This document shows, piece after piece, positions 1 to 64,000 of a DNA stretch of 64,000 nucleotides; within the stretch, counting starts at the first letter, position 1, and each line of letters opens with the position of its first letter. A model generated the notes under the pieces. The model was given only the letters and a program-made list of their open reading frames with translations, searched no databases and was not told the DNA's origin. The translations under genes were made by a program, and so were the position numbers. Source of the DNA: Psilocybe cubensis (Eukaryota). The stretch is from NCBI GenBank assembly GCA_017499595.2, contig CM039005.1, forward strand, positions 2,418,001 through 2,482,000, written 5' to 3'.

Positions 1-176
1 TCAAGGACTTCCATGCCAAACATCCTTCAGCACCTAGAAGGATTTCTGCTGTGACCTTTGATAGACTTTCTTTCACTCCTATTATTAACTTTACTGAACC
101 TCCTCCTCTTCTTAAACCCTCTAAACTAACCCATTCATGTGCACATTGTGGAAAATGTGCCTTAGAGAGGGGGTGA

Positions 177-628
177 TGTCAGGGTTTCTCCAGTTTCCCC
201 TTTTTATCTTCACAGAATTATCTTATCCTTTCATTATCTTATCAATTATCTGATTAGATAGTTTATTTCTTTCATCACAGCCTTTTTGCTCCACTTCTTT
301 CTAGTAAATTCTATATGATTCCTAGTCTTACTCATCCTTTTTCTATATGATGTCACTTTTATTCTTTAACCTTCCTTTATGATGTAATGTAGGGAATATT
401 CTAGAATAGCTGTAGAGTATAAATACTGGACTTGTAGGTAGCTGTAGCTTCAGCTTCAATCTCTTAGGATATCCACTATCATTGGTGTGATCTCTTAGAA
501 TCATTGAGTCTCTCTCACTCTCTTATTCTCTCTTTGCTCTCTTACTCTCCCTCTGCTCTCTCTCTCTCTCTCCCTTGCTTGATCTTTGTTGGTGGCCTTG
601 TCACACTGATTATAGTGTTGCCCTGACA
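177..628 (+). mobile_element. 3' LTR of an LTR retrotransposon (probably Gypsy); the internal part continues left of the window
   Basis: TGTCAGGG...CCCTGACA 8-bp terminal inverted repeat; purine tract AGAGAGGGGGTGA immediately upstream (PPT); TATAAATA box and CT-rich tract inside. Confidence 0.75.
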
Positions 629-832
629 AAAATGAAATAAGCTCTACTAGCAATGAAACAGATGAGGCTAAGAAACCACCAGATGTATGTAATGAAATAA
701 AATAGTACTACTGCAAGCACTCTATTGAAATAGTAAAGTAACTTAATGAAATGATTTCAAAAATGTAAGGTAAGATAACAAATTCCTGTGTAACTAGTTA
801 CCTTAGATGTATGATATGGCTGAAAGCTACAA
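629..832 (+). repeat. Dispersed repeat, direct copy of 24862-25072 (distal arm of foldback-family copy C)
   Basis: Near-identical by eye (AAATGAAATAAGCTCTACTAGCAATGAAACAGATGAGG...GATATGGCTG(A/G)AAGCTACAA). Confidence 0.85.
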
Positions 833-839
833 ATCACAG

Positions 840-1600
840 CGGTAATGATAGGGAATTTCATTTTGATGAATTTGATGTTGAGGTGGAGAGTGGTATTCAA
901 AATAATCATAGACAACGGTCCGCTATACGTTGCAGTGTTAGAGTGGTTATTAGAGTGGTACAACATCAGCCATATTTGAATTTTGGGCTACAATTCAAGG
1001 GCAAATGGCGTGGTTGAAACGGCACATATTACATCAATTTGTACGGGGTTAATTATATCAGGTGACGGGTCATTAAAGAAATGGGACAAGCGGGTAGCTT
1101 TCATATACTGGGCTGAGCAAATTACGGTGAAGAAAATGATTGGGTACTCACTATTCTATGTTACACACAGTATCAAACTATTACTTTTATTTGACCTCAC
1201 ATATGCGACATTCCTTCTTTCTGACATCAACCGATCACTTTCAACAGCAGAACTCCTTGGAATGCGCACACGACAGCTTCAACAATGAGATAATGACCTT
1301 GCGCTAGTTTACAAACGAGTTCTGAAGCACAGATACACATCTATTGCCAACTTCAAAGAGAAAAATAAGAATAAAATTATTGACTACAATTTCCAGCCCA
1401 GAGAGCTTGTACTTGTCCTGAACAAGAAACTCAAAGTGGATGTTGGCAGCAAAGGGAAGCCCAGGTATATGGGGCTAATGGTTGTTATTTGTCGTTCTGA
1501 AGAAGGCTTGTATTGACTTGCCAAACTCAATGGCGCCAAATCAAAGCTGAAGTATGCAGCATTTTAACTCATCCCCTATTACCCGAGAAACTGCCAGGTA
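840..1600 (+). pseudogene. Gypsy integrase remnant (core end and C-terminal region)
   Basis: YNSRANGVVETAH integrase motif, then WAEQITVKK..GYSLFY and PRYMGLMVV...LIPYYPR with stops and frameshifts. Confidence 0.75.
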
Positions 1601-4600
1601 ATCAAAGTGATGGAGGTCTTGGACAGCAAGGAGTTTGATGGGGACAAAGTGTAGGCAGTGGTGGCACGCAGCGCAAAAGAAAGGGGGGTGGAGGAGTGCA
1701 AGGGAGGATGAGAAGTGCAGAGGGGGAGCAGGAGCAGGAGCAGAAAGTACAGAAAAACATCAAAATAGTGAGATTAAAGCAACAAAAGCAATAGTAAAAC
1801 AAAGGAAAACACTCAGAATATCATCCAAGTGATTCTAGAAAGGAGACACACTCAGAAAACCCTGAGTGAGTGCTGAGATAGGAAGGAGAGAGAAAACAAC
1901 AAAAGAAAAACAGTGAAGGATTGGAGTGGGGCAGAGCAAATTGGAGCAGGCACAGAGAGCGATAGAAGCAAAGGAGACTTGCCTTAAGAATCACCACGAT
2001 AAGTCTCAAAGGAGGAGAGGAGAGACTCAGACTCAGAAAGCTCTAAATAAGAGTGGGGAAGGAATAGACATGTCACTGACGAAATGACGCAGATAGCAAT
2101 GTCCTGGAGACAATTGGAGTGAGTGGTGCATTGCAAGGTGTTAACAGTACAAAGTGAGGGCAGAAATTCCAGCCCAGAAGGCCAAAATTTTAAGTGGGAG
2201 GAGATATAGTGATTGTGGGAGGGAAATGTAGTGATTAGAGTGTGCACAGTGTGCGACGCAACACGGTTCAAAGAGCAATCACGTGACGTTTGCGGGATGC
2301 ACTGAGGATCAAAGTTCGTGATTGGTTATAAACTATAAGTAATCCAACAAACACAAACCCTAGGGAAAGAATGGTCCAGACTAGACAGGACAAAATCTTT
2401 GCCTAAGTTTTTAAGGGAAGATATTGCCTAGGATTTAAATAAATAAGGATTGTGTGGATAGTGAAGGGTAATGAAAGCGAGATTATAAGTAGTGGATAGC
2501 CGGGTTTTCTGGGTACAATGGTAAATAGACCTTCAGAAAATGGAATGGATTTGTGAAATTGAATGGCGGGTGTATAGGGAAAGCGTGATGAAGGTGTGTA
2601 GAATGCGTAGGAAAAATCAATAAAGGTAAACCTTAAAGGAGTGGTCTGAAGATAATTGGGGACGTTTCAAGGGGGAATAAGAAGGTGACTGGGAGTAGGA
2701 ACATTATTGAATGGCTAAATCTTGGTAAACAGATAGTGAAGGTGAAAGAGTCTTTAAATTGACAATCTTTCTGACATTTGGAATGACTCTCTTCATTGTG
2801 GGAGTATTGACTGGATTGAGACTGAATAAATACAGTGTCTTGAATGAAATCTTTCTAAATGAGTTGACGGAGGGAAAAAAAGTCTTGGATCCACTCCTAA
2901 TGGCAATGGTTGGAAGGAGTAGGAGCGGTGATGGATTAGATGGGGAAGAGGAAGTAGGGAGTACTGGAAGTCTGGATAGACGTGGGATGATCAACGCTGG
3001 GAAGAAGAGGCGTTGGAGGAGAAGGAGGACTGGTCTCGGATGAAATCCTCTGTCAATGGAAAGCAAGATGACTTTGGATGAATGGATGTGAACTTGGTCT
3101 TGTCGGAGGGTAGAACTAATGACTGAATTGGACTTGGACTTGGGATTAGGCTTGAGCTTGGGCTTGGAATTGGAATAAATCATTGTGGATTGACTTAAAA
3201 TTGACTTGACTTGGATGAAAATTGACTTGCTTTGAAGAAAGTAGGGACTGGGTGTAATTTTTCTGTCATTTCATGTAATTCTACTACAGCTTTTATACTA
3301 ACAGCTACATGAATGAAATACCAATCTAAGATACTGAAAACCGAGTCATATACTGTACAAAGTGTCAAGAATGAGGCTACGCAAGCCTAACAATAAGCAA
3401 GAACAATAAAACATGTCAATACCGACACGATAACAGATAAGAAATGAATAGGACAAGTAAGAAAGAGGTGTATGACAAAGGTGAATGGTAATACAGATTG
3501 GATAAAAGAAGCAAGGATGAGTCAGAAAACATAGAAGATTGGTAAGACAAAGACAATAAAAGTGCAACAGACAATAGAAAGATATAAATAAACACAAAAG
3601 ATGAGTAAGACAAACCAAAAATAAGTTAAAGTGAGTAATCCGCAGTCTGACACTGAGTAAGACCATTGAGTTGATAAAAATAGAGTTGATAGTCTGGCTG
3701 TGCAAGGTAGTGCAAAGTGCTGTGCAGTTTGATGGATGACTGATCCGTCGCATAGCCTTGATGATCTGATGAAATGACATGATCTGGAATAATGTGGCTT
3801 CCATGTGACAAGTGTTAATAAGATAAGATGAGTGGATGACTTTGGAAAACAGATGACTGCTTGGGTTGAGAGCGTTGTGTGTAAATCCAATTTGAATATC
3901 TTATCTTCAATCAGGATTGGGGTATGATAGCGCTCTTGGCATCCTTGTCACTACGAACAGAGTCCGCGGCTATGCGTAATCAGTAGATCATTTCTCTTAG
4001 CTTATATCTATCACATCAAAACAAAACAAATTATATTTCTGGTTTTATCAAACTGTCTACAGGCTATTAGAGCTTTCTAGTAGTCTTGAACCATCCCTTT
4101 CTTCTACCTATGAACTCATTGCCTTCCCCACACCATACTCATACACTTGCACTTATATCTGTACTTACACTCACTGTTATGATGTATATTGGACTTAGCA
4201 ACTTTGAGCATCAATCAAGCATGGCAAATGACAATCAAATGCAGGATGACTCATTTACCTTTTATTCTCCTTTTTTTATCAATTCATCTTCCTAATTTGG
4301 CCTCTACACTTGTCCATTTCCTTAAAGCTTCTACCATTCCACTTTTAGCTAATTCCATTATAAATATTATATTCTAATCTATATCCTATCTACTATAGAA
4401 GCATTCCTTTAATATTCCATTCCCTTTTCATGAGTGTTTGAGATATGTCCCTGACAATCTAGAATCATTGCACATCATGAAACAACCTTGAGGCCTCAAA
4501 TACGCACAACTCAACACCAAGTCCACTTGAAGATTAGCGGCAGACATTAAAAGTAGAAATCTTGGCAACTTCCACAAATATTCACATGCCCATTAACACT

Positions 4601-5489
4601 TGGGCAGCAAGGCTCATCCTCGAATTTGTTTGTGACCCACTCAAGTCAACAAGTATCTATGACTCTTAGACTAATGACTGAGTGGATCACATTGATGTAG
4701 TATAGGAATAATATCTAGTCATAGTAGTTATATAAATACTGTTTTTGACTTTTAGCTAGAGAATCTAATTTACATTTTGCACTCATCTGCTTGATAAGCA
4801 CCCAAATCAACATTAGAAGTAACTAACTTACAGCTTTACACTAAGTTACTCTACTTCCCTATCAACAGATACCCTTACAGCTTCATACTAAGAATACCAC
4901 TGACTCCTTTAAATCATTTCCAGGTCTATTAGGCATTTATATTTATACTTACTAAGAGAACTCCCCACTTGGATCTACCTCTTGTAATTTGTGTTCAACT
5001 TTGAAATTCAGACTACCATCAACTGTTAAAATACACATTTCAACACTCATACCCTATACCTGCACTTGTACTTGCACTTATCATACTCATTGCTTTCTTC
5101 ACTCCTTTGTGCACACATCTAATTGCACTTGCCTTATCCTTGTGCCCATATTCACCTCATTTCCTCTTGCATTTGCACTTACACACATCCTTGTATATAT
5201 ATTCTGTTAAAGTAGTATTGCTAGTTAATAAATATGTGATTAAAAGATTGTAAAATTAAAAAAGGCTACTAAATGACAAGATAATTGCATGCCCTACAAT
5301 GAAAGGTAAGTAGAATAAAACCACTATATGTATATAATTATATAGATAAGTAGTAAGTAAGATAAGTGGTTTTTTCCTAATAGTAGAAATTTTCATTGTA
5401 ATGGACTAAACGGAGGCTCTATGACACATTATTACATTGTGGGAAAATAGTTAGGACAGGACCTTTACTTTTTCTCATGGTAAAATGTC

Positions 5490-5774
5490 TTGTTTGGGGT
5501 GACAATGCAATTCCCAAGCAATAGATTGCAACATTTGTGTTCATCACTGGGAAGGAAGCAAAGCTCAGCTATTTATGACACACGTGGAATAGACTTTGAT
5601 TATGACAAATCCACTTTTGAAAATCCCGGAAAATGCTTCAAGCTTCTCAATGGTGAAATCCCTAAGTATTCATTGGTTGTTGTTGCATACATTATACAGT
5701 TGGCAAAGCAAAACAAGGTCTTCAAATTGTTTACTTATGCACAATGGGGTATTTTATTAGCTACTCAATCCTAA
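5490..5774 (+). pseudogene. Fragment of a repeat-associated agaricomycete hypothetical protein family (YDxR...GEIP..S.VVVAY...QW.ILL)
   Basis: ORF track 5490-5774; motif pattern recalled from mushroom hypothetical proteins; function unknown. Confidence 0.4.
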
Positions 5775-5864
5775 TTGTTTATATACAATCATTTTCTTGG
5801 TCACCTACAAAAAAAAATGTTTACATACAATCATTATCTGGTTACCTATAAAAAAAATCTATGT

Positions 5865-8340
5865 TTAAATTCCAATTGAATTCCGATAATTTTGGTAATG
5901 AGGCAGCATAACATCTTTGTTCAATTCTTTTTGGTTTTTACTCTCCTCCACTAATGCAAGGCATTGTGGTTCAATTTCTAGCCTCTGATCAGTTATTGTG
6001 TCTGCTTGGCCCATGTTTACTAATACAATTGCTAATACCATGATAAAATTGGTTGCATCAGCTTTGATTGATTTTTTTCTTGCTCTGGTATCTTTCAATT
6101 GGTGGTGTAGACGCCGTGCGTATTTTCCTTTGTTTTTACCATGGATAACAATGAATAATCTATTGCTTTGTGCAGGATTTGGTATCTTGGCAATTACCCA
6201 ATCAGGATCCAAAGGCATTATCTTCTGACGTTTTTTGTATTTTATCAACAAAGACCCCGCATCATTGAAAATAGTTACTGTTATTTCTTGATTATGGAAC
6301 TGATCACTATTGATGATTGCGGTTATTGTGAAACCAACTAATGATGGATGTAAAAGGTCATGAGCAGTAGCAGATAGAGATGGAGAATCTGAGTAAGGAT
6401 TCCAAGCTGGACTCAATCTAGCAATTTCTTCCATTATTGGTATTGGTGTCACGCTTCTATCAGATGTGTCTGGGCAATGCCATTCACTGTCTTTCACAGA
6501 TACAGAGTGACCTTTACCAAGAGGTATACCACTATATTGTTGACGTTATGATTGTACAATGTACAAATAGAAATATTTAACATACTTTACCCAAGTGAGG
6601 TCTTTATAATCTACTGTAAGCTGTCAAAATGGCGTTGCTGGATTATATCCCTCCATTGCAATTAATATCTTTGTGTCTTTTATCCCAAGCATAACTTCCT
6701 TTATAATACATCTACATCCCCTGTCGGCATGACCCGTTTTTGCAATAATTGCAACATGCCCGCACTACAGATGCTGAATACAGAGTCTTCCAGAAAGATA
6801 AGAAGGTGCTTGAGAGGCATCTGGATCAGGTGCCGTAAATTGGTATTTTGGAACATTAACACCAGCCGCGTGTATCAAAGATTTGATGCATAGTCACGTA
6901 ATTTATAGGCACTTATTGGGTCTGTTAACAGTAAACTTCTAGTAAGCTTGTATTTCACTAATAAAAATAGGCCCTTTACTATGCAAAAATCATCATCTGA
7001 TTTATTTAACAGTATATCATCTAGTGATTGCAAAACCAAGTCAATAGTCCCATTAGACACATGAACAACCCATCCAGTATTTGTTGCATTTACCCCCGCA
7101 TTCACAGTAATAAAGTCGCCCACCTCTACCCTTTTCTCGACGTATTTCCAAGCGACTGCAAATACACCGGCAGTACTGTCATCATTGATTTCAGCATAGT
7201 AGGATATTCCAACCACAAATATTCCCTCTCTCTTGCTTGATAGGTCCCTAACTTTTTCATTGGCATCAAATTGCTATTCAGTAGGTCGTGGTAAAGCAAT
7301 ATTAGTCAAGCTAGGATGTTTGGAATATATAAAGGCTTAGAAATGAATGTGTGAAATATTCAACACATGGCTCCTAATTGACAGATGATCTTCGTTTTTT
7401 CGCAGCATTCCATATTTAAATATTGTGTTTCCAACTACAAAACAGTTTTTACTAATCAGGATGGGATTTGGGTAAGAATTTGACAGACTGTCTGGGTCAA
7501 AGATGACAGGTGGTAGTCAAGCTAAACTGGCTCTCTTTCTCTTTCCCTGTAATTTAGGGTTGGACATATTATCAACGGACTTCAATGATGAGAATTCAGA
7601 AGGAGTGATTGGATTGATGCCGGTATGTCGCCAGTTTTTTTAGCTTGTATTCAATCTGTGGCAGCAATAGAAGTTGTACGCCCCAGTTTTCAACCGCAAT
7701 TATAACCCCCGGATCCTCTTTGTAAAGTCTGTGCCACGTTATTGTTACCAGATCACCCATAGATACACTCGGTCAAGCACTTGACATTGTGAGAATGTTG
7801 GTATAATTGGAGAGATCTATGCATATCAGAATCAACCCAGTTTGGTTCCATCCTTTCTTGATTCCTGGTATCCTCCTCAAATCCTTTTTCAAGGCTTTGT
7901 TCATCTCGCACTCCAAGTAAACAAATCCCCTGATTGACCCACGGTTAAACGCAGACCGTACAATGTATGCATTGCTTCCCGATGCTAGCTTGTATATAGC
8001 GGCAATTGACATCTCTTCCATTCCAATCTAAAACAAAATCTTCAACAAATGAATATGTGGGTATTGTAAACCTTACTTGGCAACTGACTCTCCAGATTAG
8101 ACAGTCTACATATATTACTTATGAAGGAATCAGTAATGTTTTCACTTTCCTGACTATCCCGTTAGTACCGTATACTAGCACTGGCAACATTTTTTAGAAG
8201 TGTGTTGCAAAACACATCTAGTCTATCTGTTTGGGAACCTGGTTGACTTTTTTGTCTTGTGTTTTCTTCTAATTCCTCATAGTTGCCCTCATTCTCTAGT
8301 TCAATGTCTTCTTCATATCCGTCGTCATTGTCATACATCA
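5865..8340 (-). pseudogene. Spt5/NusG-like protein (acidic N-terminus, NGN domain, several KOW motifs), degenerate
   Basis: Acidic stretch near 8340-8270; SAFNRGSIRGFVYLE (NGN-like, 7773-8021); KOW-like MGDLVTITWHRLYKEDPGVI, VGDFITVNAGVNATNTGWVV (6875-7216) and FIVIHGKNKGKYARR (5865-6497); SPAWNP repeat-like motif; several stops. Confidence 0.65.
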
Positions 8341-9013
8341 ATTAGTCTTCTGTTTTATGTTTACAAATTCACATAGAGTAGTTTAAATATAGCGTACTTT
8401 ACCTAATATTAAATATTGATCATATTATGTGATGTATGGATTGAGTTAGCATGACTGACTAGCTAGAATATTGAAGTAATGCACAGGCTAGCTAGACTAC
8501 CTATGTGATAGCGTGGAGTACGGGCTATTTAGCGCTAAATGGGCTGGCTCCCTTCCATCACGGATATGTACATTCTGGATTTCTAGCCCCTCAGAGAATG
8601 TGCATGTCTGTAAAATGAAATTTCCTGAAACATTTTCCAGGTTGCCAATAAATTTTTAAACATGCAAATTGTATCATTTCAATATATATTAGAAAGTATA
8701 TAAACTTATTGTCATTGTATTATAATGATGTTTTGGCTTGCAAAATAGACTTCTAAGGAGGAATTATCCAGGTGCTATTATATAGTCTTCGGACTATTGT
8801 GTAATTTTTGGTAGACAAATAATCTAGATACAATTGAGAAGACTTAAAAAACAAGTTGTATCTTTGTCAATTTTTTGGAATTTTTCAGTGGAGAAATCAT
8901 CCAAATACAATTTATAGTATTCAAAAACAAGATGTATCTTTACCACTTTTTGACCATTTTATATTATATAAAAAATGCTCTGGCGGAAGATTTATCCGGA
9001 CTCTACTATATAC

Positions 9014-11112
9014 ATAGTTAAAACACAAGGTAATTTTATTAAATTTTGACTGTTTTCTATCATGTAAAAAATACTTTGGAGGAAGATTTTTCCGGATTCT
9101 GGCACACTATTGTTGGACTGTGCCTTTCGGGCTGTTTGTAATTTTTTTGGTGGAAAGCTTTTCCGGAAAATTCACTATTTTTCAAAGTCTATATATTAAA
9201 AGGATCAGACCTACTCTGATTGTACTTAATATTATTATTTGTGCTTCTTTATAAGATTGCCTAAAAATACCCAATTAAGGCTTACTGTCATATGGTCAAG
9301 CTTTATTATTCCATCTTGAGTCTATTAATAGTGCTTATCCTATGCAACTTTTATATATTCCTACTAATTGATTTTGTCTATGCCAAGTTTTAGCTCATTT
9401 GAACTGTTGAAACCTACTAAATTATAATGTACACTCTAGCTTTCTTTCTAATCTTGCATAAATTGAGTATATCATCCTTTGTACTCCACCAGAATGCACA
9501 TATTATACATTTATATGTAGCTTTAAATGCTGCCTACACTTTCTACTAAGACTAAAACCCACTCAGAGCTCTTCCTAAGATAGTACAAGAAAAATACTTA
9601 TCATTGTTTCAAAATAACAAAAAAGTATAATATTAATATAAGAATGGAATTTAAAAAATACATTAAACACGGGGTTGTGTAGCCCTAGAATGCATCTATC
9701 TGTGGTATATAAAATCATAAAAATCCGAGGTGTTTGAGCTGAGATATGTCAAAATGTATCTCAGAGAGATCCCAAATAGGTGATTATAACCAAAGCATAA
9801 ATTAAAAGCAATATCCATACCGGTGTCTGATGGGTTTTTCAACACCTTTCTTTTTATATCTCAGCAACCACTTGTCCAATCCACTACATCCTTTATGTTT
9901 TGGAAAGCTATATTCTGGGGCTATACAGCCTTGTATTTAAAATATTTGATTATGATAATTTAAAGATTGAAAATGCAAAAATATAGTATATTTTGATTAA
10001 CAATACTATTCTTCCTCTATTATTTCAGCTAGTAAATGAATCTTTTTGCATACTACATATAGTATCAGAGGACACATATAGGTATCTGTAGACATTAAGA
10101 ATATGATTTATGCTGCAGGTTTTGTGGTGATATGGCCTAATCAATAATTCACTATACCTCTCCCCATACCACATTTCAATCAGTATGTCCATTGCTGTGG
10201 ACCAATTTCAAGATAAATCACTAGAGCATATGCATCTTTGGGAATATATTTGCAAGTCTGGTTATGGCCTAAAGGCCTATTCTGCTTCATAATAAAATAA
10301 TCAAAATCAGGAAGGAATAAGAAATAGCATTATTCAATCTTGGCATTATACCAAAATTGTGGGCTCAAAAATTTAGTATATTGAGCATGTATTCTATCAG
10401 AGTTGGGCTTGATTTAATCTCATTATAAAGGCATGGAGAAAAAGGAATGGAAGGAGGGGTGGAGTGTACATTATGATTTAGTAGGTTTCAACAGTTCAAA
10501 TAGGCTGAAACTTGGCATGGCCTTCATTCACTGTAAATTAAAAATAATGGCAGAGTTAGAAATGTCTACACTAATCACTGAAGGGTGCTATTTAAGCAAT
10601 GCCTTTTGGTCAAGACATTGTATGGTTAATTGTGTAGAAATAAATATAGATATGGCAATTTTAATGGCCAATTCAAACTTAGACACCCTAATAACATAGG
10701 TTTATCAAAAGAAATTAAAGAAAATGGACCAGAAATGCTTCCAAAACCACAAAATCAATTAGTAAGAATATATAAAAGTTGCATAGGATGAGCACTATTA
10801 ATAGACTCAAGATGGAATAATAAAGCTTGACCATATGACAGTAAGCCTTAATTGGGTATTTTTAGGCAATCTTATAAAGAAGCACAGATAATAATATTAA
10901 GTACAATCAGAGTAGGTCTGATCCTTCTAGTATATAGACTTTGAAAAATAGTGAATTTTCCGGAAAAGCTTTCCACCAAAAAAATTACAAACAGCCCGAA
11001 AGGCACAGTCCAACAATAGTGTGCCAGAATCCGGAAAAATCTTTCTCCAAAGTATTTTTTACATGATAGAAAACAGTCAAAATTTAATAAAATTACCTTG
11101 TGTTTTAACTAT
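9014..11112. repeat. Palindromic foldback element, copy A (non-coding)
   Basis: Near-perfect 364-bp inverted repeat 9014-9377 / 10749-11112. Interior (9660-10150, 10440-10800) is homologous to the element at 59399-62583. Related TTCCGGA/GGACTG repeat units extend to about 8780 and 11180. Confidence 0.85.
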
Positions 11113-11180
11113 TATAAAGTGTACCCAGAAAATTCTTCCACCAAGAATTTACAAACAGTCCAGAAGGCACAGTCCAAGGA

Positions 11181-11530
11181 TTGTATGTTAGCTATGCAGT
11201 ACTCAATCCAGCCATAATACGATGTAGTGATATTGTTGAGCTATCCTTATCCTTTGCTGCATATCATTGCAAGGAAAGTCACTACCGTCTGGTATGCAAA
11301 TTAAAAAGAATACTTTTAATCAACCATGATGAACAAAATGTGAGATTTGTATCAATTCTATCTTTATTATAAGGCTAACAAGGTATTTAGAAGGCAGATA
11401 TACTTTGTATGAGAAATAGAATTTCTTTCTCTCAAATTTTTCTGTCGGTCAAGAGCAAAAAACGTTCACTTTATTTGCAGGAAGAGGCTGTAAAGGAAAC
11501 GCAGCATTGTATGTCTAAAATGAGACTAGA
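11181..11530 (+). pseudogene. 3' fragment of an agaricomycete hypothetical protein (P..IR..DIVE...SF...L..I.LI), truncated by the foldback
   Basis: ORF 11181-11372, putative intron, then short basic tail; recalled motif pattern only. Confidence 0.35.
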
Positions 11531-11847
11531 TTAGATTATAATTAAGTATTTCAAACTTTTAATACACTCTGGCAGAACTTGCACGCTAGTTTGAATATAG
11601 GATTGCCATCTATTAGCCGAAAGCTTTTCTACTATAAGCGCACAAGATAGAAATGTAGAGGTCGCCGTATGGCCAAGAACTAGATAACCAGCTCAAAGCC
11701 AAGGCTAAATAAGCCTAGTTACATAGTTGAATACACCATTGATTTGAAACACCTATGCCTTTGATTTGAATACTGTACTTTTCCCAGCCTATTTGCACTT
11801 TTACACCTTCCCTTGTACACTTTACATTGACCGATTTCTACAAAAGA

Positions 11848-13131
11848 TGGCAATGTTAGAGATCATTAAGTAAGTGAGACACACACACACACAAAAACCA
11901 TGGACATTAATATATATATGACAGACAGTTTTTTCTGGAGTGGGACAATACTTTATTTGACTCTATAGACTATTTAATGCTATTTCAACTCTCCCTTGTT
12001 TGCAAGGAGTATAATCAGCAAATCCAGAAATATTTTCTGCATGCCTTTTTCCTCAAGCATCTTTATGACAGGCACTTTTCTGAGAAAGAGGCGGCTTTTT
12101 TTCAGATTCTTCAGCAAAACACCAGAATGGTAGTGTCTGGGTCTGCTGCGCTTCATTTCATTAGTTGTGATCGACATTAGACACCTGCAGATTTAGACTG
12201 TTATGTGGAAGAGTTTTTTGTCGAGCCCATCATAGATTAGCTTTTAAAGCATGGTTATGAATTCAATCCTTCTCCAATTCAACCATCTATCAAAAGCATC
12301 AAAGATGCTTTGTCTCAAGGACTCACCAACTATGGCAACCAAGAATATGATATTAGGGGTGCAGTCATTGACTTTAAGAACAACAGCAAATATATACAAG
12401 TAATTATGAGTTATGGATCTGTTATGGAGAATATCTTTAAGTTTTACCACAGTGTGCATGTTTTTTTTTTTCTTGTATGATGTCCTGTGCTAATAACCAG
12501 TTTAGTGGGTGCATTCAATATAATTACCCACAACCGTGCCTACTGCCTCTTTCCCATTCAAACTCTTCACCGTCGTGTATGCCTTATCAACAATGACACA
12601 TCTACATAATGTATTGCTCAAGGATGTATCAAGTACCATGCTCAAGGCTACAAAATGTTTTTTGCTAGAACGTGCAGTAGTCCCTTTATGCCAAACATGC
12701 AGCAATGACAGCAAGTCATTAACCAAACCAAACCAACTCTTGATACCATGACTTATGTTCTTAATGATGCTACCATGTCAATCAACGTCCGGTATCTGTA
12801 CAATCCCCAATATATTGTTTCTGAAAGCTTCATTAGCCCTAGATGCAATAACTGCCTAACGCTAAAGATAGGATCATGGTCAGGTGAAACATCCAAGGAA
12901 ATAGAATCAGTATCCACTGATTGTCTCACCATTGAAGCCAATACCACTATACTTATATACAACCACTATAACAAAGTTGAAATTTGGTTCTGTCTCGTCA
13001 GTCATTCAAAGCTTATGTATGGATATGCAATTGTAAAGGAATTTGAATCCAATCTCTTAGCCTATTTCAAGCGGAACAAGAAGAGGTTGTCTGCAAACGA
13101 GAAAGCTCACTTTCATGCACTTACTCCATAA
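11848..13131 (+). pseudogene. Nucleotidyltransferase-like (pol-beta-type GS...DxD motif) protein, degenerate, with introns
   Basis: VVSGSAALHF...PADLDCYV, then FYHS..FNIITHNRAYCLFP; in-frame stops at about 12178 and 12238; GT-AG introns near 11870 and 12455. Confidence 0.55.
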
Positions 13132-13479
13132 GCCATTCTTTCTTCCTATATAATAGGTACTAAATATAATATATTTAATAGCATAAACAATAGCATCTTA
13201 TATAATGCCATACAATTGATTATGGACAACAATGTGTGTGATAGATATCTGCATAATTTCCGAAGGGAGTATATGAAGAAATAGCATATAATTACGGCTG
13301 ATAAAACTTACTACTGAAGTAAAATTCTATGTATATCAAAGACCAGTCCATTATAGTTTGAAAATGAGTAAATTTATTAATACTATATACTGAATGGATT
13401 AGCTACTCCTAATGAAACCAAGATTGTTAGCGTTTTAATTGTAATCAGCTTGAGCTTTTAGTAAAATTTGAATGATGAT

Positions 13480-14350
13480 TAATAATTATTAAAGATTGAA
13501 ATTAGAAAAAACATACCTGTATGTTCATAGAAATACTAACAACATTCTATACATGGATCCACTGGAACAGTGAAGAAATCCAAATAGATTTTCCAAGAAA
13601 TCTCTGGTTCAATATTTTCAATGTGCTGATGCAAATTAAAATAAACCACAAGAATCTTGCTATTACTGAGAAGGCGGAAAGGCAAATAATCCATGTTGCA
13701 GTGGCTGGTATAAGGCGAAAGGCTGAAGTTGCGGCTAGTATATTTCTGATACATAGCCCAATTGCATAACTTGTTTGAAAAGGCATAGCCATGATGGAAT
13801 AGGGTAAATGTCGGATAAAGGCTAACAATGCCATACCAGGATATGTAATTCATGAATAAAGTGAATGGAAAACATGTGATGGCTTTGATAGGAGAAAAGA
13901 CATTTTGAAGAATACTCGTAGAAATGGAGGAGATGCCGATGTGGAATTATTGGAAGAATGATAGATATATATTTGAACTAAATGGATAAGGGAATTATGT
14001 TGAGTAACCTGATTGGTAACCGCATCTTCCTTCAAAGAATATCCACAGACATTGAGGAAGTACAAGAGAAGGCTAGAATTGATGGAATAGAAGTTAATAT
14101 TGGTCAAAAAAAAGTCTTCTGATAATAGGACTGATAACGCAGCAGATCTGGAAATGATTGAGCTTGAATCCCAAAAGCATTGAAGAAGAATAGCCAATGT
14201 AAAGAGATGGAACTGGTTGCAAAGGCAATCCAACTGAATGGTGATATGGTGACGGGCAATCTTGTGGCATAGTGCTTCACGGTCACTTTCTGCCTGGGAT
14301 GTGTTTATTGTATTAGATTCTAAGAGACCACAGATAAGGCCACTAGCCAC
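13480..14350 (-). pseudogene. Second nucleotidyltransferase-like paralog, convergent with the first, degenerate
   Basis: SIISRSAALSVL...NINFY (decayed SGS..L...DLDxY) and FHS..MNYISWYGIVSLYP, the same motif order as 11848-13131; frameshifted. Confidence 0.5.
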
Positions 14351-14644
14351 TATAAATTAAAAATTAAAAATAGCCTTATAAATGTGGACTGGGATTACAA
14401 GATGCATTCATGATAATAAAAACAACATGAGAAGCGGTGATAAGAGAAAGATTTGGACAACGGTGCTGAGATAATAGGTTTTGTGACTGTGTCACATTTA
14501 CAACTCAGACGTAACAACGGCTGGCAAAATATTGATAGATTGATTGGATCAAATAATTATTCATACGGTATCGATATTGGTATCACAATTTGAATAGTAG
14601 CCATTCCAGTAAAAAGAATGAGCTTTTACTTTGTAAAAGACTTG

Positions 14645-16040
14645 TAACCCGGATGGATATTGACCTTCATTTATATATTGTTTGTGGTCACCTCTGTGGT
14701 CTTTCTCTAAGATACATTTTGATATATCTCAGCTTATACTCATTGGATTTCTATGATTCTATATACCATAGATAGGTATCATTTAGGCCTACACAATCAT
14801 ATTAAATTTGCATTTTTTGAATGTTGTCTTGCCCATCATGTTTTGCTTTTTGGTATTTTTGAACAATATTGCTTATTCTTCTTATACTATCTTGTGAAGT
14901 GTTTTGGATGTTTAGCACCCTGTATATAATTTTTAGGAAACATTAATGGCTATCCGTAGATGTATAATATGTGCATTTTGGTGAAGAATAAGTGGTGATA
15001 TACTAATATTATAATGGAAACTCAACCTTTTCTTGTTTGCCTCATAACCAAGGTGTTCTTCTCCATTTAGAATGTTTCAAAGGTATATATTGTGTCTATG
15101 GTACTGTAAAGGACAGGTTTACATATGTGCTGGAAATGTCCATTCTATCCTGTAATAAAATATATAATATTTGGAGGGAATAAAGCATGGTATTCTTCAA
15201 TCTTAGAATTTGATCAAGATTAAGGGCCTTAAAAATTGGTATAATATGAGAGCCTAGCCAACCCTAGCTGGGCCTAAATTTATCTGATCAGGAAGGCAGT
15301 TATACAAGGAGTAGGAGGAGGGGTAGGGTACACATTCTAGTTCAATAGGTTTTACTGCTCCAATTACGCTGAAAATTGGCATGTACTCCATTTAACATAA
15401 ATAAAAAATAATGGCATAGTTAAAAGGATACATAGCAATTCCTGGAGGGTGCTTTTCAAGATACATTTTTTAACCAAAACATTGTACATTTAATTACACA
15501 ATAATGAATAAAAATATTGCAATTCTGGTTTTAGATTCAGATTGAGACACTTTGAAACTATAGACCTACCAAAAACCACCAAGAGAAACGGTCCAGAAAT
15601 GCCCCCAAAAGCGCCCAATCCATTGCCAGCAATACACAAAAGTAGCATAGAATGAGCTCTATTTATAGAGCTAGGAGCAGAGGCAAAGAGAAAGGCCCAG
15701 AACCCTAATTAAGCATGATGTCATCTCCATTAATGATGGTCCAAAGCCTAATTCTAATCAGATCAATGATATCAGGACAATTTTATTAAGTAATCCAGAA
15801 AGAATGATGCAGCTATTAAGTAATCTAAAAAGAATGATGCAGCTCTTGGACAATTAATAATGCAGCTCCGGAAATTAATGATATAGCTTTCAAAATTAAT
15901 GATACAAACTTTGGGTAGCTATGATATAGACTTTGGGCAGCTATAATACAGATTTTGGATAGCTATAATGTATATCATATATTGCCCAGGTGAATCATTG
16001 GTTTCAATCAATGATATACCTGGGCAATTGCCCAATTTGC
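14645..16040 (+). repeat. Foldback family copy B (centre plus right arm, with ATGATGCAG minisatellite at about 15800-15975)
   Basis: Collinear similarity to 60966-62450 (ACCCGGATGGATATTG..., GCATAG.ATGAGC.CTATTTATAGAGC, GGCCCAGAACCCTAATT). Confidence 0.8.
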
Positions 16041-16049
16041 ATTATATCA

Positions 16050-17524
16050 ACAAACCTTGGGCAGCATATAAACAGAGATGCCTACTATTGCCCAAGTTGA
16101 ATCAAATAAGTGGTAGAGACCCCTCAAGCAATAGTGTCTAACAATCAAGTTACCCGCTTGGAATAAAAACACTAGTGTCCAATGCAAGACTGGTACACAA
16201 ATAGATGAGTACAATGACAGTGATTGGGTACTAGACCCTGCAGTAAGCTGGGAATGTGAGGCACTTACTGGTCTTAAATATATGATTGGAGTGAAGGTAA
16301 TAAACATGGTTAAGGCCTGATACCATGAAGATCTCTTCTTTTTCAAGATAGTAAATTGCTCACAGGATTTTAAGACATTTGAGTATGATGCTCTTGAGAG
16401 TGTGTTGTATTTAACACATATGAATAGTCCCAAAAGATTGTGTATTCCTAATATACAGGTAGACAACTGTTCCGTACATGAATTGATAATTTCTGAAGCA
16501 CACAGTGTGCTAGTGCATTTAGGCGCCCATAAAATATATGCCTACTTAAGGGATTTGGTATGGTGGAAAACAATGGCCGGGAATGTTAAGAAATTTTGTG
16601 CTTCTTGTGTAAAGTGTTTGATGATGAAGGACAGTCACCAGAAGCATTACGGACTGCTAAATCTGTTATAAACTTGCAAAAGGCCTTGGGAAGCCATTGG
16701 AATTGATTTTGTTGGGCTCCTATCTGTGTCCAGGAACAAGAATGATTTCTATAATATGATTATAGTCATAATTGACCTATTTAGTAGTATACTTTGTTTG
16801 GTGCCAGGTAGGGCCAACTACAAAGCAAAAAATATTGCTGAGTTAGTCTTTGCTGAAATTTATAAATTACATGGATTACCAGAGACTATTATCAGTAATC
16901 GTGACAAATGGTTCCAGAGTGATTTCTGGCAAGAATTGCATCATTTAATTGATACCAAGCTATTAATACTGAGCGCTTATCATCCGCAAACAGATGGAGC
17001 AATGGAGAGAGCAAATAAAATAATTGGACAGATGCTTTGTCAATGTATTTCAGCAAATCAGCGTGATTGGGTTATCAGACTGCCTGCAATCAAGTTTGCC
17101 ATAAACTCTGCCAGGTCTAAGAGCACTGGGTTTGCACCATTCTTCTTTAATTATGGGCACTTACCTTGCTCATTTATATGGGTCTCAAATAAACTGGTCA
17201 ATTTTCTAGGTGTAAAAGTATTTGCTATGAAAATGAAGTCTGCTCTCATGAAAGCACACTGTTCAATCATTGCATCTCAAGTGAAGTCTATTAGAGGAGC
17301 TAATAGGAAACACATTTGTGCACCTTTTAAAGTAGACAATTTGGTTTATATTTCTATAGCAAATATTGATATACCAAAGGGCTTGAGTCATAAATTAGTG
17401 CCTCGCTTTATAGGACCATTTAAAATTATAGAAGACTTCAATAACAACTTGTATCATATTGATCTAGTGATTTGAAACAAAAGAGTGTGCATAATGTATT
17501 CCATGCTTCTTTATTGAGAATTTA
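16050..17524 (+). pseudogene. Gypsy pol remnant: zinc finger H2C2 and integrase core
   Basis: EAHSVLVHLGAHK...CASCVKC; PWEAIGIDFVG; SAYHPQTDGAMER; KLVPRFIGPFKI; HNVFHASLL; several stops. Confidence 0.9.
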
Positions 17525-19111
17525 CAGTGGGCAAAAAAACCGTTTGAGTGTTGGTCACATATGAAAAGATTAATTTATAACTTTGAAATTAAAAATGTTA
17601 AAAATATAGGATTATTCACAGGTATACTAGAGGGTATTAGCTAAAGGATGGCACACTGATCATGTGATTTTTCCAAGAATTGACCAAACAGGAGCATATA
17701 CAGTTTGCTAAGTCATTTGAACAGTTTTTTTGCTAAACACTTGAGTATCAATGAATCATATCTACTAGTACTTTGTATGTTCACCCTTGGCCTTAATCAC
17801 TGCTGCACACCTTCTAGGCATGCTAGCAATCAAATTCTGCACCACTTCCTTGGGTATTCTATTCCATTCCTTCTCAACCCTCTTCTTTGGTGGGACTTCA
17901 TGTTCATTAAGTCTTCTTTTGAGGTATTCCCATAGATGTTCAATGGGGTTGAGATCTGGAGATTGTGCAGGCCATATGAGGACCCTAAAATTCTGCTCTT
18001 CAAACCATTTCTTGGCCAATTTTGAGGTGTGCTTGGGGTCATTGTCTTGCTGAAAGTGGATATCTTCTACCTGTTGACCATACCACTCCAAGGATTTTAG
18101 GAGCTCATCACCTAGGATCTCAGTGTATAACTGAGCATCCATCTTCCCATCAATTCTAGTGGCAAATCCAATTCCTTCTCATCCCATACAACCCCACATC
18201 ATCAAGTTTCCTCCTCCAAACTTCACAGTTTGCTTGATCCTCCTGGGGTCCTATCTGTTTTCCTTGTCTATCCACACCTGATCTCTGCCATCTGAACCCA
18301 ATCTGTTGATTTTGGTCTCATCTGACCACCAGACCCTTGCCCAGTCATCCACAGTCCACTCCAAGTGCCTTTCTGCAAACTCCAATCTAGCCCTCCTATG
18401 CTTTTTTGATAACAAAGGCTTCTTTTGTTTTGCCACTGAGACCATGCCAGTTGATTTGAGTGCATTCCTAACTGTTTGAGGACTGATATTCTGGCCATTA
18501 ATAGTAGCCAGAGATTTGGCAGCTTGCACAGCATTCTTGATTTGTCCAGTTTGAATTTCACGCTTGGTATAGGTGATATTGGCACCAGTTAGCTTCTTTG
18601 GGCGTCTTCCATGGGAAACCACTGCCTCAGGACAGTAGTCTTGGTGAATCTTGGTGATAGAACCAGCACTAGCTCCAGTCTGGGCCTTGATAGAGGCATA
18701 GGAGTGACCAGAAGTAAGAAGAGAGACAATAGTAGCAATGGTTGCTTTAGAGAGGGGTTTCATGCTTGATTGGGGGGATAAAGAGGTTGGTTGTAGCTAT
18801 TATATACCTATTCAATATGTAGTCACATGATTTTATTGATAGTTGTTTGGTATATCAACAAAGTCATGTGATAATACATAGTTTATAGCATTTAAATTAC
18901 TAGCAAAAAAACTGTTCGAATGACTTAGCAAATTGTATATGCTGCTGTTTGGTCAATTCTTGGACAAATCACATGATCAGTATGTCATCCTTTAGCTAAC
19001 ACCATATAGTATATCTGTGAATAATCTCATATTTTTAACATTTTTAATTTCAAAGTTATAAATTAATCTTTTCATACGTGACCAACACTTAAACGGTTTT
19101 TTTGCCCACTA
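17525..19111 (-). mobile_element. Tc1/mariner DNA transposon, copy 1
   Basis: About 210-bp TIRs starting CAGTGGGCAAAAAAACCGTT; TA on both flanks; terminal G of the right TIR mutated to A. Confidence 0.95.
17765..18763 (-). pseudogene. Tc1-type DD34E transposase with two premature stops and an 18-bp deletion
   Basis: WSDETKIN, FQQDNDPKH, WPAQSPDLNPIEHLW; TAG at 18251-18253 and TGA at about 18179-18181. Confidence 0.92.
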
Positions 19112-19879
19112 TATAGAACAATGATGCGTGATTACAGTCTCATGCTTATACAGATGTATCTGTATGACTTCTTTGCTTAATCTTTTACCCTATGCATTTA
19201 TCTGACTAGATTTGCATCCTTGTTCAAGATATTCCCGTTTGAATATGGCATCATTGACAAAAATAACACATTTGATCAATTCATGTAGCTCAAATCAAGG
19301 ACTTTATTTCATTTGCATATCATGTTGTCAAGCCCATGCCACCCAATACTCATTTGCTCATGCCAATCGGCTATACAGAGCTTGTATTTTATTTACATTG
19401 GGACCCCAATCCTGCTAATTGCCTTACTCAATTTGACAACTGTAGCAACATTATTTCAGAGGCAAAGGATTGTTTTCCACTTGCCATCAACTTTCTGTCG
19501 GAGTTTGAACTTGCCAATACTATTGAACTGGCTGCCTCTTATGGAAGCATTTGAGAGATTAAGAAGGTTAATCAAGTGGTTTTTGATATCACTCTCCACG
19601 ATGCACATTCTTACGCCAAACAAGGCCACAAGAGCCATTCCGTAGAAATGCCTGGAGGGCATATGTGACGGCGGCATCACATTATGGATGCTGAGCCATC
19701 ACAGCAAGAATATTGCGGAAATTTACAAAGATTTCTATGGTTTTCTATCTTGTTTGTATTTGATATTCAGTTTATAAGTGTTCTATAACATAGGTAGAAA
19801 TGTAAAAAGGTATATAAAGGCATAATTAGAGTAGTGTAGAGCTCAATCTTGAATAGACAGAGTTTAGCCAGTCTTTCTA

Positions 19880-20700
19880 AGGTTTGACGTGTGCCGGGAC
19901 TTGTTTATTCTCATGCCCCATCACAGGTTCCCCTGCCATAATTTTATTGATTAATTCTCTTTCTGAATAGTTGTAGACAATTTCAAGTAATTCCAATTTG
20001 CGGATAAAATATTCACTGGGCGTTTCTTGGATATAGCCTAACTCACAATATCTTGCTTTATTTGCTCTTATATGTTATTTTTAAAGAAAATTCCTATTCA
20101 TATAATATCCGGCTGTTGTTGCTCTAAATAGTTCCTAGTTGGTTTTTATTCTTACTCTAGTTTCTACACTCTGACTGTAATATTATAGTTCAGCCAATCT
20201 AGTAAATTGAATTGGAACTAGATAACCCAATTATTGATATATGATTGGTGAGTGTTCCAAAAACCAATTGATTTTGATTATCCATTGCGCAAAATTGTTA
20301 GGATTTCTATTTCATATGGGAATAACATCAACCTTCAGCTTATTATCAAATTGAGGTATTGTGGATGGTTGCCTATCTTGATCAAATAGTTTTTGATTTC
20401 CATCTGAATCTTTTCCACCAGATTCTCTCCCTGCACCACCCCCAGATCCTTCTCTCCCACTGCCTGAGCCAACTGCCGTAGCCTCCTCCATCGAGTCTAT
20501 GACCCCCTGTAGATCCTCCTCTCCCAGATTCTCCCGGGTATCTAGGTCCATTTCTTCCACCTCTAGAGCCTCTTGGGTACCCCGGTCTATTGCTTCCTTG
20601 CCATGGTTTCTTTCTGGGGTTGGCTGTGCCATGATTTCCATCCACACTGCTTGCACTAGCTGGTTGCTGTTGAGGTACATTGGCTATAGATGCTAATTGT
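19880..20700 (-). pseudogene. Gypsy gag remnant
   Basis: Gly-rich linker, PQFDNKLKVDVIP.., LGYLVP..F...AELYYYS, ETPSEYFIRKLELL..VYNY pattern of basidiomycete Gypsy gag; many stops. Confidence 0.7.
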
Positions 20701-21379
20701 GTTGTGTCATAAATTGTTGTATTATTGTCATCTTAAGCTTGAGGTGTACAATAGTTAGATAGCATATCCACCAATTTTCAACTTGAGGTATATTTCAATG
20801 GATTACCAAATATTGATGTATTCTGATTTGTAAAGTTTTGAATTAGGTGAAAGATTGGAGTGGGTGCATCATGAAATAACATCTGAACTTGTGTTACTTT
20901 ATTCTCAATCTTGTACAGTGTATGCGGAATTTATAGTTTTTTGATGAAGTAAATTTTGTTGCAGTGATTCTTCAAAAATGACTGTTATTATTGCTTTATT
21001 AATTGCTCGCAATATAACAAGTAAATACATCATAACTTTGTGATGATAGCATGCACACAGTATTTCAAAATCATTAGATTCTCAATATGCATTCACATTT
21101 CCATCCAATCCCCAGCAGGAGAGCTCCTGTAGTCCATCACCTAAAAGAATAACATGGTCTTTTGTGACAATTCTTAATTCCAGGAGTCTTTGGTTGAATT
21201 CACGTAGCTGTTTACTATTTAAATGATATGCTGTAGTGTAATCATCTTTATATCTGTTAAGATATATCAACAGCATGTCTAGATCTTTTTGTGTATCTTC
21301 TAATTCTCGTAGTTCTTGGGCTGTTGGATTAAATGGCTGTTTGAGGTTTTTATTTATAAATTTTTGTTGTATTACAGTA

Positions 21380-21870
21380 TGCAAGACTTTTCCATGTCTA
21401 TTCCTGCACATTCTGAACAGTATAGCTGTGCCATCCATTCCCTGGTTATGGCTGGATCCATCTGTATATACCCTTACGTCTGCTTTGCTCTCCCTCTTGT
21501 ATCTTATCAACTCCTCTTGGGAGATTGCATTCATAATGTTGAATGGTGTTTGGTAATTTTCTGGGTAGGTTAGCAGATGTATTGTCTCAATGGTATTTAG
21601 CTTGAGGTTGAATATGTGTAGGAGATTGTTTATCAGAGTTTTGTGTTGCTTTGGCGGCTTGTTTTTGCCTCTTGTTATTACTTTGTGCAGTAGATGTGTG
21701 CTGGGCAGGATGGCCATCCATATAGTAGCTTTGTGATAGGCTTTGAGTAGTGCTAGCTTGAGTGGAAAGACACCCACAAGCACGTCTAGCAACTCTGTAG
21801 GAGTTGATCTTATTGCTCCTGTGATTGTCAGCGTAGCTTTCCTCTGTATGGGAGTTATTCTTCAGATCAC
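21380..21870 (-). pseudogene. Non-LTR (Tad-like LINE) remnant: RT thumb/connection and start of RNase H
   Basis: ITGAIRSTPTELLDVLVGVFP and VRVYTDGS motifs. Confidence 0.7.
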
Positions 21871-24274
21871 CTAGCTAAGACTATTATTACCTCTTGTTAC
21901 CTATATAATCTATCCTTTTAATACAAATTTGTATTTTTTTTTCTCAATTCAATAGAAGGGCTTGGTTTGTCAGAGAGCAAATACATTTCAAAGTCAGGAC
22001 TCATGATAATATCCTATGGCTCTAAATGTATATATGAAGTATACTCCCTAACAGCAGCAAGGATGTGCTTACCATCTCAACAATTGTAGTTACAATAGGC
22101 AGCAAGCGCAATCATTGGGAAGAAGAGAGAGAGGGAACATGGAGCCAAAAGATGCGGTAGGGCAAAGAATCTTATGGATGAATCAATGATACATGGTTTA
22201 TGGTTATAAATTATGAAGTACTTATAAGTCAGCTTGTGGCATTTTGGTGGCTTAGTGGACTAAGGACCGGAATTCTAAATCACCTACAAAAAGAACACAG
22301 AAACTAGAAATCCAGAAACAAAAGAAAAAGCCAGCAAAAAATAAGCCTTTATAGAAGACAGATAGAATAAAGTCTCTGAGAGTATTACTGAGCCTTTCAA
22401 ACTGAGGGTTGAAATTGTCAATGCGGGAGAAGGAGTGAGCGCAAAGTGTATTGCCTTAAGTTCAAGCTCAATCTGGATTGAGTGACAAACCTACATACAA
22501 GCGGTTCATGAACCAATCAAAATGTAATTAAATATAATATAACTTGACCTGCCCTAAACCAATGCATCAAATAGCAGAACTTAAATGTATTTGGTATAAG
22601 TTTGTTGCTACTTTTTATCTGAATGTGGACACTCTTTATCATTCAACATAATAAAATCAGACACAAAGAACTATGACAGAAAAGCTGCAAATGGTCCAAA
22701 AGACACTGACATCATTCCTATTTTCTTATGCAACAATTCTGAGTTACATTGTGACTTTTAAGCAGTTGCAGCATCAATAAAAGAGGTAAAAAATGGGCAT
22801 AAAAATGTGTTGTATATTTGTAACAAATGTAAAAATACATTGGAGACTGGAGACAAGTTAATGCAATATGCTAGGGTCAGTTAATATGTACTTTATTTTT
22901 CTTTAAATTAATCTTACATGCAATCACTTAGTATAAGATTGTGTAGTATTGTTCTAAAACGGTTTGTAATGAGTGGAAATATTTTACTTGAAAACCTATG
23001 GAATTAATGTTTATTATGTAATACTTTAAGTGTCAAAAATTATAATGGTATGCCATTTCTATATCTAAGTACTGGCAGGAAGAAAACATATTACCCAATA
23101 CTAGGCTGACACCTAAAATTGTTTGCAAATACAGTAATTTAGCAGAAACATAGCTACAAACACTACCTTGACAGTTCAAGTTCTGTGTGACTAGTCACAC
23201 AAATCTTCAAGAAAAATTTTATAAAAAATTTATAGAAAAGAACAATCTTTGATATTATAGGATTCATATAATCTTTGAAATTTGAGAATCTATAATTTGG
23301 ATGAAAATCCTTGACCACATCTCTAATACTGTCCTTTCTGCCCAAATTCTTCTTGTTTTTGATACTATGCACTTTTTTTGGTTTACAATACTTTTTAAAT
23401 GCTGATTTTATGCGGTTTTTTTTAACACTCTACTTTATCCTCCAGTTGTATATGTTTATAGTACACATTTGGTACACTTTGGTCTTTGCTAGTCTCATTT
23501 TTTTGTGTTTGGCAAGTATAATAAAATTGGTGTCCTTCCCGGGTTATACAATATGTAGCATCCTACCAGACTATACCAAGCCTGCCACTGCACACCACTA
23601 TTTTACCACGTACTGGAACTTTAAGACTGTACCCCTGATCTGTTTATGATAAACCAGTTTGTTGCTCATTTGATCCTCTTGTTTTGGCATTTTAACTTTT
23701 TGTACTATCACACCAAGAAATTGTGAAAGCAAGCCTTGACTTTAATGTGGCTCTTGTAGCTCTATCCAGCCCTGTTTTTCAGTCATAAAAGGGATATGTT
23801 CAAAGGTCTCTTTGTCTTAAGCCAAAGTCTACAAAGCATCATAATCCAGGCACTCTAAAAGGTATAAATAGGCATAACTCAGGAATTGCTAAAATAAAAA
23901 GGGAACAACTGTGTGTACAACACTTTTGTTTAGCTTGGCACAATTGAACAAGCCTGATGGATTACTGAAAAGCATTACATCTGGTCTAGAGCTCCAACCC
24001 TATGCCGCATTGCTCCTCCATCCCAGTTCACTTGGAGGCTGCCGTTCAAGCCAAGCCATTTGGCTTGTCATTCTCAATGATCAACCAGTCTTCTTGACAG
24101 TGACCCATTTATATAGCCGCTGTTGTATAACAAGGTTCTTCTTCTCCATAGACCAACTTTGCATGACAGTGGTTGGTGTTGCCAGCTCACAGATATTATG
24201 CCGCCCTTTCCATTGTTAGTTCACAGGATTTAGAACACTCATAAAAAAGATGCATACCAATCTCTGGAGGATGT

Positions 24275-25072
24275 TATTAAAGGTGCACTTTTGAGCAAAA
24301 TATTGTACACTTAATTGCACAATAATGAGTAAGGATATTGCAATTCTGATTTCAGATTTAGATTGGGACATCTTAAAACTATAGGTCTACCAAGAAACAC
24401 CAAGGGAAATGGTCTAGAAATGCCCTAAAAGCACCCAATCCACTGCCAGCAATGCACAAAAGTAGCATAGGATGAGCATTATTTATAGAGCTAAGGGCCA
24501 AGGGAAGGGGCAGGGACAGGGCCCTGATGTAATGCCTGTCAGCCCTAATTTTAATATATTTAGTCTAAGTTCCTGAACCAAAAATAGTGCTAGATTCTTG
24601 AGCTTAATCAGAGATAAGATTAATGATACCAGTTAAATGAAATAAATTTATAATGAAAGCACACTACAATAAAATCAATTAATGCTAATGAAAGTGTATA
24701 TAAATGAATTGAATTAACACTAATGAAAGCACCACAATGAAATCAATTTATAATGAAAGCACACAGAAATGAATACAATTAACACTAATGAAAGCACACC
24801 ACAATGAAATGAATAAATTCTAATGAAAGCGCACCACAATAAAATGAGTTAGTGATTTAATAAAATGAAATAAGCTCTACTAGCAATGAAACAGATGAGG
24901 TTAAGAAACCGCCAAGTGTGTGTAATGTGTAATGAAATAAAATAGTACTGCTGCAAGCACTCTATTAAAACAGTAAGGTAACTTAATGAAATGGTTTCAA
25001 AGATGTAAGGTAAAATAACAAATTCCTGTGTAACTATTTACCTTAGATGTATGATATGGCTGGAAGCTACAA
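24275..25072 (+). repeat. Foldback family copy C: core arm segment (24275-24525) plus a different minisatellite arm (AATGAAAGCAC units, about 24620-24860)
   Basis: 24275-24525 matches 61785-62030; the downstream tandem units differ from those in copies A, B and D. Confidence 0.75.
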
Positions 25073-25440
25073 GTCTTGTAGGTGTTATTTTGCAGATGTG
25101 TTTTGGTATTGTGTATGTTGGTAGTTGTTACAACTTTCATTAACAGCAACTTACTAGCCATTTCATATCATGCCTTCTGACAAGCTTACTTCTACTGGAC
25201 ATCAGAAATTGTTTCTGCCATTTTCCATGTTATATTTGAGCCATTTTTGTGATATCAATCCTCCCATTCAACCTTGAAGCAGAAGAAAATTAGTGGCTAA
25301 TTGACAAAAACCCGCTCAATTTTGCACCTCATAACTAATTTTTAATAGTAGATCTGAAGGTTAGTAATATAAACCCAGCTCAACACAAACTTTATACTCA
25401 CACAACTTGTCCATTATGGTCAATCTCTTTGCCAATGATT

Positions 25441-25818
25441 TGTTAAAACTGCTCTCTATGTCTCCCTCACTTTGCTATCTTATCAGATTAGATTACTTTC
25501 TTCTTATCTTCATTTGCTCTCCAGACCATTCTAGACACATGATATTTATCAGTCCATAGACTGGTTTGGACCGGACCAGAGTAGACCTAGGTAGACCAGA
25601 GTACTTGAGTCTACATAGTATATAGTCACTTTAGTTTACATTCTGAAGTCCCCAGTTACTCACTTCGGACTTCAGGTTAGTTTGTTAGCACTTTGCTCAA
25701 TTCACTTAGTTACTCACTTTGGACTTCAGACGCTTCGTGCTTGCTTATCCCTGCGCCCTACGTTCTATAATTAGGTCGCCGAGTAGCTCACACTGCCCCA
25801 AGCTCGCCTGCTTCAACA
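25441..25818 (+). mobile_element. Solo LTR of the resident Copia family
   Basis: TGTTAAAAC...TTCAACA, 378 bp; perfect 5-bp TSD TGATT on both sides. Confidence 0.95.
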
Positions 25819-26675
25819 TGATTTGGAATTTCCATTTGCTGTCATCGAATATCTCCTCTAGTGGATTAGATATTCTCTATTTTTTCTTTCCATTTTCAGT
25901 TAATAGAGATGGAAAATGCAAGAACAATGAGAGTTATCATTTTCCTTGCAAGTTTTCTTGTTGGATATTTCTGTAATTTTGTCTTCCATGGCCCTGTGAA
26001 GGATCTCTAAAATAGCTGTTATGAATGTGCTATACTGCAAAAAGAATGAACAACACACCAGCAAAGAGCAACCAACTTACAAGATTGCATGGAATCGATT
26101 TTGCATATCTACCTGCCTAACATGTTATCCATATGGACAGTGTCATTATACATCACGTGACTTACAAAGAATATCAAAAAGATAAGATACTCTACAGATA
26201 AAATAAGAGCAAGATAAGAAAATCCCCTAAGATTGTTATTATCTGCCATCAATACTCAGACAATCAATCCCAATAAAAGTCAGATATGTGCTATTCTGCG
26301 GATATCTGCATAAATCTGCAATCCAGATATACGAGGAAATATACAGAAAATTTTCCACCTGCAGATTTTTTTCTGGATATGTCTGTTGTTTCTGCATGAG
26401 TGGACTCAACATAGGTTTTTTGGTTGTAGATAGTTCTGGAGCACTCTGAGACTATCTGTATCATTCTGTGCTTATCTACCAATCTTTGAACTGACAGTTT
26501 TATTTTAATCACATTATTCTGTACATGTGTCTGTAGCTATCCAAGACTATCCAAGCACATCTGCGCCAATATGCCATGAACATTCCTCTTGTATTTTCCA
26601 TATTGCCATGATCACTAAGTTAATCACTATAAAAAATGGCAGAATAATAAGTCCAACTGATATAGATACACATGA

Positions 26676-29600
26676 TGTTGAAACAGGCGAGCTCGGGGCA
26701 GTGTGAGCCACTCGGCGACCTAGTTATAGAACGTAGGGCGCAGGGATAAGCGAGCACGAAGCGTTTGAAGTCCAAAGTGAGTAACTGAGTGAATTGAGCA
26801 AAGTGCTAACAAACTAACCTGAAGTCCGAAGTGAGTAACTGGGGACTTCAGGATGTAAACTAGAGTGACTATATACTATGTAGACTCAAGTACTCTGGTC
26901 TACCTAGGTCTACTCTGGTCCGGTCCAGACCAGTCTATGGACTGATAAATATCATGTGTCTAGAATGGTCTGGAGAGCAAATGAAGATAAGAAGAAAGTA
27001 ATCTAATCTGATAAGATAGCAAAGTGAGGGAGACATAGAGAGCAGTTTTAACACTCCCCCCTGTTCTGACAAGTTTCCAGAACAAAGAAAAATAAAGCAA
27101 AACAGAGAAAGAAAGATTAAAGTTTAAGACCCATTTTATCTCTACAAAAGTCCACTTTAGGAGGTGAGAGGGGTTTGGTAAGAATATCAGCAGCTTGCTG
27201 ATCAGTAGGAATATAAGAAGGAGAAATCTTTCCAACACCAACAGCATCCCTAAGCCAATAATAGCGCAAATCAAGGTGCTTCATCCGTCCATAGTGCTCT
27301 GGATTCTTGGAAACACTGATAGATGACTGGTTGTCCATATGCAGCACAGAGGGCTCAGTGACTGTGTAGCCAAACTCCTCAAGGATATTGCGCATCCACA
27401 CAATTTCCTTGGCTGCCTCCACCGCAGCAATGTACTCTGCCTCAGTAGTAGACAGAGTTACAACAGTTTGGAATTTGCTTGCCCAGACCTCCAGCTAAAA
27501 CGGTCAAATAACCACTTGTAGAGCGTCCAGTGTCTACACAATCACCATGTGCAGCATCAGTGTAAGTGACAAAGTTATCATGGCCCACAGTGCCAGAATA
27601 AGTCAACTTGTAATCCAGAGTGCCTCTGAGATAGCGGAATAAATGTTTAACCGCAGCCCAATGCTTAGGCCCAGGATTGGAGTTGAAGCGTGCCAGATAG
27701 GACACAGTAAAAGCAATGTCAGGACGGGTCATGGTGGCTAGATACTGCAAGGAGCCAACTGCATTGAGGTAGGGAACATTTCGCATAAATTCCACCTCAT
27801 CTCCATTCTGAGGTCCATCTGCCTTGGAGAGAACAGTGCCCACAGCCATAGGTGTTTTGACCGGATTAGAATCAGTCATGCCATATGTATCAAGCATATC
27901 AAGGATATACTGACGCTGATGCAAGGAAATGGTTTTAGCAGCCATATCTCGCTCAATGGCAACACCAAGTAAATACTGTGTAGGACCCAGATCACGGAGT
28001 TCAAAACGCGCAGCTAGCTGCTTAACAGCTCTATCTATGGCAGCGTCCGATTTGGAGGCAAAGGTAATGTCATCAATGTAAATGGGAACAATAATCTTCA
28101 CATCTCCATCTGAATAGATATAGACAGAGCGATCTGATTCTATACGCTTGAACCCCATATCTGACAATGCCTCATGCAACTTGAGGTTCCATTGACGTGC
28201 AGACTGCTTAAGACCATAGAGCGACTTTTTGAGTTTCAAAACCATGTTAGGACCACCTTGGTGAAATCCTTCAGGTTGTAACATGTAAATCTCCTCGTCA
28301 AGGTCACCTTTAGTGAAAGCAGCTGTAATATCAACAGAGCGCAACTTCAAGTCTCCAATGGCGGCCAGAGCCACAATCAAGCGGAAAGTAGCAGGGCGGA
28401 AAGTAGGAGCAAAGACCTCATGGTAATCAATGCCAGGGCGCTGACTGTAGCCCTTGGCAACAATACGAGCCTTGTAGCGCTCTATACTGCCATCTGCATT
28501 TCGCTTGATTTTAAAGACCCAACCACAGCCAATTGCCTTTTGACCCGGAGGGAGCTCAACTCGCTCCCAAGTTTGATTGTGCTGCAACAGATTGAATTCT
28601 GTGTTAGCAGCCTCTTCCCACATGTGCGCATCAGGCGCTTTCATTGCCTGTTTGAATGTGCGCGGATCTGCGCTTGAAACAAGCCCAGCAAACTCCACCT
28701 CTTCAAATCCAGGATCATTGGCTTCAGGTGGTTCAGGATCATGTGAGACCTTCCACCATTCACCAGGCTGCTTAGGAACGCGAGTAGTGCGTCTCAACGT
28801 TGCAGGATCAACTGGAGCACGCTGGCGGCGTGCAGGCTTAGGAGGAGCTGCAGGAATGGCCTCAGGCTGTGGCGGTTCAGCTGGCTGTTCAGGAGGCGCA
28901 ATAGGCACTTCTGGCTCAATGACAGGACTTGGAGTAGAGTCATCCTCATCATCATCAAAATTGAAGCCATTAGAGTCCCCCCCTGAATTGGGAGGTGGTG
29001 CACTTGCAGAAGAAGTGGGAAGAAGGTCAAACTTTGGCATAGGGCCAGTGGACACTCCAGGGAAGCACCTTTCGTCGAAATCAGCTCTCTCAGAGATAAT
29101 GAACCTTTTGGTGACTGGGTTGTAAAACTCCCAGCCCTTGTACCCAGTAGGATACCCAACAAAGATACACTTCTCCATATGAGGCTGCAACGATTTGCGC
29201 TTATCTCCCTGAACATAAACATATGCAAGGCAACCCCAAACCCTCAAATGACTAACATCAGGTTTGCGCTTGTTCCAGCTTTCATACGGAGTCTTGTCCG
29301 GTAGAGGAGCTGTAGGAACACGATTCCATACATGCATGTATGCTGCAACACAGCGACCCCAAAACGAAGGTGGAACACGAGCCTCATTGAGCATGGAAGT
29401 AACATGTTCTGCCATGGTGCGATTTGCACGCTCTGCAACTCCGTTCTGTTGTGGGCGATTTCGCGTTGTACGACGACGCTCAATGCCACACTGGTCAGTG
29501 AATTTGATGAAAGCATTTGACATGTATTCACCAGCTTTGTCATCCTGCAGCGCTTTGATCTTAAAGCCTAATTTGTTCTCAGCCCATGCTTTGTACGTTT

Positions 29601-30697
29601 GAAACGCACTGAATGCATCGCTTTTGCGCTTAAGAAGCACAGCAGCTCTACTCTTTGTATGGTCATCAATAAAGGTTATCCAGTAGCGATAGCCTTCAGG
29701 AGTAGGGGGCGAGATAGGACCTTTCAGATCTGAGAAGATAAGCGCAAGCGGAACATCTGACATGCTGGGTGAAGAAGGAAATGGGTTGGAATGCATCTTG
29801 CCTGCAAGGCAAGGTTCACAAATGGGGTCAGGCTGTTGCTGTGAATTCAGCTTGAGTCCGGTGACCATACCCTCTCTAATCATCTTCTGGATGTCAGTGT
29901 AGCTATGATGAGCAAAGCGACGATGCCAGAGACTGATATCAAGGGGTAGAGTGGAATTGGAGGAAATGAAGGCAGATTCCGAAATAGGAACTGTATAACC
30001 GTTCAATAAAGCGCAGTTTGATGTACTAACATCTGCAGAGAAGAGACAAGCTCCTTTGCGATAAAACTCCATCAGATTAGCATCAATGGTGATTTTGAAG
30101 CCTTTGTGCTTTGTGAGGTATAGAACAGACAGTAGATTGTTTCGGAGATCTGGTACATGTAAAACTCTAGTTAACTCGACGCCTCTTGACTTTATTCCAT
30201 TTACAACTGGTTCAAAGAACACAGTGCCCACCCCTGCAGAATAAATAACTCGTTCATCTGCTAATCGGATTGGAATGCGAAGAGGGGTGTAATTTCTAAC
30301 CCAATTGCGGTGGGGCGTCATATGAGAAGTCGCCCCTGTGTCTGCAATCCAATCGTCATTAGTTTGGGGTGAAATGGAAGAGGGAACATCGGTATTAAGA
30401 GCACTTGCATTTCCAGCAAATTCTATGTCCTTGGACTCTTTTTCCTCTGAGGCCTTGTGCGCTCTGTTGCCTTTGCAAGCTGCTTTGACACGCTCCTTTG
30501 CATCCTTTTGCGCAGCAATGAACTTGTGACACTTGTCCATTGCATGATTGGTCATATCACAAAATGCACACTTGGGCTTGGATGCAGAAGGGGCTGGAGC
30601 GGTCTTGAATGCGGTGGCGAGTGCAGGCAACTCCGAAGCGCGGCAACGTTGCTGTATGTCCTCTGTGACAAAGGCTTGATGAATTGTAGCCTTGTCC
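26676..30697 (-). mobile_element. 5'-truncated Copia element (3' LTR 26676-27053, PPT, pol)
   Basis: Reverse-complement copy of about 43045-47086; homology stops abruptly at 30697 within gag; no 5' LTR or PBS adjacent. Confidence 0.95.
27117..30697 (-). pseudogene. Copia gag-pol (PR-IN-RT-RNase H), N-terminally truncated, 8-bp deletion frameshift at about 27487
   Basis: ORFs 27442-30630 and 27117-27422; GCTATTGG is missing relative to the intact copy. Confidence 0.92.
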
Positions 30698-31639
30698 GGT
30701 GCATGGCCTTTTATTAGATAGTGAAGTGCTGATTACAACAATCTTGCCACTTCAAAGCCAAAAAAGCAATGCCCAAATACTTAATTGCACAATCACACCA
30801 GTGAATACCATATTATTGATGTTGATGCAGGTACAGTTCTCCGTGATACATGTTTATATATTTTGAATCATGGTAGTGATACTTCACATTCATTCAGTTC
30901 CCCGTTCCGGTTCTGGGTCCATCTACACTACCCAACCCAGAATTTGCATTGGATTTGCCTCGTCGCCATTTTGACTAGAACATCTGTTGAGTTGGTCACC
31001 ACATTGACATCAAACTCTACAAATCTTTGCATCTTAGAAGACTTAGAAGTGCCTATAGTCAATGCTGTGGTAACTGTATCACAGCTTGTATTGTTTGTAT
31101 TGTCCTACTAATGCAGATCCGATTTGTAGAAACACACAGACAGGTTGGCCAGTGGTACTACAAGCAACATTTCTGGCACTTCTGAACCACCTGCATTCCA
31201 GAGGGTAGAGGAGTGGAGCTGACTATACCTAATGGAGTTTAGCAAAATGCTATATCAACTTGTCATACAAGGGTAATGGCTACTTATTGTTTTTTGTTGT
31301 TATTCTTTTTCTAAATGTGTCATTGTTAAGTTAAATTCTTTGTAAGTTCAAGTCATTTCTTTGTTATTCTATAACTGACAACCACATTATACAAACCAGA
31401 GCCAGACTTACCAGTCCAAATCCGGCCTCTGAAGTTCCTGGGCAAATTGCTCTTGAAAATACCTCTAATTCCAAATCTTCTATGGTCCCAGCACAAAAGG
31501 GGAAGAAAGCAAAACCCATGGTGGTTTCAAAGGTGCTGACCACTTGGTAAGAAATGTATATCTTCTATGTATACCTCATAATGATTTGTTTGCATTTAGA
31601 AATTTTTTTGCACTTGATTACCTGAGAACACACCCTAAT

Positions 31640-32022
31640 TGTTAAAACTGCTCTTTATGTCTCCCTCACTTTGCTATCTTATCAGATTAGATTACTTTCT
31701 TTTTATCTTCATTTGCTCTCCAGACCATTCTAGACACATGATATTTATCAGTTCATAGACTGGTCTGGACCGGACCAGAGTAGACCTAGGTAGACCAGAG
31801 TATTTGAGTCTATACTGTACAGTATATAGTCACTCTAGTTTACATCCTGAAGTCCTCAGTTACTCACTTTGGACTTCAGGTTAGTTTGTTAGCACTTTGC
31901 TCAATTCACCCAGTTACTCACTTTGGACTTCAGATGCTTTGTGCTTGCTTATCCCCACGCCCTATGTTCTATAACTAGGTTGGCAAGTAGCTCAGACTGC
32001 TCCGAGCTCGCCTGCTTCAATA
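31640..32022 (+). mobile_element. More diverged solo LTR of the same Copia family
   Basis: Collinear with the other LTRs, with C>T changes; TSD ambiguous (TAAT(T) / TGATT). Confidence 0.9.
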
Positions 32023-33484
32023 TGATTACCATATGTACCAGTCTTGTTGTAAAGGCTTGAATTGATGTCAAATTCCAGTTACTATCTACTAGTACAGTAG
32101 TATTAGTAGTTTCTTTACATTCTTAGTGATAAGTGTGAATATACTCTTACTAAAATAATTTGAAACATTAGTGTGGTAGGGCTTGTACAAACAAATTCAA
32201 TAATATATTGTCCTTACATATATTATGGCTCCAACTCTTGCACTAGATACCAGACAACGGGTGCAATGAACCCAGGTATAAAAAGGCTTGACAACCATCA
32301 ACAAGTGCTCTTATGGGTATATATTCTAAGAATAAGTGTTTGACAACTGTGAACATGTTGTCTTAGTGTTTAAGATTCATCAAATGGTTTTCAATCATCC
32401 AGCAATGGAGATTAACTATACATACAATATTACCAGGATAAGAATCTGATCAATGACTTGTTTTTCCAAAACAGTGCAGGTAGACAACAGAATCCATGCA
32501 AAGTATTTAAATGCAAACACTACATCATAATGGTGGTGACCAATCCCTGATGCGTATGACCGCGGGTGACTTGGGTTGTCACACTGTGACACCACCCATA
32601 TCTTGAGACATTAACTTTATGCTTCATGCATTGGTAGCATAAATTGTAAAATGGCTCCAATATAACTATATACTATATATCTACACTCTGTGAAAGTAGC
32701 TAAGGCTAAGGTGCAATGTGTCTTTTCAAAATGCAAAATATTACTGTTTTCCCTGCCAAAAATAGTGCTCTTGACTATATAACTATTATCATCACAGCAG
32801 ATAATGCTATCAGAATGGTTGATAGAGCAAAAAGTATCTATTTTCAATTCTAAACAACTCTATTAGAGCAGAATTTTTGATTTCTTTTTCATTGCTGAGA
32901 TATATCCCCAAAATAGCGGTTTTTAAAGACTTAAAGAGAGAAAATAAAAATTTCGCTCTGACCACCTTGTTTGTATTGAAAAATAGACCAATTTTGCTCT
33001 CTAAATTATACCTTGAATCAATGTTCTCAGTGAGCTATTCTTCTCGTATTGATTTACCTGCAAAATGACAATAACACAGCCACTGATTGCATTCCCAAAT
33101 GGGCCGGAAATATCCCGCAACTGCCTCACGGATGCCTTGCACACTCAAAATAGTCTCAAAACAGTATATATATACACAGAGGCTGCGCAGAAATACTTTT
33201 TTCCCCTTTACCACCATCATCTCTACACACAACTGCTCGATCTTGTTGTTCTTTGCATTTTTAGACCCAATATCTTTGTTTCTTTTCCCTTTTGACCACA
33301 TATTGATTGTGTATATCTCCAGTAAGTAGATTTCTTTATTCTAGAGTTGTACTATCGCTAAATAAATTTAACAGACTTTTTTTTGCAACCTATAAGCCTG
33401 CTTTTAAATAGCTTTTTGTCTATAACCTTTGGTGAGCTATTATATAAAGCTAGGATGTTTTATTCTAATTTATTATTTTGCAAT

Positions 33485-35510
33485 ATGCAAGATTTCTTAA
33501 CTATCATGCCGCCTGGCAAAGCAAAACGGGTTGTATCCATTGCAGCAGCCAGAGAGGCTAAAGCAGAAAAGAAAGCTGCGCTTGACTCAGAGACTGCATT
33601 GGAGAGTCTTTGGGAAGAACTTAAAGCTGCACAATCACGTATCAAGGAATTAGAGACCATGCTTTTTAAGAAGGAAAAAGAGTGTGCTGGTCTAAGTTTA
33701 AGGCTTGAAAGTGCTCTTTTGGAGTTGGACAAGCATAAGAATGAAGCCTCCTTGATGAAGTCTAAAAGCAAAGACACTTATCATGAGCTTCGCATGCAAC
33801 GTCAAACTACAAAGCGCTAGAAAGCTAAAAACTCTCAATTAGAGGAACAAATTATGATTTTAAAGACAGCAGAGAAACAAGCATCCATACAGCATTTACG
33901 TGGAGCTCAGCAGTCACATGAATCCCACTTATCACTTAAAAAGGCTAATAAAGAATTGCGACAGACCTTATCTAAATCCTTATCCCAATGGTTTCTCCAA
34001 TTGGCTGATGCACATTCCAAGCTTAGTATATCCAATGACCATCTGCAGGATCTTCAAAAAGAGGCACTGAATCTGCGCAAAACCTTGGAATACACCAAAG
34101 CTACCAAGAATAAAGCTCTTGCTAATTTGCATCATAAAATTTATCAAGAGCAATCTGTGCATCATTTTACCAGCAAAGGAGTTATTACAGAAAGCACTTG
34201 GGATGTTGTTTGCCTTCTTGTTAAGGCTGGCTGCTCACGCAATTATATCCAAGATATTATAATGGCCGTGTTAAAATCTATGGGATTGGAAGCTATTGGT
34301 GGAATTAGTCGGGCTTCGGTGTCTTGCATTCTTCGTAAAGGTTACTTTGCTGCACAAATTCAACTTGGATATAAAATGAAGAATACAGATGGAATGACCT
34401 TTAGTGCCAATGGTACAGGCTACCGGAGCATCAATTATAATTCCCAATATGTTCATCTTCTTGCAAAAAACTCCACAATACTTGACAATACCACATTTGA
34501 ACAGCATGTTACTCGTTCACTTGGAATCCAATCTTTACGGGATGGTACAAGTGCAGAAGCTGTAGCAGATTGGCAAAAATCATTGGAGGGAATTCTTAGC
34601 ATTTACAATAATAGTCCACTTGGCAAGCAATCTGGATCCATTTTTAAAATTGCAGAACTCTTTATAAAACTTATGGGGATAAATACCAATCATTGTGCAA
34701 AGAAAAAGAAAGATGCTCATTTATTAGAGGCAATAAAGGCAGCTGCAGTTGATCAACAGCTTGGAGAGGAAAGAATGCTTGAAATGTCTTTTGAAGAAGT
34801 TTCAGAATATTTTTAAAAGGCTGAAGTAGCTATGATAAAGAAGGCAGGAGGGCAGAAAAAATGTGATGCTTTATCAGAAATCCAAAAAGGAGAAAGAAAA
34901 ACTGTTATATTGGAGACTGCAATTGCGCAACTTGGAAAGACTGCTTTTGATAGCCTTCCAGACTCTGAAAAGCAACTTCTTCGATTATTTATTTGGGCTA
35001 GATGTGGATGCCACAAAGACTTAAACACAGTCAAGGGTGGCTATATAGCAATGCTTAGGTGGTGGAATGAGAATGAAAGTGATGATGTTATCCGTCCAGT
35101 TCTGTTGGCAAATTGTGATAATGGTCCTGTTATACAAGAGCGTGCTACTATTCTTGAGGATAGAAATATACCCACAGCTGCTCAGGAGAGAGCCTTTTCT
35201 AAATCAACTCGAGGCGCAATTAAAACTATTAAAATTGCTGGAGCTATCTTTAACCACAAGGCTGATAAGAAAGGGCACCATGATGTATTCCGCTTTTGGT
35301 AGTGGGAGCACATTGGAGTTCCATTTACATTTCCAAATACTTTCAACAACTGGTTTCAATCCTATTGCAATGCATTTGCTGCATTTCTTTTGTATAAAGA
35401 AGAGTTCAAGCTGTTTTTAAAAAATCTCCGTATTAACAAACAAAACTCAACACTCAACCATATGGAAACCAATCTTATAAATGCTCTCAACTGCTCTTCT
35501 ACCGATAGCG
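33485..35510 (+). pseudogene. DDE-type transposase, 5' part (coiled-coil N-terminus, S.(D>N)GT, GCHKDLN CxxH motif), with stops
   Basis: ORFs 33383-33820, 33854-34816 and 34832-35302 lie in one frame separated by single stops; continues to the Copia insertion site. Confidence 0.7.
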
Positions 35511-35889
35511 TGTTAAAACTGCTCTCTATGTCTCCCTCACTTTTGCTATCTTATCAGATTAGATTACTTTCTTCTTATCTTCATTTGCTCTCCAGACCAT
35601 TCTAGACACATAATATTTATCAGTCCATAGACTGGTCTGGACTGGACCAGAGTAGACCTAGGTAGACCAGAGTACTTGAGTCTACACAGTATATAGTCAC
35701 TCTAGTTTACATCCTGAAGTCCCCAGTTACTCACTTTGGACTTCAGGTTAGTTTGTTAGCACTTTGCTCAATTCACTCAGTTACTCACTTCGGACTTTAG
35801 ACGCTTCGTGCTCGCTTATCCCTGCGCCCTACGTTCTATAGCTAGGTCGCCGAGTAGCTCACACTGCCCCGAGCTCGCCTGCTTCAACA

Positions 35890-35902
35890 GGTTATGGGCC
35901 CC
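35890..35902 (+). promoter_or_regulatory. Copia primer-binding site GGTTATGGGCCC(C), complementary to the anticodon arm of tRNA-Met (half-tRNA priming type)
   Basis: Directly follows the 5' LTR terminal CA; the reverse complement GGGCCCATAACC contains the CAT anticodon loop; same PBS type as Drosophila copia and yeast Ty5. Confidence 0.85.
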
Positions 35903-38900
35903 GCGCTCTAAGCGCTCCAATTCCGTGTTTTGCGAACCAAGTTGCTTTCTGCATAGTTTTCACAAAACGGTCATTTTAGTTTTTTTTTTGTCTTTTATCC
36001 TCTACCAGGCCCGGCCATACATTGCCGCTGCTAGTGGTTTACCGATCATGGGGGTGGGTATGTTATCTGCCAGTTATCTGCCCGGAATCTTCCGGGAAGA
36101 CATCCTTTTGCTCTTTATTCGATAACTCTACAACTTTACACCGTGAAAGTTAACAGTAATGTTGTTTGTAGGCCATAGAATACTATTTTCACTTCAAATT
36201 TGACAATGAGCGAGTGAGTGTGCTCAGAAACAGGTATATGTTATCTGCCACTGCAAATGTTATCTGCCATGCCCCTATTGTTATCTGCCAGTACACCGTT
36301 TTCAGTTCATTAGCTAATCCATTCTAAAGTCCCAACTCCGTTATTGTACCAAAACTGTAACTCGCTGCAACTAACGAGCGACAAGCTCAATACCTCTTTC
36401 CCTTCATTGTCCATCCAGCTTTTATTCTGAACAGTATTGAGACTAAACGTGCAGGTAAGCCCTTTCGGTATCTAGCTTAGAACGAGTGTATTTATTCATT
36501 GGTCTGTGTACTTTCACAGTGAATGTCAGCAAACATTTTGCTCCAGTCCGAAGGAGATTATCAAGCCGGTTCTATTGAACCTGCATGCTCCCACAGCAAT
36601 GTGTCGAGAATTGACGCCGTCCAAACACCGCCAGCGGAGACTTTTCAAGACGCGTCCGAGTCTGCTGTTATTCGTGACCGTGATGTTACAGGTATGTCAA
36701 TTAAATCACGTACGCGTCAATGACGTGTTGCACTAACAGACGCGGTTTGTAGATAGCGAAGCAGACGACGAGTTTGGCCTTGAGTTTGACTTGACACTGG
36801 AAGACTTGTTTGTTCTGGATGAACTTGAGCGTGAGGCATTGAAAAAAAATGACATAAATGCGAATCAGAGCACTAGTAAGTGATTTATCACTTTCTCGGA
36901 TATATATACACTTGTTATATTTACTGTTGAATAAATTTTACAGATTCAACGCCTACATCACCCTTATTGACGACGGCTGACAATCAGCCGTCAACGTCAA
37001 CGGATGCCGCTCATGTGTCAGTTATGGGTGAACGGGACTTGGAAGACCAAAATATGCCTCAGATAACCCTTGCCCAGCTACGTGAAGTTGCTTCACACTC
37101 ACAGCGTCGTAAGTGTGGGTATCTGTGTGAGAATATATGACTAACAGTACATATTTTAGAACCGTTTTTTACCCCCTATGCTACATATGAGGATAGTGAT
37201 ACGGATGACGATGCAGAAGTTAGTGATTGCGAGGACGAGGCTGGGAAGCCAAGGCAAGAACCTGCTAAAACAAGTCCAAAGGAAAAACACACAGGTATGT
37301 TCTTTGTATATATGTGCATTTTCTTTTAATTCAACATCATGCACATATGTCAGCCTGGTTCAAAAGACCACAGCATATGCCCAAGTGGCTATATGACTTT
37401 TTTGTGTCTGTTGTTCAGCCACTTATCTACTCAAAACATGGCAGAAAGCGTGGAATTCCTGCAATGTTCTCTGATAATACTCGAGCATATGCACCGCCGT
37501 CGTTCTGGATAAATCCTCCTGAGCCGTGCATATTACTTTCTAAGTACCGATTCGATCTTCCCACGCTTTGGCGCCCACGGATCTACGTCTGGATTCCTCA
37601 TGATTTTGTCAAGACTTTGTGCTGTCCAAACTGTGGAACTCCTCTAGAGAAGAATGGAGCCTCACGTCCTCGTCGAATTATTGACATCGAGGATAATTTC
37701 TACATTGTAACGTGGAAATATTACTGCCGCGATGGGTGCAAGTCGGCTTTCCGAGGTTGGAACACAGCTATAGTCAACTCTTTGCCTGCGTATCTACGAT
37801 TGGCCTTTCCAGCTGTGCTATCTCGTCGGAGCGGTGTTTCCACGCGCCTCCTGCGTCAACTTCGAGTTTGTAACCAACATAAGATGGGTCCGAGCGGCTA
37901 TCGGTCAATGTTGCTTGAAAATCATACGTTCAAATTCAGTCAAATTCAAAACCAATATCTCGAGGCAGTTTTCGAGATGGTTCGTGGACAGCAGCACGCA
38001 ACGTCAATAGGACAGGAAACGCTACATGCATTTGTTCCGCCAAAGGCTGATTCATTTGGGAACTTTACGGATCCTGACAAATACGCAGGGTTTGTTCCAA
38101 GCGAGAGATACCTTGCGAGCATGATGAATAAAGCCATTGAACGTGATGAAAGTGACGCTAATCAACACACTGCATGTCTTGCACCTGACCAAATCGCAAT
38201 CGATGACTCGCACAAGGTAATAATCAAATATATTACTTCTATTTGTGTCAATTCTTACTGATCTCCATTGCGTTAGGTCAACAAGCATATTGCAAAGGTT
38301 GACGGTGTACCAGTATTTACTGCACTATTTACGTGCATGGACTCAAAGTATATCCAGGGACAAGCTCTTACTCTCACTAAATCTCATGAAGAGCGCTCAG
38401 GCCCTTTACAACAAATTGCCAAATCTGTAAAGCGCTACGGACATGATAATCCAAGTGTTATGTATTCGGATGACCCGGTCAAGGTATGTTGATATTTGGA
38501 TTTGTCTTGATCAGTAAAAAGAAGCTAAAGTATTACTATGTATAAGGACAAACCACTTCTGTATAGCGCATTCCCAGAACTCTTTGAAGATTTAATGCCT
38601 ACGGCTGCTGCTCATGGTTTGACGGCACTTGATTTACCCGATGACATCAAAGTGTCCTGGTTGGCATCGTGGGATGTGACAGAATCCACACTTGCTGCTC
38701 TTCTATCATCCCTTGATTCTGATTCTGAAAGATATCTGTGTGTTAGCCTTGATGCTGAATGGAATTTGTCACGGAAGATTGGAGTGTCGGTAATCCAAAT
38801 TGCCCCTCACAGCCTTCCAAACGTGATCTATGTCATACCCGTGCGTAATAATTCAACTATATTTAAACTGTACTAAATGATTCAAAGGTTCATAAATTCG

Positions 38901-41900
38901 GTAATAAACTACCACCATCCCTCCTCCGACTTTTAATATCAAATCAAGTCTTTAAAATTGGATCTGGAATCAAGGGCGACATCACTCGATTAAAAAAACA
39001 GTTTCCAATTCTCGGCTCGCAGCTGACTTTCAATCTTATTGATTTGAAAGAATACTGCGTCGAGCGCGGATTAATTGCCCGAAAGGCATCTGGATCTCTT
39101 GAAGCCCTGTGCGAGGGTATTCTTAAGCAATATCTTCCAAAAGAGCAACGACTTAGAAGATGCGAGGACTGGGAGCTCAAATCACTAAGCTCCGAGCTTC
39201 TTCATTATGCCGCACGTGATGTTTTTGCATCGCGCATACTTTTTGAGAAGGCAATGGAATGCGCGCCTATTGCCCGTCCACAGTTTGATTCGCCAGCTGG
39301 AACACCAGTCGCCTTGCTCTCCCAAGAAGGTAGCGACCCAATTGCGTATGGTGTCATATCTCCTAACCAACCTACAACACTTGGAAACATTCGAGTTAAA
39401 ACACCAAATCGCAATCGCCTTGTTCTTGATATACACACCGTGATATCTCCTTCGGCTGCTGTGATGCTTCATTTGCCATCGCTGGGACACAACAAGAAAG
39501 GAAAAACAAAATCCGGAGCTCTTACATTAGAGCAAATACGAGCGTCTTCTTTGGATCCACATATGTCAACATTTAAAATTGTTGCACCCCTCCTATTAAT
39601 GGAGTTTGATTTCCGAGCATCACCGTCCGAGGTAAGCAAGTTGCAACGATGACTATATATCCATATTAATCTTCAAAATTTGAAGTTAATGAGCAGTGCA
39701 TCGCGCCCTAATATTGAGGCATCCAAAAAGCATACCAATCTAGAAGACAATCTGCTTTCTGGGTCTAGTATTGAGGAAGATAGCTTCTTAGATGACACTG
39801 CATCTTTGGCTAATGATTTGGGCGAAGAAACCGAGGTTTCACCTCAAGACACATCGGATCTTGTTGCTTTAGATATGCTTGAGGCATACTCAAAGATTGA
39901 AAATTGCGAAGGTTTGTTAACTAATGCTTATAACTTGCTTCATCCGGATTTGTATTGATGTAATCTATCATTAGATGCTCAGCGAGTGCAGTCCGCAACC
40001 CAACATTCTATTGTGAATACCCTTCAAAAGTTGATTAATTCACCTCCCGATGCCAAATCCGAGTATACACGAGTCAAAAAGGACATTTTCCATGCATTCC
40101 ATATGATCCCCATATCAGTCAATCATGGCGCACGCCCTTCTTTTCTTCGTGCTATGCGCGACCATTTGATGCGCTGGGATCCCAAAATTCGAGTGACAGT
40201 CGATGAGGCCTGCCAAAAACACTTCAACCTCACGTTTGAGCAAATGCTGCTTAGAAATCCTCGATTTATTGCCGAACGCACCCCCCGATATGTCCCCTCT
40301 CCAAGTATTCTTGTTCCTGCATTAAAATTGGTCTTTGAGACTTATGGCAATGCCTTGGACGTCAAGACAGGATTGCCACTTTTTAGTGCAGATGCGCAAC
40401 AGAAAGCTAATGCTGTAATTGAACTTGCACGTGAAGGCTATTTATCCGACATCGAAGGAGTTGTCCTATACGAGCGAGCAGGGATTGACAAATATGGTCT
40501 CCAAAAGTATAAATGTCTACGGGGAACAAACAATGTTGAAGGCGGCCCGCATGGTGACATTTACCGAAAATTTGGTGCTCTTCACGGTAAGATTTTAAAT
40601 GCTGGATAGTTTGTATAGCACTATGCTAACATGTATACGGATTATTACTTTCATAGCCGGACCAAGACTTACAGTTAACTGCTTGACCGATCATAGAACC
40701 TGGTACAATCTACAGGTTGGTTATCACATTTCTGTTTTTACAAGATTATTGGCTTAATACAATGCACTTTGTAACTCCAAATCTTATACTAGGCATTTGC
40801 AAAGCATATCTTTGGTGTGGACTGGGAGTACCACCATGATATTGCACTAATAAACCGGACCTCCTTTCTTTTAAACTATCTCTCCGATACTATTGATGGA
40901 TCAGCCTCATATACAGAGTGGATAAATGGGGATCTTTATGAGAAGACCACCGAAGAGTTTGGGGTTTGCAAATTTCCAGGTATATAATTAAAATCCACCT
41001 AACTTCTATCTTCCCCATGTTCACATAATTTTTCATATTTAGATTCGCTCCGAATACGGCTGGGAATGGAGCCATATAGCGCTGAGGCTGAAATCCAATA
41101 TCGACTCAACTCAAGTGACAATTGGCTTCGTAAGCGGCAAGGCTTAGCTTTGCCTGTATTACCGCCTACAACTTTGGAGGCCAGAAAGTATTTCTTTTTG
41201 AAGATTCGGGATTTTGCCGCTCTTGCTAACGACGCTGGCCAAAGTCGGATTAATTTTGAAGCATTTGCACAAGAGTGGAACCGGACCGCAAATGGAAAGG
41301 AACGAGTATATATCACCACCGAGGTGTTGGCAGCCTACTCAAAGACATGGGAAAAGATGACAAATATTCGCGCATCGCAAGAGCTCATTCAAGATAAGCT
41401 AGAGGTTCTTAAAGTGACAGCAAATGTCTTTGCTGCAGAAAAGCAGCCTTTTCCAATATACCTTTCGGGAACATCTGTATCAACACAGCCTCGACATGGA
41501 GTTATCGAGATACCAGACTCCGAGTCATTACAATCCAACCAGGTTCCTTCTTCGCTCTCTGTTAATCTTTCTATCTCTCGCCCCCCATTACCCAGTCCTC
41601 CTACTCAGAACATTTCCAACTCTTCCATTGATCCCAGACTATTGTCCCTTTCCGCTACAAATGTTGAAGTGCCAGTCCGGTGAGTCATACTTTTCAGTTC
41701 AACCAAGTCTCAACTTAATTTGAATTCACTTTAGTACATTGTCTTCAACGTCGTCCGATTTGCAATATCACAATGAAGACAATGTCAACAATGATCGACC
41801 AACTAAGCGCAGACGCATCGTTCCCGACAGTAAACGTAAACGTTCTCTGCGCAAATGCCGTCGATGCCTCAAAACTACGTGCGCAGGGAACAGCAATGTA

Positions 41901-42284
41901 CTTAATTGTAACATTGTGTGCAAGGTACCGTGTACAAAGTGCAAGCGCACAACCGAATGTCGAGGTGTAGATGGTGGGCGTGCATGCACATGGAAAGGTG
42001 GTGATACTATTGCTACATCTCCTTAAACACTAGAAATTTGTGGTATTTGTGGTCCGTAAGTACTCAAGTTACCAAATATCTTCACAAATTCACGAAGTTC
42101 AATGTCTCACGCTTTGGACACACGTGATGCTCGTGGAATTGTAATTGATGAGCATTGGTAATCCTCTTCATTCTCTTTCTTTTTTCTTCATTTTCCGCAT
42201 TCAATACCCACCCCCATGAACGGAAAACCCTGCTAGTAGGGTTGAACGAGCACGCCTTACGCGACTTGTTAACCTCGGTTGAGC
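35903..42284 (+). mobile_element. Dada-superfamily-like DNA transposon inserted in the Copia PBS
   Basis: 7-bp direct repeat GGGCCCC at 35896-35902 and 42285-42291; no long TIR; subterminal inverted repeat 36036-36061 / 42204-42229 (24 of 26 match); one multi-exon transposase gene. Confidence 0.8.
36523..42026 (+). CDS. Multi-exon (about 13 exons) Dada-like transposase with zinc-ribbon region, DDE-type core, inserted DEDDy 3'-5' exonuclease and Cys-rich C-terminus
   Basis: Short GT-AG introns of about 47-77 bp (e.g. 38217-38276, 38484-38546, 38841-38887, 40980-41042) join the ORFs in frame. Motifs: CPNC..YYC..C; IDDSHK-VNK; YSDD; LDAEWN / GIKGDITRL / YAARD (Exo I/II/III); KDIFH; CLRGTNNVEGGPH; C-terminal CRRC...CTKC. 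No internal stops seen in the inferred exons; the start codon is uncertain. Confidence 0.8.
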
Positions 42285-42496
42285 GGGCCCCCGTCGCCTA
42301 ATCCCCGAGTTATTTCTAGTTAAAAGTAACCCTTTTAAATTAGGCTAGTTTAACTTCGTCTTTTCAACTTGCGTTCGCATCGCACCCCGAGCTCCGGGTA
42401 ACGCCTAGTTTGTTTCCACACATTATTACACATCCCCACACATTACTACCAATACTCGTATCCATCCGCTTACACGTTCCTTCGCAATTCGCAATA

Positions 42497-45400
42497 ATGA
42501 CTTCTGATCCCCAAATCACTCTATTGAACTCAACCAACTACAACACCTGGGCAGGCCAGATGACCGCCTATCTCCAGTCTAAAGGGATATGGCGCATTGT
42601 CAGCGGTGCTAGAGCACAGCCAACGCTCTCAGACAAGCCTACTGCTCAGGAGGAAGCTTTGCTTGAAACCTATTTTGAGCAGAGAGACAAAGCATGTGGT
42701 TTGATCTATCTCAGTTTGGAGAATGATCAGAGGGTTCATGTGGAAGCCATCAAGGATGATCCTATCAAAATGTGGGATGCCCTCGCCACTGTACATCAGC
42801 AAAAGCGCCCTGGCAACCGCTTTAATGCATATGATGATCTGTTCTCCATCCGAAAGGAGGAAGGTGAAAACCTTCAAACCCTAATCAATAGAGTTGAGCA
42901 AGCCATGTTGCTAATTCAGCAGCTTCGCCCTAAGGGGTTTGATCTGGCTAAGCTTGATGAAGAGCTTGCTTCGCTTGCTCTGGTCAGGGCACTCCCAGAA
43001 GAGTACAGTTCATTTGCATCCTCACTTCTCCTTTTGGACAAGTTGGACAAGGCTACAATTCATCAAGCCTTTGTCACAGAGGACATACAGCGACGTCGCC
43101 GCGCTTCGGAGTTGCCTGCACTCGCCACCGCGTTCCAGACCGCTCCAGCCTCTTCTGCATCCAAGCCCAAGTGCGCATTTTGTGATATGACCAATCATGC
43201 AATGGACAAGTGTCACAAGTTCATTGCTGCGCAAAAAGATGCGAAGGAGGGGGTCAAAGCGGCTCGCAAAGGCAATAGAGCGCACAAGGCCTCAGAGGCA
43301 TCCAGGGAGGAAAAAGAGTCCAAGGACATGGAATTTGCTGGAAATGCAAGTGCTCTTAATACCGATGTTCCCTCTTCCATTTCACCCCAAACTAATGACG
43401 ATTGGATTGCAGACACAGGGGCGACTTCTCATATGACGCCCCACCGCAATTGGGTTAGAAATTACACCCCTCTTCGCATTCCAATCCGATTAGCAGATGA
43501 ACGAGTTATTTATTCTGCAGGGGTGGGCACTGTGTTCTTTGAACCAGTTGTAAATGGAATAAAGTCAAGAGGCGTCGAGTTAACTAGAGTTTTACATGTA
43601 CCAGATCTCCGAAACAATCTACTGTCTGTTCTATACCTCACAAAGCACAAAGGCTTCAAAATCACCATTGATGCTAATCTGATGGAGTTTTATCGCAAAG
43701 GAGCTTGTCTCTTCTCTGCAGATGTTAGTACATCAAACTGCGCTTTATTGAATGGTTATACAGTTCCTATTTCGGAATCTGCCTTCATTTCCTCCAATTC
43801 CACTCTACCCCTTGATATCAGTCTCTGGCATCGTCGCTTTGCTCATCATAGCTACACTGACATCCAGAAGATGATTAGAGAGGGTATGGTCACCGGACTC
43901 AAGCTGAATTCACAGCAACAGCCTGACCCCATTTGTGAACCTTGCCTTGCAGGCAAGATGCATTCCAACTCATTTCCTTCTTCACCAAGCATGTCAGATG
44001 TTCCGCTTGCGCTTATCTTCTCAGATCTGAAAGGTCCTATCTCGCCCCCTACTCCTGAAGGCTATCGCTACTGGATAACCTTTATTGATGACCATACAAA
44101 GAGTAGAGCTGCTGTGCTTCTTAAGCGCAAAAGCGATGCATTCAGTGCGTTCCAAACGTACAAAGCATGGGCTGAGAACAAATTAGGCTTTAAGATCAAA
44201 GCGCTGCAGGATGACAAAGCTGGTGAATACATGTCAAATGCTTTCATCAAATTCACTGACCAGTGTGGCATTGAGCGTCGTCATACAACGCGAAACCGCC
44301 CACAACAGAACGGAGTTGCAGAGCGTGCAAATCGCACCATGGCAGAACATGTTACTTCCATGCTCAATGAGGCTCGTGTTCCACCTTCGTTTTGGGGTCG
44401 CTGTGTTGCAGCATACATGCATGTATGGAATCGTGTTCCTACAGCTCCTCTACCGGATAAGACTCCGTATGAAAGCTGGAACAAGCGCAAACCTGATGTT
44501 AGTCATTTGAGGGTTTGGGGTTGCCTTGCATATGTTTATGTTCAGGAAGATAAGCGCAAATCGTTGCAGCCTCATATGGAAAAGTGTATCTTTGTTGGGT
44601 ATCCTACTGGGTACAAGGGCTGGGAGTTTTACAACCCAGTCACCAAAAGGTTCATTATCTCTGAGAGAGCTGATTTCGACGAAAGGTGCTTCCCTGGGGT
44701 GTCCACTGGCCCTATGCCAAAGGTTGACCTTCTTCCCACTTCTTCTGCAAGTGCACCACCTCCCAATTCAGGGGGGAACTCTAATGGCTTCAACTTTGAT
44801 GATGATGAGGATGACTCTACTCCAAGTCCTGTCATTGAGCCAGAAGTGCCTATTGCGCCTCCTGAACAGCCAGCTGAACCGCCACAGCCTGAGGCCTTTT
44901 CTGCACCTCCTCCTAAGCCTGCACGCCACCAGTGTGCTCCAGTTGATTCCGCAACATTAAAACGCACTACTCGCGTTCCTAAGCAGCCTGGTAAATGGTG
45001 GAAGCTCTCACATGATCCTGAACCACCTGAAGCCAATGATCCTGGATTTGAAGAGGTGGAGTTTGCTGGGCTTGTTTCAAGCGCAGATCCGCGCACATTC
45101 AAACAGGCAATGAAAGTGCCTGATGCGCACATGTGGAAAGAGGCTGCTAACACAGAATTCAATCTGTTGCAGCACAATCAAACTTGGGAGCGAGTTGAGC
45201 TCCCTCCGGGTCAAAAGGCAATTGGCTGTGGTTGGGTCTTTAAAATCAAGCGAAATGCAGATGGCAGTATAGAGCGCTACAAGGCTCGTATTGTTGCCAA
45301 GGGCTACAGTCAGCGCCCTGGCATTGATTACCATGAGGTCTTTGCTTCTACTTTCCGCCCTGCTACTTTCTGCTTGATTGTGGCTCTGGCCGCCATTGGA

Positions 45401-46645
45401 GACTTGAAGTTGCGCTCTGTTGATATTACAGCTGCTTTCACTAAAGGTGACCTTGACGAGGAGATTTACATGTTACAACCTAAAGGATTTCACCAAGGTG
45501 GTCCTAACATGGTTTTGAAACTCAAAAAGTCGCTCTATGGTCTTAAGCAGTCTGCACGTCAATGGAACCTCAAGTTGCATGAGGCATTGTCAGATATGGG
45601 GTTCAAGCGTATAGAATCAGATCGCTCTGTCTACATCTATTCAGATGGAGATGTGAAGATTATTGTTCCCATTTACATTGATGACATTACCTTTGCCTCC
45701 AAATCGGATGCTGCCATAGATAGAGCTGTTAAGCAGCTAGCTGCGCGTTTTAAACTCCGTGATCTGGGTCCTACACAGTATTTACTTGGTGTTGCCATTG
45801 AGCGAGATATGGCTGCTAAAACAATTTCCTTGCATCAGCGTCAGTATATCCTTGATATGCTTGATACATATGGCATGACTGATTCTAATCCGGTCAAAAC
45901 ACCTATGGCTGTAGGCACTGTTCTTTCCAAGGCAGATGGACCTCAGAATGGAGATGAGGTGGAATTTATGCGAAATGTTCCCTACCTCAATGCAGTTGGC
46001 TCCTTGCAGTATCTAGCCACCATGACCCGTCCTGACATTGCTTTTACTGTGTCCTATCTGGCACGCTTCAACTCCAATCCTGGGCCTAAGCATTGGGCTG
46101 CGGTTAAACATTTATTCCGCTATCTCAGAGGCACTCTGGATTACAAGTTGACTTATTCTGGCGCTGTGGGCCATGATAACTTTGTCACCTACACTGATGC
46201 TGCACATGGTGATTGTGTAGATACTGGACGCTCTACGAGTGGTTATTTGACCGTTCTAGCTGGAGGTGCTATTGGCTGGGCAAGCAAACTCCAAACTGTT
46301 GTAACTCTGTCTACTACTGAGGCAGAGTACATTGCTGCGGTGGAGGCAGCCAAGGAGATTGTGTGGATGCGCAATATCCTTGAGGAGTTTGGCTACACAG
46401 TCACTGAGCCCTCTGTGCTGCATATGGACAACCAGTCATCTATCAGTGTTTCCAAGAATCCAGAGCACCATGGACAGATGAAGCACCTTGATTTGCGCTA
46501 TTATTGGCTTAGGGATGCTGTTGGTGTTGGAAAGATTTCTCCTTCTTATATTCCTACTGATCAGCAAGCTGCTGATATTCTCACCAAACCCCTCTCACCT
46601 CCCAAAGTGGACTTTTGTAGAGATAAAATGGGTCTCAAACTTTAA
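42497..46645 (+). CDS. Copia Gag-Pol polyprotein (1382 aa from the first ATG), intact ORF
   Basis: Gag CAFC..H..C knuckle, WIADTGAT protease, WHRRFAH..CEPC and QQNGVAER integrase, YIDD RT, and TDAA..STTEAEY..ADILTK RNase H, in Copia domain order. Confidence 0.97.
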   Translation: MTSDPQITLLNSTNYNTWAGQMTAYLQSKGIWRIVSGARAQPTLSDKPTAQEEALLETYFEQRDKACGLIYLSLENDQRVHVEAIKDDPIKMWDALATVHQQKRPGNRFNAYDDLFSIRKEEGENLQTLINRVEQAMLLIQQLRPKGFDLAKLDEELASLALVRALPEEYSSFASSLLLLDKLDKATIHQAFVTEDIQRRRRASELPALATAFQTAPASSASKPKCAFCDMTNHAMDKCHKFIAAQKDAKEGVKAARKGNRAHKASEASREEKESKDMEFAGNASALNTDVPSSISPQTNDDWIADTGATSHMTPHRNWVRNYTPLRIPIRLADERVIYSAGVGTVFFEPVVNGIKSRGVELTRVLHVPDLRNNLLSVLYLTKHKGFKITIDANLMEFYRKGACLFSADVSTSNCALLNGYTVPISESAFISSNSTLPLDISLWHRRFAHHSYTDIQKMIREGMVTGLKLNSQQQPDPICEPCLAGKMHSNSFPSSPSMSDVPLALIFSDLKGPISPPTPEGYRYWITFIDDHTKSRAAVLLKRKSDAFSAFQTYKAWAENKLGFKIKALQDDKAGEYMSNAFIKFTDQCGIERRHTTRNRPQQNGVAERANRTMAEHVTSMLNEARVPPSFWGRCVAAYMHVWNRVPTAPLPDKTPYESWNKRKPDVSHLRVWGCLAYVYVQEDKRKSLQPHMEKCIFVGYPTGYKGWEFYNPVTKRFIISERADFDERCFPGVSTGPMPKVDLLPTSSASAPPPNSGGNSNGFNFDDDEDDSTPSPVIEPEVPIAPPEQPAEPPQPEAFSAPPPKPARHQCAPVDSATLKRTTRVPKQPGKWWKLSHDPEPPEANDPGFEEVEFAGLVSSADPRTFKQAMKVPDAHMWKEAANTEFNLLQHNQTWERVELPPGQKAIGCGWVFKIKRNADGSIERYKARIVAKGYSQRPGIDYHEVFASTFRPATFCLIVALAAIGDLKLRSVDITAAFTKGDLDEEIYMLQPKGFHQGGPNMVLKLKKSLYGLKQSARQWNLKLHEALSDMGFKRIESDRSVYIYSDGDVKIIVPIYIDDITFASKSDAAIDRAVKQLAARFKLRDLGPTQYLLGVAIERDMAAKTISLHQRQYILDMLDTYGMTDSNPVKTPMAVGTVLSKADGPQNGDEVEFMRNVPYLNAVGSLQYLATMTRPDIAFTVSYLARFNSNPGPKHWAAVKHLFRYLRGTLDYKLTYSGAVGHDNFVTYTDAAHGDCVDTGRSTSGYLTVLAGGAIGWASKLQTVVTLSTTEAEYIAAVEAAKEIVWMRNILEEFGYTVTEPSVLHMDNQSSISVSKNPEHHGQMKHLDLRYYWLRDAVGVGKISPSYIPTDQQAADILTKPLSPPKVDFCRDKMGLKL

Positions 46646-46695
46646 TCTTTCTTTCTCTGTTTTGCGTTATTTTTCTTTGTTCTGGAGACTTGTCA

Positions 46696-46708
46696 GAACA
46701 GGGGGGAG
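46696..46708 (+). promoter_or_regulatory. Polypurine tract of the Copia element
   Basis: GAACAGGGGGGAG immediately before the 3' LTR TG. Confidence 0.85.
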
Positions 46709-47091
46709 TGTTAAAACTGCTCTCTATGTCTCCCTCACTTTGCTATCTTATCAGATTAGATTACTTTCTTCTTATCTTCATTTGCTCTCCAGACCATTCT
46801 AGACACATGATATTTATCAGTCCATAGACTGGTCTGGACTGGACCAGAGTAAACCTAGGTAGACCAGAGTACTTGAGTCTACACAGTATATAGTCACTCT
46901 AGTTTACATTCTGAAGTCCCCAGTTACTCACTTCGGACTTCAGGTTAGTTTGTTAGCACTTTGCTCAATTCACTCAGTTACTCACTTTGGACTTCAGACG
47001 CTTCGTGCTCGCTTATCCCTGCGCCCTACGTTCTATAACTAGGTCGCCGAGTAGCTCACACTGCCCCGAGCTCGCCTGCTTCAACATAGCG

Positions 47092-48077
47092 AGCTTGCAG
47101 TTTTAGCAATCTATGCTGAATGTGTTTCTTATCCTTACATGAAGGCCATCCAAGCTTCAAATGCACAGAGACAGAATATGCTTGATCTTGGCCCTCTTCA
47201 TTCTTAAGTTTACAATCATTTGTAGAAACTTATTGAAAATCCCAAAATCCTTACTATTGATCTGGACCCTTTAACTTCATAAAAAACAGCAACACTCAAT
47301 GGAGATGAATGGCAAAATATTGATGTTTTGCACAAAATTAAATTTCTTCTTCCTGATCTGCCTTACTTTGAGGAGCTTCTTGTTGTATTTCTTGAGGGTG
47401 CTGCTAAAACTTGGGATCGGTTTACATTAGAATTTGCACCAGGAGGCTTGATTGATGAATCAACTGCAGAAGAAAAGCAGCTTGCATGGATGCCAGCAAC
47501 AAATGATGAAAATAAAAGTGCACTTGGTGTATTTAGGGTTCTTATGCGGCACCAACCCCAGCTTACTCTTTTGGATTATAATGCAATATCAATGTATTTT
47601 TGTAATCAAACTCAGTCATTTGTTGCTGCCAAATTTACAAAAGAAGAAGACTATCAGTATATTCAAAATCTAGCACGGAATTCAGGAAAGAAAGAAAGAA
47701 AGAGATGTAAAGACCTTGTTGATTTCCGCAACACACGTCAGGAACAGAAAACCAAGCAAAGAGAAACTCAAGAGCAAAATACCAAAGATACAGCAGCACA
47801 ACTTCAGCAGCTAAATCTTATTTTAGACAAGACCAAGATTCCTGGACTAAAAGGAAAAAGTCTTACTGATCAGCTCAAGCTCTTTAAACAAGCTGGTGCT
47901 CCAAATATGCAATCTGATTGCCTTCTTACCCGTGTTAATGATATCCGTGAAATATTAATCAAGGCAATTGATTTGATGGTTGATAGCACTTGGATTATTG
48001 AAGAAGAGGATGAAGAGAGCAAAGAAGACAAGGATGAAGAGGAAGAATGGGAAGATGATGATGGAAGTGATACTTAA
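47092..48077 (+). pseudogene. DDE-type transposase, 3' part (continuation of 33485-35510)
   Basis: Removing the Copia and one TSD gives the continuous frame ..NCSSTDSELAVLAIY..; then LDLGPLH, EFAPGG, WMPATNDEN and an acidic tail; stops near 47205-47280. Confidence 0.75.
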
Positions 48078-48568
48078 ACTATCACAACAAGTTCCCAATT
48101 ATGTATAGTATACTGCAGATCTGTTCATGTATATTGAAGTTTTTGTAAACATTTGACAGGAAATTTATACAAAAAAATGTTGGTTATGGGTATATATGTA
48201 TCTAGTTCTATTAGTTTTAAATGTTATTGCATATAAACAAGACAATGTTAACTTGATAATCTTCAAGGCAATCATCAAAGATAACATCATTTTCATAAAT
48301 TGTGCTATCATGTACTCATTTTTGACGTTTTGGCATATCTTATGCTACAGAATCATTCTTTATATTTTATAATACATATTCAATGCAAAAAGTTTGGGAG
48401 AAAACAGTTGAAAACACATGAAATAGCAATGTCTCAAGCAAATCTCAAGATATGTAATGTTTTCGCGTGTGTGACATGACGTCACACGGCAAACCAGCCA
48501 TCAGGGATTGTGCAACTCCAATTATAAATGTATATATTATATAAACATAGAAACAACTAACTAATTGC

Positions 48569-49180
48569 CTATTCAATAGGGCCAAAAAGGAGCTCATCAC
48601 CTGGATTTCTAACAACTTTGACACCTTTATCTACCTTGGCTAAGTTATATATCTTAACAGATTTGAATTGATCCTTATAGCCCTTGTAACTGGCACTACT
48701 GACCCTTTCCATGATAACATGAACATCATCCCTAAGGTAAACACTATGAAAATACAATGAACTGAAATAATTGAGTAAAACATATCATTCATCCTAAAAA
48801 GCACCAACTACTTTGCCAAGCATAATAACATAGTACCATTTGATACCAAAGTTAGCCTGGGATGGTAAAGAGGCTTTCTAGACAGTTATAGGAGGTCCAA
48901 CTGTCAGAAGTACCTAGTGTTGATTGACTAGTACTCTAACTATTTGTGATAAAGCCTTAGCAATGGGGGAAGTGGAGTCCGAGTTTGGACCAGAAGAGGA
49001 TAGAATGATTGAAGATATTGACATGTAGAACAACAATGCTTCCAGATCTTTGGTAGCAGATAAAAAACTTGAGAATAACGTGGGGATTAGTGAGAGTGGT
49101 ACATTAGACAAGACTTTTGACAAACTTGCCTTTGATGGAAATGTTACCTTTGAAGAGAGAGGCAGACCTGAAACCATGGT
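48569..49180 (-). pseudogene. Remnant of a protein with an RNase H1 N-terminal (hybrid-binding / Cauli_VI-like) motif
   Basis: KWYYVIMLGKVVGAF, then after a putative intron VY..D.V..IMERVSSASYKGY. Confidence 0.4.
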
Positions 49181-49270
49181 CAGAGTAATGGATGATGTGG
49201 GAACCGTGGTATAGAATCATGCTTGCTTTACTGCTGTATTAATTGGCAAGCACTAGAAGGGGTCACCATC

Positions 49271-49475
49271 TATTGAAGCAAGCGAGCTCAAGGCAGTGTG
49301 AGCTACATGGCAACCTAGTTATAGAATGTAGGGCACAGGAATAAGTGAGCACGAAGCGTCTGAAGTCCAAATCAAGTAACTGGGTGAAACTAATCCAAAG
49401 TCCAAAGGGAGTAACTGGGGACTTCAGGATATAAACTAAAGTGACTATATACTCTGGTCCAGTCCAAACTAGTGT
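49271..49475 (-). mobile_element. Diverged Copia-family LTR fragment, split by a LINE (continues at 54082-54123)
   Basis: Similar to 26676-26965 (TGAAGCA.GCGAGCTC..GGCAGTGTGAGC...CTGGTCC.GTCCA.AC.AGT); resumes after the poly(A). Confidence 0.85.
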
Positions 49476-52400
49476 TAATGCAGATCCACCCGTCCCCCCC
49501 ACTGCGGCAGGGAAGGAGTGCCCGCATACCCCTCACTGTCCCAACTGTGGCAAGGCGCATGCTGCGTTTAATAGGGCTTGCTCTTATTGGCGCCATCGCT
49601 TCAACCCGGATTGGTTTGTCGAGGCCTATCGCCAGGTACGCAAGCGTGCTGCTCAACATCGTGGACTCCCTTTGACCTGCACTTCCTAGAATGAGTCAAA
49701 CCGTTCCTGAACTGCCAGTTAGAATAGTCTGTTTCAATTGCGCCAAGTCTGCTCTTAGCGTAGAAACTATCCTCAAGCGCTGTAATAATATGTACAACGT
49801 TCTGTTTATCCAAAAGCCTCCGTGGCGTATTGTCCGCACTGCACCCTCTACTATTAGTAAGAAAGGTGATGATGTTATCGGCACACCCCTGCACTCTGCG
49901 TGGTTGCCAATAGTGCACCTACCTGAACCAGGTACGCGCCCGCGTGTTATGGCCTATGTGTCTAACCGTTTGAGTGTGTACCATCCCTCCATGCGTCGTG
50001 ACCTTATCAACCATTGCAATGTCCTCATCCTGACTCTCTTCTCTCATGGGGAGTCTTATAACCTTATGAACGTCTACTCAGACAATACCCATACCGCCAT
50101 CAACCACTTGAAAGGGATGGCTCCTGCTCTACCCCCCTTCATATACATGGGGGGGACTTCAATTGCTACTCATTGGAATAGGATCTTGGGTTTACCGGGC
50201 ATCTGGCGAGCGCTACTGACCTCACCTCCTTGGCTGCGGAGATTGGGTTGCAACGGGCGTCATTTGTGAACCCGGGGCCGACCCACTTCCCGCGCATCGT
50301 GGGAAATCGCGCTAGCGTGATTGACCTCGTCTTTGTGCCTCCGAACCAGCTCCTGACTTCACAGGCGTTCCGGGTGCACGACTACATAGGGGAGTCAGAC
50401 CATGTTCCAATTGCCACCACACTTTCTGTTTTGCGCGACACTGGGGCTATCCCACGCCGCGCGATGAAACCTGATGAAGGGACCTTTGGCCTCTTCATCT
50501 AGCATATTGAGACAGGCCTTAGGTGCATCGACGCCGAGCTCCCCCTTGAAACTCCTGACCAGATCGACGCGGTGGCACAAGCTGTTGTCGACATCCTTTC
50601 TAGTGCATGGGATTCATGCTCTAGAGAGGTCACCATTGTCCGCCGCTCTAAGAAGTGGTGGAACAACAGCTGCGCTGTCGCCCTCCAGTTGTGGCGTGCT
50701 ACCGGCACACCGGAAGACTGGAAAACCTTTTGCAAAGCCTGCAAGGATGCGAAGCGCAAGTTCTTCAATACCCGTATATCAGAGATCTCCGAAGTCAACA
50801 AGCGCGCCTAGGACCTCATGTCTTGGGTACAGCAGCGCAAGTTACCCCCGTGTGAGGCTATTCAATATAACGGAGAGCCCTGCCACGAACTCCCTCAACT
50901 GTGGGATGCTTTGCATAACACGTACAACTCCGCCTCGGACAGGGCCGTCAATATCTCTGCCCTTGACGCCGTCGCCGATCTCCCTGTTCAGGAGTAGGTT
51001 CCCTTCTCTATATTGGAGCTTGAGGAGGCTCTCTCTTCCTGTTCCAATGTATCGGCCCCTGGGCTGGACCATGTTAAATGGTCTCATCTCAAGGCCTTGG
51101 TCAAGGGACATTCCCCGGCCAGGCACATCTTTCTTTGCTTGGCCAACGCCTGCCTCTCTGTTGGGCACTGGCCAAAGCACTTCAAAGAGAGCCTGTCGGT
51201 TATCATTCCAAAACCAAACAAGCCATCCTATTCCGCGCCAAAGGCCTTTAGGCCTATCGTGTTGCTCAACACAATTGGCAAACTGATTGAAAAGATGCTT
51301 TCCAATTGCATCCAGTTCGACGGCGTTGCCTCCAACGTCTTCCATCCTAATCAGATCGGCGGGATTAGGCAGCGGTCCACCAAAGACTCCGGGCTCATCT
51401 TGACGCACATGGTGCACGCGGGGTGGGCCAAGGGACTCAAGACTAGTGTCATTGCTTTTGACGTCGCTCAGTTCTTTCCATCTCTTAACCATGAAGTTCT
51501 TCTGGCTGTTATGCGCAAGCTGGGATTCAGTAATAACCTCATTGTGTTCTTTGCTAGCTATCTGGTCAGTCGCTTCACGCAGTACGCGTGGGGTGAGTTT
51601 GTCTCTCCTCTTTGTCAGGCGGATGTTGGGGTGGGCCAGGGCTCTGTGCTCTCGCTTGTCCTTTCTGCCCTATACCTGGTCTTCATCATGAGGCTATTTG
51701 AGATGGACCCCCGCACCAGGGGGTGCTTCTTGTTATCGTACGTCGACGATAGCACCCTAGTGGTGCAGTCGGCCTCCCTTTGCACCAATGTAGAGACGCT
51801 CCGGCGTGCCTACACTATCATCTTTGACCTTTTTACAAAGTTTGGTCTTGCCCTCAAGCATGACAAGTCTGAGGTCTTTCACTTCGACCGGTCACACTCT
51901 AAGGAGAATCCGTCCATCGATCTAGGGTTTGCCCCCTACACTGGTGCCACTCCTCTCAAGCCCAAGCCGTTTTGGCGGTACCTAGGCTTCTTCTTTGACC
52001 GTAAGCTGCTCTTCACAGAGCACGTCCGGTTCTACTCCACCAAGGCACTCTCTACCGTCAAGGCTATAAAGATGCTTGGGTCCTCCACTCACAGCCTCTC
52101 TCCTGAACACAAGAGGATGCTCTACCGTGCATGCGTGCTTCCCATTGTTATGTATGGCTATCGTCTGTGGTTCTTCAAGGCCGCCCGCTATAAGGGGGCC
52201 CTTCACCACCTCGCTTCTATGCAGCGCCAAGCTGCTCTCTAGATTACTGGCGCTTTTCGCACCTCTCCCTCTGGCGGGGTTGAAGCTTTTGCAGGGCTTC
52301 CTCCGATCTACCTTCTCCTGCGGTGTCTTTTGGAGCGGATGGACATACGTCTGTCCACTCTCACCGCTACCCATCCAGTCCGGGCTTTCCTTTCTGGTAG

Positions 52401-54081
52401 TAATCACGGTAACGCCGAACCCCACCCCATGTCGCTTGACGACCTGACAGTGCACGCCAAGACCCGTGGCATGCTTGCTGAAGCTGACACGGCTCTATTC
52501 ACCATAAAGAAGATTATGCTCCCCATGAACCCGTCCTCACGGCCGGGCTACCAACTCCTAGACCGCTTTAGGGATAGGGTCCACTTTGACAACTGGTCCT
52601 TGGACCTTGGTAACCCCGAGTCTGAGCCCAAGCGCCGCACTCACCTCAACAACCTAATGATTCAACTTCAGATGGGTTGGGAGGGTCAGTATTATGCAGG
52701 GACAGATTCCAGTCTGCCCCTGACTGGACGGCACCAGGCTATCGCCTCTGTCGTCCTTTTCCGCGGCCATGACAAGGTCAGTCGATCTCGGTGGGCTGCC
52801 GGCCGCGTTCTTGCCCCTGATGCGGAACTTATGGCCATTTGTTACGCAGTCGTCTTGGCATTGTCCAACGAGGATTGCAAGCAATTCTATGTCTTCACTA
52901 ACTCAATGGCATTGGCCAGGTGGGCGGTGGATCCTTCCATTCACTCCGGGCAGGGGCATTCCGTCACTATCTGCCAGACACTTGAAAGGTGGTTTGAGGA
53001 TAAACCACTCTCGCAAATCACGTTTGTGTACATCTCCTCCCGTTGGAAGTGGGGTGTACACAATGTGGCACACGTTTATGCCACCGAGTTGCAAGTTCCT
53101 TTGGACCGCAACCTGATGACATCATATGATAGCCTCCGTTGGGAGGCTGTCATTTGTCGCTCGGACCTCTGGAATAACCTCTTCTAGAGCGCCAAATATT
53201 GCGGGCGCAATTTTCTTGTGCTCGACGGCTTAGATGGAAAGCCAATCCTACCAGGTAGAAAGGACAAGTCTGCCTGGCTGTCTTCTATGTCATACGGCTT
53301 CCAACTGTACGCGCGCTTGTGCAGGTGTATACTGAATCATGCGCCCATCGGCTTGTACTACAACCGGTTTAACATACAGGAGGATACCTCCTGCCCGTGT
53401 GGGTCTCCTTGGGAGATATGCTCTCACATCTTCAGGTGCGGTAAGACATACCGCCCCCCGATGTCCTGCAAGTTACGCACACCCACAACTATTGCGTACT
53501 TGATTGGTTTCCTGCTGGCAAACCCCAAGGCGTTTGCCTTCCGCTTGGCCCCAAGAGGGGTTGGGTGATTATGTTCTGTAGGGATGGGTGGGTTGGCAAG
53601 GGCCAATCACCCACTAGGCTCGTGGTGTATTTGTGTGTGGAACTGTGGTTCGCCCCAGCTGTTCGCTGCAGCTGCTGGCTTCGGCTATGCCTTCCTACGG
53701 GACCTGGCTCGCGTTATTGATAGCGTGGATTATGCAATGAACCAGGGAGAGTCGGTACCACTGGCCTGTCCGTTCCTTTTGGACCATTCGGAATGCCCTG
53801 GCCTATGCCGGGCATCCTACCCCAGGTGCGTGGCATTGGCTGTACTCCTTATTTTGTGAGAGGTGCCTGTCGCCTTTGGCGGCGGGCGGTTGACGTCACA
53901 TACTCCCGATTTTCCTTCTTGGCCCAATTTTCTTGATTACTTAGTTGCTGGTTTTGAACGGTCTCTTAGTAGCTTAGGCAAACAGTCTCTTAGTAGCTAC
54001 CGCATTTGTACTAATGGAAGACTGGACTGCTATCGCGCACCAGTATATAAATCGTTGATTAAAAAAAAAAAAAAAAAAAAA
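49476..54081 (+). mobile_element. 5'-truncated Tad-like LINE (non-LTR retrotransposon)
   Basis: 15-bp TSD AGTCCAAAC(T/C)AGTGT at 49461-49475 and 54082-54096; 3' poly(A) 54061-54081; end of ORF1 with CPNC..H...C knuckle. Confidence 0.93.
49691..53568 (+). pseudogene. LINE ORF2: AP endonuclease, RT, RNase H and C-terminal Cys/His motif; disrupted
   Basis: LFIQKP, NVYS, GESDHVP (APE); FRPIVLLNTIGK, GVGQGS, YVDD (RT); GTDSS..DAEL (RNase H); CPCG...H..C; several W/Q>stop changes and a frameshift near 50155. Confidence 0.92.
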
Positions 54082-54279
54082 AGTCCAAACCAGTGTATAG
54101 ACTGATAAATATTATGTATCTAGTCTATGGTGCATTCAGCTTGAGTGAGTGAATGAGAAAATGATTGCATGCGGAAAGGTTTGGATGCAAAAATATAATG
54201 GATTTTTGTTGCCAAATCTCTCTTGCGAGGGGACAACCCAACAGACACATGAGGTATTGGCAAGGGTGTATGCCCAGGC

Positions 54280-56070
54280 TCAAGCCACCGGGATAGCCCA
54301 GAGAAAAGCCAGCAGATTGGGAGCTGGGAGAGGTGCCAGGGCCAGATAAAGACAAGATGAAAGGTGGAGGGTGTGGTCTAAAGGTGTATCAATATATAGC
54401 TTGTAACAATCACTGCACCAGTAAATTTCAAAGTCTGAGTAGCCTGCACATGCAGCAGAAGTTGCTGCCCCGCGCCTAAAGCTGTGACTGGAGTATTTAG
54501 ATTCATCAAGCCCTATGGCGGCTAGACAGCGCTTCAAGATTAAAATGAAGGATTGATGCAAAAGTGGAGCATCAAGGGCATCAGCAAATAATAGGGCAGT
54601 AGGCTCACGTGGGTCAGCCAGAAACAATGCCTGAAGTGCAGTTACCGGACAGGTGATGGAGCCTTTAGGCACCTGTGCGATTAAAATTGTGACACCCAAA
54701 CAAAAGGAATTGGTCTTGGATGCAGGGAGTGTGAGGCGGATATGGGTGGGATCAGCAATGGAGGAAACAAATTTGACGGCGGAGCGGGATAAATGTACAG
54801 CTGGATTAAATTTAGTTTTGTTAGGGACAGTAAATTTGCCACAGCACAGAAAGCCTGCCCACGCAAGCTTTGTGGCAGCATCAAATTCAGATTATCTAAC
54901 AGAAAGAGATTGCCGGAGACTCCAGCAAGGCGCTGTAAGATATTGAGGGTAATGGGGAGTTTGGGTATGTGATTTTTGGGAGACAAGCCTGCATCGACAT
55001 GGAGAGAACAAAGACCTGATAGGTAGAATCTAATTGTGGTGTACTTGAGCCCTCTATTGGCGAGCAAGGCCATTCCATTCTGCGACAGCAATTGGGTTGG
55101 CAGGGAGGAATATTCCTGGTTGTGCTTGATACTTTGGGTTGAGTGTGACGAAATCAAGGTAGCTCTTCTGACCTGTGGAGTAGGTTTTTTGAGTACTAGA
55201 AGCAAGGCCATGCCAGAGGTAAAAGGCGGCTCTACGAGAGAATTCAGTATGTGTTTTATACCAATAATCCAGGACTTTGTTGATGAGGATTCTTTTTCTA
55301 GCGTCAGCCTGAGTTGAAACATGCGACTATACTGGAAACAAGAAGCGGCGTCAGCAATCACCTTTTGAGCAGTAGGAATCCAGATACAAGAGAAAAAAAA
55401 ATTGAGATGCGCTGCCAACATGAAGATCATCCTGATTAAAGGCATTGATGCAACGGAGTGGCCTGTGCCAGAAGACAACCATTCCACCACCAATTCATTA
55501 TTGACACAAAACACAATGTGATGACCAAACCAGAGATTGCCCCAATGCAGTACTGCCTGCAAGACTGCTAGAGCTTCCTTGAATTGGATATCGCGTGGAC
55601 GCCAGTGCTGTGGACAGCAAGCTGAGAACCACTTGTCATTGAAATGACCCCCCAATCCTTTGGTACCACTAGCGTCTGTATAGACAGAGACTTCAGGCTT
55701 TGATGGGGACAAAAAGCGGATGCTGTTCTATGGCAGGCAGTAAACTGACCACCAATAGATATTAGCATGCACTCCTTTAGGCACATAGCGGCATTGAAAT
55801 AAAGAGGAGAAAATTATTGAAAAATCAATGATGCGACGGATAAAGGTACAAGAATAGGGAATCACTTGCAAAGCAAATTGCAAGTAACCCGCCAGTTCTT
55901 GCACTTCCCGTAACGACACAACCTTCTTATTGTGCCACAAAGCAAGTAGCTTGTGAAGAAACACAATTTTGTCATGAGGAAGATGGGCTTCTATCTTGAC
56001 TGAATCAAGTTCTATCCCAAGAAACTTGATTGACATAGACAGCCAAATGGTTTTAGCACCTTGAAGCTCC
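54280..56070 (-). mobile_element. DIRS/Ngaro-type tyrosine-recombinase retroelement remnant (RT end, RNase H, YR)
   Basis: FLGIELDS (RT), VYTDASG...DIQFKEALAV (DIRS-type RNase H), SKTNSF..G and HSFRRGAAT (tyrosine recombinase), in overlapping frames; frameshifted. Confidence 0.85.
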
Positions 56071-56787
56071 TCCAGAGTGCCTCTGAGGTAGCGGAATAAA
56101 TATTTAACCGCAGCCCAATGCTTAGGCCTAGGATTGGAGTTGAAGCATGCCAAATAGGACACAGTAAAAGCAATGTCAGGACGGGTCATGGTGGCTAGAT
56201 ACTGCAAGGAGCCAACTGCATTGAGGTAGGGAACATTTCACATAAATTCCACCTTCTCTCCATTCTGAGGTCCATCTGCCTTGGACAGAATAGTGCCCAC
56301 AACCATAGGTGTTTTGACCGGATTAGAATCAGTCATGCTATATATATCAAGCATATCGAGGATATACTGACGCTGATGCAAGGAAATGGTTTTAGCAGCC
56401 ATATTTCGCTCAATGGCAACACCAAGTAAATACTGTGTAGGACCCAGATCATGGAGTTTAAAACGCGCAGCTAGCTGCTTAACAGCTCTATCTATGGCGG
56501 CGTCTGATTTGGAGGCAAAGGTGATGTCATCAATGTAAATGGGAACAATAATTTTCACATCTCCATCTGAATAGATGTAGACAGAGCGATCTGATTCTAT
56601 ACACTTGAACCCCATATCTGACAATGCCTCATGCAACTTGAGGTTCCATTGACGTGCAGACTGCTTAAGACCATAGAGCGACTTTTTGAGCTTCAAAACC
56701 ATGTTAGGACCACCTTGGTGAAATCCTTCAGGTTGTAACATGTAAAGCTCCTCGTCTAGGTCACCTTTAGTGAAAGCAGCTATAATA
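56071..56787 (-). pseudogene. Internal RT fragment of the resident Copia family
   Basis: Near-identical to 27614-28330. Confidence 0.93.
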
Positions 56788-58391
56788 CAGTGGGCAAAAA
56801 AACCGTTTGAGTGTTGGTCACGTATGAAAAGATTAATTTATAACTTTGAAATTAAAAATATTAAAAATATGAGATTATTCACAGGTATACTAGAGGGTAT
56901 TAGCTAAAGGATGGCACACTGATCATGTGATTTTTCCAAGAATTGACCAAACAGGAGCATATACAGTTTGCTAAGTCATTTGAACAGTTTTTTTGCTAAA
57001 CACTTGAGTATCAATAAATCATATCTACTAGTACTTTGTATGTCCACCCTTAGCCTTAATCACTGCTGCAGACCTTCTAGGCATGCTAGCAATCAAATTC
57101 TGCACCACTTTCTTGGGTATTCCATTCCATTCTTTCTCAACCCTCTCCCAAAGTTCATGGATACCCTTTGGTGGGACTTTATGTTCATTAAGTCTTCTTT
57201 TGAGGTATTCCCATAGATGTTCAATGGGGTTGAGATCTGGAGATTGTGCAGGCCATATGAGGACTCTAAAATTCTGCTCTTCAAACCATTTCTTGGCCAA
57301 TTTTGAGGTGTGCTTGGGGTCATTATCTTGCTGAAAGTGGATATCTTCTACCTGTTGACCATACCACTCCAAGGATTTTAGGAGCTCATCACCTAGGATC
57401 TCAGTGTATAACTGAGCATCCATCTTCCCATCAATTCTAGTGGCAAATCCAATTCCTTCTCATCCCATACAACCCCACATCATCAAGTTTCCTCCTCCAA
57501 ACTTCACAGTTTGCTTGATCCTCCTGGGGTCCTATCTGTTTTCCTTGTCTATCCACACCTGATCTCTGCCATCTGAACCCAATCTGTTGATTTTGGTCTC
57601 ATCTGACCACCAGACCCTTGCCCAGTCATCCACAGTCCACTCCAAGTGCCTTTCTGCAAACTCTAATCTAGCCCTCCTATGCTTTTTTGATAACAAAGGC
57701 TTCTTTTGTTTTGCCACTGAGACCATGCCAGTTGATTTGAGTGCATTCCTAACTATTTGAAGACTGATATTCTGGCCATTAATAGTAGCCAGAGACTTGG
57801 CAGCTTGCACAGCATTCTTGATTTGTCCAGTTTGAATTCCACGCTTGGTATAGGTGATATTGGCACCAGTCAGCTTCTTTGGGCGTCCTCCATGGGAAAC
57901 CACTGCTTCAGGACAGTAGTCTTGGCAAATCTTGGTGATAGAACCAGTACTAGCTCCAGTCTGGGCCTTGATAGAGGCATAGGAGTGACCAGAAGTAAGA
58001 AGAGAGACAATAGTAGCAATGGTTGCTTTAGAGAGGGGTTTCATGCTTGATTGGGGGGATAAAGAGGTTGGTTGTAGCTATTATATACCTATTCAACATG
58101 TAGTCACATGATTTTATTGATAGTTGTTTGGTATATCAACAAAGTCATGTGATAATACATAGTTATAGCATTTAAATTACTAGCAAAAAAACTGTTCGAA
58201 TGACTTAGCAAATTGTGTATGCTGCTGTTTGGTCAATTCTTGGACAAATCACATGATCAGTGTGTCATCCTTTAGCTAACACCATATAGTATACCTGTGA
58301 ATAATCTCATATTTTTAACATTTTTAATTTCAAAGTTATAAATTAATCTTTTTATACGTGACCAACACTCGAACGGTTTTTTTGCCCACTG
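56788..58391 (-). mobile_element. Tc1/mariner DNA transposon, copy 2 (transposase pseudogene 57028-58044)
   Basis: Same TIRs, TA flanks and the same two premature stops as copy 1. Confidence 0.95.
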
Positions 58392-59390
58392 TAAGTCAGC
58401 ACCCCAGAAGTTGCGCGACATAAGTCAGCTCAGCAGAGGGGACAGGTCCTAAGGCCGAAGGGCAGGGGGAACCGGTGGCGTGGGTGTGCTTGATGATTGT
58501 TGATGTTGAAGGTCAGGACACGTTGGAGGCCATGGGTAAGGCCCCAGACAAACAAATGTCAACATTGCAGTCAGAGGCATTGGCCGTCAGAGGCGGCTGG
58601 TAAGGCTCTAGACAAACAAACGTCAACATTGTTGTTCTAACCAAAATATTCTAAGTCCTCTTCTTCCTATAACCCATTACTCCATTCCTTTCTCTTACCC
58701 CCTTCCTTAGGCTGACTTATGTTGCCTATTCGTGTTCTCTACATTATGGCTGACTTATGTCACTTTTTGATCACGGTCTGACTTATGTCAACCATGATTA
58801 TCTTCAACTTACCAGGCTCTCTCAATCTTGGATCCCCGCCTCTTACTTTTTTTCCGCGTCGGACACCCCATTACAAGCCGACAACAATTTTTCAAAGAAG
58901 AACCGACCAGACAATCTTTGCTGGAAGGATTACACCGGGTTGGTATTCTTTACTGGTATTCCATTCACGTTTTCTAGCTTATGCTGTCTATGCTAGTCTA
59001 CTACATTTGATCTTATGAAAGACTTGCAATTCTATTCTATGTCTTGCCAATATCACGGTAAAGTTGTTTACTAAACAATGATAAACAAATAGACCCTTGG
59101 TTGATTGCAATCCAGGACGTGGGAAACTATGTTACACTTCTTGATATTAATCTCAACCCCACGCCTTTCATTGTCCTCCCATAACCAGCCCTCCCATTGT
59201 CAGTCGTCCCATCTCTATCTCTCTCCAGCAACCTTTGCCAATTTTTTAAACAATGTGAGTGGCATTCAACAATATAACCAGGCTGACTTATGTCGCCACA
59301 CTACGATCTCAGCTGATTTATGTTGCCAAGGCCATCCCACCAGCTGACTTATGTCGCTGATGTCATTCTACCAGCTGACTTGTGTTGCTG
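58392..59390. repeat. Dispersed array of the GCTGACTTATGT(C/T)GC motif, left part
   Basis: About 9 copies: reverse near 58392 and 58416; forward near 58711, 58749, 58778, 59282, 59312, 59343 and 59374. Confidence 0.8.
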
Positions 59391-59398
59391 GAGGGGTT

Positions 59399-62300
59399 CC
59401 TACCACTTATATGATAAAATAGGACAAAAAGCCCAAAAACCGTCTATAGTATGCTTATGGCTTTATAATATGATGCAATATGGCAAATGTGCTATCTCTA
59501 TCATAATGATTTAGGCTTGCTATATCATTATTTTGCCACTAATATATGATGTACATCATTCCAATCTATATCATATTAAATTGCTCTGCTTCTGCATCAT
59601 AAATTCTATTGCTTCTGCATCATATATTCTGCTGGTTCTATATCATAGATTGCACAGTTTCTGCATCATAAATTCTACTGATTCTTCATCATAAATTTCA
59701 CTGCTTCTACATCATAAATTCTGCCACTTCTATATCATAAATCTCACTGTTTCTGTATCATAAATTTCACTGCTTTTGCATCATAAAATTCTGCTGGTTC
59801 TACATCATAAATTCTGCTGGTTCTATATTATACTTGTTCTGGATTACTTAATTCTATCCATATGTGGATGATTCTGATGTGACATCATTGATCTAATCAG
59901 AATTAGGCTTTGGGCCATCATTGATGGACATGACATCAAGCTCAATTAGGGTTCTGGGCCTTTCCCTTTGCCTTGGCCCCTGGCTCTATAAATAGTGCTC
60001 ATCCTATGCTACTTTTGTGCATTGCTGGCAATGGATTGGGCGCTTTTGGGGGCATTCTGGACCGTTTCTCTTGGTCTTTTTTAGTAGACCTATAGTTTTA
60101 AAGTGTCCCATTCCGAATCTGAAATCAGAATTGCAATATCTTTACTCATTATCGTGCAATTAAGCGTACAATGTTTTGGTCAAAAAGTGCACCTTGAATA
60201 GCACCTTTCAGGGGTTGTTATGCACCCTTCTGACTATGCCATTATTTTTTATTTATGTTAGGCGGAGTGCATGCCAAGTTTCAACTTAATTAGAGCAGTA
60301 GAACCTATTGAACTATAATATGCACCCTACCCCTCCTCCTACCCCTTGTATAAATGCCTTACTGATTAGATAAATTCAGGCCCAGCTAGGGCTGAGTAGG
60401 CATCTATTTTAACAATTTTCAGAAGCCATAATGTTGGTTTAACTCTAAGATTTAAGGGTACTACCCCCATCTCCCTCCAGAACTTGTGTATTTTATTATG
60501 GGATAGGATGGGCTCTCAAACCATTGAAAAACATGTATATCTACTACTAACAGTACATAGAGTCCAAAATTTACCCTTGAAAGCCCTCTTCAACAAGAAA
60601 ACATACTGATTAAAGGGGGGGTATGAGGAGAGGTATGGTAGGTTATTGATCAGGCTATATCTCTACAAATACTTTGTCATAAATCATGTTCTTGACGTCT
60701 ACAGATACCTATAGGTGCCTCCTAAATATCATTCTCAGTTTCTAAAAAGACCCATCCATTAGATGAGATACTGCAGAGAGAATACCATTCTTCATCAAAA
60801 TGCACAGTATTTTTGCATTTACCATATATAAACATTCAAGATCAGGAAATATAAAAGCAGGATAGTATAGCCTCAAAATGCAGCTTTCCAGAACATCAAG
60901 GATGTTGTGCATCGGACAAGTGGTTGTTGAGATATGGAAAGAAAGGTGTTGAAGAACCCATCAGAGACCCGGATGGATATTGGCCTTTATTTATGCTTTG
61001 TTTGTGGTCACCTCTTTGGCCTTTCTCTGAGATACATTTTGACATATCTCAGCTCATACTCACCGGAATCCTATGATTCTATATACCACAGATATGTATA
61101 ATTTAGGCCTACACAGCTGTATAGTTTATGTATTTTATAAGTATTATTTTCCTCATCATATCTTGCATTTTCTCTATTTTTGGACAATAATGCTTATTCT
61201 TCTTGTACCATCTTGTGAAGTGTTCTGGTTGTTTAGTACCATGAATATAATATGTTGGGGACTTCAATAGCTAGCTGTGGATGTAAAGTATGTGCATTTT
61301 AGTGAAGTATAAGCAGTGATATGGTCATATTATGTTGCACATCAAATACCTACTTATTAGCCTCATAACCAAGGTGTTCTTCTTCATCCAGAATGTTTCA
61401 AAGATATGTATTATGTATATGCAACTCCTTAAAGCAGATTTACATACTTATATGTGGTGAAAATGGCCTATCTAGTCCATAATAAAATATGCAAAATATG
61501 GGGAGGATGGGGGGTAGTACCCTTAAATCTTAGAGTTAAACCAACATTATGGCTTCTGAAAATTGTTAAAATAGACGCCTACTCAGCCCTAGCTGGGCCT
61601 GAATTTATCTAATCAGTAAGGCATTTATACAAGGGGTAGGAGGAGGGGTAGGGTGCATATTATAGTTCAATAGGTTCTACTGCTCCAATTAAATTGAAAC
61701 TTGGCATGCACTCCGCCTAACATAAAATAAAAAATAATGGCATAGTCAGAAGGGTGCATAACAACCCCTGAAAGGTGCTATTCAAGGTGCACTTTTTGAC
61801 CAAAACATTGTACGCTTAATTGCACGATAATGAGTAAAGATATTGCAATTCTGATTTCAGATTCGGAATGGGACACTTTAAAACTATAGGTCTACTAAAA
61901 AAGACCAAGAGAAACGGTCCAGAATGCCCCCAAAAGCGCCCAATCCATTGCCAGCAATGCACAAAAGTAGCATAGGATGAGCACTATTTATAGAGCCAGG
62001 GGCCAAGGCAAAGGGAAAGGCCCAGAACCCTAATTGAGCTTGATGTCATGTCCATCAATGATGGCCCAAAGCCTAATTCTGATTAGATCAATGATGTCAC
62101 ATCAGAATCATCCACATATGGATAGAATTAAGTAATCCAGAACAAGTATAATATAGAACCAGCAGAATTTATGATGTAGAACCAGCAGAATTTTATGATG
62201 CAGAAGCAGTAAAATTTATGATACAGAAACAGTGAGATTTATGATATAGAAGTGGCAGAATTTATGATGTAGAAGCAGTGAAATTTATGATGAAGAATCA

Positions 62301-62583
62301 GTAGAATTTATGATGCAGAAGCTGTGAAATCTATGATATAGAACTAGCAGAATTTATGATGCAGAAGCAGCAGAATTTATGATGCAGAAGCAGCAGAATT
62401 CATGATGCAGAAATAGTAGAAGTTATGATATAGCTTTAAAATGTAATGATATAAACTAGAAGAATTATGATACAGCTTGAGGTTAGTATATATTAGGCCA
62501 CTAATGATGCACATCATTAAACCTTAAGCATACTACAGACGGTTTTAGGCTTTTTGTCCTGTTTTATCATATAAAGTGGTAGG
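59399..62583. mobile_element. Complete non-coding palindromic foldback element, copy D
   Basis: Termini CCTACCACT / AGTGGTAGG; arms of about 1.1 kb, near-identical over about 59660-60470 / 61508-62320; about 22-bp tandem units CTGCATCATAAATTCT.CTG.TT in the outer arms; degenerate symmetric centre; no TSD recognised. Confidence 0.85.
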
Positions 62584-62589
62584 GACTAG

Positions 62590-62810
62590 TGGTTGCTGAG
62601 GGTATCCGCAGCTGACTTATGTCGCTGAGAGTATCTCCCCAAATTTGCCGCAGCTGACTTATGTCACTGAGAGTATTCCCCCGCATTCCCAGCTGACTTA
62701 TGTTGCTGAGAGTATTTCCCCGCATTCCCAGCTGACTTATGTTGCTGAGGGTGGATCATTTCCAAGCACGCTCTTCAAGACTTTTGTCGGCTGACTTATG
62801 TCGCCACATC
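62590..62810 (+). repeat. GCTGACTTATGT(C/T)GC array, right part (tandem units of about 39-42 bp)
   Basis: Five motif copies at about 62611, 62653, 62692, 62731 and 62790. Confidence 0.8.
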
Positions 62811-63159
62811 ATATATCCCGCTGGATACATCTTGCTGACTGAGTGATATTGAATGCGAGAAGCCTTGTGGTTGCTGGCGCAGGTTATTTGTATCGTTGTG
62901 CTGAATATTTTGTTTTAGATGCCTTCTATGTCAAAATCTACCAACGAGAGCGACAACGTTTAACCAGGTATGTACATTCTTACAATAATGTAGCATTACT
63001 CAATCTACAACGTCTAGCAACCTATATTGATGTATATGGGTGAAAGCGCAACACATATATGCATCTTGCGATTCTGGAGCTGCATTGGGGATCTCATCGT
63101 ATGTTTCCTTCTATTTGAGACACAGTATACTGACATTGCTTTTAGCATTTTCTTCTACA

Positions 63160-64000
63160 GATGTGCTATCTATTGCTGAATTTGACTGGCTCCCATACAA
63201 GATCCCATCCCTTGACCACACATCCTTTAGTGGCGTTGACAAGAACAACAATCCCATCCCTACCAAACATTTTATCATGTCCCCTAACATGCCTGAAATT
63301 CCCGATATCAGGCGGAATTCTCATGATGTCACGATACGTGAAGATGGACGTTATGGATACGCCAACTTTACTCTATGCCCCTAGTGGTATTTCCAAGGGA
63401 CTTACTACCTTCCTTTCATCTGCCAAAAGCCTTATGATTTGAAAGGTGCCCAATACCACATAATATGGTATGACTTGAAGCCTAGCGATTTTGTGGCGGA
63501 TAATACATCAATTGTTGCTGGTATTGGGTGAATTCGTCCTGCTCTTCTCAACAAGTTTGTAAAGGAGCGCAAAGCACTCACAGAAAAGGCCAATGTGCTT
63601 GAAAGCAACCCTTGGTTTACCTTTGGTCAACTCGCAGAGCTTCGGTACAGTATACAATCCATGCTGTTTGCCACCATTGCTCTTCAATGTGCTCCTCAGA
63701 CTTACCAGATGACTTTGCTCACCATCACTGCTTTTCAACGCCACTTCTTGGAGGCCATCACCTGTTATGACTTTCTGACCAAATTCAAAGACATGAAAAT
63801 TAATGTCTTGGTAGAACCGGAGGTTGATGCCTCCATCATGGGTTGCATTACAGCATCTGTTGATATTGCTATTGAAATGTACTACAGCAGCATGCCAGTT
63901 TGGTTGGTGCAAAGGCCCGAAGAAATCTCCATGAAAACTACAATCATTGGTACACTTGGCTTTTCACCAATTCCAGGAATTATTTTGCAGCACATGGCGG
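63160..64000 (+). pseudogene. Repeat-associated agaricomycete hypothetical protein, with stops, running off the window
   Basis: One frame SPNMP..REDGRYG..FTLCP*WY...QRHFLEA..YD...MGCIT...PVWLV, interrupted by TAG (63382) and TGA (about 63529). Confidence 0.5.

Follow-up and report, generated by a model that had tools for sequence, protein, structure and literature searches.

The 64,000-nucleotide stretch of Psilocybe cubensis DNA analysed here (the window; contig CM039005.1, positions 2,418,001 to 2,482,000) very probably holds a routine nested insertion, i.e. a Dada-related cut-and-paste DNA transposon in the 5' leader of a Ty1/Copia retrotransposon, with no specificity for tRNA, primer-binding site (PBS) or small-RNA-gene sequence. 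The inserted transposon, from a family whose protein carries DUF6729 and an exonuclease, occupies 36036-42229 on the forward strand and was assigned from read depth, read joints, inverted ends and a target site duplication (TSD).

The borders were read from joints in the reads and contigs of four public runs. The best-supported joint connected 36027 to 42230, skipping 6202 bases and leaving 8 letters that fit either side; it was carried by 524 reads in X11 and 487 in X12, and also by one X2 contig (depth 657) and one X5 contig (depth 352). This empty-site joint was seen in all four runs and comes from many uninterrupted Copia copies. Because these copies run straight from 36027 into 42230 and 8 letters fit both sides, the insert is 36036-42229, i.e. 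6194 bp starting 139 bp past the long terminal repeat (LTR), rather than the 6382 bp starting 13 bp past it that an earlier, sequence-only reading had given. The empty site which that reading had reconstructed at the PBS is displaced in the same way, to a point that lies 126 bp beyond the PBS, with the gag ATG ~260 bp further downstream. Read depth was multicopy up to ~36035 (~850 in the bin 35852-36135) and again from 42230, and single-copy only between. Within the insert it was ~30-60 in 21 bins of the raw-read runs (both orientations summed) and 17-40 in the contig runs; in these runs the transposon is present at roughly one copy. Internal Copia depth was ~1100-1280 versus ~40 for the insert, ~500 reads per run carried the empty-site joint, and Copia copies without the insert number on the order of 25-35. 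No reads proving the insertion at the leader site were seen in X11 or X12, the right junction being crossed by X2 contigs only.

The insert is flanked by a perfect 8-bp TSD, CTGCTAGT, at 36028-36035 and 42230-42237. The left copy is the final 8 bp of the initial stretch of Copia 5' leader (35903-36035, forward strand, assigned from multicopy depth and the joint), which the sequence-only reading had counted into the insert; the right copy, also on the forward strand and assigned from the 8 ambiguous letters of the joint and from TSD comparison, is where the leader resumes. Inside the TSD lie 26-bp terminal inverted repeats (TIRs). The left one, GGTTTACCGATCATGGGGGTGGGTAT, is at 36036-36061 on the forward strand and was found by a match search in the window and by terminus alignment, and the right one, at 42204-42229 on the reverse strand, agrees with it at 24 of 26 positions by inverted-repeat comparison. 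A 7-bp TSD had been read from the sequence earlier, and these ends replace it. A search of the window for the 26-bp TIR, allowing 3 mismatches, returned only 2 matches, with 0 expected. The left end additionally carries five subterminal copies of TGTTATCTGCC or its one-mismatch variant (36061-36289, forward strand, by motif count); motifs of this type number 6 in the window versus 1.36 expected, with 5 in this interval. These repeats are probably transposase-binding sites.

Similar ends were found in relatives. The pattern GGTTT(A/T)CC...CTGGGT(A/G)T was common to 14 termini from 12 of 59 metagenome loci, and in an alignment of 15 termini (13 of those 14 together with two from the window) G1, G2, T3, T4, C8 and TGGGT were invariant. 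A TTATCTGCCCGG block was kept at the left ends of relatives in the terminus alignment, and a purine-rich subterminal GAAAA/GAA block was conserved at their right ends. Two metagenomic relatives, L001 and L026, are complete. Their inverted ends are conserved, each is flanked by a perfect 8-bp duplication, the duplicated sequences being unrelated, and both sit between ordinary genes (ICMT-like, PFF1 and SPT23/MGA2). Across the three complete elements, the TIRs were 24-28 bp long with identities of 24/26 (window), 28/28 (L001) and ~21/26 (L026), and the TSDs were perfect in all three (CTGCTAGT, AAAAGAAG and CTTATTGT), representing three unrelated 8-bp target sequences.

ARAGORN found no tRNA in the window, in any of the 12 loci or in the 3 in-silico empty sites, and Rfam gave 0 matches in 11 loci. 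Approximately 450 reads per run crossed the left terminus (36036) into flanks agreeing at only 0.36-0.37, and reads also revealed a multicopy derivative that shares the first 37 bp of the inserted transposon. No target specificity for tRNA, the PBS or any small-RNA gene was seen. The sites of the other copies whose flanks were examined are unrelated to tRNA or PBS sequence, which is the outcome that the sequence-only reading had itself named beforehand as counting against it. Homing to retrotransposon primer-binding sites is unsupported, and we therefore see no new targeting biology at this locus.

A complete Ty1/Copia element hosts the insert; the sequence-only reading had already called it a Copia retrotransposon. 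Its 5' LTR (35511-35889, forward strand, TG...CA) is preceded by the 5-bp TSD TAGCG at 35506-35510, and its 3' LTR (46709-47086, forward strand), with a polypurine tract just upstream, is followed by TAGCG at 47087-47091; the two LTRs are ~98% identical. The gag-pol open reading frame (42497-46645, forward strand, start assigned from ATG context) encodes Retrotran_gag_2, gag_pre-integrs, rve and RVT_2, i.e. gag, integrase and reverse transcriptase in the Copia order. Directly after the 5' LTR lies an intact PBS, GGTTATGGGCCCC (35890-35902, forward strand), which we take to be of the kind that pairs with the initiator tRNA-Met at its anticodon stem-loop. Internal priming of the Ty5 type has been described (PMC5371799). 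Compared with Ty5 and Drosophila copia, which use a half-tRNA PBS, the host likewise has its PBS directly after the LTR and a 5-bp TSD, and has no unusual features; the insertion lies outside the PBS. Read depth over the 5' LTR was ~2450 in X11 versus ~40 for single-copy sequence. Elsewhere in the window, 25441-25819 is a solo LTR (TSD TGATT), two stretches, 31650-32021 and 49259-49460 on the minus strand, look like solo or degraded LTRs, and a Copia copy truncated at its 5' end (26675-30697) contributes its 3' LTR. With these other LTR copies solo, degraded or 5'-truncated, no second PBS or empty site was found inside the window.

The insert contains a multi-exon transposase gene (36523-42026, forward strand), assigned from Pfam matches, protein-to-locus mapping and conserved residues, in which no frame disruption was seen in the conserved blocks examined. 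A search of the locus with the protein P0002 (tblastn) gave 100% identity in 4 of 8 segments, the others, which span introns, giving 82.6-97.6%; exons that the public gene model missed are present at the locus, and the corrected protein includes exons at ~40656-40716 and ~40795-40984 together with the unspliced C-terminus. The protein is large (about 1500 aa). An acidic N-terminus is followed by a Cys4 finger and DUF6729 (exon in 37350-38240), the two D residues, a WRN-like DEDDy exonuclease (~38700-39260), DxxH and E (39959-40594) and a C-terminal Cys-rich motif (41800-42026). Pfam searches of the open reading frame pieces matched DUF6729 (2.3e-18), a profile match that the sequence-only reading had proposed looking for, and DNA_pol_A_exo1 (4.4e-07). 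In P0002 numbering, 69 aa separate the two D residues (D481/482 and D550/551), and NNVEGGPH contains E1164; across 14 sequences D, D and E are invariant or at least 90% conserved, and this conservation suggests them as putative catalytic residues. The DxxH motif (D1012-I-F-H1015) is at least 90% conserved. Also conserved are the Cys4 finger (C288-x2-C291...C322-x3-C326), which falls inside Pfam DUF6729, and the exonuclease residues D623, E625, D683, Y759 and D763. For the C-terminus, where Dada is described with a CCHC zinc finger, 6 of the 14 relatives in the alignment shared a conserved Cys-rich block beginning CRRC, which the unspliced frame 41724-42026 of the window also contains; no conserved His was seen.

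The exonuclease belongs to Pfam PF01612, has PDB sequence matches to WRN, EXD2 and mut-7, and superimposes on WRN with a Z score of 24.5 and an rmsd of 2.0 over 184 residues. A PDB search with the family profile returned matches to the exonuclease domain only. The AlphaFold model of P0050 averaged a pLDDT of 70 and stayed below 50 over the N-terminal 150 residues, and a wide VIA-align search with this model returned only DnaQ-like exonucleases; since the list was filled by the exonuclease domain, it says nothing against an RNase H-like core in the DDE region. The precomputed Pfam lists of 56 full-length relatives hold PF20499 and PF01612 only, and this transposase family, combining DUF6729 with a 3'-5' exonuclease, is widespread in Agaricomycetes. 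A literature search on DUF6729 / PF20499 found no paper. In the ESM Atlas, a DUF6729 cluster has Chordata as its commonest phylum, the one lead on similarity to reference Dada transposases.

To our knowledge, strict targeting of small-RNA genes has been described for no DNA-transposon superfamily other than Dada. The earlier description of the insert as Dada-like holds at the level of protein architecture, and its ends do not fit the published traits of Dada. Among those traits, the protein has the putative DDE residues, with the ~68-aa spacing between the two D and a distal E, DxxH, the N-terminal CCCC zinc finger and the DEDDy exonuclease of the Laccaria and Ectocarpus lineages only; the 6-7-bp TSD, the absence of TIRs other than short subterminal ones and the fixed small-RNA-gene sites were not found. 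In the Laccaria and Ectocarpus Dada proteins the DEDDy, DnaQ-like exonuclease sits between the second D and DxxH, followed by E, and an exonuclease placed after the second D has been described only for Dada (PMC3706591). Judged by description only, Dada-1_LB and Dada-2_LB (Laccaria bicolor) and Dada-1_ES (Ectocarpus) share with the insert the same Cys4 finger, DDE with DxxH, and exonuclease position. An intron-rich gene and a length within the published Dada range of 4.7-11 kb (Kojima & Jurka 2013, PMC3706591) are common to them as well, as is, with Laccaria, the host order Agaricales. For the Laccaria and Ectocarpus families the main text of that paper does not state ends, TSDs or target sites, and the likeness between these families and the insert, with its 26-bp TIRs and 8-bp TSD, is one of published description. 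The transposase motif layout is also shared with Dada-U6, -U1, -tA, -tL, -tV and other families of fish, Daphnia and Perkinsus, the spacing between the D residues being 69 aa in the insert and 68 aa in Dada-U6_DR. However, these target-specific families have 6-7-bp TSDs without TIRs and occupy fixed positions in snRNA, tRNA or 5S genes, whereas the family in the window combines TIRs with 8-bp TSDs and inserts at unrelated targets that are not RNA genes. Three protein searches (56, 56 and 105 hits) returned no Laccaria or animal proteins among the named hits, which were all fungal; as the sensitivity of these searches is word-based, this absence is weak evidence.

In the preferred explanation, an apparently autonomous cut-and-paste DNA transposon would have inserted into a young Ty1/Copia copy, within its 5' untranslated leader. 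Having bound both the 26-bp inverted ends and the subterminal repeats, the transposase would excise the element and insert it where the target is cleaved with a stagger of 8 bp; repair would then leave CTGCTAGT duplicated. The WRN-like exonuclease within the protein may serve to trim DNA ends, a role suggested for the Dada exonuclease by Kojima & Jurka (PMC3706591).

The sequence-only reading, that a 6382-bp TIR-less Dada element entered the Copia PBS by recognising the tRNA-Met anticodon arm and left GGGCCCC as a 7-bp TSD, is now scarcely credible. It began from real features: GGGCCCC does occur on both sides of a foreign segment that Pfam confirms as encoding DUF6729, at 35896-35902 within the PBS-like GGTTATGGGCCCC and at 42285-42291, and tRNA genes are genuine targets of Dada families in animals and Perkinsus, frequently at the anticodon arm (PMC3706591, PMC8869645). 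However, both copies are Copia leader and neither is an insertion boundary. The right copy (forward strand) lies within multicopy Copia sequence and on an empty-site contig (X5 record 11) that covers 42230-42365; 35903-36027 and 42238-42284 are multicopy Copia, contiguous across the joint in all four runs; and no joint at the GGGCCCC borders was among the 15 joints listed of 50. The two Copia leader pieces shared a mean of 3.06 7-mers in 2000 shuffles, 90% of which had at least one, so the GGGCCCC match is at chance level, and the true TIR pair and 8-bp TSD lie further in. Since the wrong borders underlie the 7-bp TSD, the tRNA-Met recognition and the PBS claim alike, the inference of PBS targeting fails, as it does on the unrelated targets of the relatives. 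Hardly more probable is that the segment is a host gene or stable Copia cargo instead of an independent mobile element. Its single copy and its public annotation as an exonuclease gene would fit this, but the ~25-35 Copia copies that lack the segment, with their ~500 empty-site reads per run, are incompatible with the notion that every full-length Copia carries it. The TIRs and TSD, the conservation of the termini in diverged relatives at unrelated loci, and the multicopy derivative with the same first 37 bp all argue for a mobile element.

An 8-bp TSD with short TIRs is a hallmark of hAT transposons. The element might thus be a member of hAT, or of another C/DxxH group, and not Dada, which we consider unlikely, although less so than the two readings above. 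As in hAT (Ac, Hermes, Tol2), the insert has an 8-bp TSD (as do all three complete elements), short TIRs (24-28 bp) with subterminal repeats, and the C/DxxH signature between the second D and E, which is common to Dada, hAT, P, MuDR and Kolobok. However, the motif is DxxH and not CxxH, and 10 open reading frame pieces gave no hAT dimerisation (PF05699) or BED domain at E<=0.1, nor do the Pfam columns of the 56 relatives list any domain beyond the two named above. In place of hAT features the protein has DUF6729 and the inserted exonuclease and is much larger; the exonuclease position known only from Dada and the near-identical spacing of the D residues in Dada-U6_DR also favour the Dada-related assignment.

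Under the preferred, Dada-related reading, the ends of the fungal family differ from those of the textbook Dada superfamily that its protein resembles, and bear on how Dada target specificity evolved. We tentatively suggest, as a possibility somewhat short of even, that the exonuclease-bearing fungal Dada-like branch is a conventional cut-and-paste family: its TIRs would be ~26 bp and its TSDs 8 bp, its subterminal repeats asymmetric and its multicopy derivatives short, and it would not single out RNA genes. On that view, TIR loss, 6-7-bp TSDs and the targeting of small-RNA genes, which characterise published Dada, would have arisen as derived traits in the animal and Perkinsus branches, and the termini of the fungal Dada-like family would be defined here first. 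For annotation, the large Agaricomycete gene family labelled 'Werner syndrome-like exonuclease' (the public name of the gene in the window), '3'-5' exonuclease' or DUF6729 encodes a transposase, and its elements have definable ends.

Two further observations came from the reads and contigs. One X5 contig continues with 1023 further bases unlike the window; this flank, the only hint of a second locus and a weak one, could also reflect an assembly path through the repeated terminus. Reads also contained tail-to-head junctions with 6-letter spacers, which, by analogy with IS256, could reflect tandem or circular transposition intermediates.

The borders of the insert were mapped by aligning two raw-read WGS runs (X11 and X12) and two Logan contig sets (X2 and X5) on 35000-43500. 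Depth in X11, summed over both read orientations, was ~2450 in the LTR, ~850 in the bin 35852-36135, ~30-50 across the 21 bins of 36136-42099 and ~1100-1280 from 42384 onward; the contig sets gave the same pattern, with depths of 17-40 over the insert versus 440-1620 in the Copia body. The joint with most support was 36027→42230, which skips 6202 bases and where 8 letters fit either side. It was carried by 245 + 279 reads in X11, by 253 + 234 reads in X12 and by one contig each in X2 (depth 657) and X5 (depth 352); this X5 contig (record 11) spans 35861-36027 and then 42230-42365. From this joint and the depth, the many uninterrupted Copia copies own 35903-36027 and 42238 onward as their leader. 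Both copies of GGGCCCC are Copia sequence, and chance alone would give a 7-mer common to both leader pieces: 2000 shuffles gave a mean of 3.06 shared 7-mers, with at least one in 90%. The sequence-only reading had described a foreign insert within the primer-binding site (PBS) near the Copia 5' end, bounded by GGGCCCC as a 7-bp TSD. An insert and the GGGCCCC pair do exist (second copy at 42285-42291), but the borders were misplaced; both the 7-bp TSD and the empty site reconstructed from it give way to the 36027→42230 joint of the uninterrupted copies. The element went in 139 bp beyond the LTR and 126 bp beyond the PBS, which it leaves untouched; the gag ATG (42497) lies ~260 bp downstream of the insertion point.

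The inserted element occupies 36036-42229 (6194 bp). A perfect 8-bp duplication, CTGCTAGT, borders it at 36028-36035 and 42230-42237. The sequence-only reading had noted that Dada transposons lack typical TIRs; the ends of this element are 26-bp inverted repeats matching at 24 of 26 positions, and a search of the window at ≤3 mismatches returned only two matches, where none was expected. TGTTATCTGCC, exactly or with one mismatch, occurs five times in the left subterminus and is absent from the right end.

The host Ty1/Copia element is complete. The last bases of its 5' LTR (35511-35889, plus strand) are CA, and GGTTATGGGCCCC comes next; a polypurine tract precedes the 3' LTR (46709-47086, plus strand); the 5-bp TSD TAGCG is present at both sides; and an open frame of 1433 codons carries Retrotran_gag_2, gag_pre-integrs, rve and RVT_2 in Copia order. 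We take the PBS to be of the type complementary to the initiator tRNA-Met anticodon stem-loop. Internal priming of the Ty5 type is the subject of passages in PMC5371799. The two LTRs differ at 7 of ~380 aligned columns, and this ~98% identity would make both the Copia integration and the element insertion fairly recent; the element would have inserted after the Copia copy had integrated. The same Copia family recurs in the window as a solo LTR with its own 5-bp TSD, TGATT (25441-25819), and as an inverted, 5'-truncated copy (26675-30697, minus strand) that keeps the 3' LTR and most of pol and is without 5' LTR or PBS; this copy is 98-99% identical to 43307-47087 and 95% identical to 43045-43298. 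Further diverged LTR copies (31650-32021 and 49259-49460, minus strand; ~70-90% identity) run into unrelated sequence with no PBS and are apparently solo or degraded LTRs. A second PBS-bearing Copia 5' end was sought in the window and not found.

The element's protein matches Pfam DUF6729 (2.3e-18, exon in 37269-38261), and a 3'-5' exonuclease domain (4.4e-07) lies on 38867-39652. A protein search returned a 1475-aa record, 'Werner Syndrome-like exonuclease [Psilocybe cubensis]' (P0002). Since this maps to the locus (eight tblastn segments, four at 100% identity and the other four, at 82.6-97.6%, spanning introns), P0002 is the locus's own gene model. The same search gave a second copy from the species (94-95% identity over the part in common with the query; its record, P0050, is modelled without the N-terminus) and dozens of relatives of 1100-2000 aa in Agaricomycetes. 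Aligning 14 full-length relatives (P0002 numbering) identified conserved cysteines C288, C291, C322 and C326; a first conserved D in IAIDDSHK (D481/482); a second, 69 aa further on, in SDDPVKD (D550/551); exonuclease residues D623, E625, D683, Y759 and D763; a DxxH motif (D1012-x-x-H1015); and E1164 in NNVEGGPH. The exonuclease domain resembles WRN both by sequence (9e-13) and by fold (Z 24.5; 184 residues superposed at rmsd 2.0), and the 'Werner syndrome-like exonuclease' annotation conceals a transposase. The P0002 model omits two conserved exons (~40656-40716 and 40795-40984) and splices out a conserved C-terminal Cys-rich motif (41724-42026). Both exons occur in the window with open frames, so coding capacity looks intact.

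For comparison with Dada transposons we drew on Kojima & Jurka 2013 (PMC3706591) and Kojima 2022 (PMC8869645). In the former, Dada transposases have an N-terminal CCCC finger, a C-terminal CCHC finger, a D-D spacing of 68 aa in Dada-U6_DR (D567, D635, E811) and a DxxH motif past the second D; the elements have introns and are 4.7-11 kb long; and in the Laccaria and Ectocarpus families a DEDDy exonuclease sits after the second D and ahead of DxxH. Our element shares the CCCC finger, the D, D and E residues (D-D spacing 69 versus 68 aa), DxxH, introns, length range and exonuclease position; as a candidate for the CCHC finger it has a C-terminal Cys-rich motif, in which we saw no conserved His. 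In contrast, published Dada elements, in the text covered, are without TIRs and have 6-7-bp TSDs at fixed sites in small-RNA genes, whereas our element has TIRs, an 8-bp TSD and no fixed small-RNA-gene site. According to PMC3706591, every Dada family whose termini could be clearly defined lay in small-RNA genes; its main text does not list termini for the Laccaria families. 'Dada-like' is a reasonable label by protein architecture and fails for TIRs, TSD length and targets. This is an exonuclease-bearing, Dada-like fungal lineage with hAT-like ends and no RNA-gene specificity. Novelty is modest and limited to those two features; we found no description of them for such a lineage in the literature searched, and Repbase may already record them.

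Scanning metagenomes with the family alignment yielded 59 loci. Fourteen termini, in 12 of these, start GGTTT(A/T)CC and hold CTGGGT(A/G)T; six further pattern rows without the second block were left out. With one terminus cut by a contig end excluded, the 13 others and the window's two were aligned, and G1, G2, T3, T4, C8 and TGGGT were invariant in all 15. The TTATCTGCCCGG block occurred only at left ends and purine-rich GAAAA/GAA repeats only at right ends. Two loci hold complete elements: L001 (5137-11266, 6130 bp, TIR 28/28, TSD AAAAGAAG) and L026 (7314-13286, 5973 bp, TIR ~21/26, TSD CTTATTGT). All three complete elements, the window's included, thus carry perfect 8-bp TSDs, and the three sequences are unrelated. 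No tRNA gene was found in the window, the 12 loci or three in-silico empty sites, and no Rfam family matched 11 loci at the gathering threshold; ORFs adjoining the relatives are ordinary host genes (ICMT-like methyltransferase, PFF1 protease, SPT23/MGA2). These results leave the proposed targeting of the PBS as a tRNA mimic unsupported.

The P. cubensis reads also bear on target choice. In X11 and X12, ~450 reads each pass the left terminus (36036) into flanks with a consensus agreement of 0.36-0.37, and ~600 per run depart from the element after 36072 into one well-defined 30-letter continuation (agreement 0.97). This indicates a multicopy derivative with the element's first 37 bp (36036-36072) at many different sites, which argues against site-specific insertion. 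The derivative is probably short, most likely a non-autonomous, MITE-like family that the element's transposase mobilises. X2 contigs match the window exactly and cross the right junction by 30 nt. One X5 contig of 7218 nt holds the whole element followed by 1023 nt unlike the window. That strain may thus have the element at another locus, but the assembler's route through the repeated end could also have produced such a contig. We also observed reads joining 42229 to 36036, right end to left end (back 6194; 25 in X11, 26 in X12). Head-to-tail or circular forms could explain them, as could a few heterozygous loci where the short derivative lies in tandem or inverted pairs; the joints carry 6-letter spacers, differing from the 8-bp TSD, in at least three variants of ~9 reads each, one common to both runs.

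The locus is an ordinary nested transposon insertion, with TIRs, an 8-bp TSD, an empty site, family-wide terminus conservation and an open transposase gene. Transposition would be of the DDE cut-and-paste type with an 8-bp staggered target cut, the transposase presumably binding the TIRs and subterminal repeats. The inserted exonuclease may process DNA ends, a suggestion that comes from Kojima & Jurka (PMC3706591).

Other repeats were seen in the window. A 683-bp inverted repeat (59572-60254 and 61725-62407, 98% identity), whose arms hold 23-bp tandem repeat arrays (59554-59853 and 62169-62467), resembles a pair of long TIRs such as a DNA transposon, foldback-type or other, would have. Several 200-300-bp blocks, direct and inverted, are shared at 93-99% identity between 17523-19113 and 56786-58393, ~39 kb apart, and may represent a further repeat family or an LTR pair.

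What the first reader, a model, noticed from the sequence alone, without database searches (positions are those of the whole stretch)
36523..42026. Apparently intact 13-exon transposase with a WRN-like DEDDy exonuclease embedded inside the catalytic core
Seen: Exo I (LDAEWN), Exo II (IKGD) and Exo III (YAARD) residues are all present. They lie between the upstream acidic motifs (IDDSHK, YSDD) and the downstream DxxH and RGTNNVE motifs. The exons are stop-free and CpG-rich, unlike the decayed neighbours, which suggests a recent and possibly active element. An exonuclease in some fungal and algal Dada proteins is recalled from the literature, but its role (end trimming, RNA processing, anti-silencing) is unknown to me. 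If target specificity holds, this is a candidate sequence-specific integrase.
Basis: partly seen in the sequence, partly recalled or inferred. Interest (0 to 1): 0.7.

Follow-up and report, generated by a model that had tools for sequence, protein, structure and literature searches.

The report
Intact fungal transposon with built-in exonuclease
This is a complete, recently inserted jumping gene of a mushroom genome whose cutting-and-joining enzyme carries a DNA-trimming module inside its catalytic core, a design first reported in 2013 for a related mushroom.

Summary
Window 36523-42026 (+) reads as one stop-free gene of 14 exons (not 13) with 13 GT-AG introns, giving 1570 aa.

The gene is the only gene of a 6194-bp DNA transposon (36036-42229). 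The element has 26-nt terminal inverted repeats and a perfect 8-bp target duplication (CTGCTAGT). It sits in the 5' leader of a Copia retrotransposon. Contigs of two public runs join 36027 to 42230, which is the empty site.

A confident AlphaFold model of a homologue shows an RNase H-like DDE fold. Its best transposase match is ISCth4 (IS256 family), Z 12.5. A WRN-like DEDDy exonuclease (Z 17.1) is inserted between strand 4 and strand 5 of that fold. Both sets of catalytic residues are kept in about 85-97% of 98 aligned relatives from four fungal phyla.

This architecture was published for the Laccaria "Dada" elements (Kojima & Jurka 2013), so the core finding is known. What I found in none of the four Dada-related papers whose passages I read:
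- The ends are conserved: GGTTTWCC-N-CTGGGTRT repeats, 8-bp duplications and 5' TTATCTGCC repeats.
- Target specificity is lacking: 16 different flanks, none in a small-RNA gene.

The "sequence-specific integrase" idea is not supported. The scan had not met this family before; it had noted other transposase-exonuclease pairings.

The parts
36028..36035 (.). left copy of the 8-bp target-site duplication, CTGCTAGT
   Evidence: It is identical to 42230-42237. The empty-site joint 36027->42230 has 8 letters that fit either side.
36036..36061 (+). 5' terminal inverted repeat, GGTTTACCGATCATGGGGGTGGGTAT
   Evidence: The 26-nt arms are 92% complementary to 42204-42229. The same bipartite motif lies at the ends of related elements.
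36062..36290 (+). 5' subterminal repeats: five copies of GTTATCTGCC, starting at 36062, 36073, 36240, 36259 and 36280
   Evidence: five copies here and none elsewhere in the window. The same 9-mer lies at the same offsets (about 27-40 and about 203-255) in L001, L017 and L033.
36523..42026 (+). Transposase gene of 14 exons encoding 1570 aa. Exons: 36523-36691, 36753-36875, 36944-37108, 37160-37294, 37354-38216, 38277-38483, 38547-38840, 38888-39631, 39686-39911, 39975-40586, 40657-40715, 40793-40979, 41043-41679, 41735-42026.
   Evidence: Searches give the model. P0002, a public protein model named Psilocybe cubensis by its source, is 100% identical over residues 1-1179. Homologues cover exons 11, 12 and 14.
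37354..38216 (+). Exon 5: CCCC zinc finger (C288, C291, C322, C326), DUF6729 region, and first catalytic Asp D481 (38202-38204)
   Evidence: Pfam DUF6729 E 1.1e-18. D481 maps to strand 1 of the modelled RNase H fold.
38277..38483 (+). Exon 6: strands 2-4 of the RNase H fold and second catalytic Asp D550 (38469-38471)
   Evidence: D550 is kept in 94 of 98 rows. It maps to the end of strand 4 in the model.
38547..39631 (+). Exons 7-8: WRN-like DEDDy 3'-5' exonuclease (D623, E625, D683, Y759, D763) followed by a small beta-rich domain
   Evidence: Pfam PF01612. Foldseek and VIA matches to WRN exonuclease. Profile against PDB E 9.3e-39. Catalytic residues are kept in 89-95 of 98 rows.
39975..40586 (+). 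Exon 10: strand 5, DxxH (D1012, H1015), helical insertion domain, and catalytic Glu E1164 (40538-40540) in RGTNNVE
   Evidence: No Pfam family matches this part.
41735..42026 (+). Exon 14: basic KRRR stretch and a C-terminal Cys-rich motif (CRRC..C..C..C..PC..C..C.GVDGG..C)
   Evidence: The motif is aligned in 7 of 10 homologue C-termini. tblastn of 5 of 8 homologues hits 41784-41996. The public model P0002 splices this region differently.
42204..42229 (-). 3' terminal inverted repeat (reverse complement GGTTTTCCGTTCATGGGGGTGGGTAT)
42230..42237 (.). right copy of the 8-bp target-site duplication, CTGCTAGT
35511..47086 (+). Host Copia LTR retrotransposon: LTRs at 35511-35889 and 46708-47086, gag-pol frame 42497-46645. 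The element is inserted 138 bp after the 5' LTR.
   Evidence: The LTR pair is 97.9% identical. Pfam finds Retrotran_gag_2, rve and RVT_2. The uninterrupted leader is seen in contigs of X1 and X3.

Best explanation
Window 36036-42229 is a complete autonomous cut-and-paste DNA transposon. Source names on identical proteins point to Psilocybe cubensis. It belongs to the fungal exonuclease-bearing lineage that Kojima & Jurka (2013) placed in the Dada superfamily.

Shown here:
- It has 26-nt inverted ends, an 8-bp target duplication and an empty site in other contigs.
- It has one 14-exon gene for a 1570-aa protein.
- That protein has an N-terminal CCCC zinc-finger/DUF6729 region and an RNase H-like DDE core (D481, D550, E1164, with DxxH at 1012-1015).
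- A WRN-like DEDDy exonuclease plus a small beta domain and a disordered linker lies between strand 4 and strand 5 of that core.
- The C-terminus carries a Cys-rich motif.

Inferred:
- The zinc-finger/DUF6729 region binds the conserved end motif and the 5' TTATCTGCC repeats.
- The DDE site cleaves the ends and joins the 3'-OH ends to target strands cut 8 bp apart.
- The built-in exonuclease trims 3' ends in the transposition complex (flanking nucleotides, flaps or the non-transferred strand), as the 2013 paper proposed. This last step is the least certain; I put it at about 0.4.

The element inserts without evident sequence specificity.
For: Termini and mobility:
- The inverted repeat is 26 nt and 92% complementary.
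- Identical 8-mers flank it.
- One contig of X1 (depth 1911.5) and one of X3 (depth 10.5) join 36027 to 42230, skipping 6202 nt with 8 shared letters.
- A 6254-nt X1 contig carries the element with 11 differences.

Family-level ends:
- Only two of the 80 metagenome loci show both ends. L001 is 6130 bp with TIR 26/26 and duplication AAAAGAAG. L017 is 5973 bp with TIR 21/26 and duplication CTTATTGT.
- 15 of 16 loci with at least 700 bp downstream have the end motif 466-960 bp after the match.
- The bipartite motif occurs 22 times in 419,760 bases, against 0 in each of 20 shuffles.
- TTATCTGCC lies at the same 5' offsets in 4 of 4 elements with a 5' end.

Protein:
- The model is stop-free.
- Conservation in 98 rows: D481 89, D550 94, E1164 83 (11 gaps), D1012 86, H1015 91, D623 89, E625 92, D683 91, Y759 95, D763 94.

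Fold:
- The AlphaFold2 model is of homologue P0188 (30% identical in the tool's alignment). Mean pLDDT is 85.4 and pTM 0.76.
- VIA matches: WRN exonuclease Z 17.1 (model 337-495); ISCth4 transposase Z 12.5 with 352 of 401 residues aligned over model 7-875; Hermes Z 9.5; P-element transposase Z 9.3; integrases about Z 8. All the transposase matches span the insert.
- Foldseek gives ISCth4 E 6.9e-4.

Literature: the same domain order is reported for Laccaria and Ectocarpus Dada (PMC3706591, passages).
Against: - No direct comparison with the Repbase Dada sequences or the paper's Dataset S1 was possible, because supplements are closed.
- The link to animal Dada rests only on language-model look-alike clusters labelled 'commonest Chordata' (scores 0.94-0.97). 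Those are leads, not tests.
- Two word-indexed searches found only fungal or unnamed proteins: 93 and 58 hits.
- Hallmarks given for Dada are not met here: small-RNA-gene targets, 6-7-bp duplications, no terminal inverted repeats.
- The confident structure is of a homologue, not of this protein. The model of the 88%-identical paralogue P0046 was poor in the core (pLDDT under 50 at residues 80-147 and 787-804).
- Splicing is predicted, not observed.
- The 10 coding differences from the X1 copy are 4 synonymous and 6 non-synonymous. That shows no selection since the copies split.
- Nothing here shows what the exonuclease acts on.
Confidence: 0.85

Rival explanations
1. It is not a Dada element in the strict sense. 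It would be a separate Mutator/IS256-like (or otherwise distinct) lineage of C/DxxH transposases that acquired a WRN-like exonuclease. The grouping of the Laccaria elements with animal Dada would then be a loose superfamily label.
For: - Its best structural relative is the IS256-family ISCth4 transposase (Z 12.5, 352 of 401 residues; Foldseek E 6.9e-4).
- The TNNxE motif around the catalytic Glu resembles IS256/MULE; this is recalled, not tested.
- It has terminal inverted repeats, 8-bp duplications and no small-RNA targets. The Dada description differs on all three (PMC3706591, passages).
Against: - The 2013 paper explicitly reports this domain order for Laccaria Dada.
- It has the N-terminal CCCC finger and DxxH listed for all Dada.
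- DUF6729-bearing and C-terminal look-alike clusters are commonest in Chordata, where Dada abounds.
- No Pfam Transposase_mut or MULE hit appears at E up to 1.
- ISCth4 is, to my recollection, the only solved IS256-family structure. If so, a closest match to it is expected for any relative of that group.
Confidence: 0.12
2. It is a host gene, a cellular Werner-like or EXD2-like exonuclease as the public annotation names it, and not a mobile element.
For: The sources name P0002 'Werner Syndrome-like exonuclease' and P0046 'Exonuclease 3'-5' domain-containing protein 2'. The exonuclease residues are intact.
Against: - It has inverted ends and an 8-bp duplication.
- The empty site occurs at about 44-fold higher depth than the element.
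- It lies inside a retrotransposon.
- A DDE core surrounds the exonuclease.
- There are many paralogues per genome in other fungi.
- No helicase domain is present.
Confidence: 0.02
3. It is a target-specific integrase, as animal Dada are. The target would be a sequence in the multicopy Copia leader or a small-RNA-like motif.
For: - The insertion lies in a high-copy repeat (empty-site depth 1911 against 43). That resembles the multicopy-target strategy.
- The left flank reads CTGCT, which recalls the CTGCG noted for zebrafish targets (PMC3706591, passage).
Against: - Seventeen ends (16 loci plus the window) have 16 different 8-bp flanks with no shared motif. Two loci with the same flank look like one site sampled twice.
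- No tRNA was found in 20 loci, and no Rfam family in 16 loci covering 114,560 bases.
- None was found in the window either.
- Elements with identical 30-nt ends sit at different flanks (L043 against L024/L045).
Confidence: 0.04
4. The exonuclease is a captured passenger or a separate gene inside an intron, not a working part of the transposase.
For: It is flanked by introns, and a 100-aa disordered linker follows it.
Against: - The reading frame runs through it in phase.
- The fusion is kept in relatives named from Agaricomycetes, Pucciniomycotina, Mucoromycota and Chytridiomycota.
- Its five catalytic residues are kept as well as the DDE residues.
- The RNase H fold closes around it in the model.
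Confidence: 0.03

Closest known systems
Dada-1_LB and Dada-2_LB of Laccaria bicolor, and Dada-1_ES of Ectocarpus (Dada superfamily; Kojima & Jurka 2013, PMC3706591)
   Same: - A multi-exon gene in an element of 5.6-7.8 kb.
- A DDE transposase with DxxH and an N-terminal CCCC zinc finger.
[quoted passage not shown]
- Host order Agaricales.
   Different: - The paper names no target for the Laccaria entries (Dada-1_LB, Dada-2_LB) and says all elements with definable termini were in small-RNA genes. I read this as their ends not being defined.
- Here the ends are defined: 26-nt inverted repeats, an 8-bp duplication and 5' TTATCTGCC repeats.
- The C-terminal motif here is all-Cys, without the His of the CCHC finger described.
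- A direct sequence comparison could not be run.
Animal and Perkinsus Dada (Dada-U6, -U1, -tRNA, -5S; PMC3706591 and PMC8869645, passages read)
   Same: Catalytic layout and spacing are similar. D1 to D2 is 69 aa here and 68 in Dada-U6_DR. The distance from zinc finger to D1 is similar. The DxxH signature is shared.
   Different: - They have no exonuclease and no terminal inverted repeats.
- They make 6-7-bp duplications.
- They insert strictly into tRNA, snRNA or 5S genes. The fungal elements here show none of these.
ISCth4 transposase (IS256 family, PDB 6xg8/6xgx)
   Same: It is the best structural match to the transposase part: Z 12.5, with 352 of 401 residues aligned, including the region before the core. 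The RNase H fold has a helical insertion before the catalytic Glu. IS256-type elements also make 8-9-bp duplications; this is recalled.
   Different: Identity is 10%, and no Pfam Transposase_mut hit was found. It is prokaryotic and has no exonuclease domain. Its copy-out/paste-in mechanism is recalled and not tested here.
WRN exonuclease domain (PDB 2fbx, 2e6l), EXD2, and Nibbler/mut-7
   Same: DEDDy fold and residues are shared. VIA Z 17.1, rmsd 2.3 over 137 residues, 28% identity. The profile E-value is 9.3e-39.
   Different: Here it is an internal domain of a transposase, with no RecQ helicase. Its substrate is unknown.
KolobokD (DEDDh exonuclease) and other nuclease-bearing Kolobok lineages (PMC9587614, passages read)
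   Same: It is another C/DxxH-group transposon lineage that carries a 3'-5' exonuclease thought to act on DNA intermediates.
   Different: It has a DEDDh, not DEDDy, exonuclease, a different superfamily, and TTAA 4-bp duplications. The passages I read do not describe the exonuclease as lying inside the catalytic core.

Membership tests
Dada superfamily (Kojima & Jurka 2013) | DDE triad with a DxxH motif after the second D | tested here: met
   D481, D550 and E1164 with D1012/H1015 are kept in 83-94 of 98 rows. They map to strand 1, the end of strand 4, the helix after strand 5, and just after strand 5 in the model.
Dada superfamily (Kojima & Jurka 2013) | N-terminal CCCC zinc finger | tested here: met
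   C288, C291, C322 and C326 are kept in 73, 72, 80 and 63 of 98 rows. Most of the rest are gaps from truncated models.
Dada superfamily (Kojima & Jurka 2013) | C-terminal CCHC zinc finger | tested here: inconclusive
   A conserved C-terminal motif of nine Cys is present in 7 of 10 homologue C-termini, but it has no conserved His. Without the published alignment I cannot say whether it is the same finger.
Dada superfamily (Kojima & Jurka 2013) | Sequence similarity of the transposase to named Dada transposases | not testable with these tools
   Repbase and Dataset S1 are not available. The only leads are look-alike clusters 'commonest Chordata' for the DUF6729 part (0.96, 0.95) and for the C-terminal half (0.97, 0.94). 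Searches returned no non-fungal named protein.
Dada superfamily (Kojima & Jurka 2013) | Insertion into small-RNA genes with 6-7-bp duplications and no terminal inverted repeats. The paper states this for members with definable termini. | tested here: not met
   The three complete elements have 8-bp duplications and a conserved 26-nt inverted repeat. There are 16 different flanks among 17 ends. No tRNA or Rfam hit was found.
Exonuclease-bearing Dada lineage (Dada-1_LB type) | [quoted passage not shown] | tested here: met
   The residue order is D550, then D623/E625/D683/Y759/D763, then D1012. The structural insert lies between strand 4 and strand 5.
DEDDy 3'-5' exonucleases (Pfam PF01612; WRN/RNase D type) | Exo I DxE, Exo II D and Exo III YxxxD motifs on the DnaQ-like fold | tested here: met
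   Pfam E 1.1e-9 on P0002. WRN exonuclease is the top match by Foldseek, by VIA with Z 17.1 and by profile with E 9.3e-39.
IS256 / Mutator-like transposases | Sequence membership (Pfam Transposase_mut or MULE) and fold | tested here: inconclusive
   The fold match to ISCth4 is Z 12.5. No Pfam transposase family appears at E up to 1 in 10 exon pieces and 5 full proteins. No transposase chain is among the 51 profile hits in PDB.
hAT superfamily | 8-bp duplication, hAT dimerisation domain and a Hermes-like core | tested here: not met
   The 8-bp duplication is shared and Hermes matches at Z 9.5. No Dimer_Tnp_hAT or other hAT Pfam domain was found.

The most novel reading that the evidence does not exclude
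The fungal exonuclease-bearing 'Dada' elements are a distinct, pan-fungal, non-target-specific lineage. They have their own conserved asymmetric ends: GGTTTACC at the 5' end, mostly GGTTTTCC at the 3' end, and TTATCTGCC repeats only at the 5' end. Their transposase is IS256/ISCth4-like. The WRN-like exonuclease, wedged between strands 4 and 5 next to the DDE site, would be an obligatory second active site. That would make the chemistry of end processing differ from every characterised eukaryotic cut-and-paste transposase. Examples would be removal of flanking 3' nucleotides or of the non-transferred strand in an asymmetric pathway.
Probability: 0.3. Interest if true: 0.55.

Novelty: new member of a known kind. 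Interest (0 to 1): 0.3.

Why it matters
The headline feature, an exonuclease inside a DDE transposase core, has been in print since 2013, so it is not a discovery.

Three things are still useful.

1. Annotation. Public records name this gene and its relatives 'Werner syndrome-like exonuclease', 'EXD2' or '3'-5' exonuclease'. They are transposase genes. The public model of this copy also skips exon 11 and most of exon 12 and mis-splices the C-terminus.

2. Defined ends. The four Dada-related papers whose passages I read do not give termini for the fungal lineage. Here the lineage has defined ends, an 8-bp duplication and no target specificity. It therefore should not be treated as a ready-made site-specific integrase.

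3. A testable copy. An apparently intact copy with known ends and an observed empty site is a practical starting point. It allows a test of what a built-in 3'-5' exonuclease contributes to DNA transposition, which is still untested.

Tried and rejected
- RNA evidence. No RNA holder was listed for the element. The two runs guessed to be RNA covered only the Copia flanks, so splicing is unconfirmed.
- Whole genome. None is held, so copy number and other insertions in this genome could not be surveyed.
- Small-RNA targets. Rfam at gathering threshold and ARAGORN found nothing in the window. A permissive Rfam scan of 35000-43000 gave four matches with E 0.2-6.7, all far below gathering scores. Twenty related loci had no tRNA and 16 had no Rfam family. 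A gene split by an insertion could escape both tools.
- Link to animal Dada by sequence. The word-indexed searches listed only fungal or unnamed proteins. The exhaustive phmmer search lists only its best 150, and all 20 I named were fungal or unnamed.
- Literature. 'DUF6729' occurs in no paper of the library. Searches for Dada with Basidiomycota, with terminal inverted repeats, and with TSDs/Kolobok/MuDR/exonuclease turned up nothing on the ends or targets of fungal Dada. Muszewska 2017 (PMC5751038, passages) counts 1,023 fungal Dada copies in four phyla and does not mention the exonuclease.
- First structure job (P0046, 32 sequences). Mean pLDDT was 68.9 and the RNase H part was under 50. It was useful only for the exonuclease.
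- dN/dS. Only 10 coding differences from the X1 contig, 4 synonymous and 6 non-synonymous; too few to interpret.
- L059. Its 34-nt inverted repeat has no matching duplication, and I did not take it as element ends.
- Earlier scan notes. A sequence look-up and a look-up for this genome returned nothing.
Full report
**1. The observation**

I rebuilt the gene from the raw sequence.
- Stop-free segments in three frames were joined through 13 introns. One acceptor was corrected by hand and checked.
- All introns are GT..AG and 47-77 nt long. They give a 4713-nt CDS from the ATG at 36523 to the stop at 42024-42026, which is 14 exons and 1570 aa.
The exon count is 14 in my model, not 13.
- Pfam finds DUF6729 in exon 5 (E 1.1e-18) and the 3'-5' exonuclease family PF01612 in exon 8 (E 4.4e-7). 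It finds nothing in the other 8 of 10 pieces.
- CpG observed/expected is 0.91 in the element against 0.13-0.71 in the 29 other 2-kb bins.

**2. It is a bounded mobile element with an observed empty site**

- A 26-nt inverted repeat (36036-36061 and 42204-42229, 92% complementary) brackets the gene. It is flanked by identical 8-mers, CTGCTAGT.
- The element lies 138 bp inside a Copia retrotransposon. Its LTRs (35511-35889 and 46708-47086) are 97.9% identical. Its gag-pol frame is open for 1433 codons.
- When contigs of three public runs were laid on 35400-42600, one contig of X1 (depth 1911.5) and one of X3 (depth 10.5) joined 36027 directly to 42230. They skip 6202 nt, with 8 letters that fit either side. 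That is the uninterrupted Copia leader, and it fixes the element at 6194 bp plus one 8-bp duplication.
- X1 also holds the element on a 6254-nt contig at depth 43.4, with 11 differences, all transitions. The outer 29-30 nt of that contig did not align to the window's flanks. This hints at another insertion site in that sample, but I could not read those letters.
- No RNA run was listed.

**3. What the protein is**

Close relatives:
- A word-indexed search with exon 5 found 48 longer proteins.
- P0002 is 1475 aa. Its source names it 'Werner Syndrome-like exonuclease [Psilocybe cubensis]'. It is 100% identical to my model over residues 1-1179.
- P0002 skips exon 11 and most of exon 12, and it splices the last exon differently.
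- Homologues support my version. The exon 11-12 stretch is conserved.
- A C-terminal nine-Cys motif preceded by KRRR aligns in 7 of 10 homologue C-termini.
- tblastn of 5 of 8 homologues hits 41784-41996.

Size and spread of the family:
- An exhaustive phmmer search of 1.84 billion cluster representatives with the paralogue P0046 gave 2434 proteins at E up to 1e-3, 1185 at 1e-10 and 346 at 1e-30. The loosest count will include ordinary exonucleases.
The fungal names cover many Agaricomycetes, Rhodosporidiobolus, Phascolomyces, Podochytrium and Rhizoclosmatium.
- The fusion therefore occurs in four fungal phyla.

Conservation of catalytic residues, in an alignment of the model with 97 relatives of at least 850 aa (most misses are gaps in truncated gene models):

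| Residue | Role | Rows with the residue (of 98) |
|---|---|---|
| D481 | DDE | 89 |
| D550 | DDE | 94 |
| E1164 | DDE | 83 (11 gaps) |
| D1012 | DxxH | 86 |
| H1015 | DxxH | 91 |
| D623 | exonuclease | 89 |
| E625 | exonuclease | 92 |
| D683 | exonuclease | 91 |
| Y759 | exonuclease | 95 |
| D763 | exonuclease | 94 |

The second Asp of each 'DD' pair varies: H at 482 and N or S at 551 in a deep clade. The first Asp of each pair is therefore the catalytic candidate.

**4. Structure**

Its exonuclease was confident but its core was poor. Foldseek placed WRN exonuclease first (2fbx, E 2.8e-10, TM 0.84 on the target).
- The second model was of P0188, a 1043-aa relative named Phellopilus by its source. 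It is 30% identical to P0002 in the tool's alignment and was folded with 67 sequences. It reached pLDDT 85.4 and pTM 0.76.
- Its elements map onto the window protein as follows:

| Element in the P0188 model | Window residues |
|---|---|
| strands 1-3 | 477-517 (D481 on strand 1) |
| helix | 522-538 |
| strand 4 | 546-549 (D550 at its end) |
| exonuclease | 589-776 |
| beta-rich domain | 792-896 |
| disordered linker | 902-1001 |
| strand 5 | 1009-1011, followed at once by DxxH |
| helical insertion domain | 1029-1128 |
| hairpin | 1141-1156 |
| helix with E1164 | 1161-1175 |

- The Foldseek-independent search of 48,161 chains gave these matches:

| Chain | Z | Aligned | Model range |
|---|---|---|---|
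| WRN exonuclease | 17.1 (rmsd 2.3) | 137 residues | 337-495 |
| ISCth4 transposase (6xg8_A) | 12.5 | 352 of 401 | 7-875 |
| Hermes | 9.5 | 239 | 211-880 |
| P-element transposase | 9.3 | 242 | 218-887 |
| retroviral integrase cores | about 8 | 123-151 | from 228-230 to 875-922 |

- All the transposase matches bridge the insert. Foldseek also lists ISCth4 (E 6.9e-4).
- A profile of the family against PDB sequences hits WRN (E 9.3e-39), EXD2 (1.8e-26) and mut-7/Nibbler (1e-16), and no transposase.
The caveat is that the confident model is of a homologue.

**5. Family-level ends and targets**

One scan of metagenome contigs returned 80 loci that encode relatives.

Complete elements:
- Only two loci show both ends.
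- L001 is 6130 bp, with ends identical over 26 of 26 positions and duplication AAAAGAAG.
- L017 is 5973 bp, with ends matching at 21 of 26 positions and duplication CTTATTGT.

The end motif:
- Of 16 loci with at least 700 bp after the match, 15 have the same 3' end 466-960 bp downstream.
- The bipartite motif GGTTTWCC-N9-12-[CG]TGGGTR occurs 22 times in 419,760 bases, always at a predicted end. It occurs 0 times in each of 20 shuffles.
- Position 6 is A in all 4 true 5' ends. It is T in 13 of 17 3' ends.

Subterminal repeats:
- All 4 elements with a 5' end carry TTATCTGCC right after the repeat (offset about 27-40) and again at about 203-255.
- The six 3' ends examined show no repeated 8-mer of this kind; they read as A/G-rich sequence.

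Targets:
- The 8-bp flanks of 17 ends are 16 different sequences. L024 and L045 share one and look like one site sampled twice.
- L043 has the same 30-nt end as L024 and L045 but another flank.
- No tRNA (20 loci) or Rfam family (16 loci) was found, and none in the window.

**6. Comparison with what is known**

- Kojima & Jurka 2013 (PMC3706591; passages read) define Dada by several features. These are a DDE/DxxH transposase with N-terminal CCCC and C-terminal CCHC fingers, 6-7-bp duplications, no terminal inverted repeats, and strict insertion into snRNA or tRNA genes.
- They state that the Laccaria and Ectocarpus elements carry a DEDDy exonuclease between the second D and DxxH that 'likely process[es] the cleaved 3' ends'.
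- They also say that all Dada with definable termini were in small-RNA genes. The Laccaria entries carry no target name, which I read as their ends not being defined.
- Kojima 2022 (PMC8869645, passages) treats fish only.
- Muszewska 2017 (PMC5751038, passages) counts 1,023 fungal copies in four phyla and does not mention the exonuclease.
- The Kolobok paper (PMC9587614, passages) shows that exonuclease accessories recur in the C/DxxH group.
- Earlier notes of this scan likewise record other transposase-exonuclease pairings. One is an IS256-like pairing with 8-bp duplications in actinobacteria. I did not test those.
- I could not compare sequences with Repbase or Dataset S1. The only bridge to animal Dada is that look-alike clusters for both halves of the transposase are 'commonest Chordata', which is a lead.

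**7. Verdict**

- The finding is real and correctly read in its essentials, and its central point is already published.
- This copy is a new, apparently intact and recently inserted member of the fungal exonuclease-bearing lineage. Public records name it as a cellular exonuclease.
- Added here: the lineage's conserved asymmetric ends, the 8-bp duplication, the lack of target specificity, and a structural placement nearest the IS256-family transposase.
- The role of the exonuclease remains inference. Current activity and splicing remain unshown.

Noticed in passing
window 40587-40979 and 41735-42026: The public protein model of this gene (P0002) skips exon 11 and most of exon 12, and it splices the last exon so that the conserved C-terminal Cys-rich motif is lost. 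It is named 'Werner Syndrome-like exonuclease'. A paralogue (P0046) is named 'Exonuclease 3'-5' domain-containing protein 2'.
   Followed up: yes
window 36072, 36238, 36269 (loose ends in run X1): Contigs of X1 share the first ~37 nt of the element, or its TTATCTGCC repeat block, and then run on into unlike sequence. Depth at 36252 is about 304 against 43 for the element. This suggests other, possibly non-autonomous, elements with the same ends in that sample.
   Followed up: no
window 25441-25826, 26676-27054 (-), 31640-32020, 27442-30732 (-): Three more copies of the Copia LTR (92-97% identical) and a second Copia pol frame of 1096 codons lie to the left. The window is a nest of retrotransposons with strong CpG depletion, as low as 0.13.
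   Followed up: partly
window 50998-52242, within the G+C-richer block at 50-54 kb: An open frame with a reverse transcriptase domain of the RVT_1 type (E 6.4e-22), in a block of 52-55% G+C that stands out from the 33-47% around it.
   Followed up: no
L001 5082-5111: A second, diverged copy of the 5' end motif lies 55 bp upstream of the true 5' end of the L001 element. It may be the remnant of an earlier insertion at nearly the same place.
   Followed up: no
ends of the window element and of the loci listed: The two ends differ consistently at position 6 of the repeat. It is A in 4 of 4 true 5' ends and T in 13 of 17 3' ends. Only the 5' end carries TTATCTGCC repeats; the six 3' ends examined read as A/G-rich sequence. 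The element is built asymmetrically.
   Followed up: partly
window element against the X1 contig: All 11 differences between the window copy and the X1 copy are transitions.
   Followed up: partly
protein residues 792-1001 (window about 39300-40050): Between the exonuclease and strand 5 lie a small beta-rich domain, confidently modelled in the homologue, and a roughly 100-aa disordered, poorly conserved linker. I did not search the beta domain on its own.
   Followed up: no
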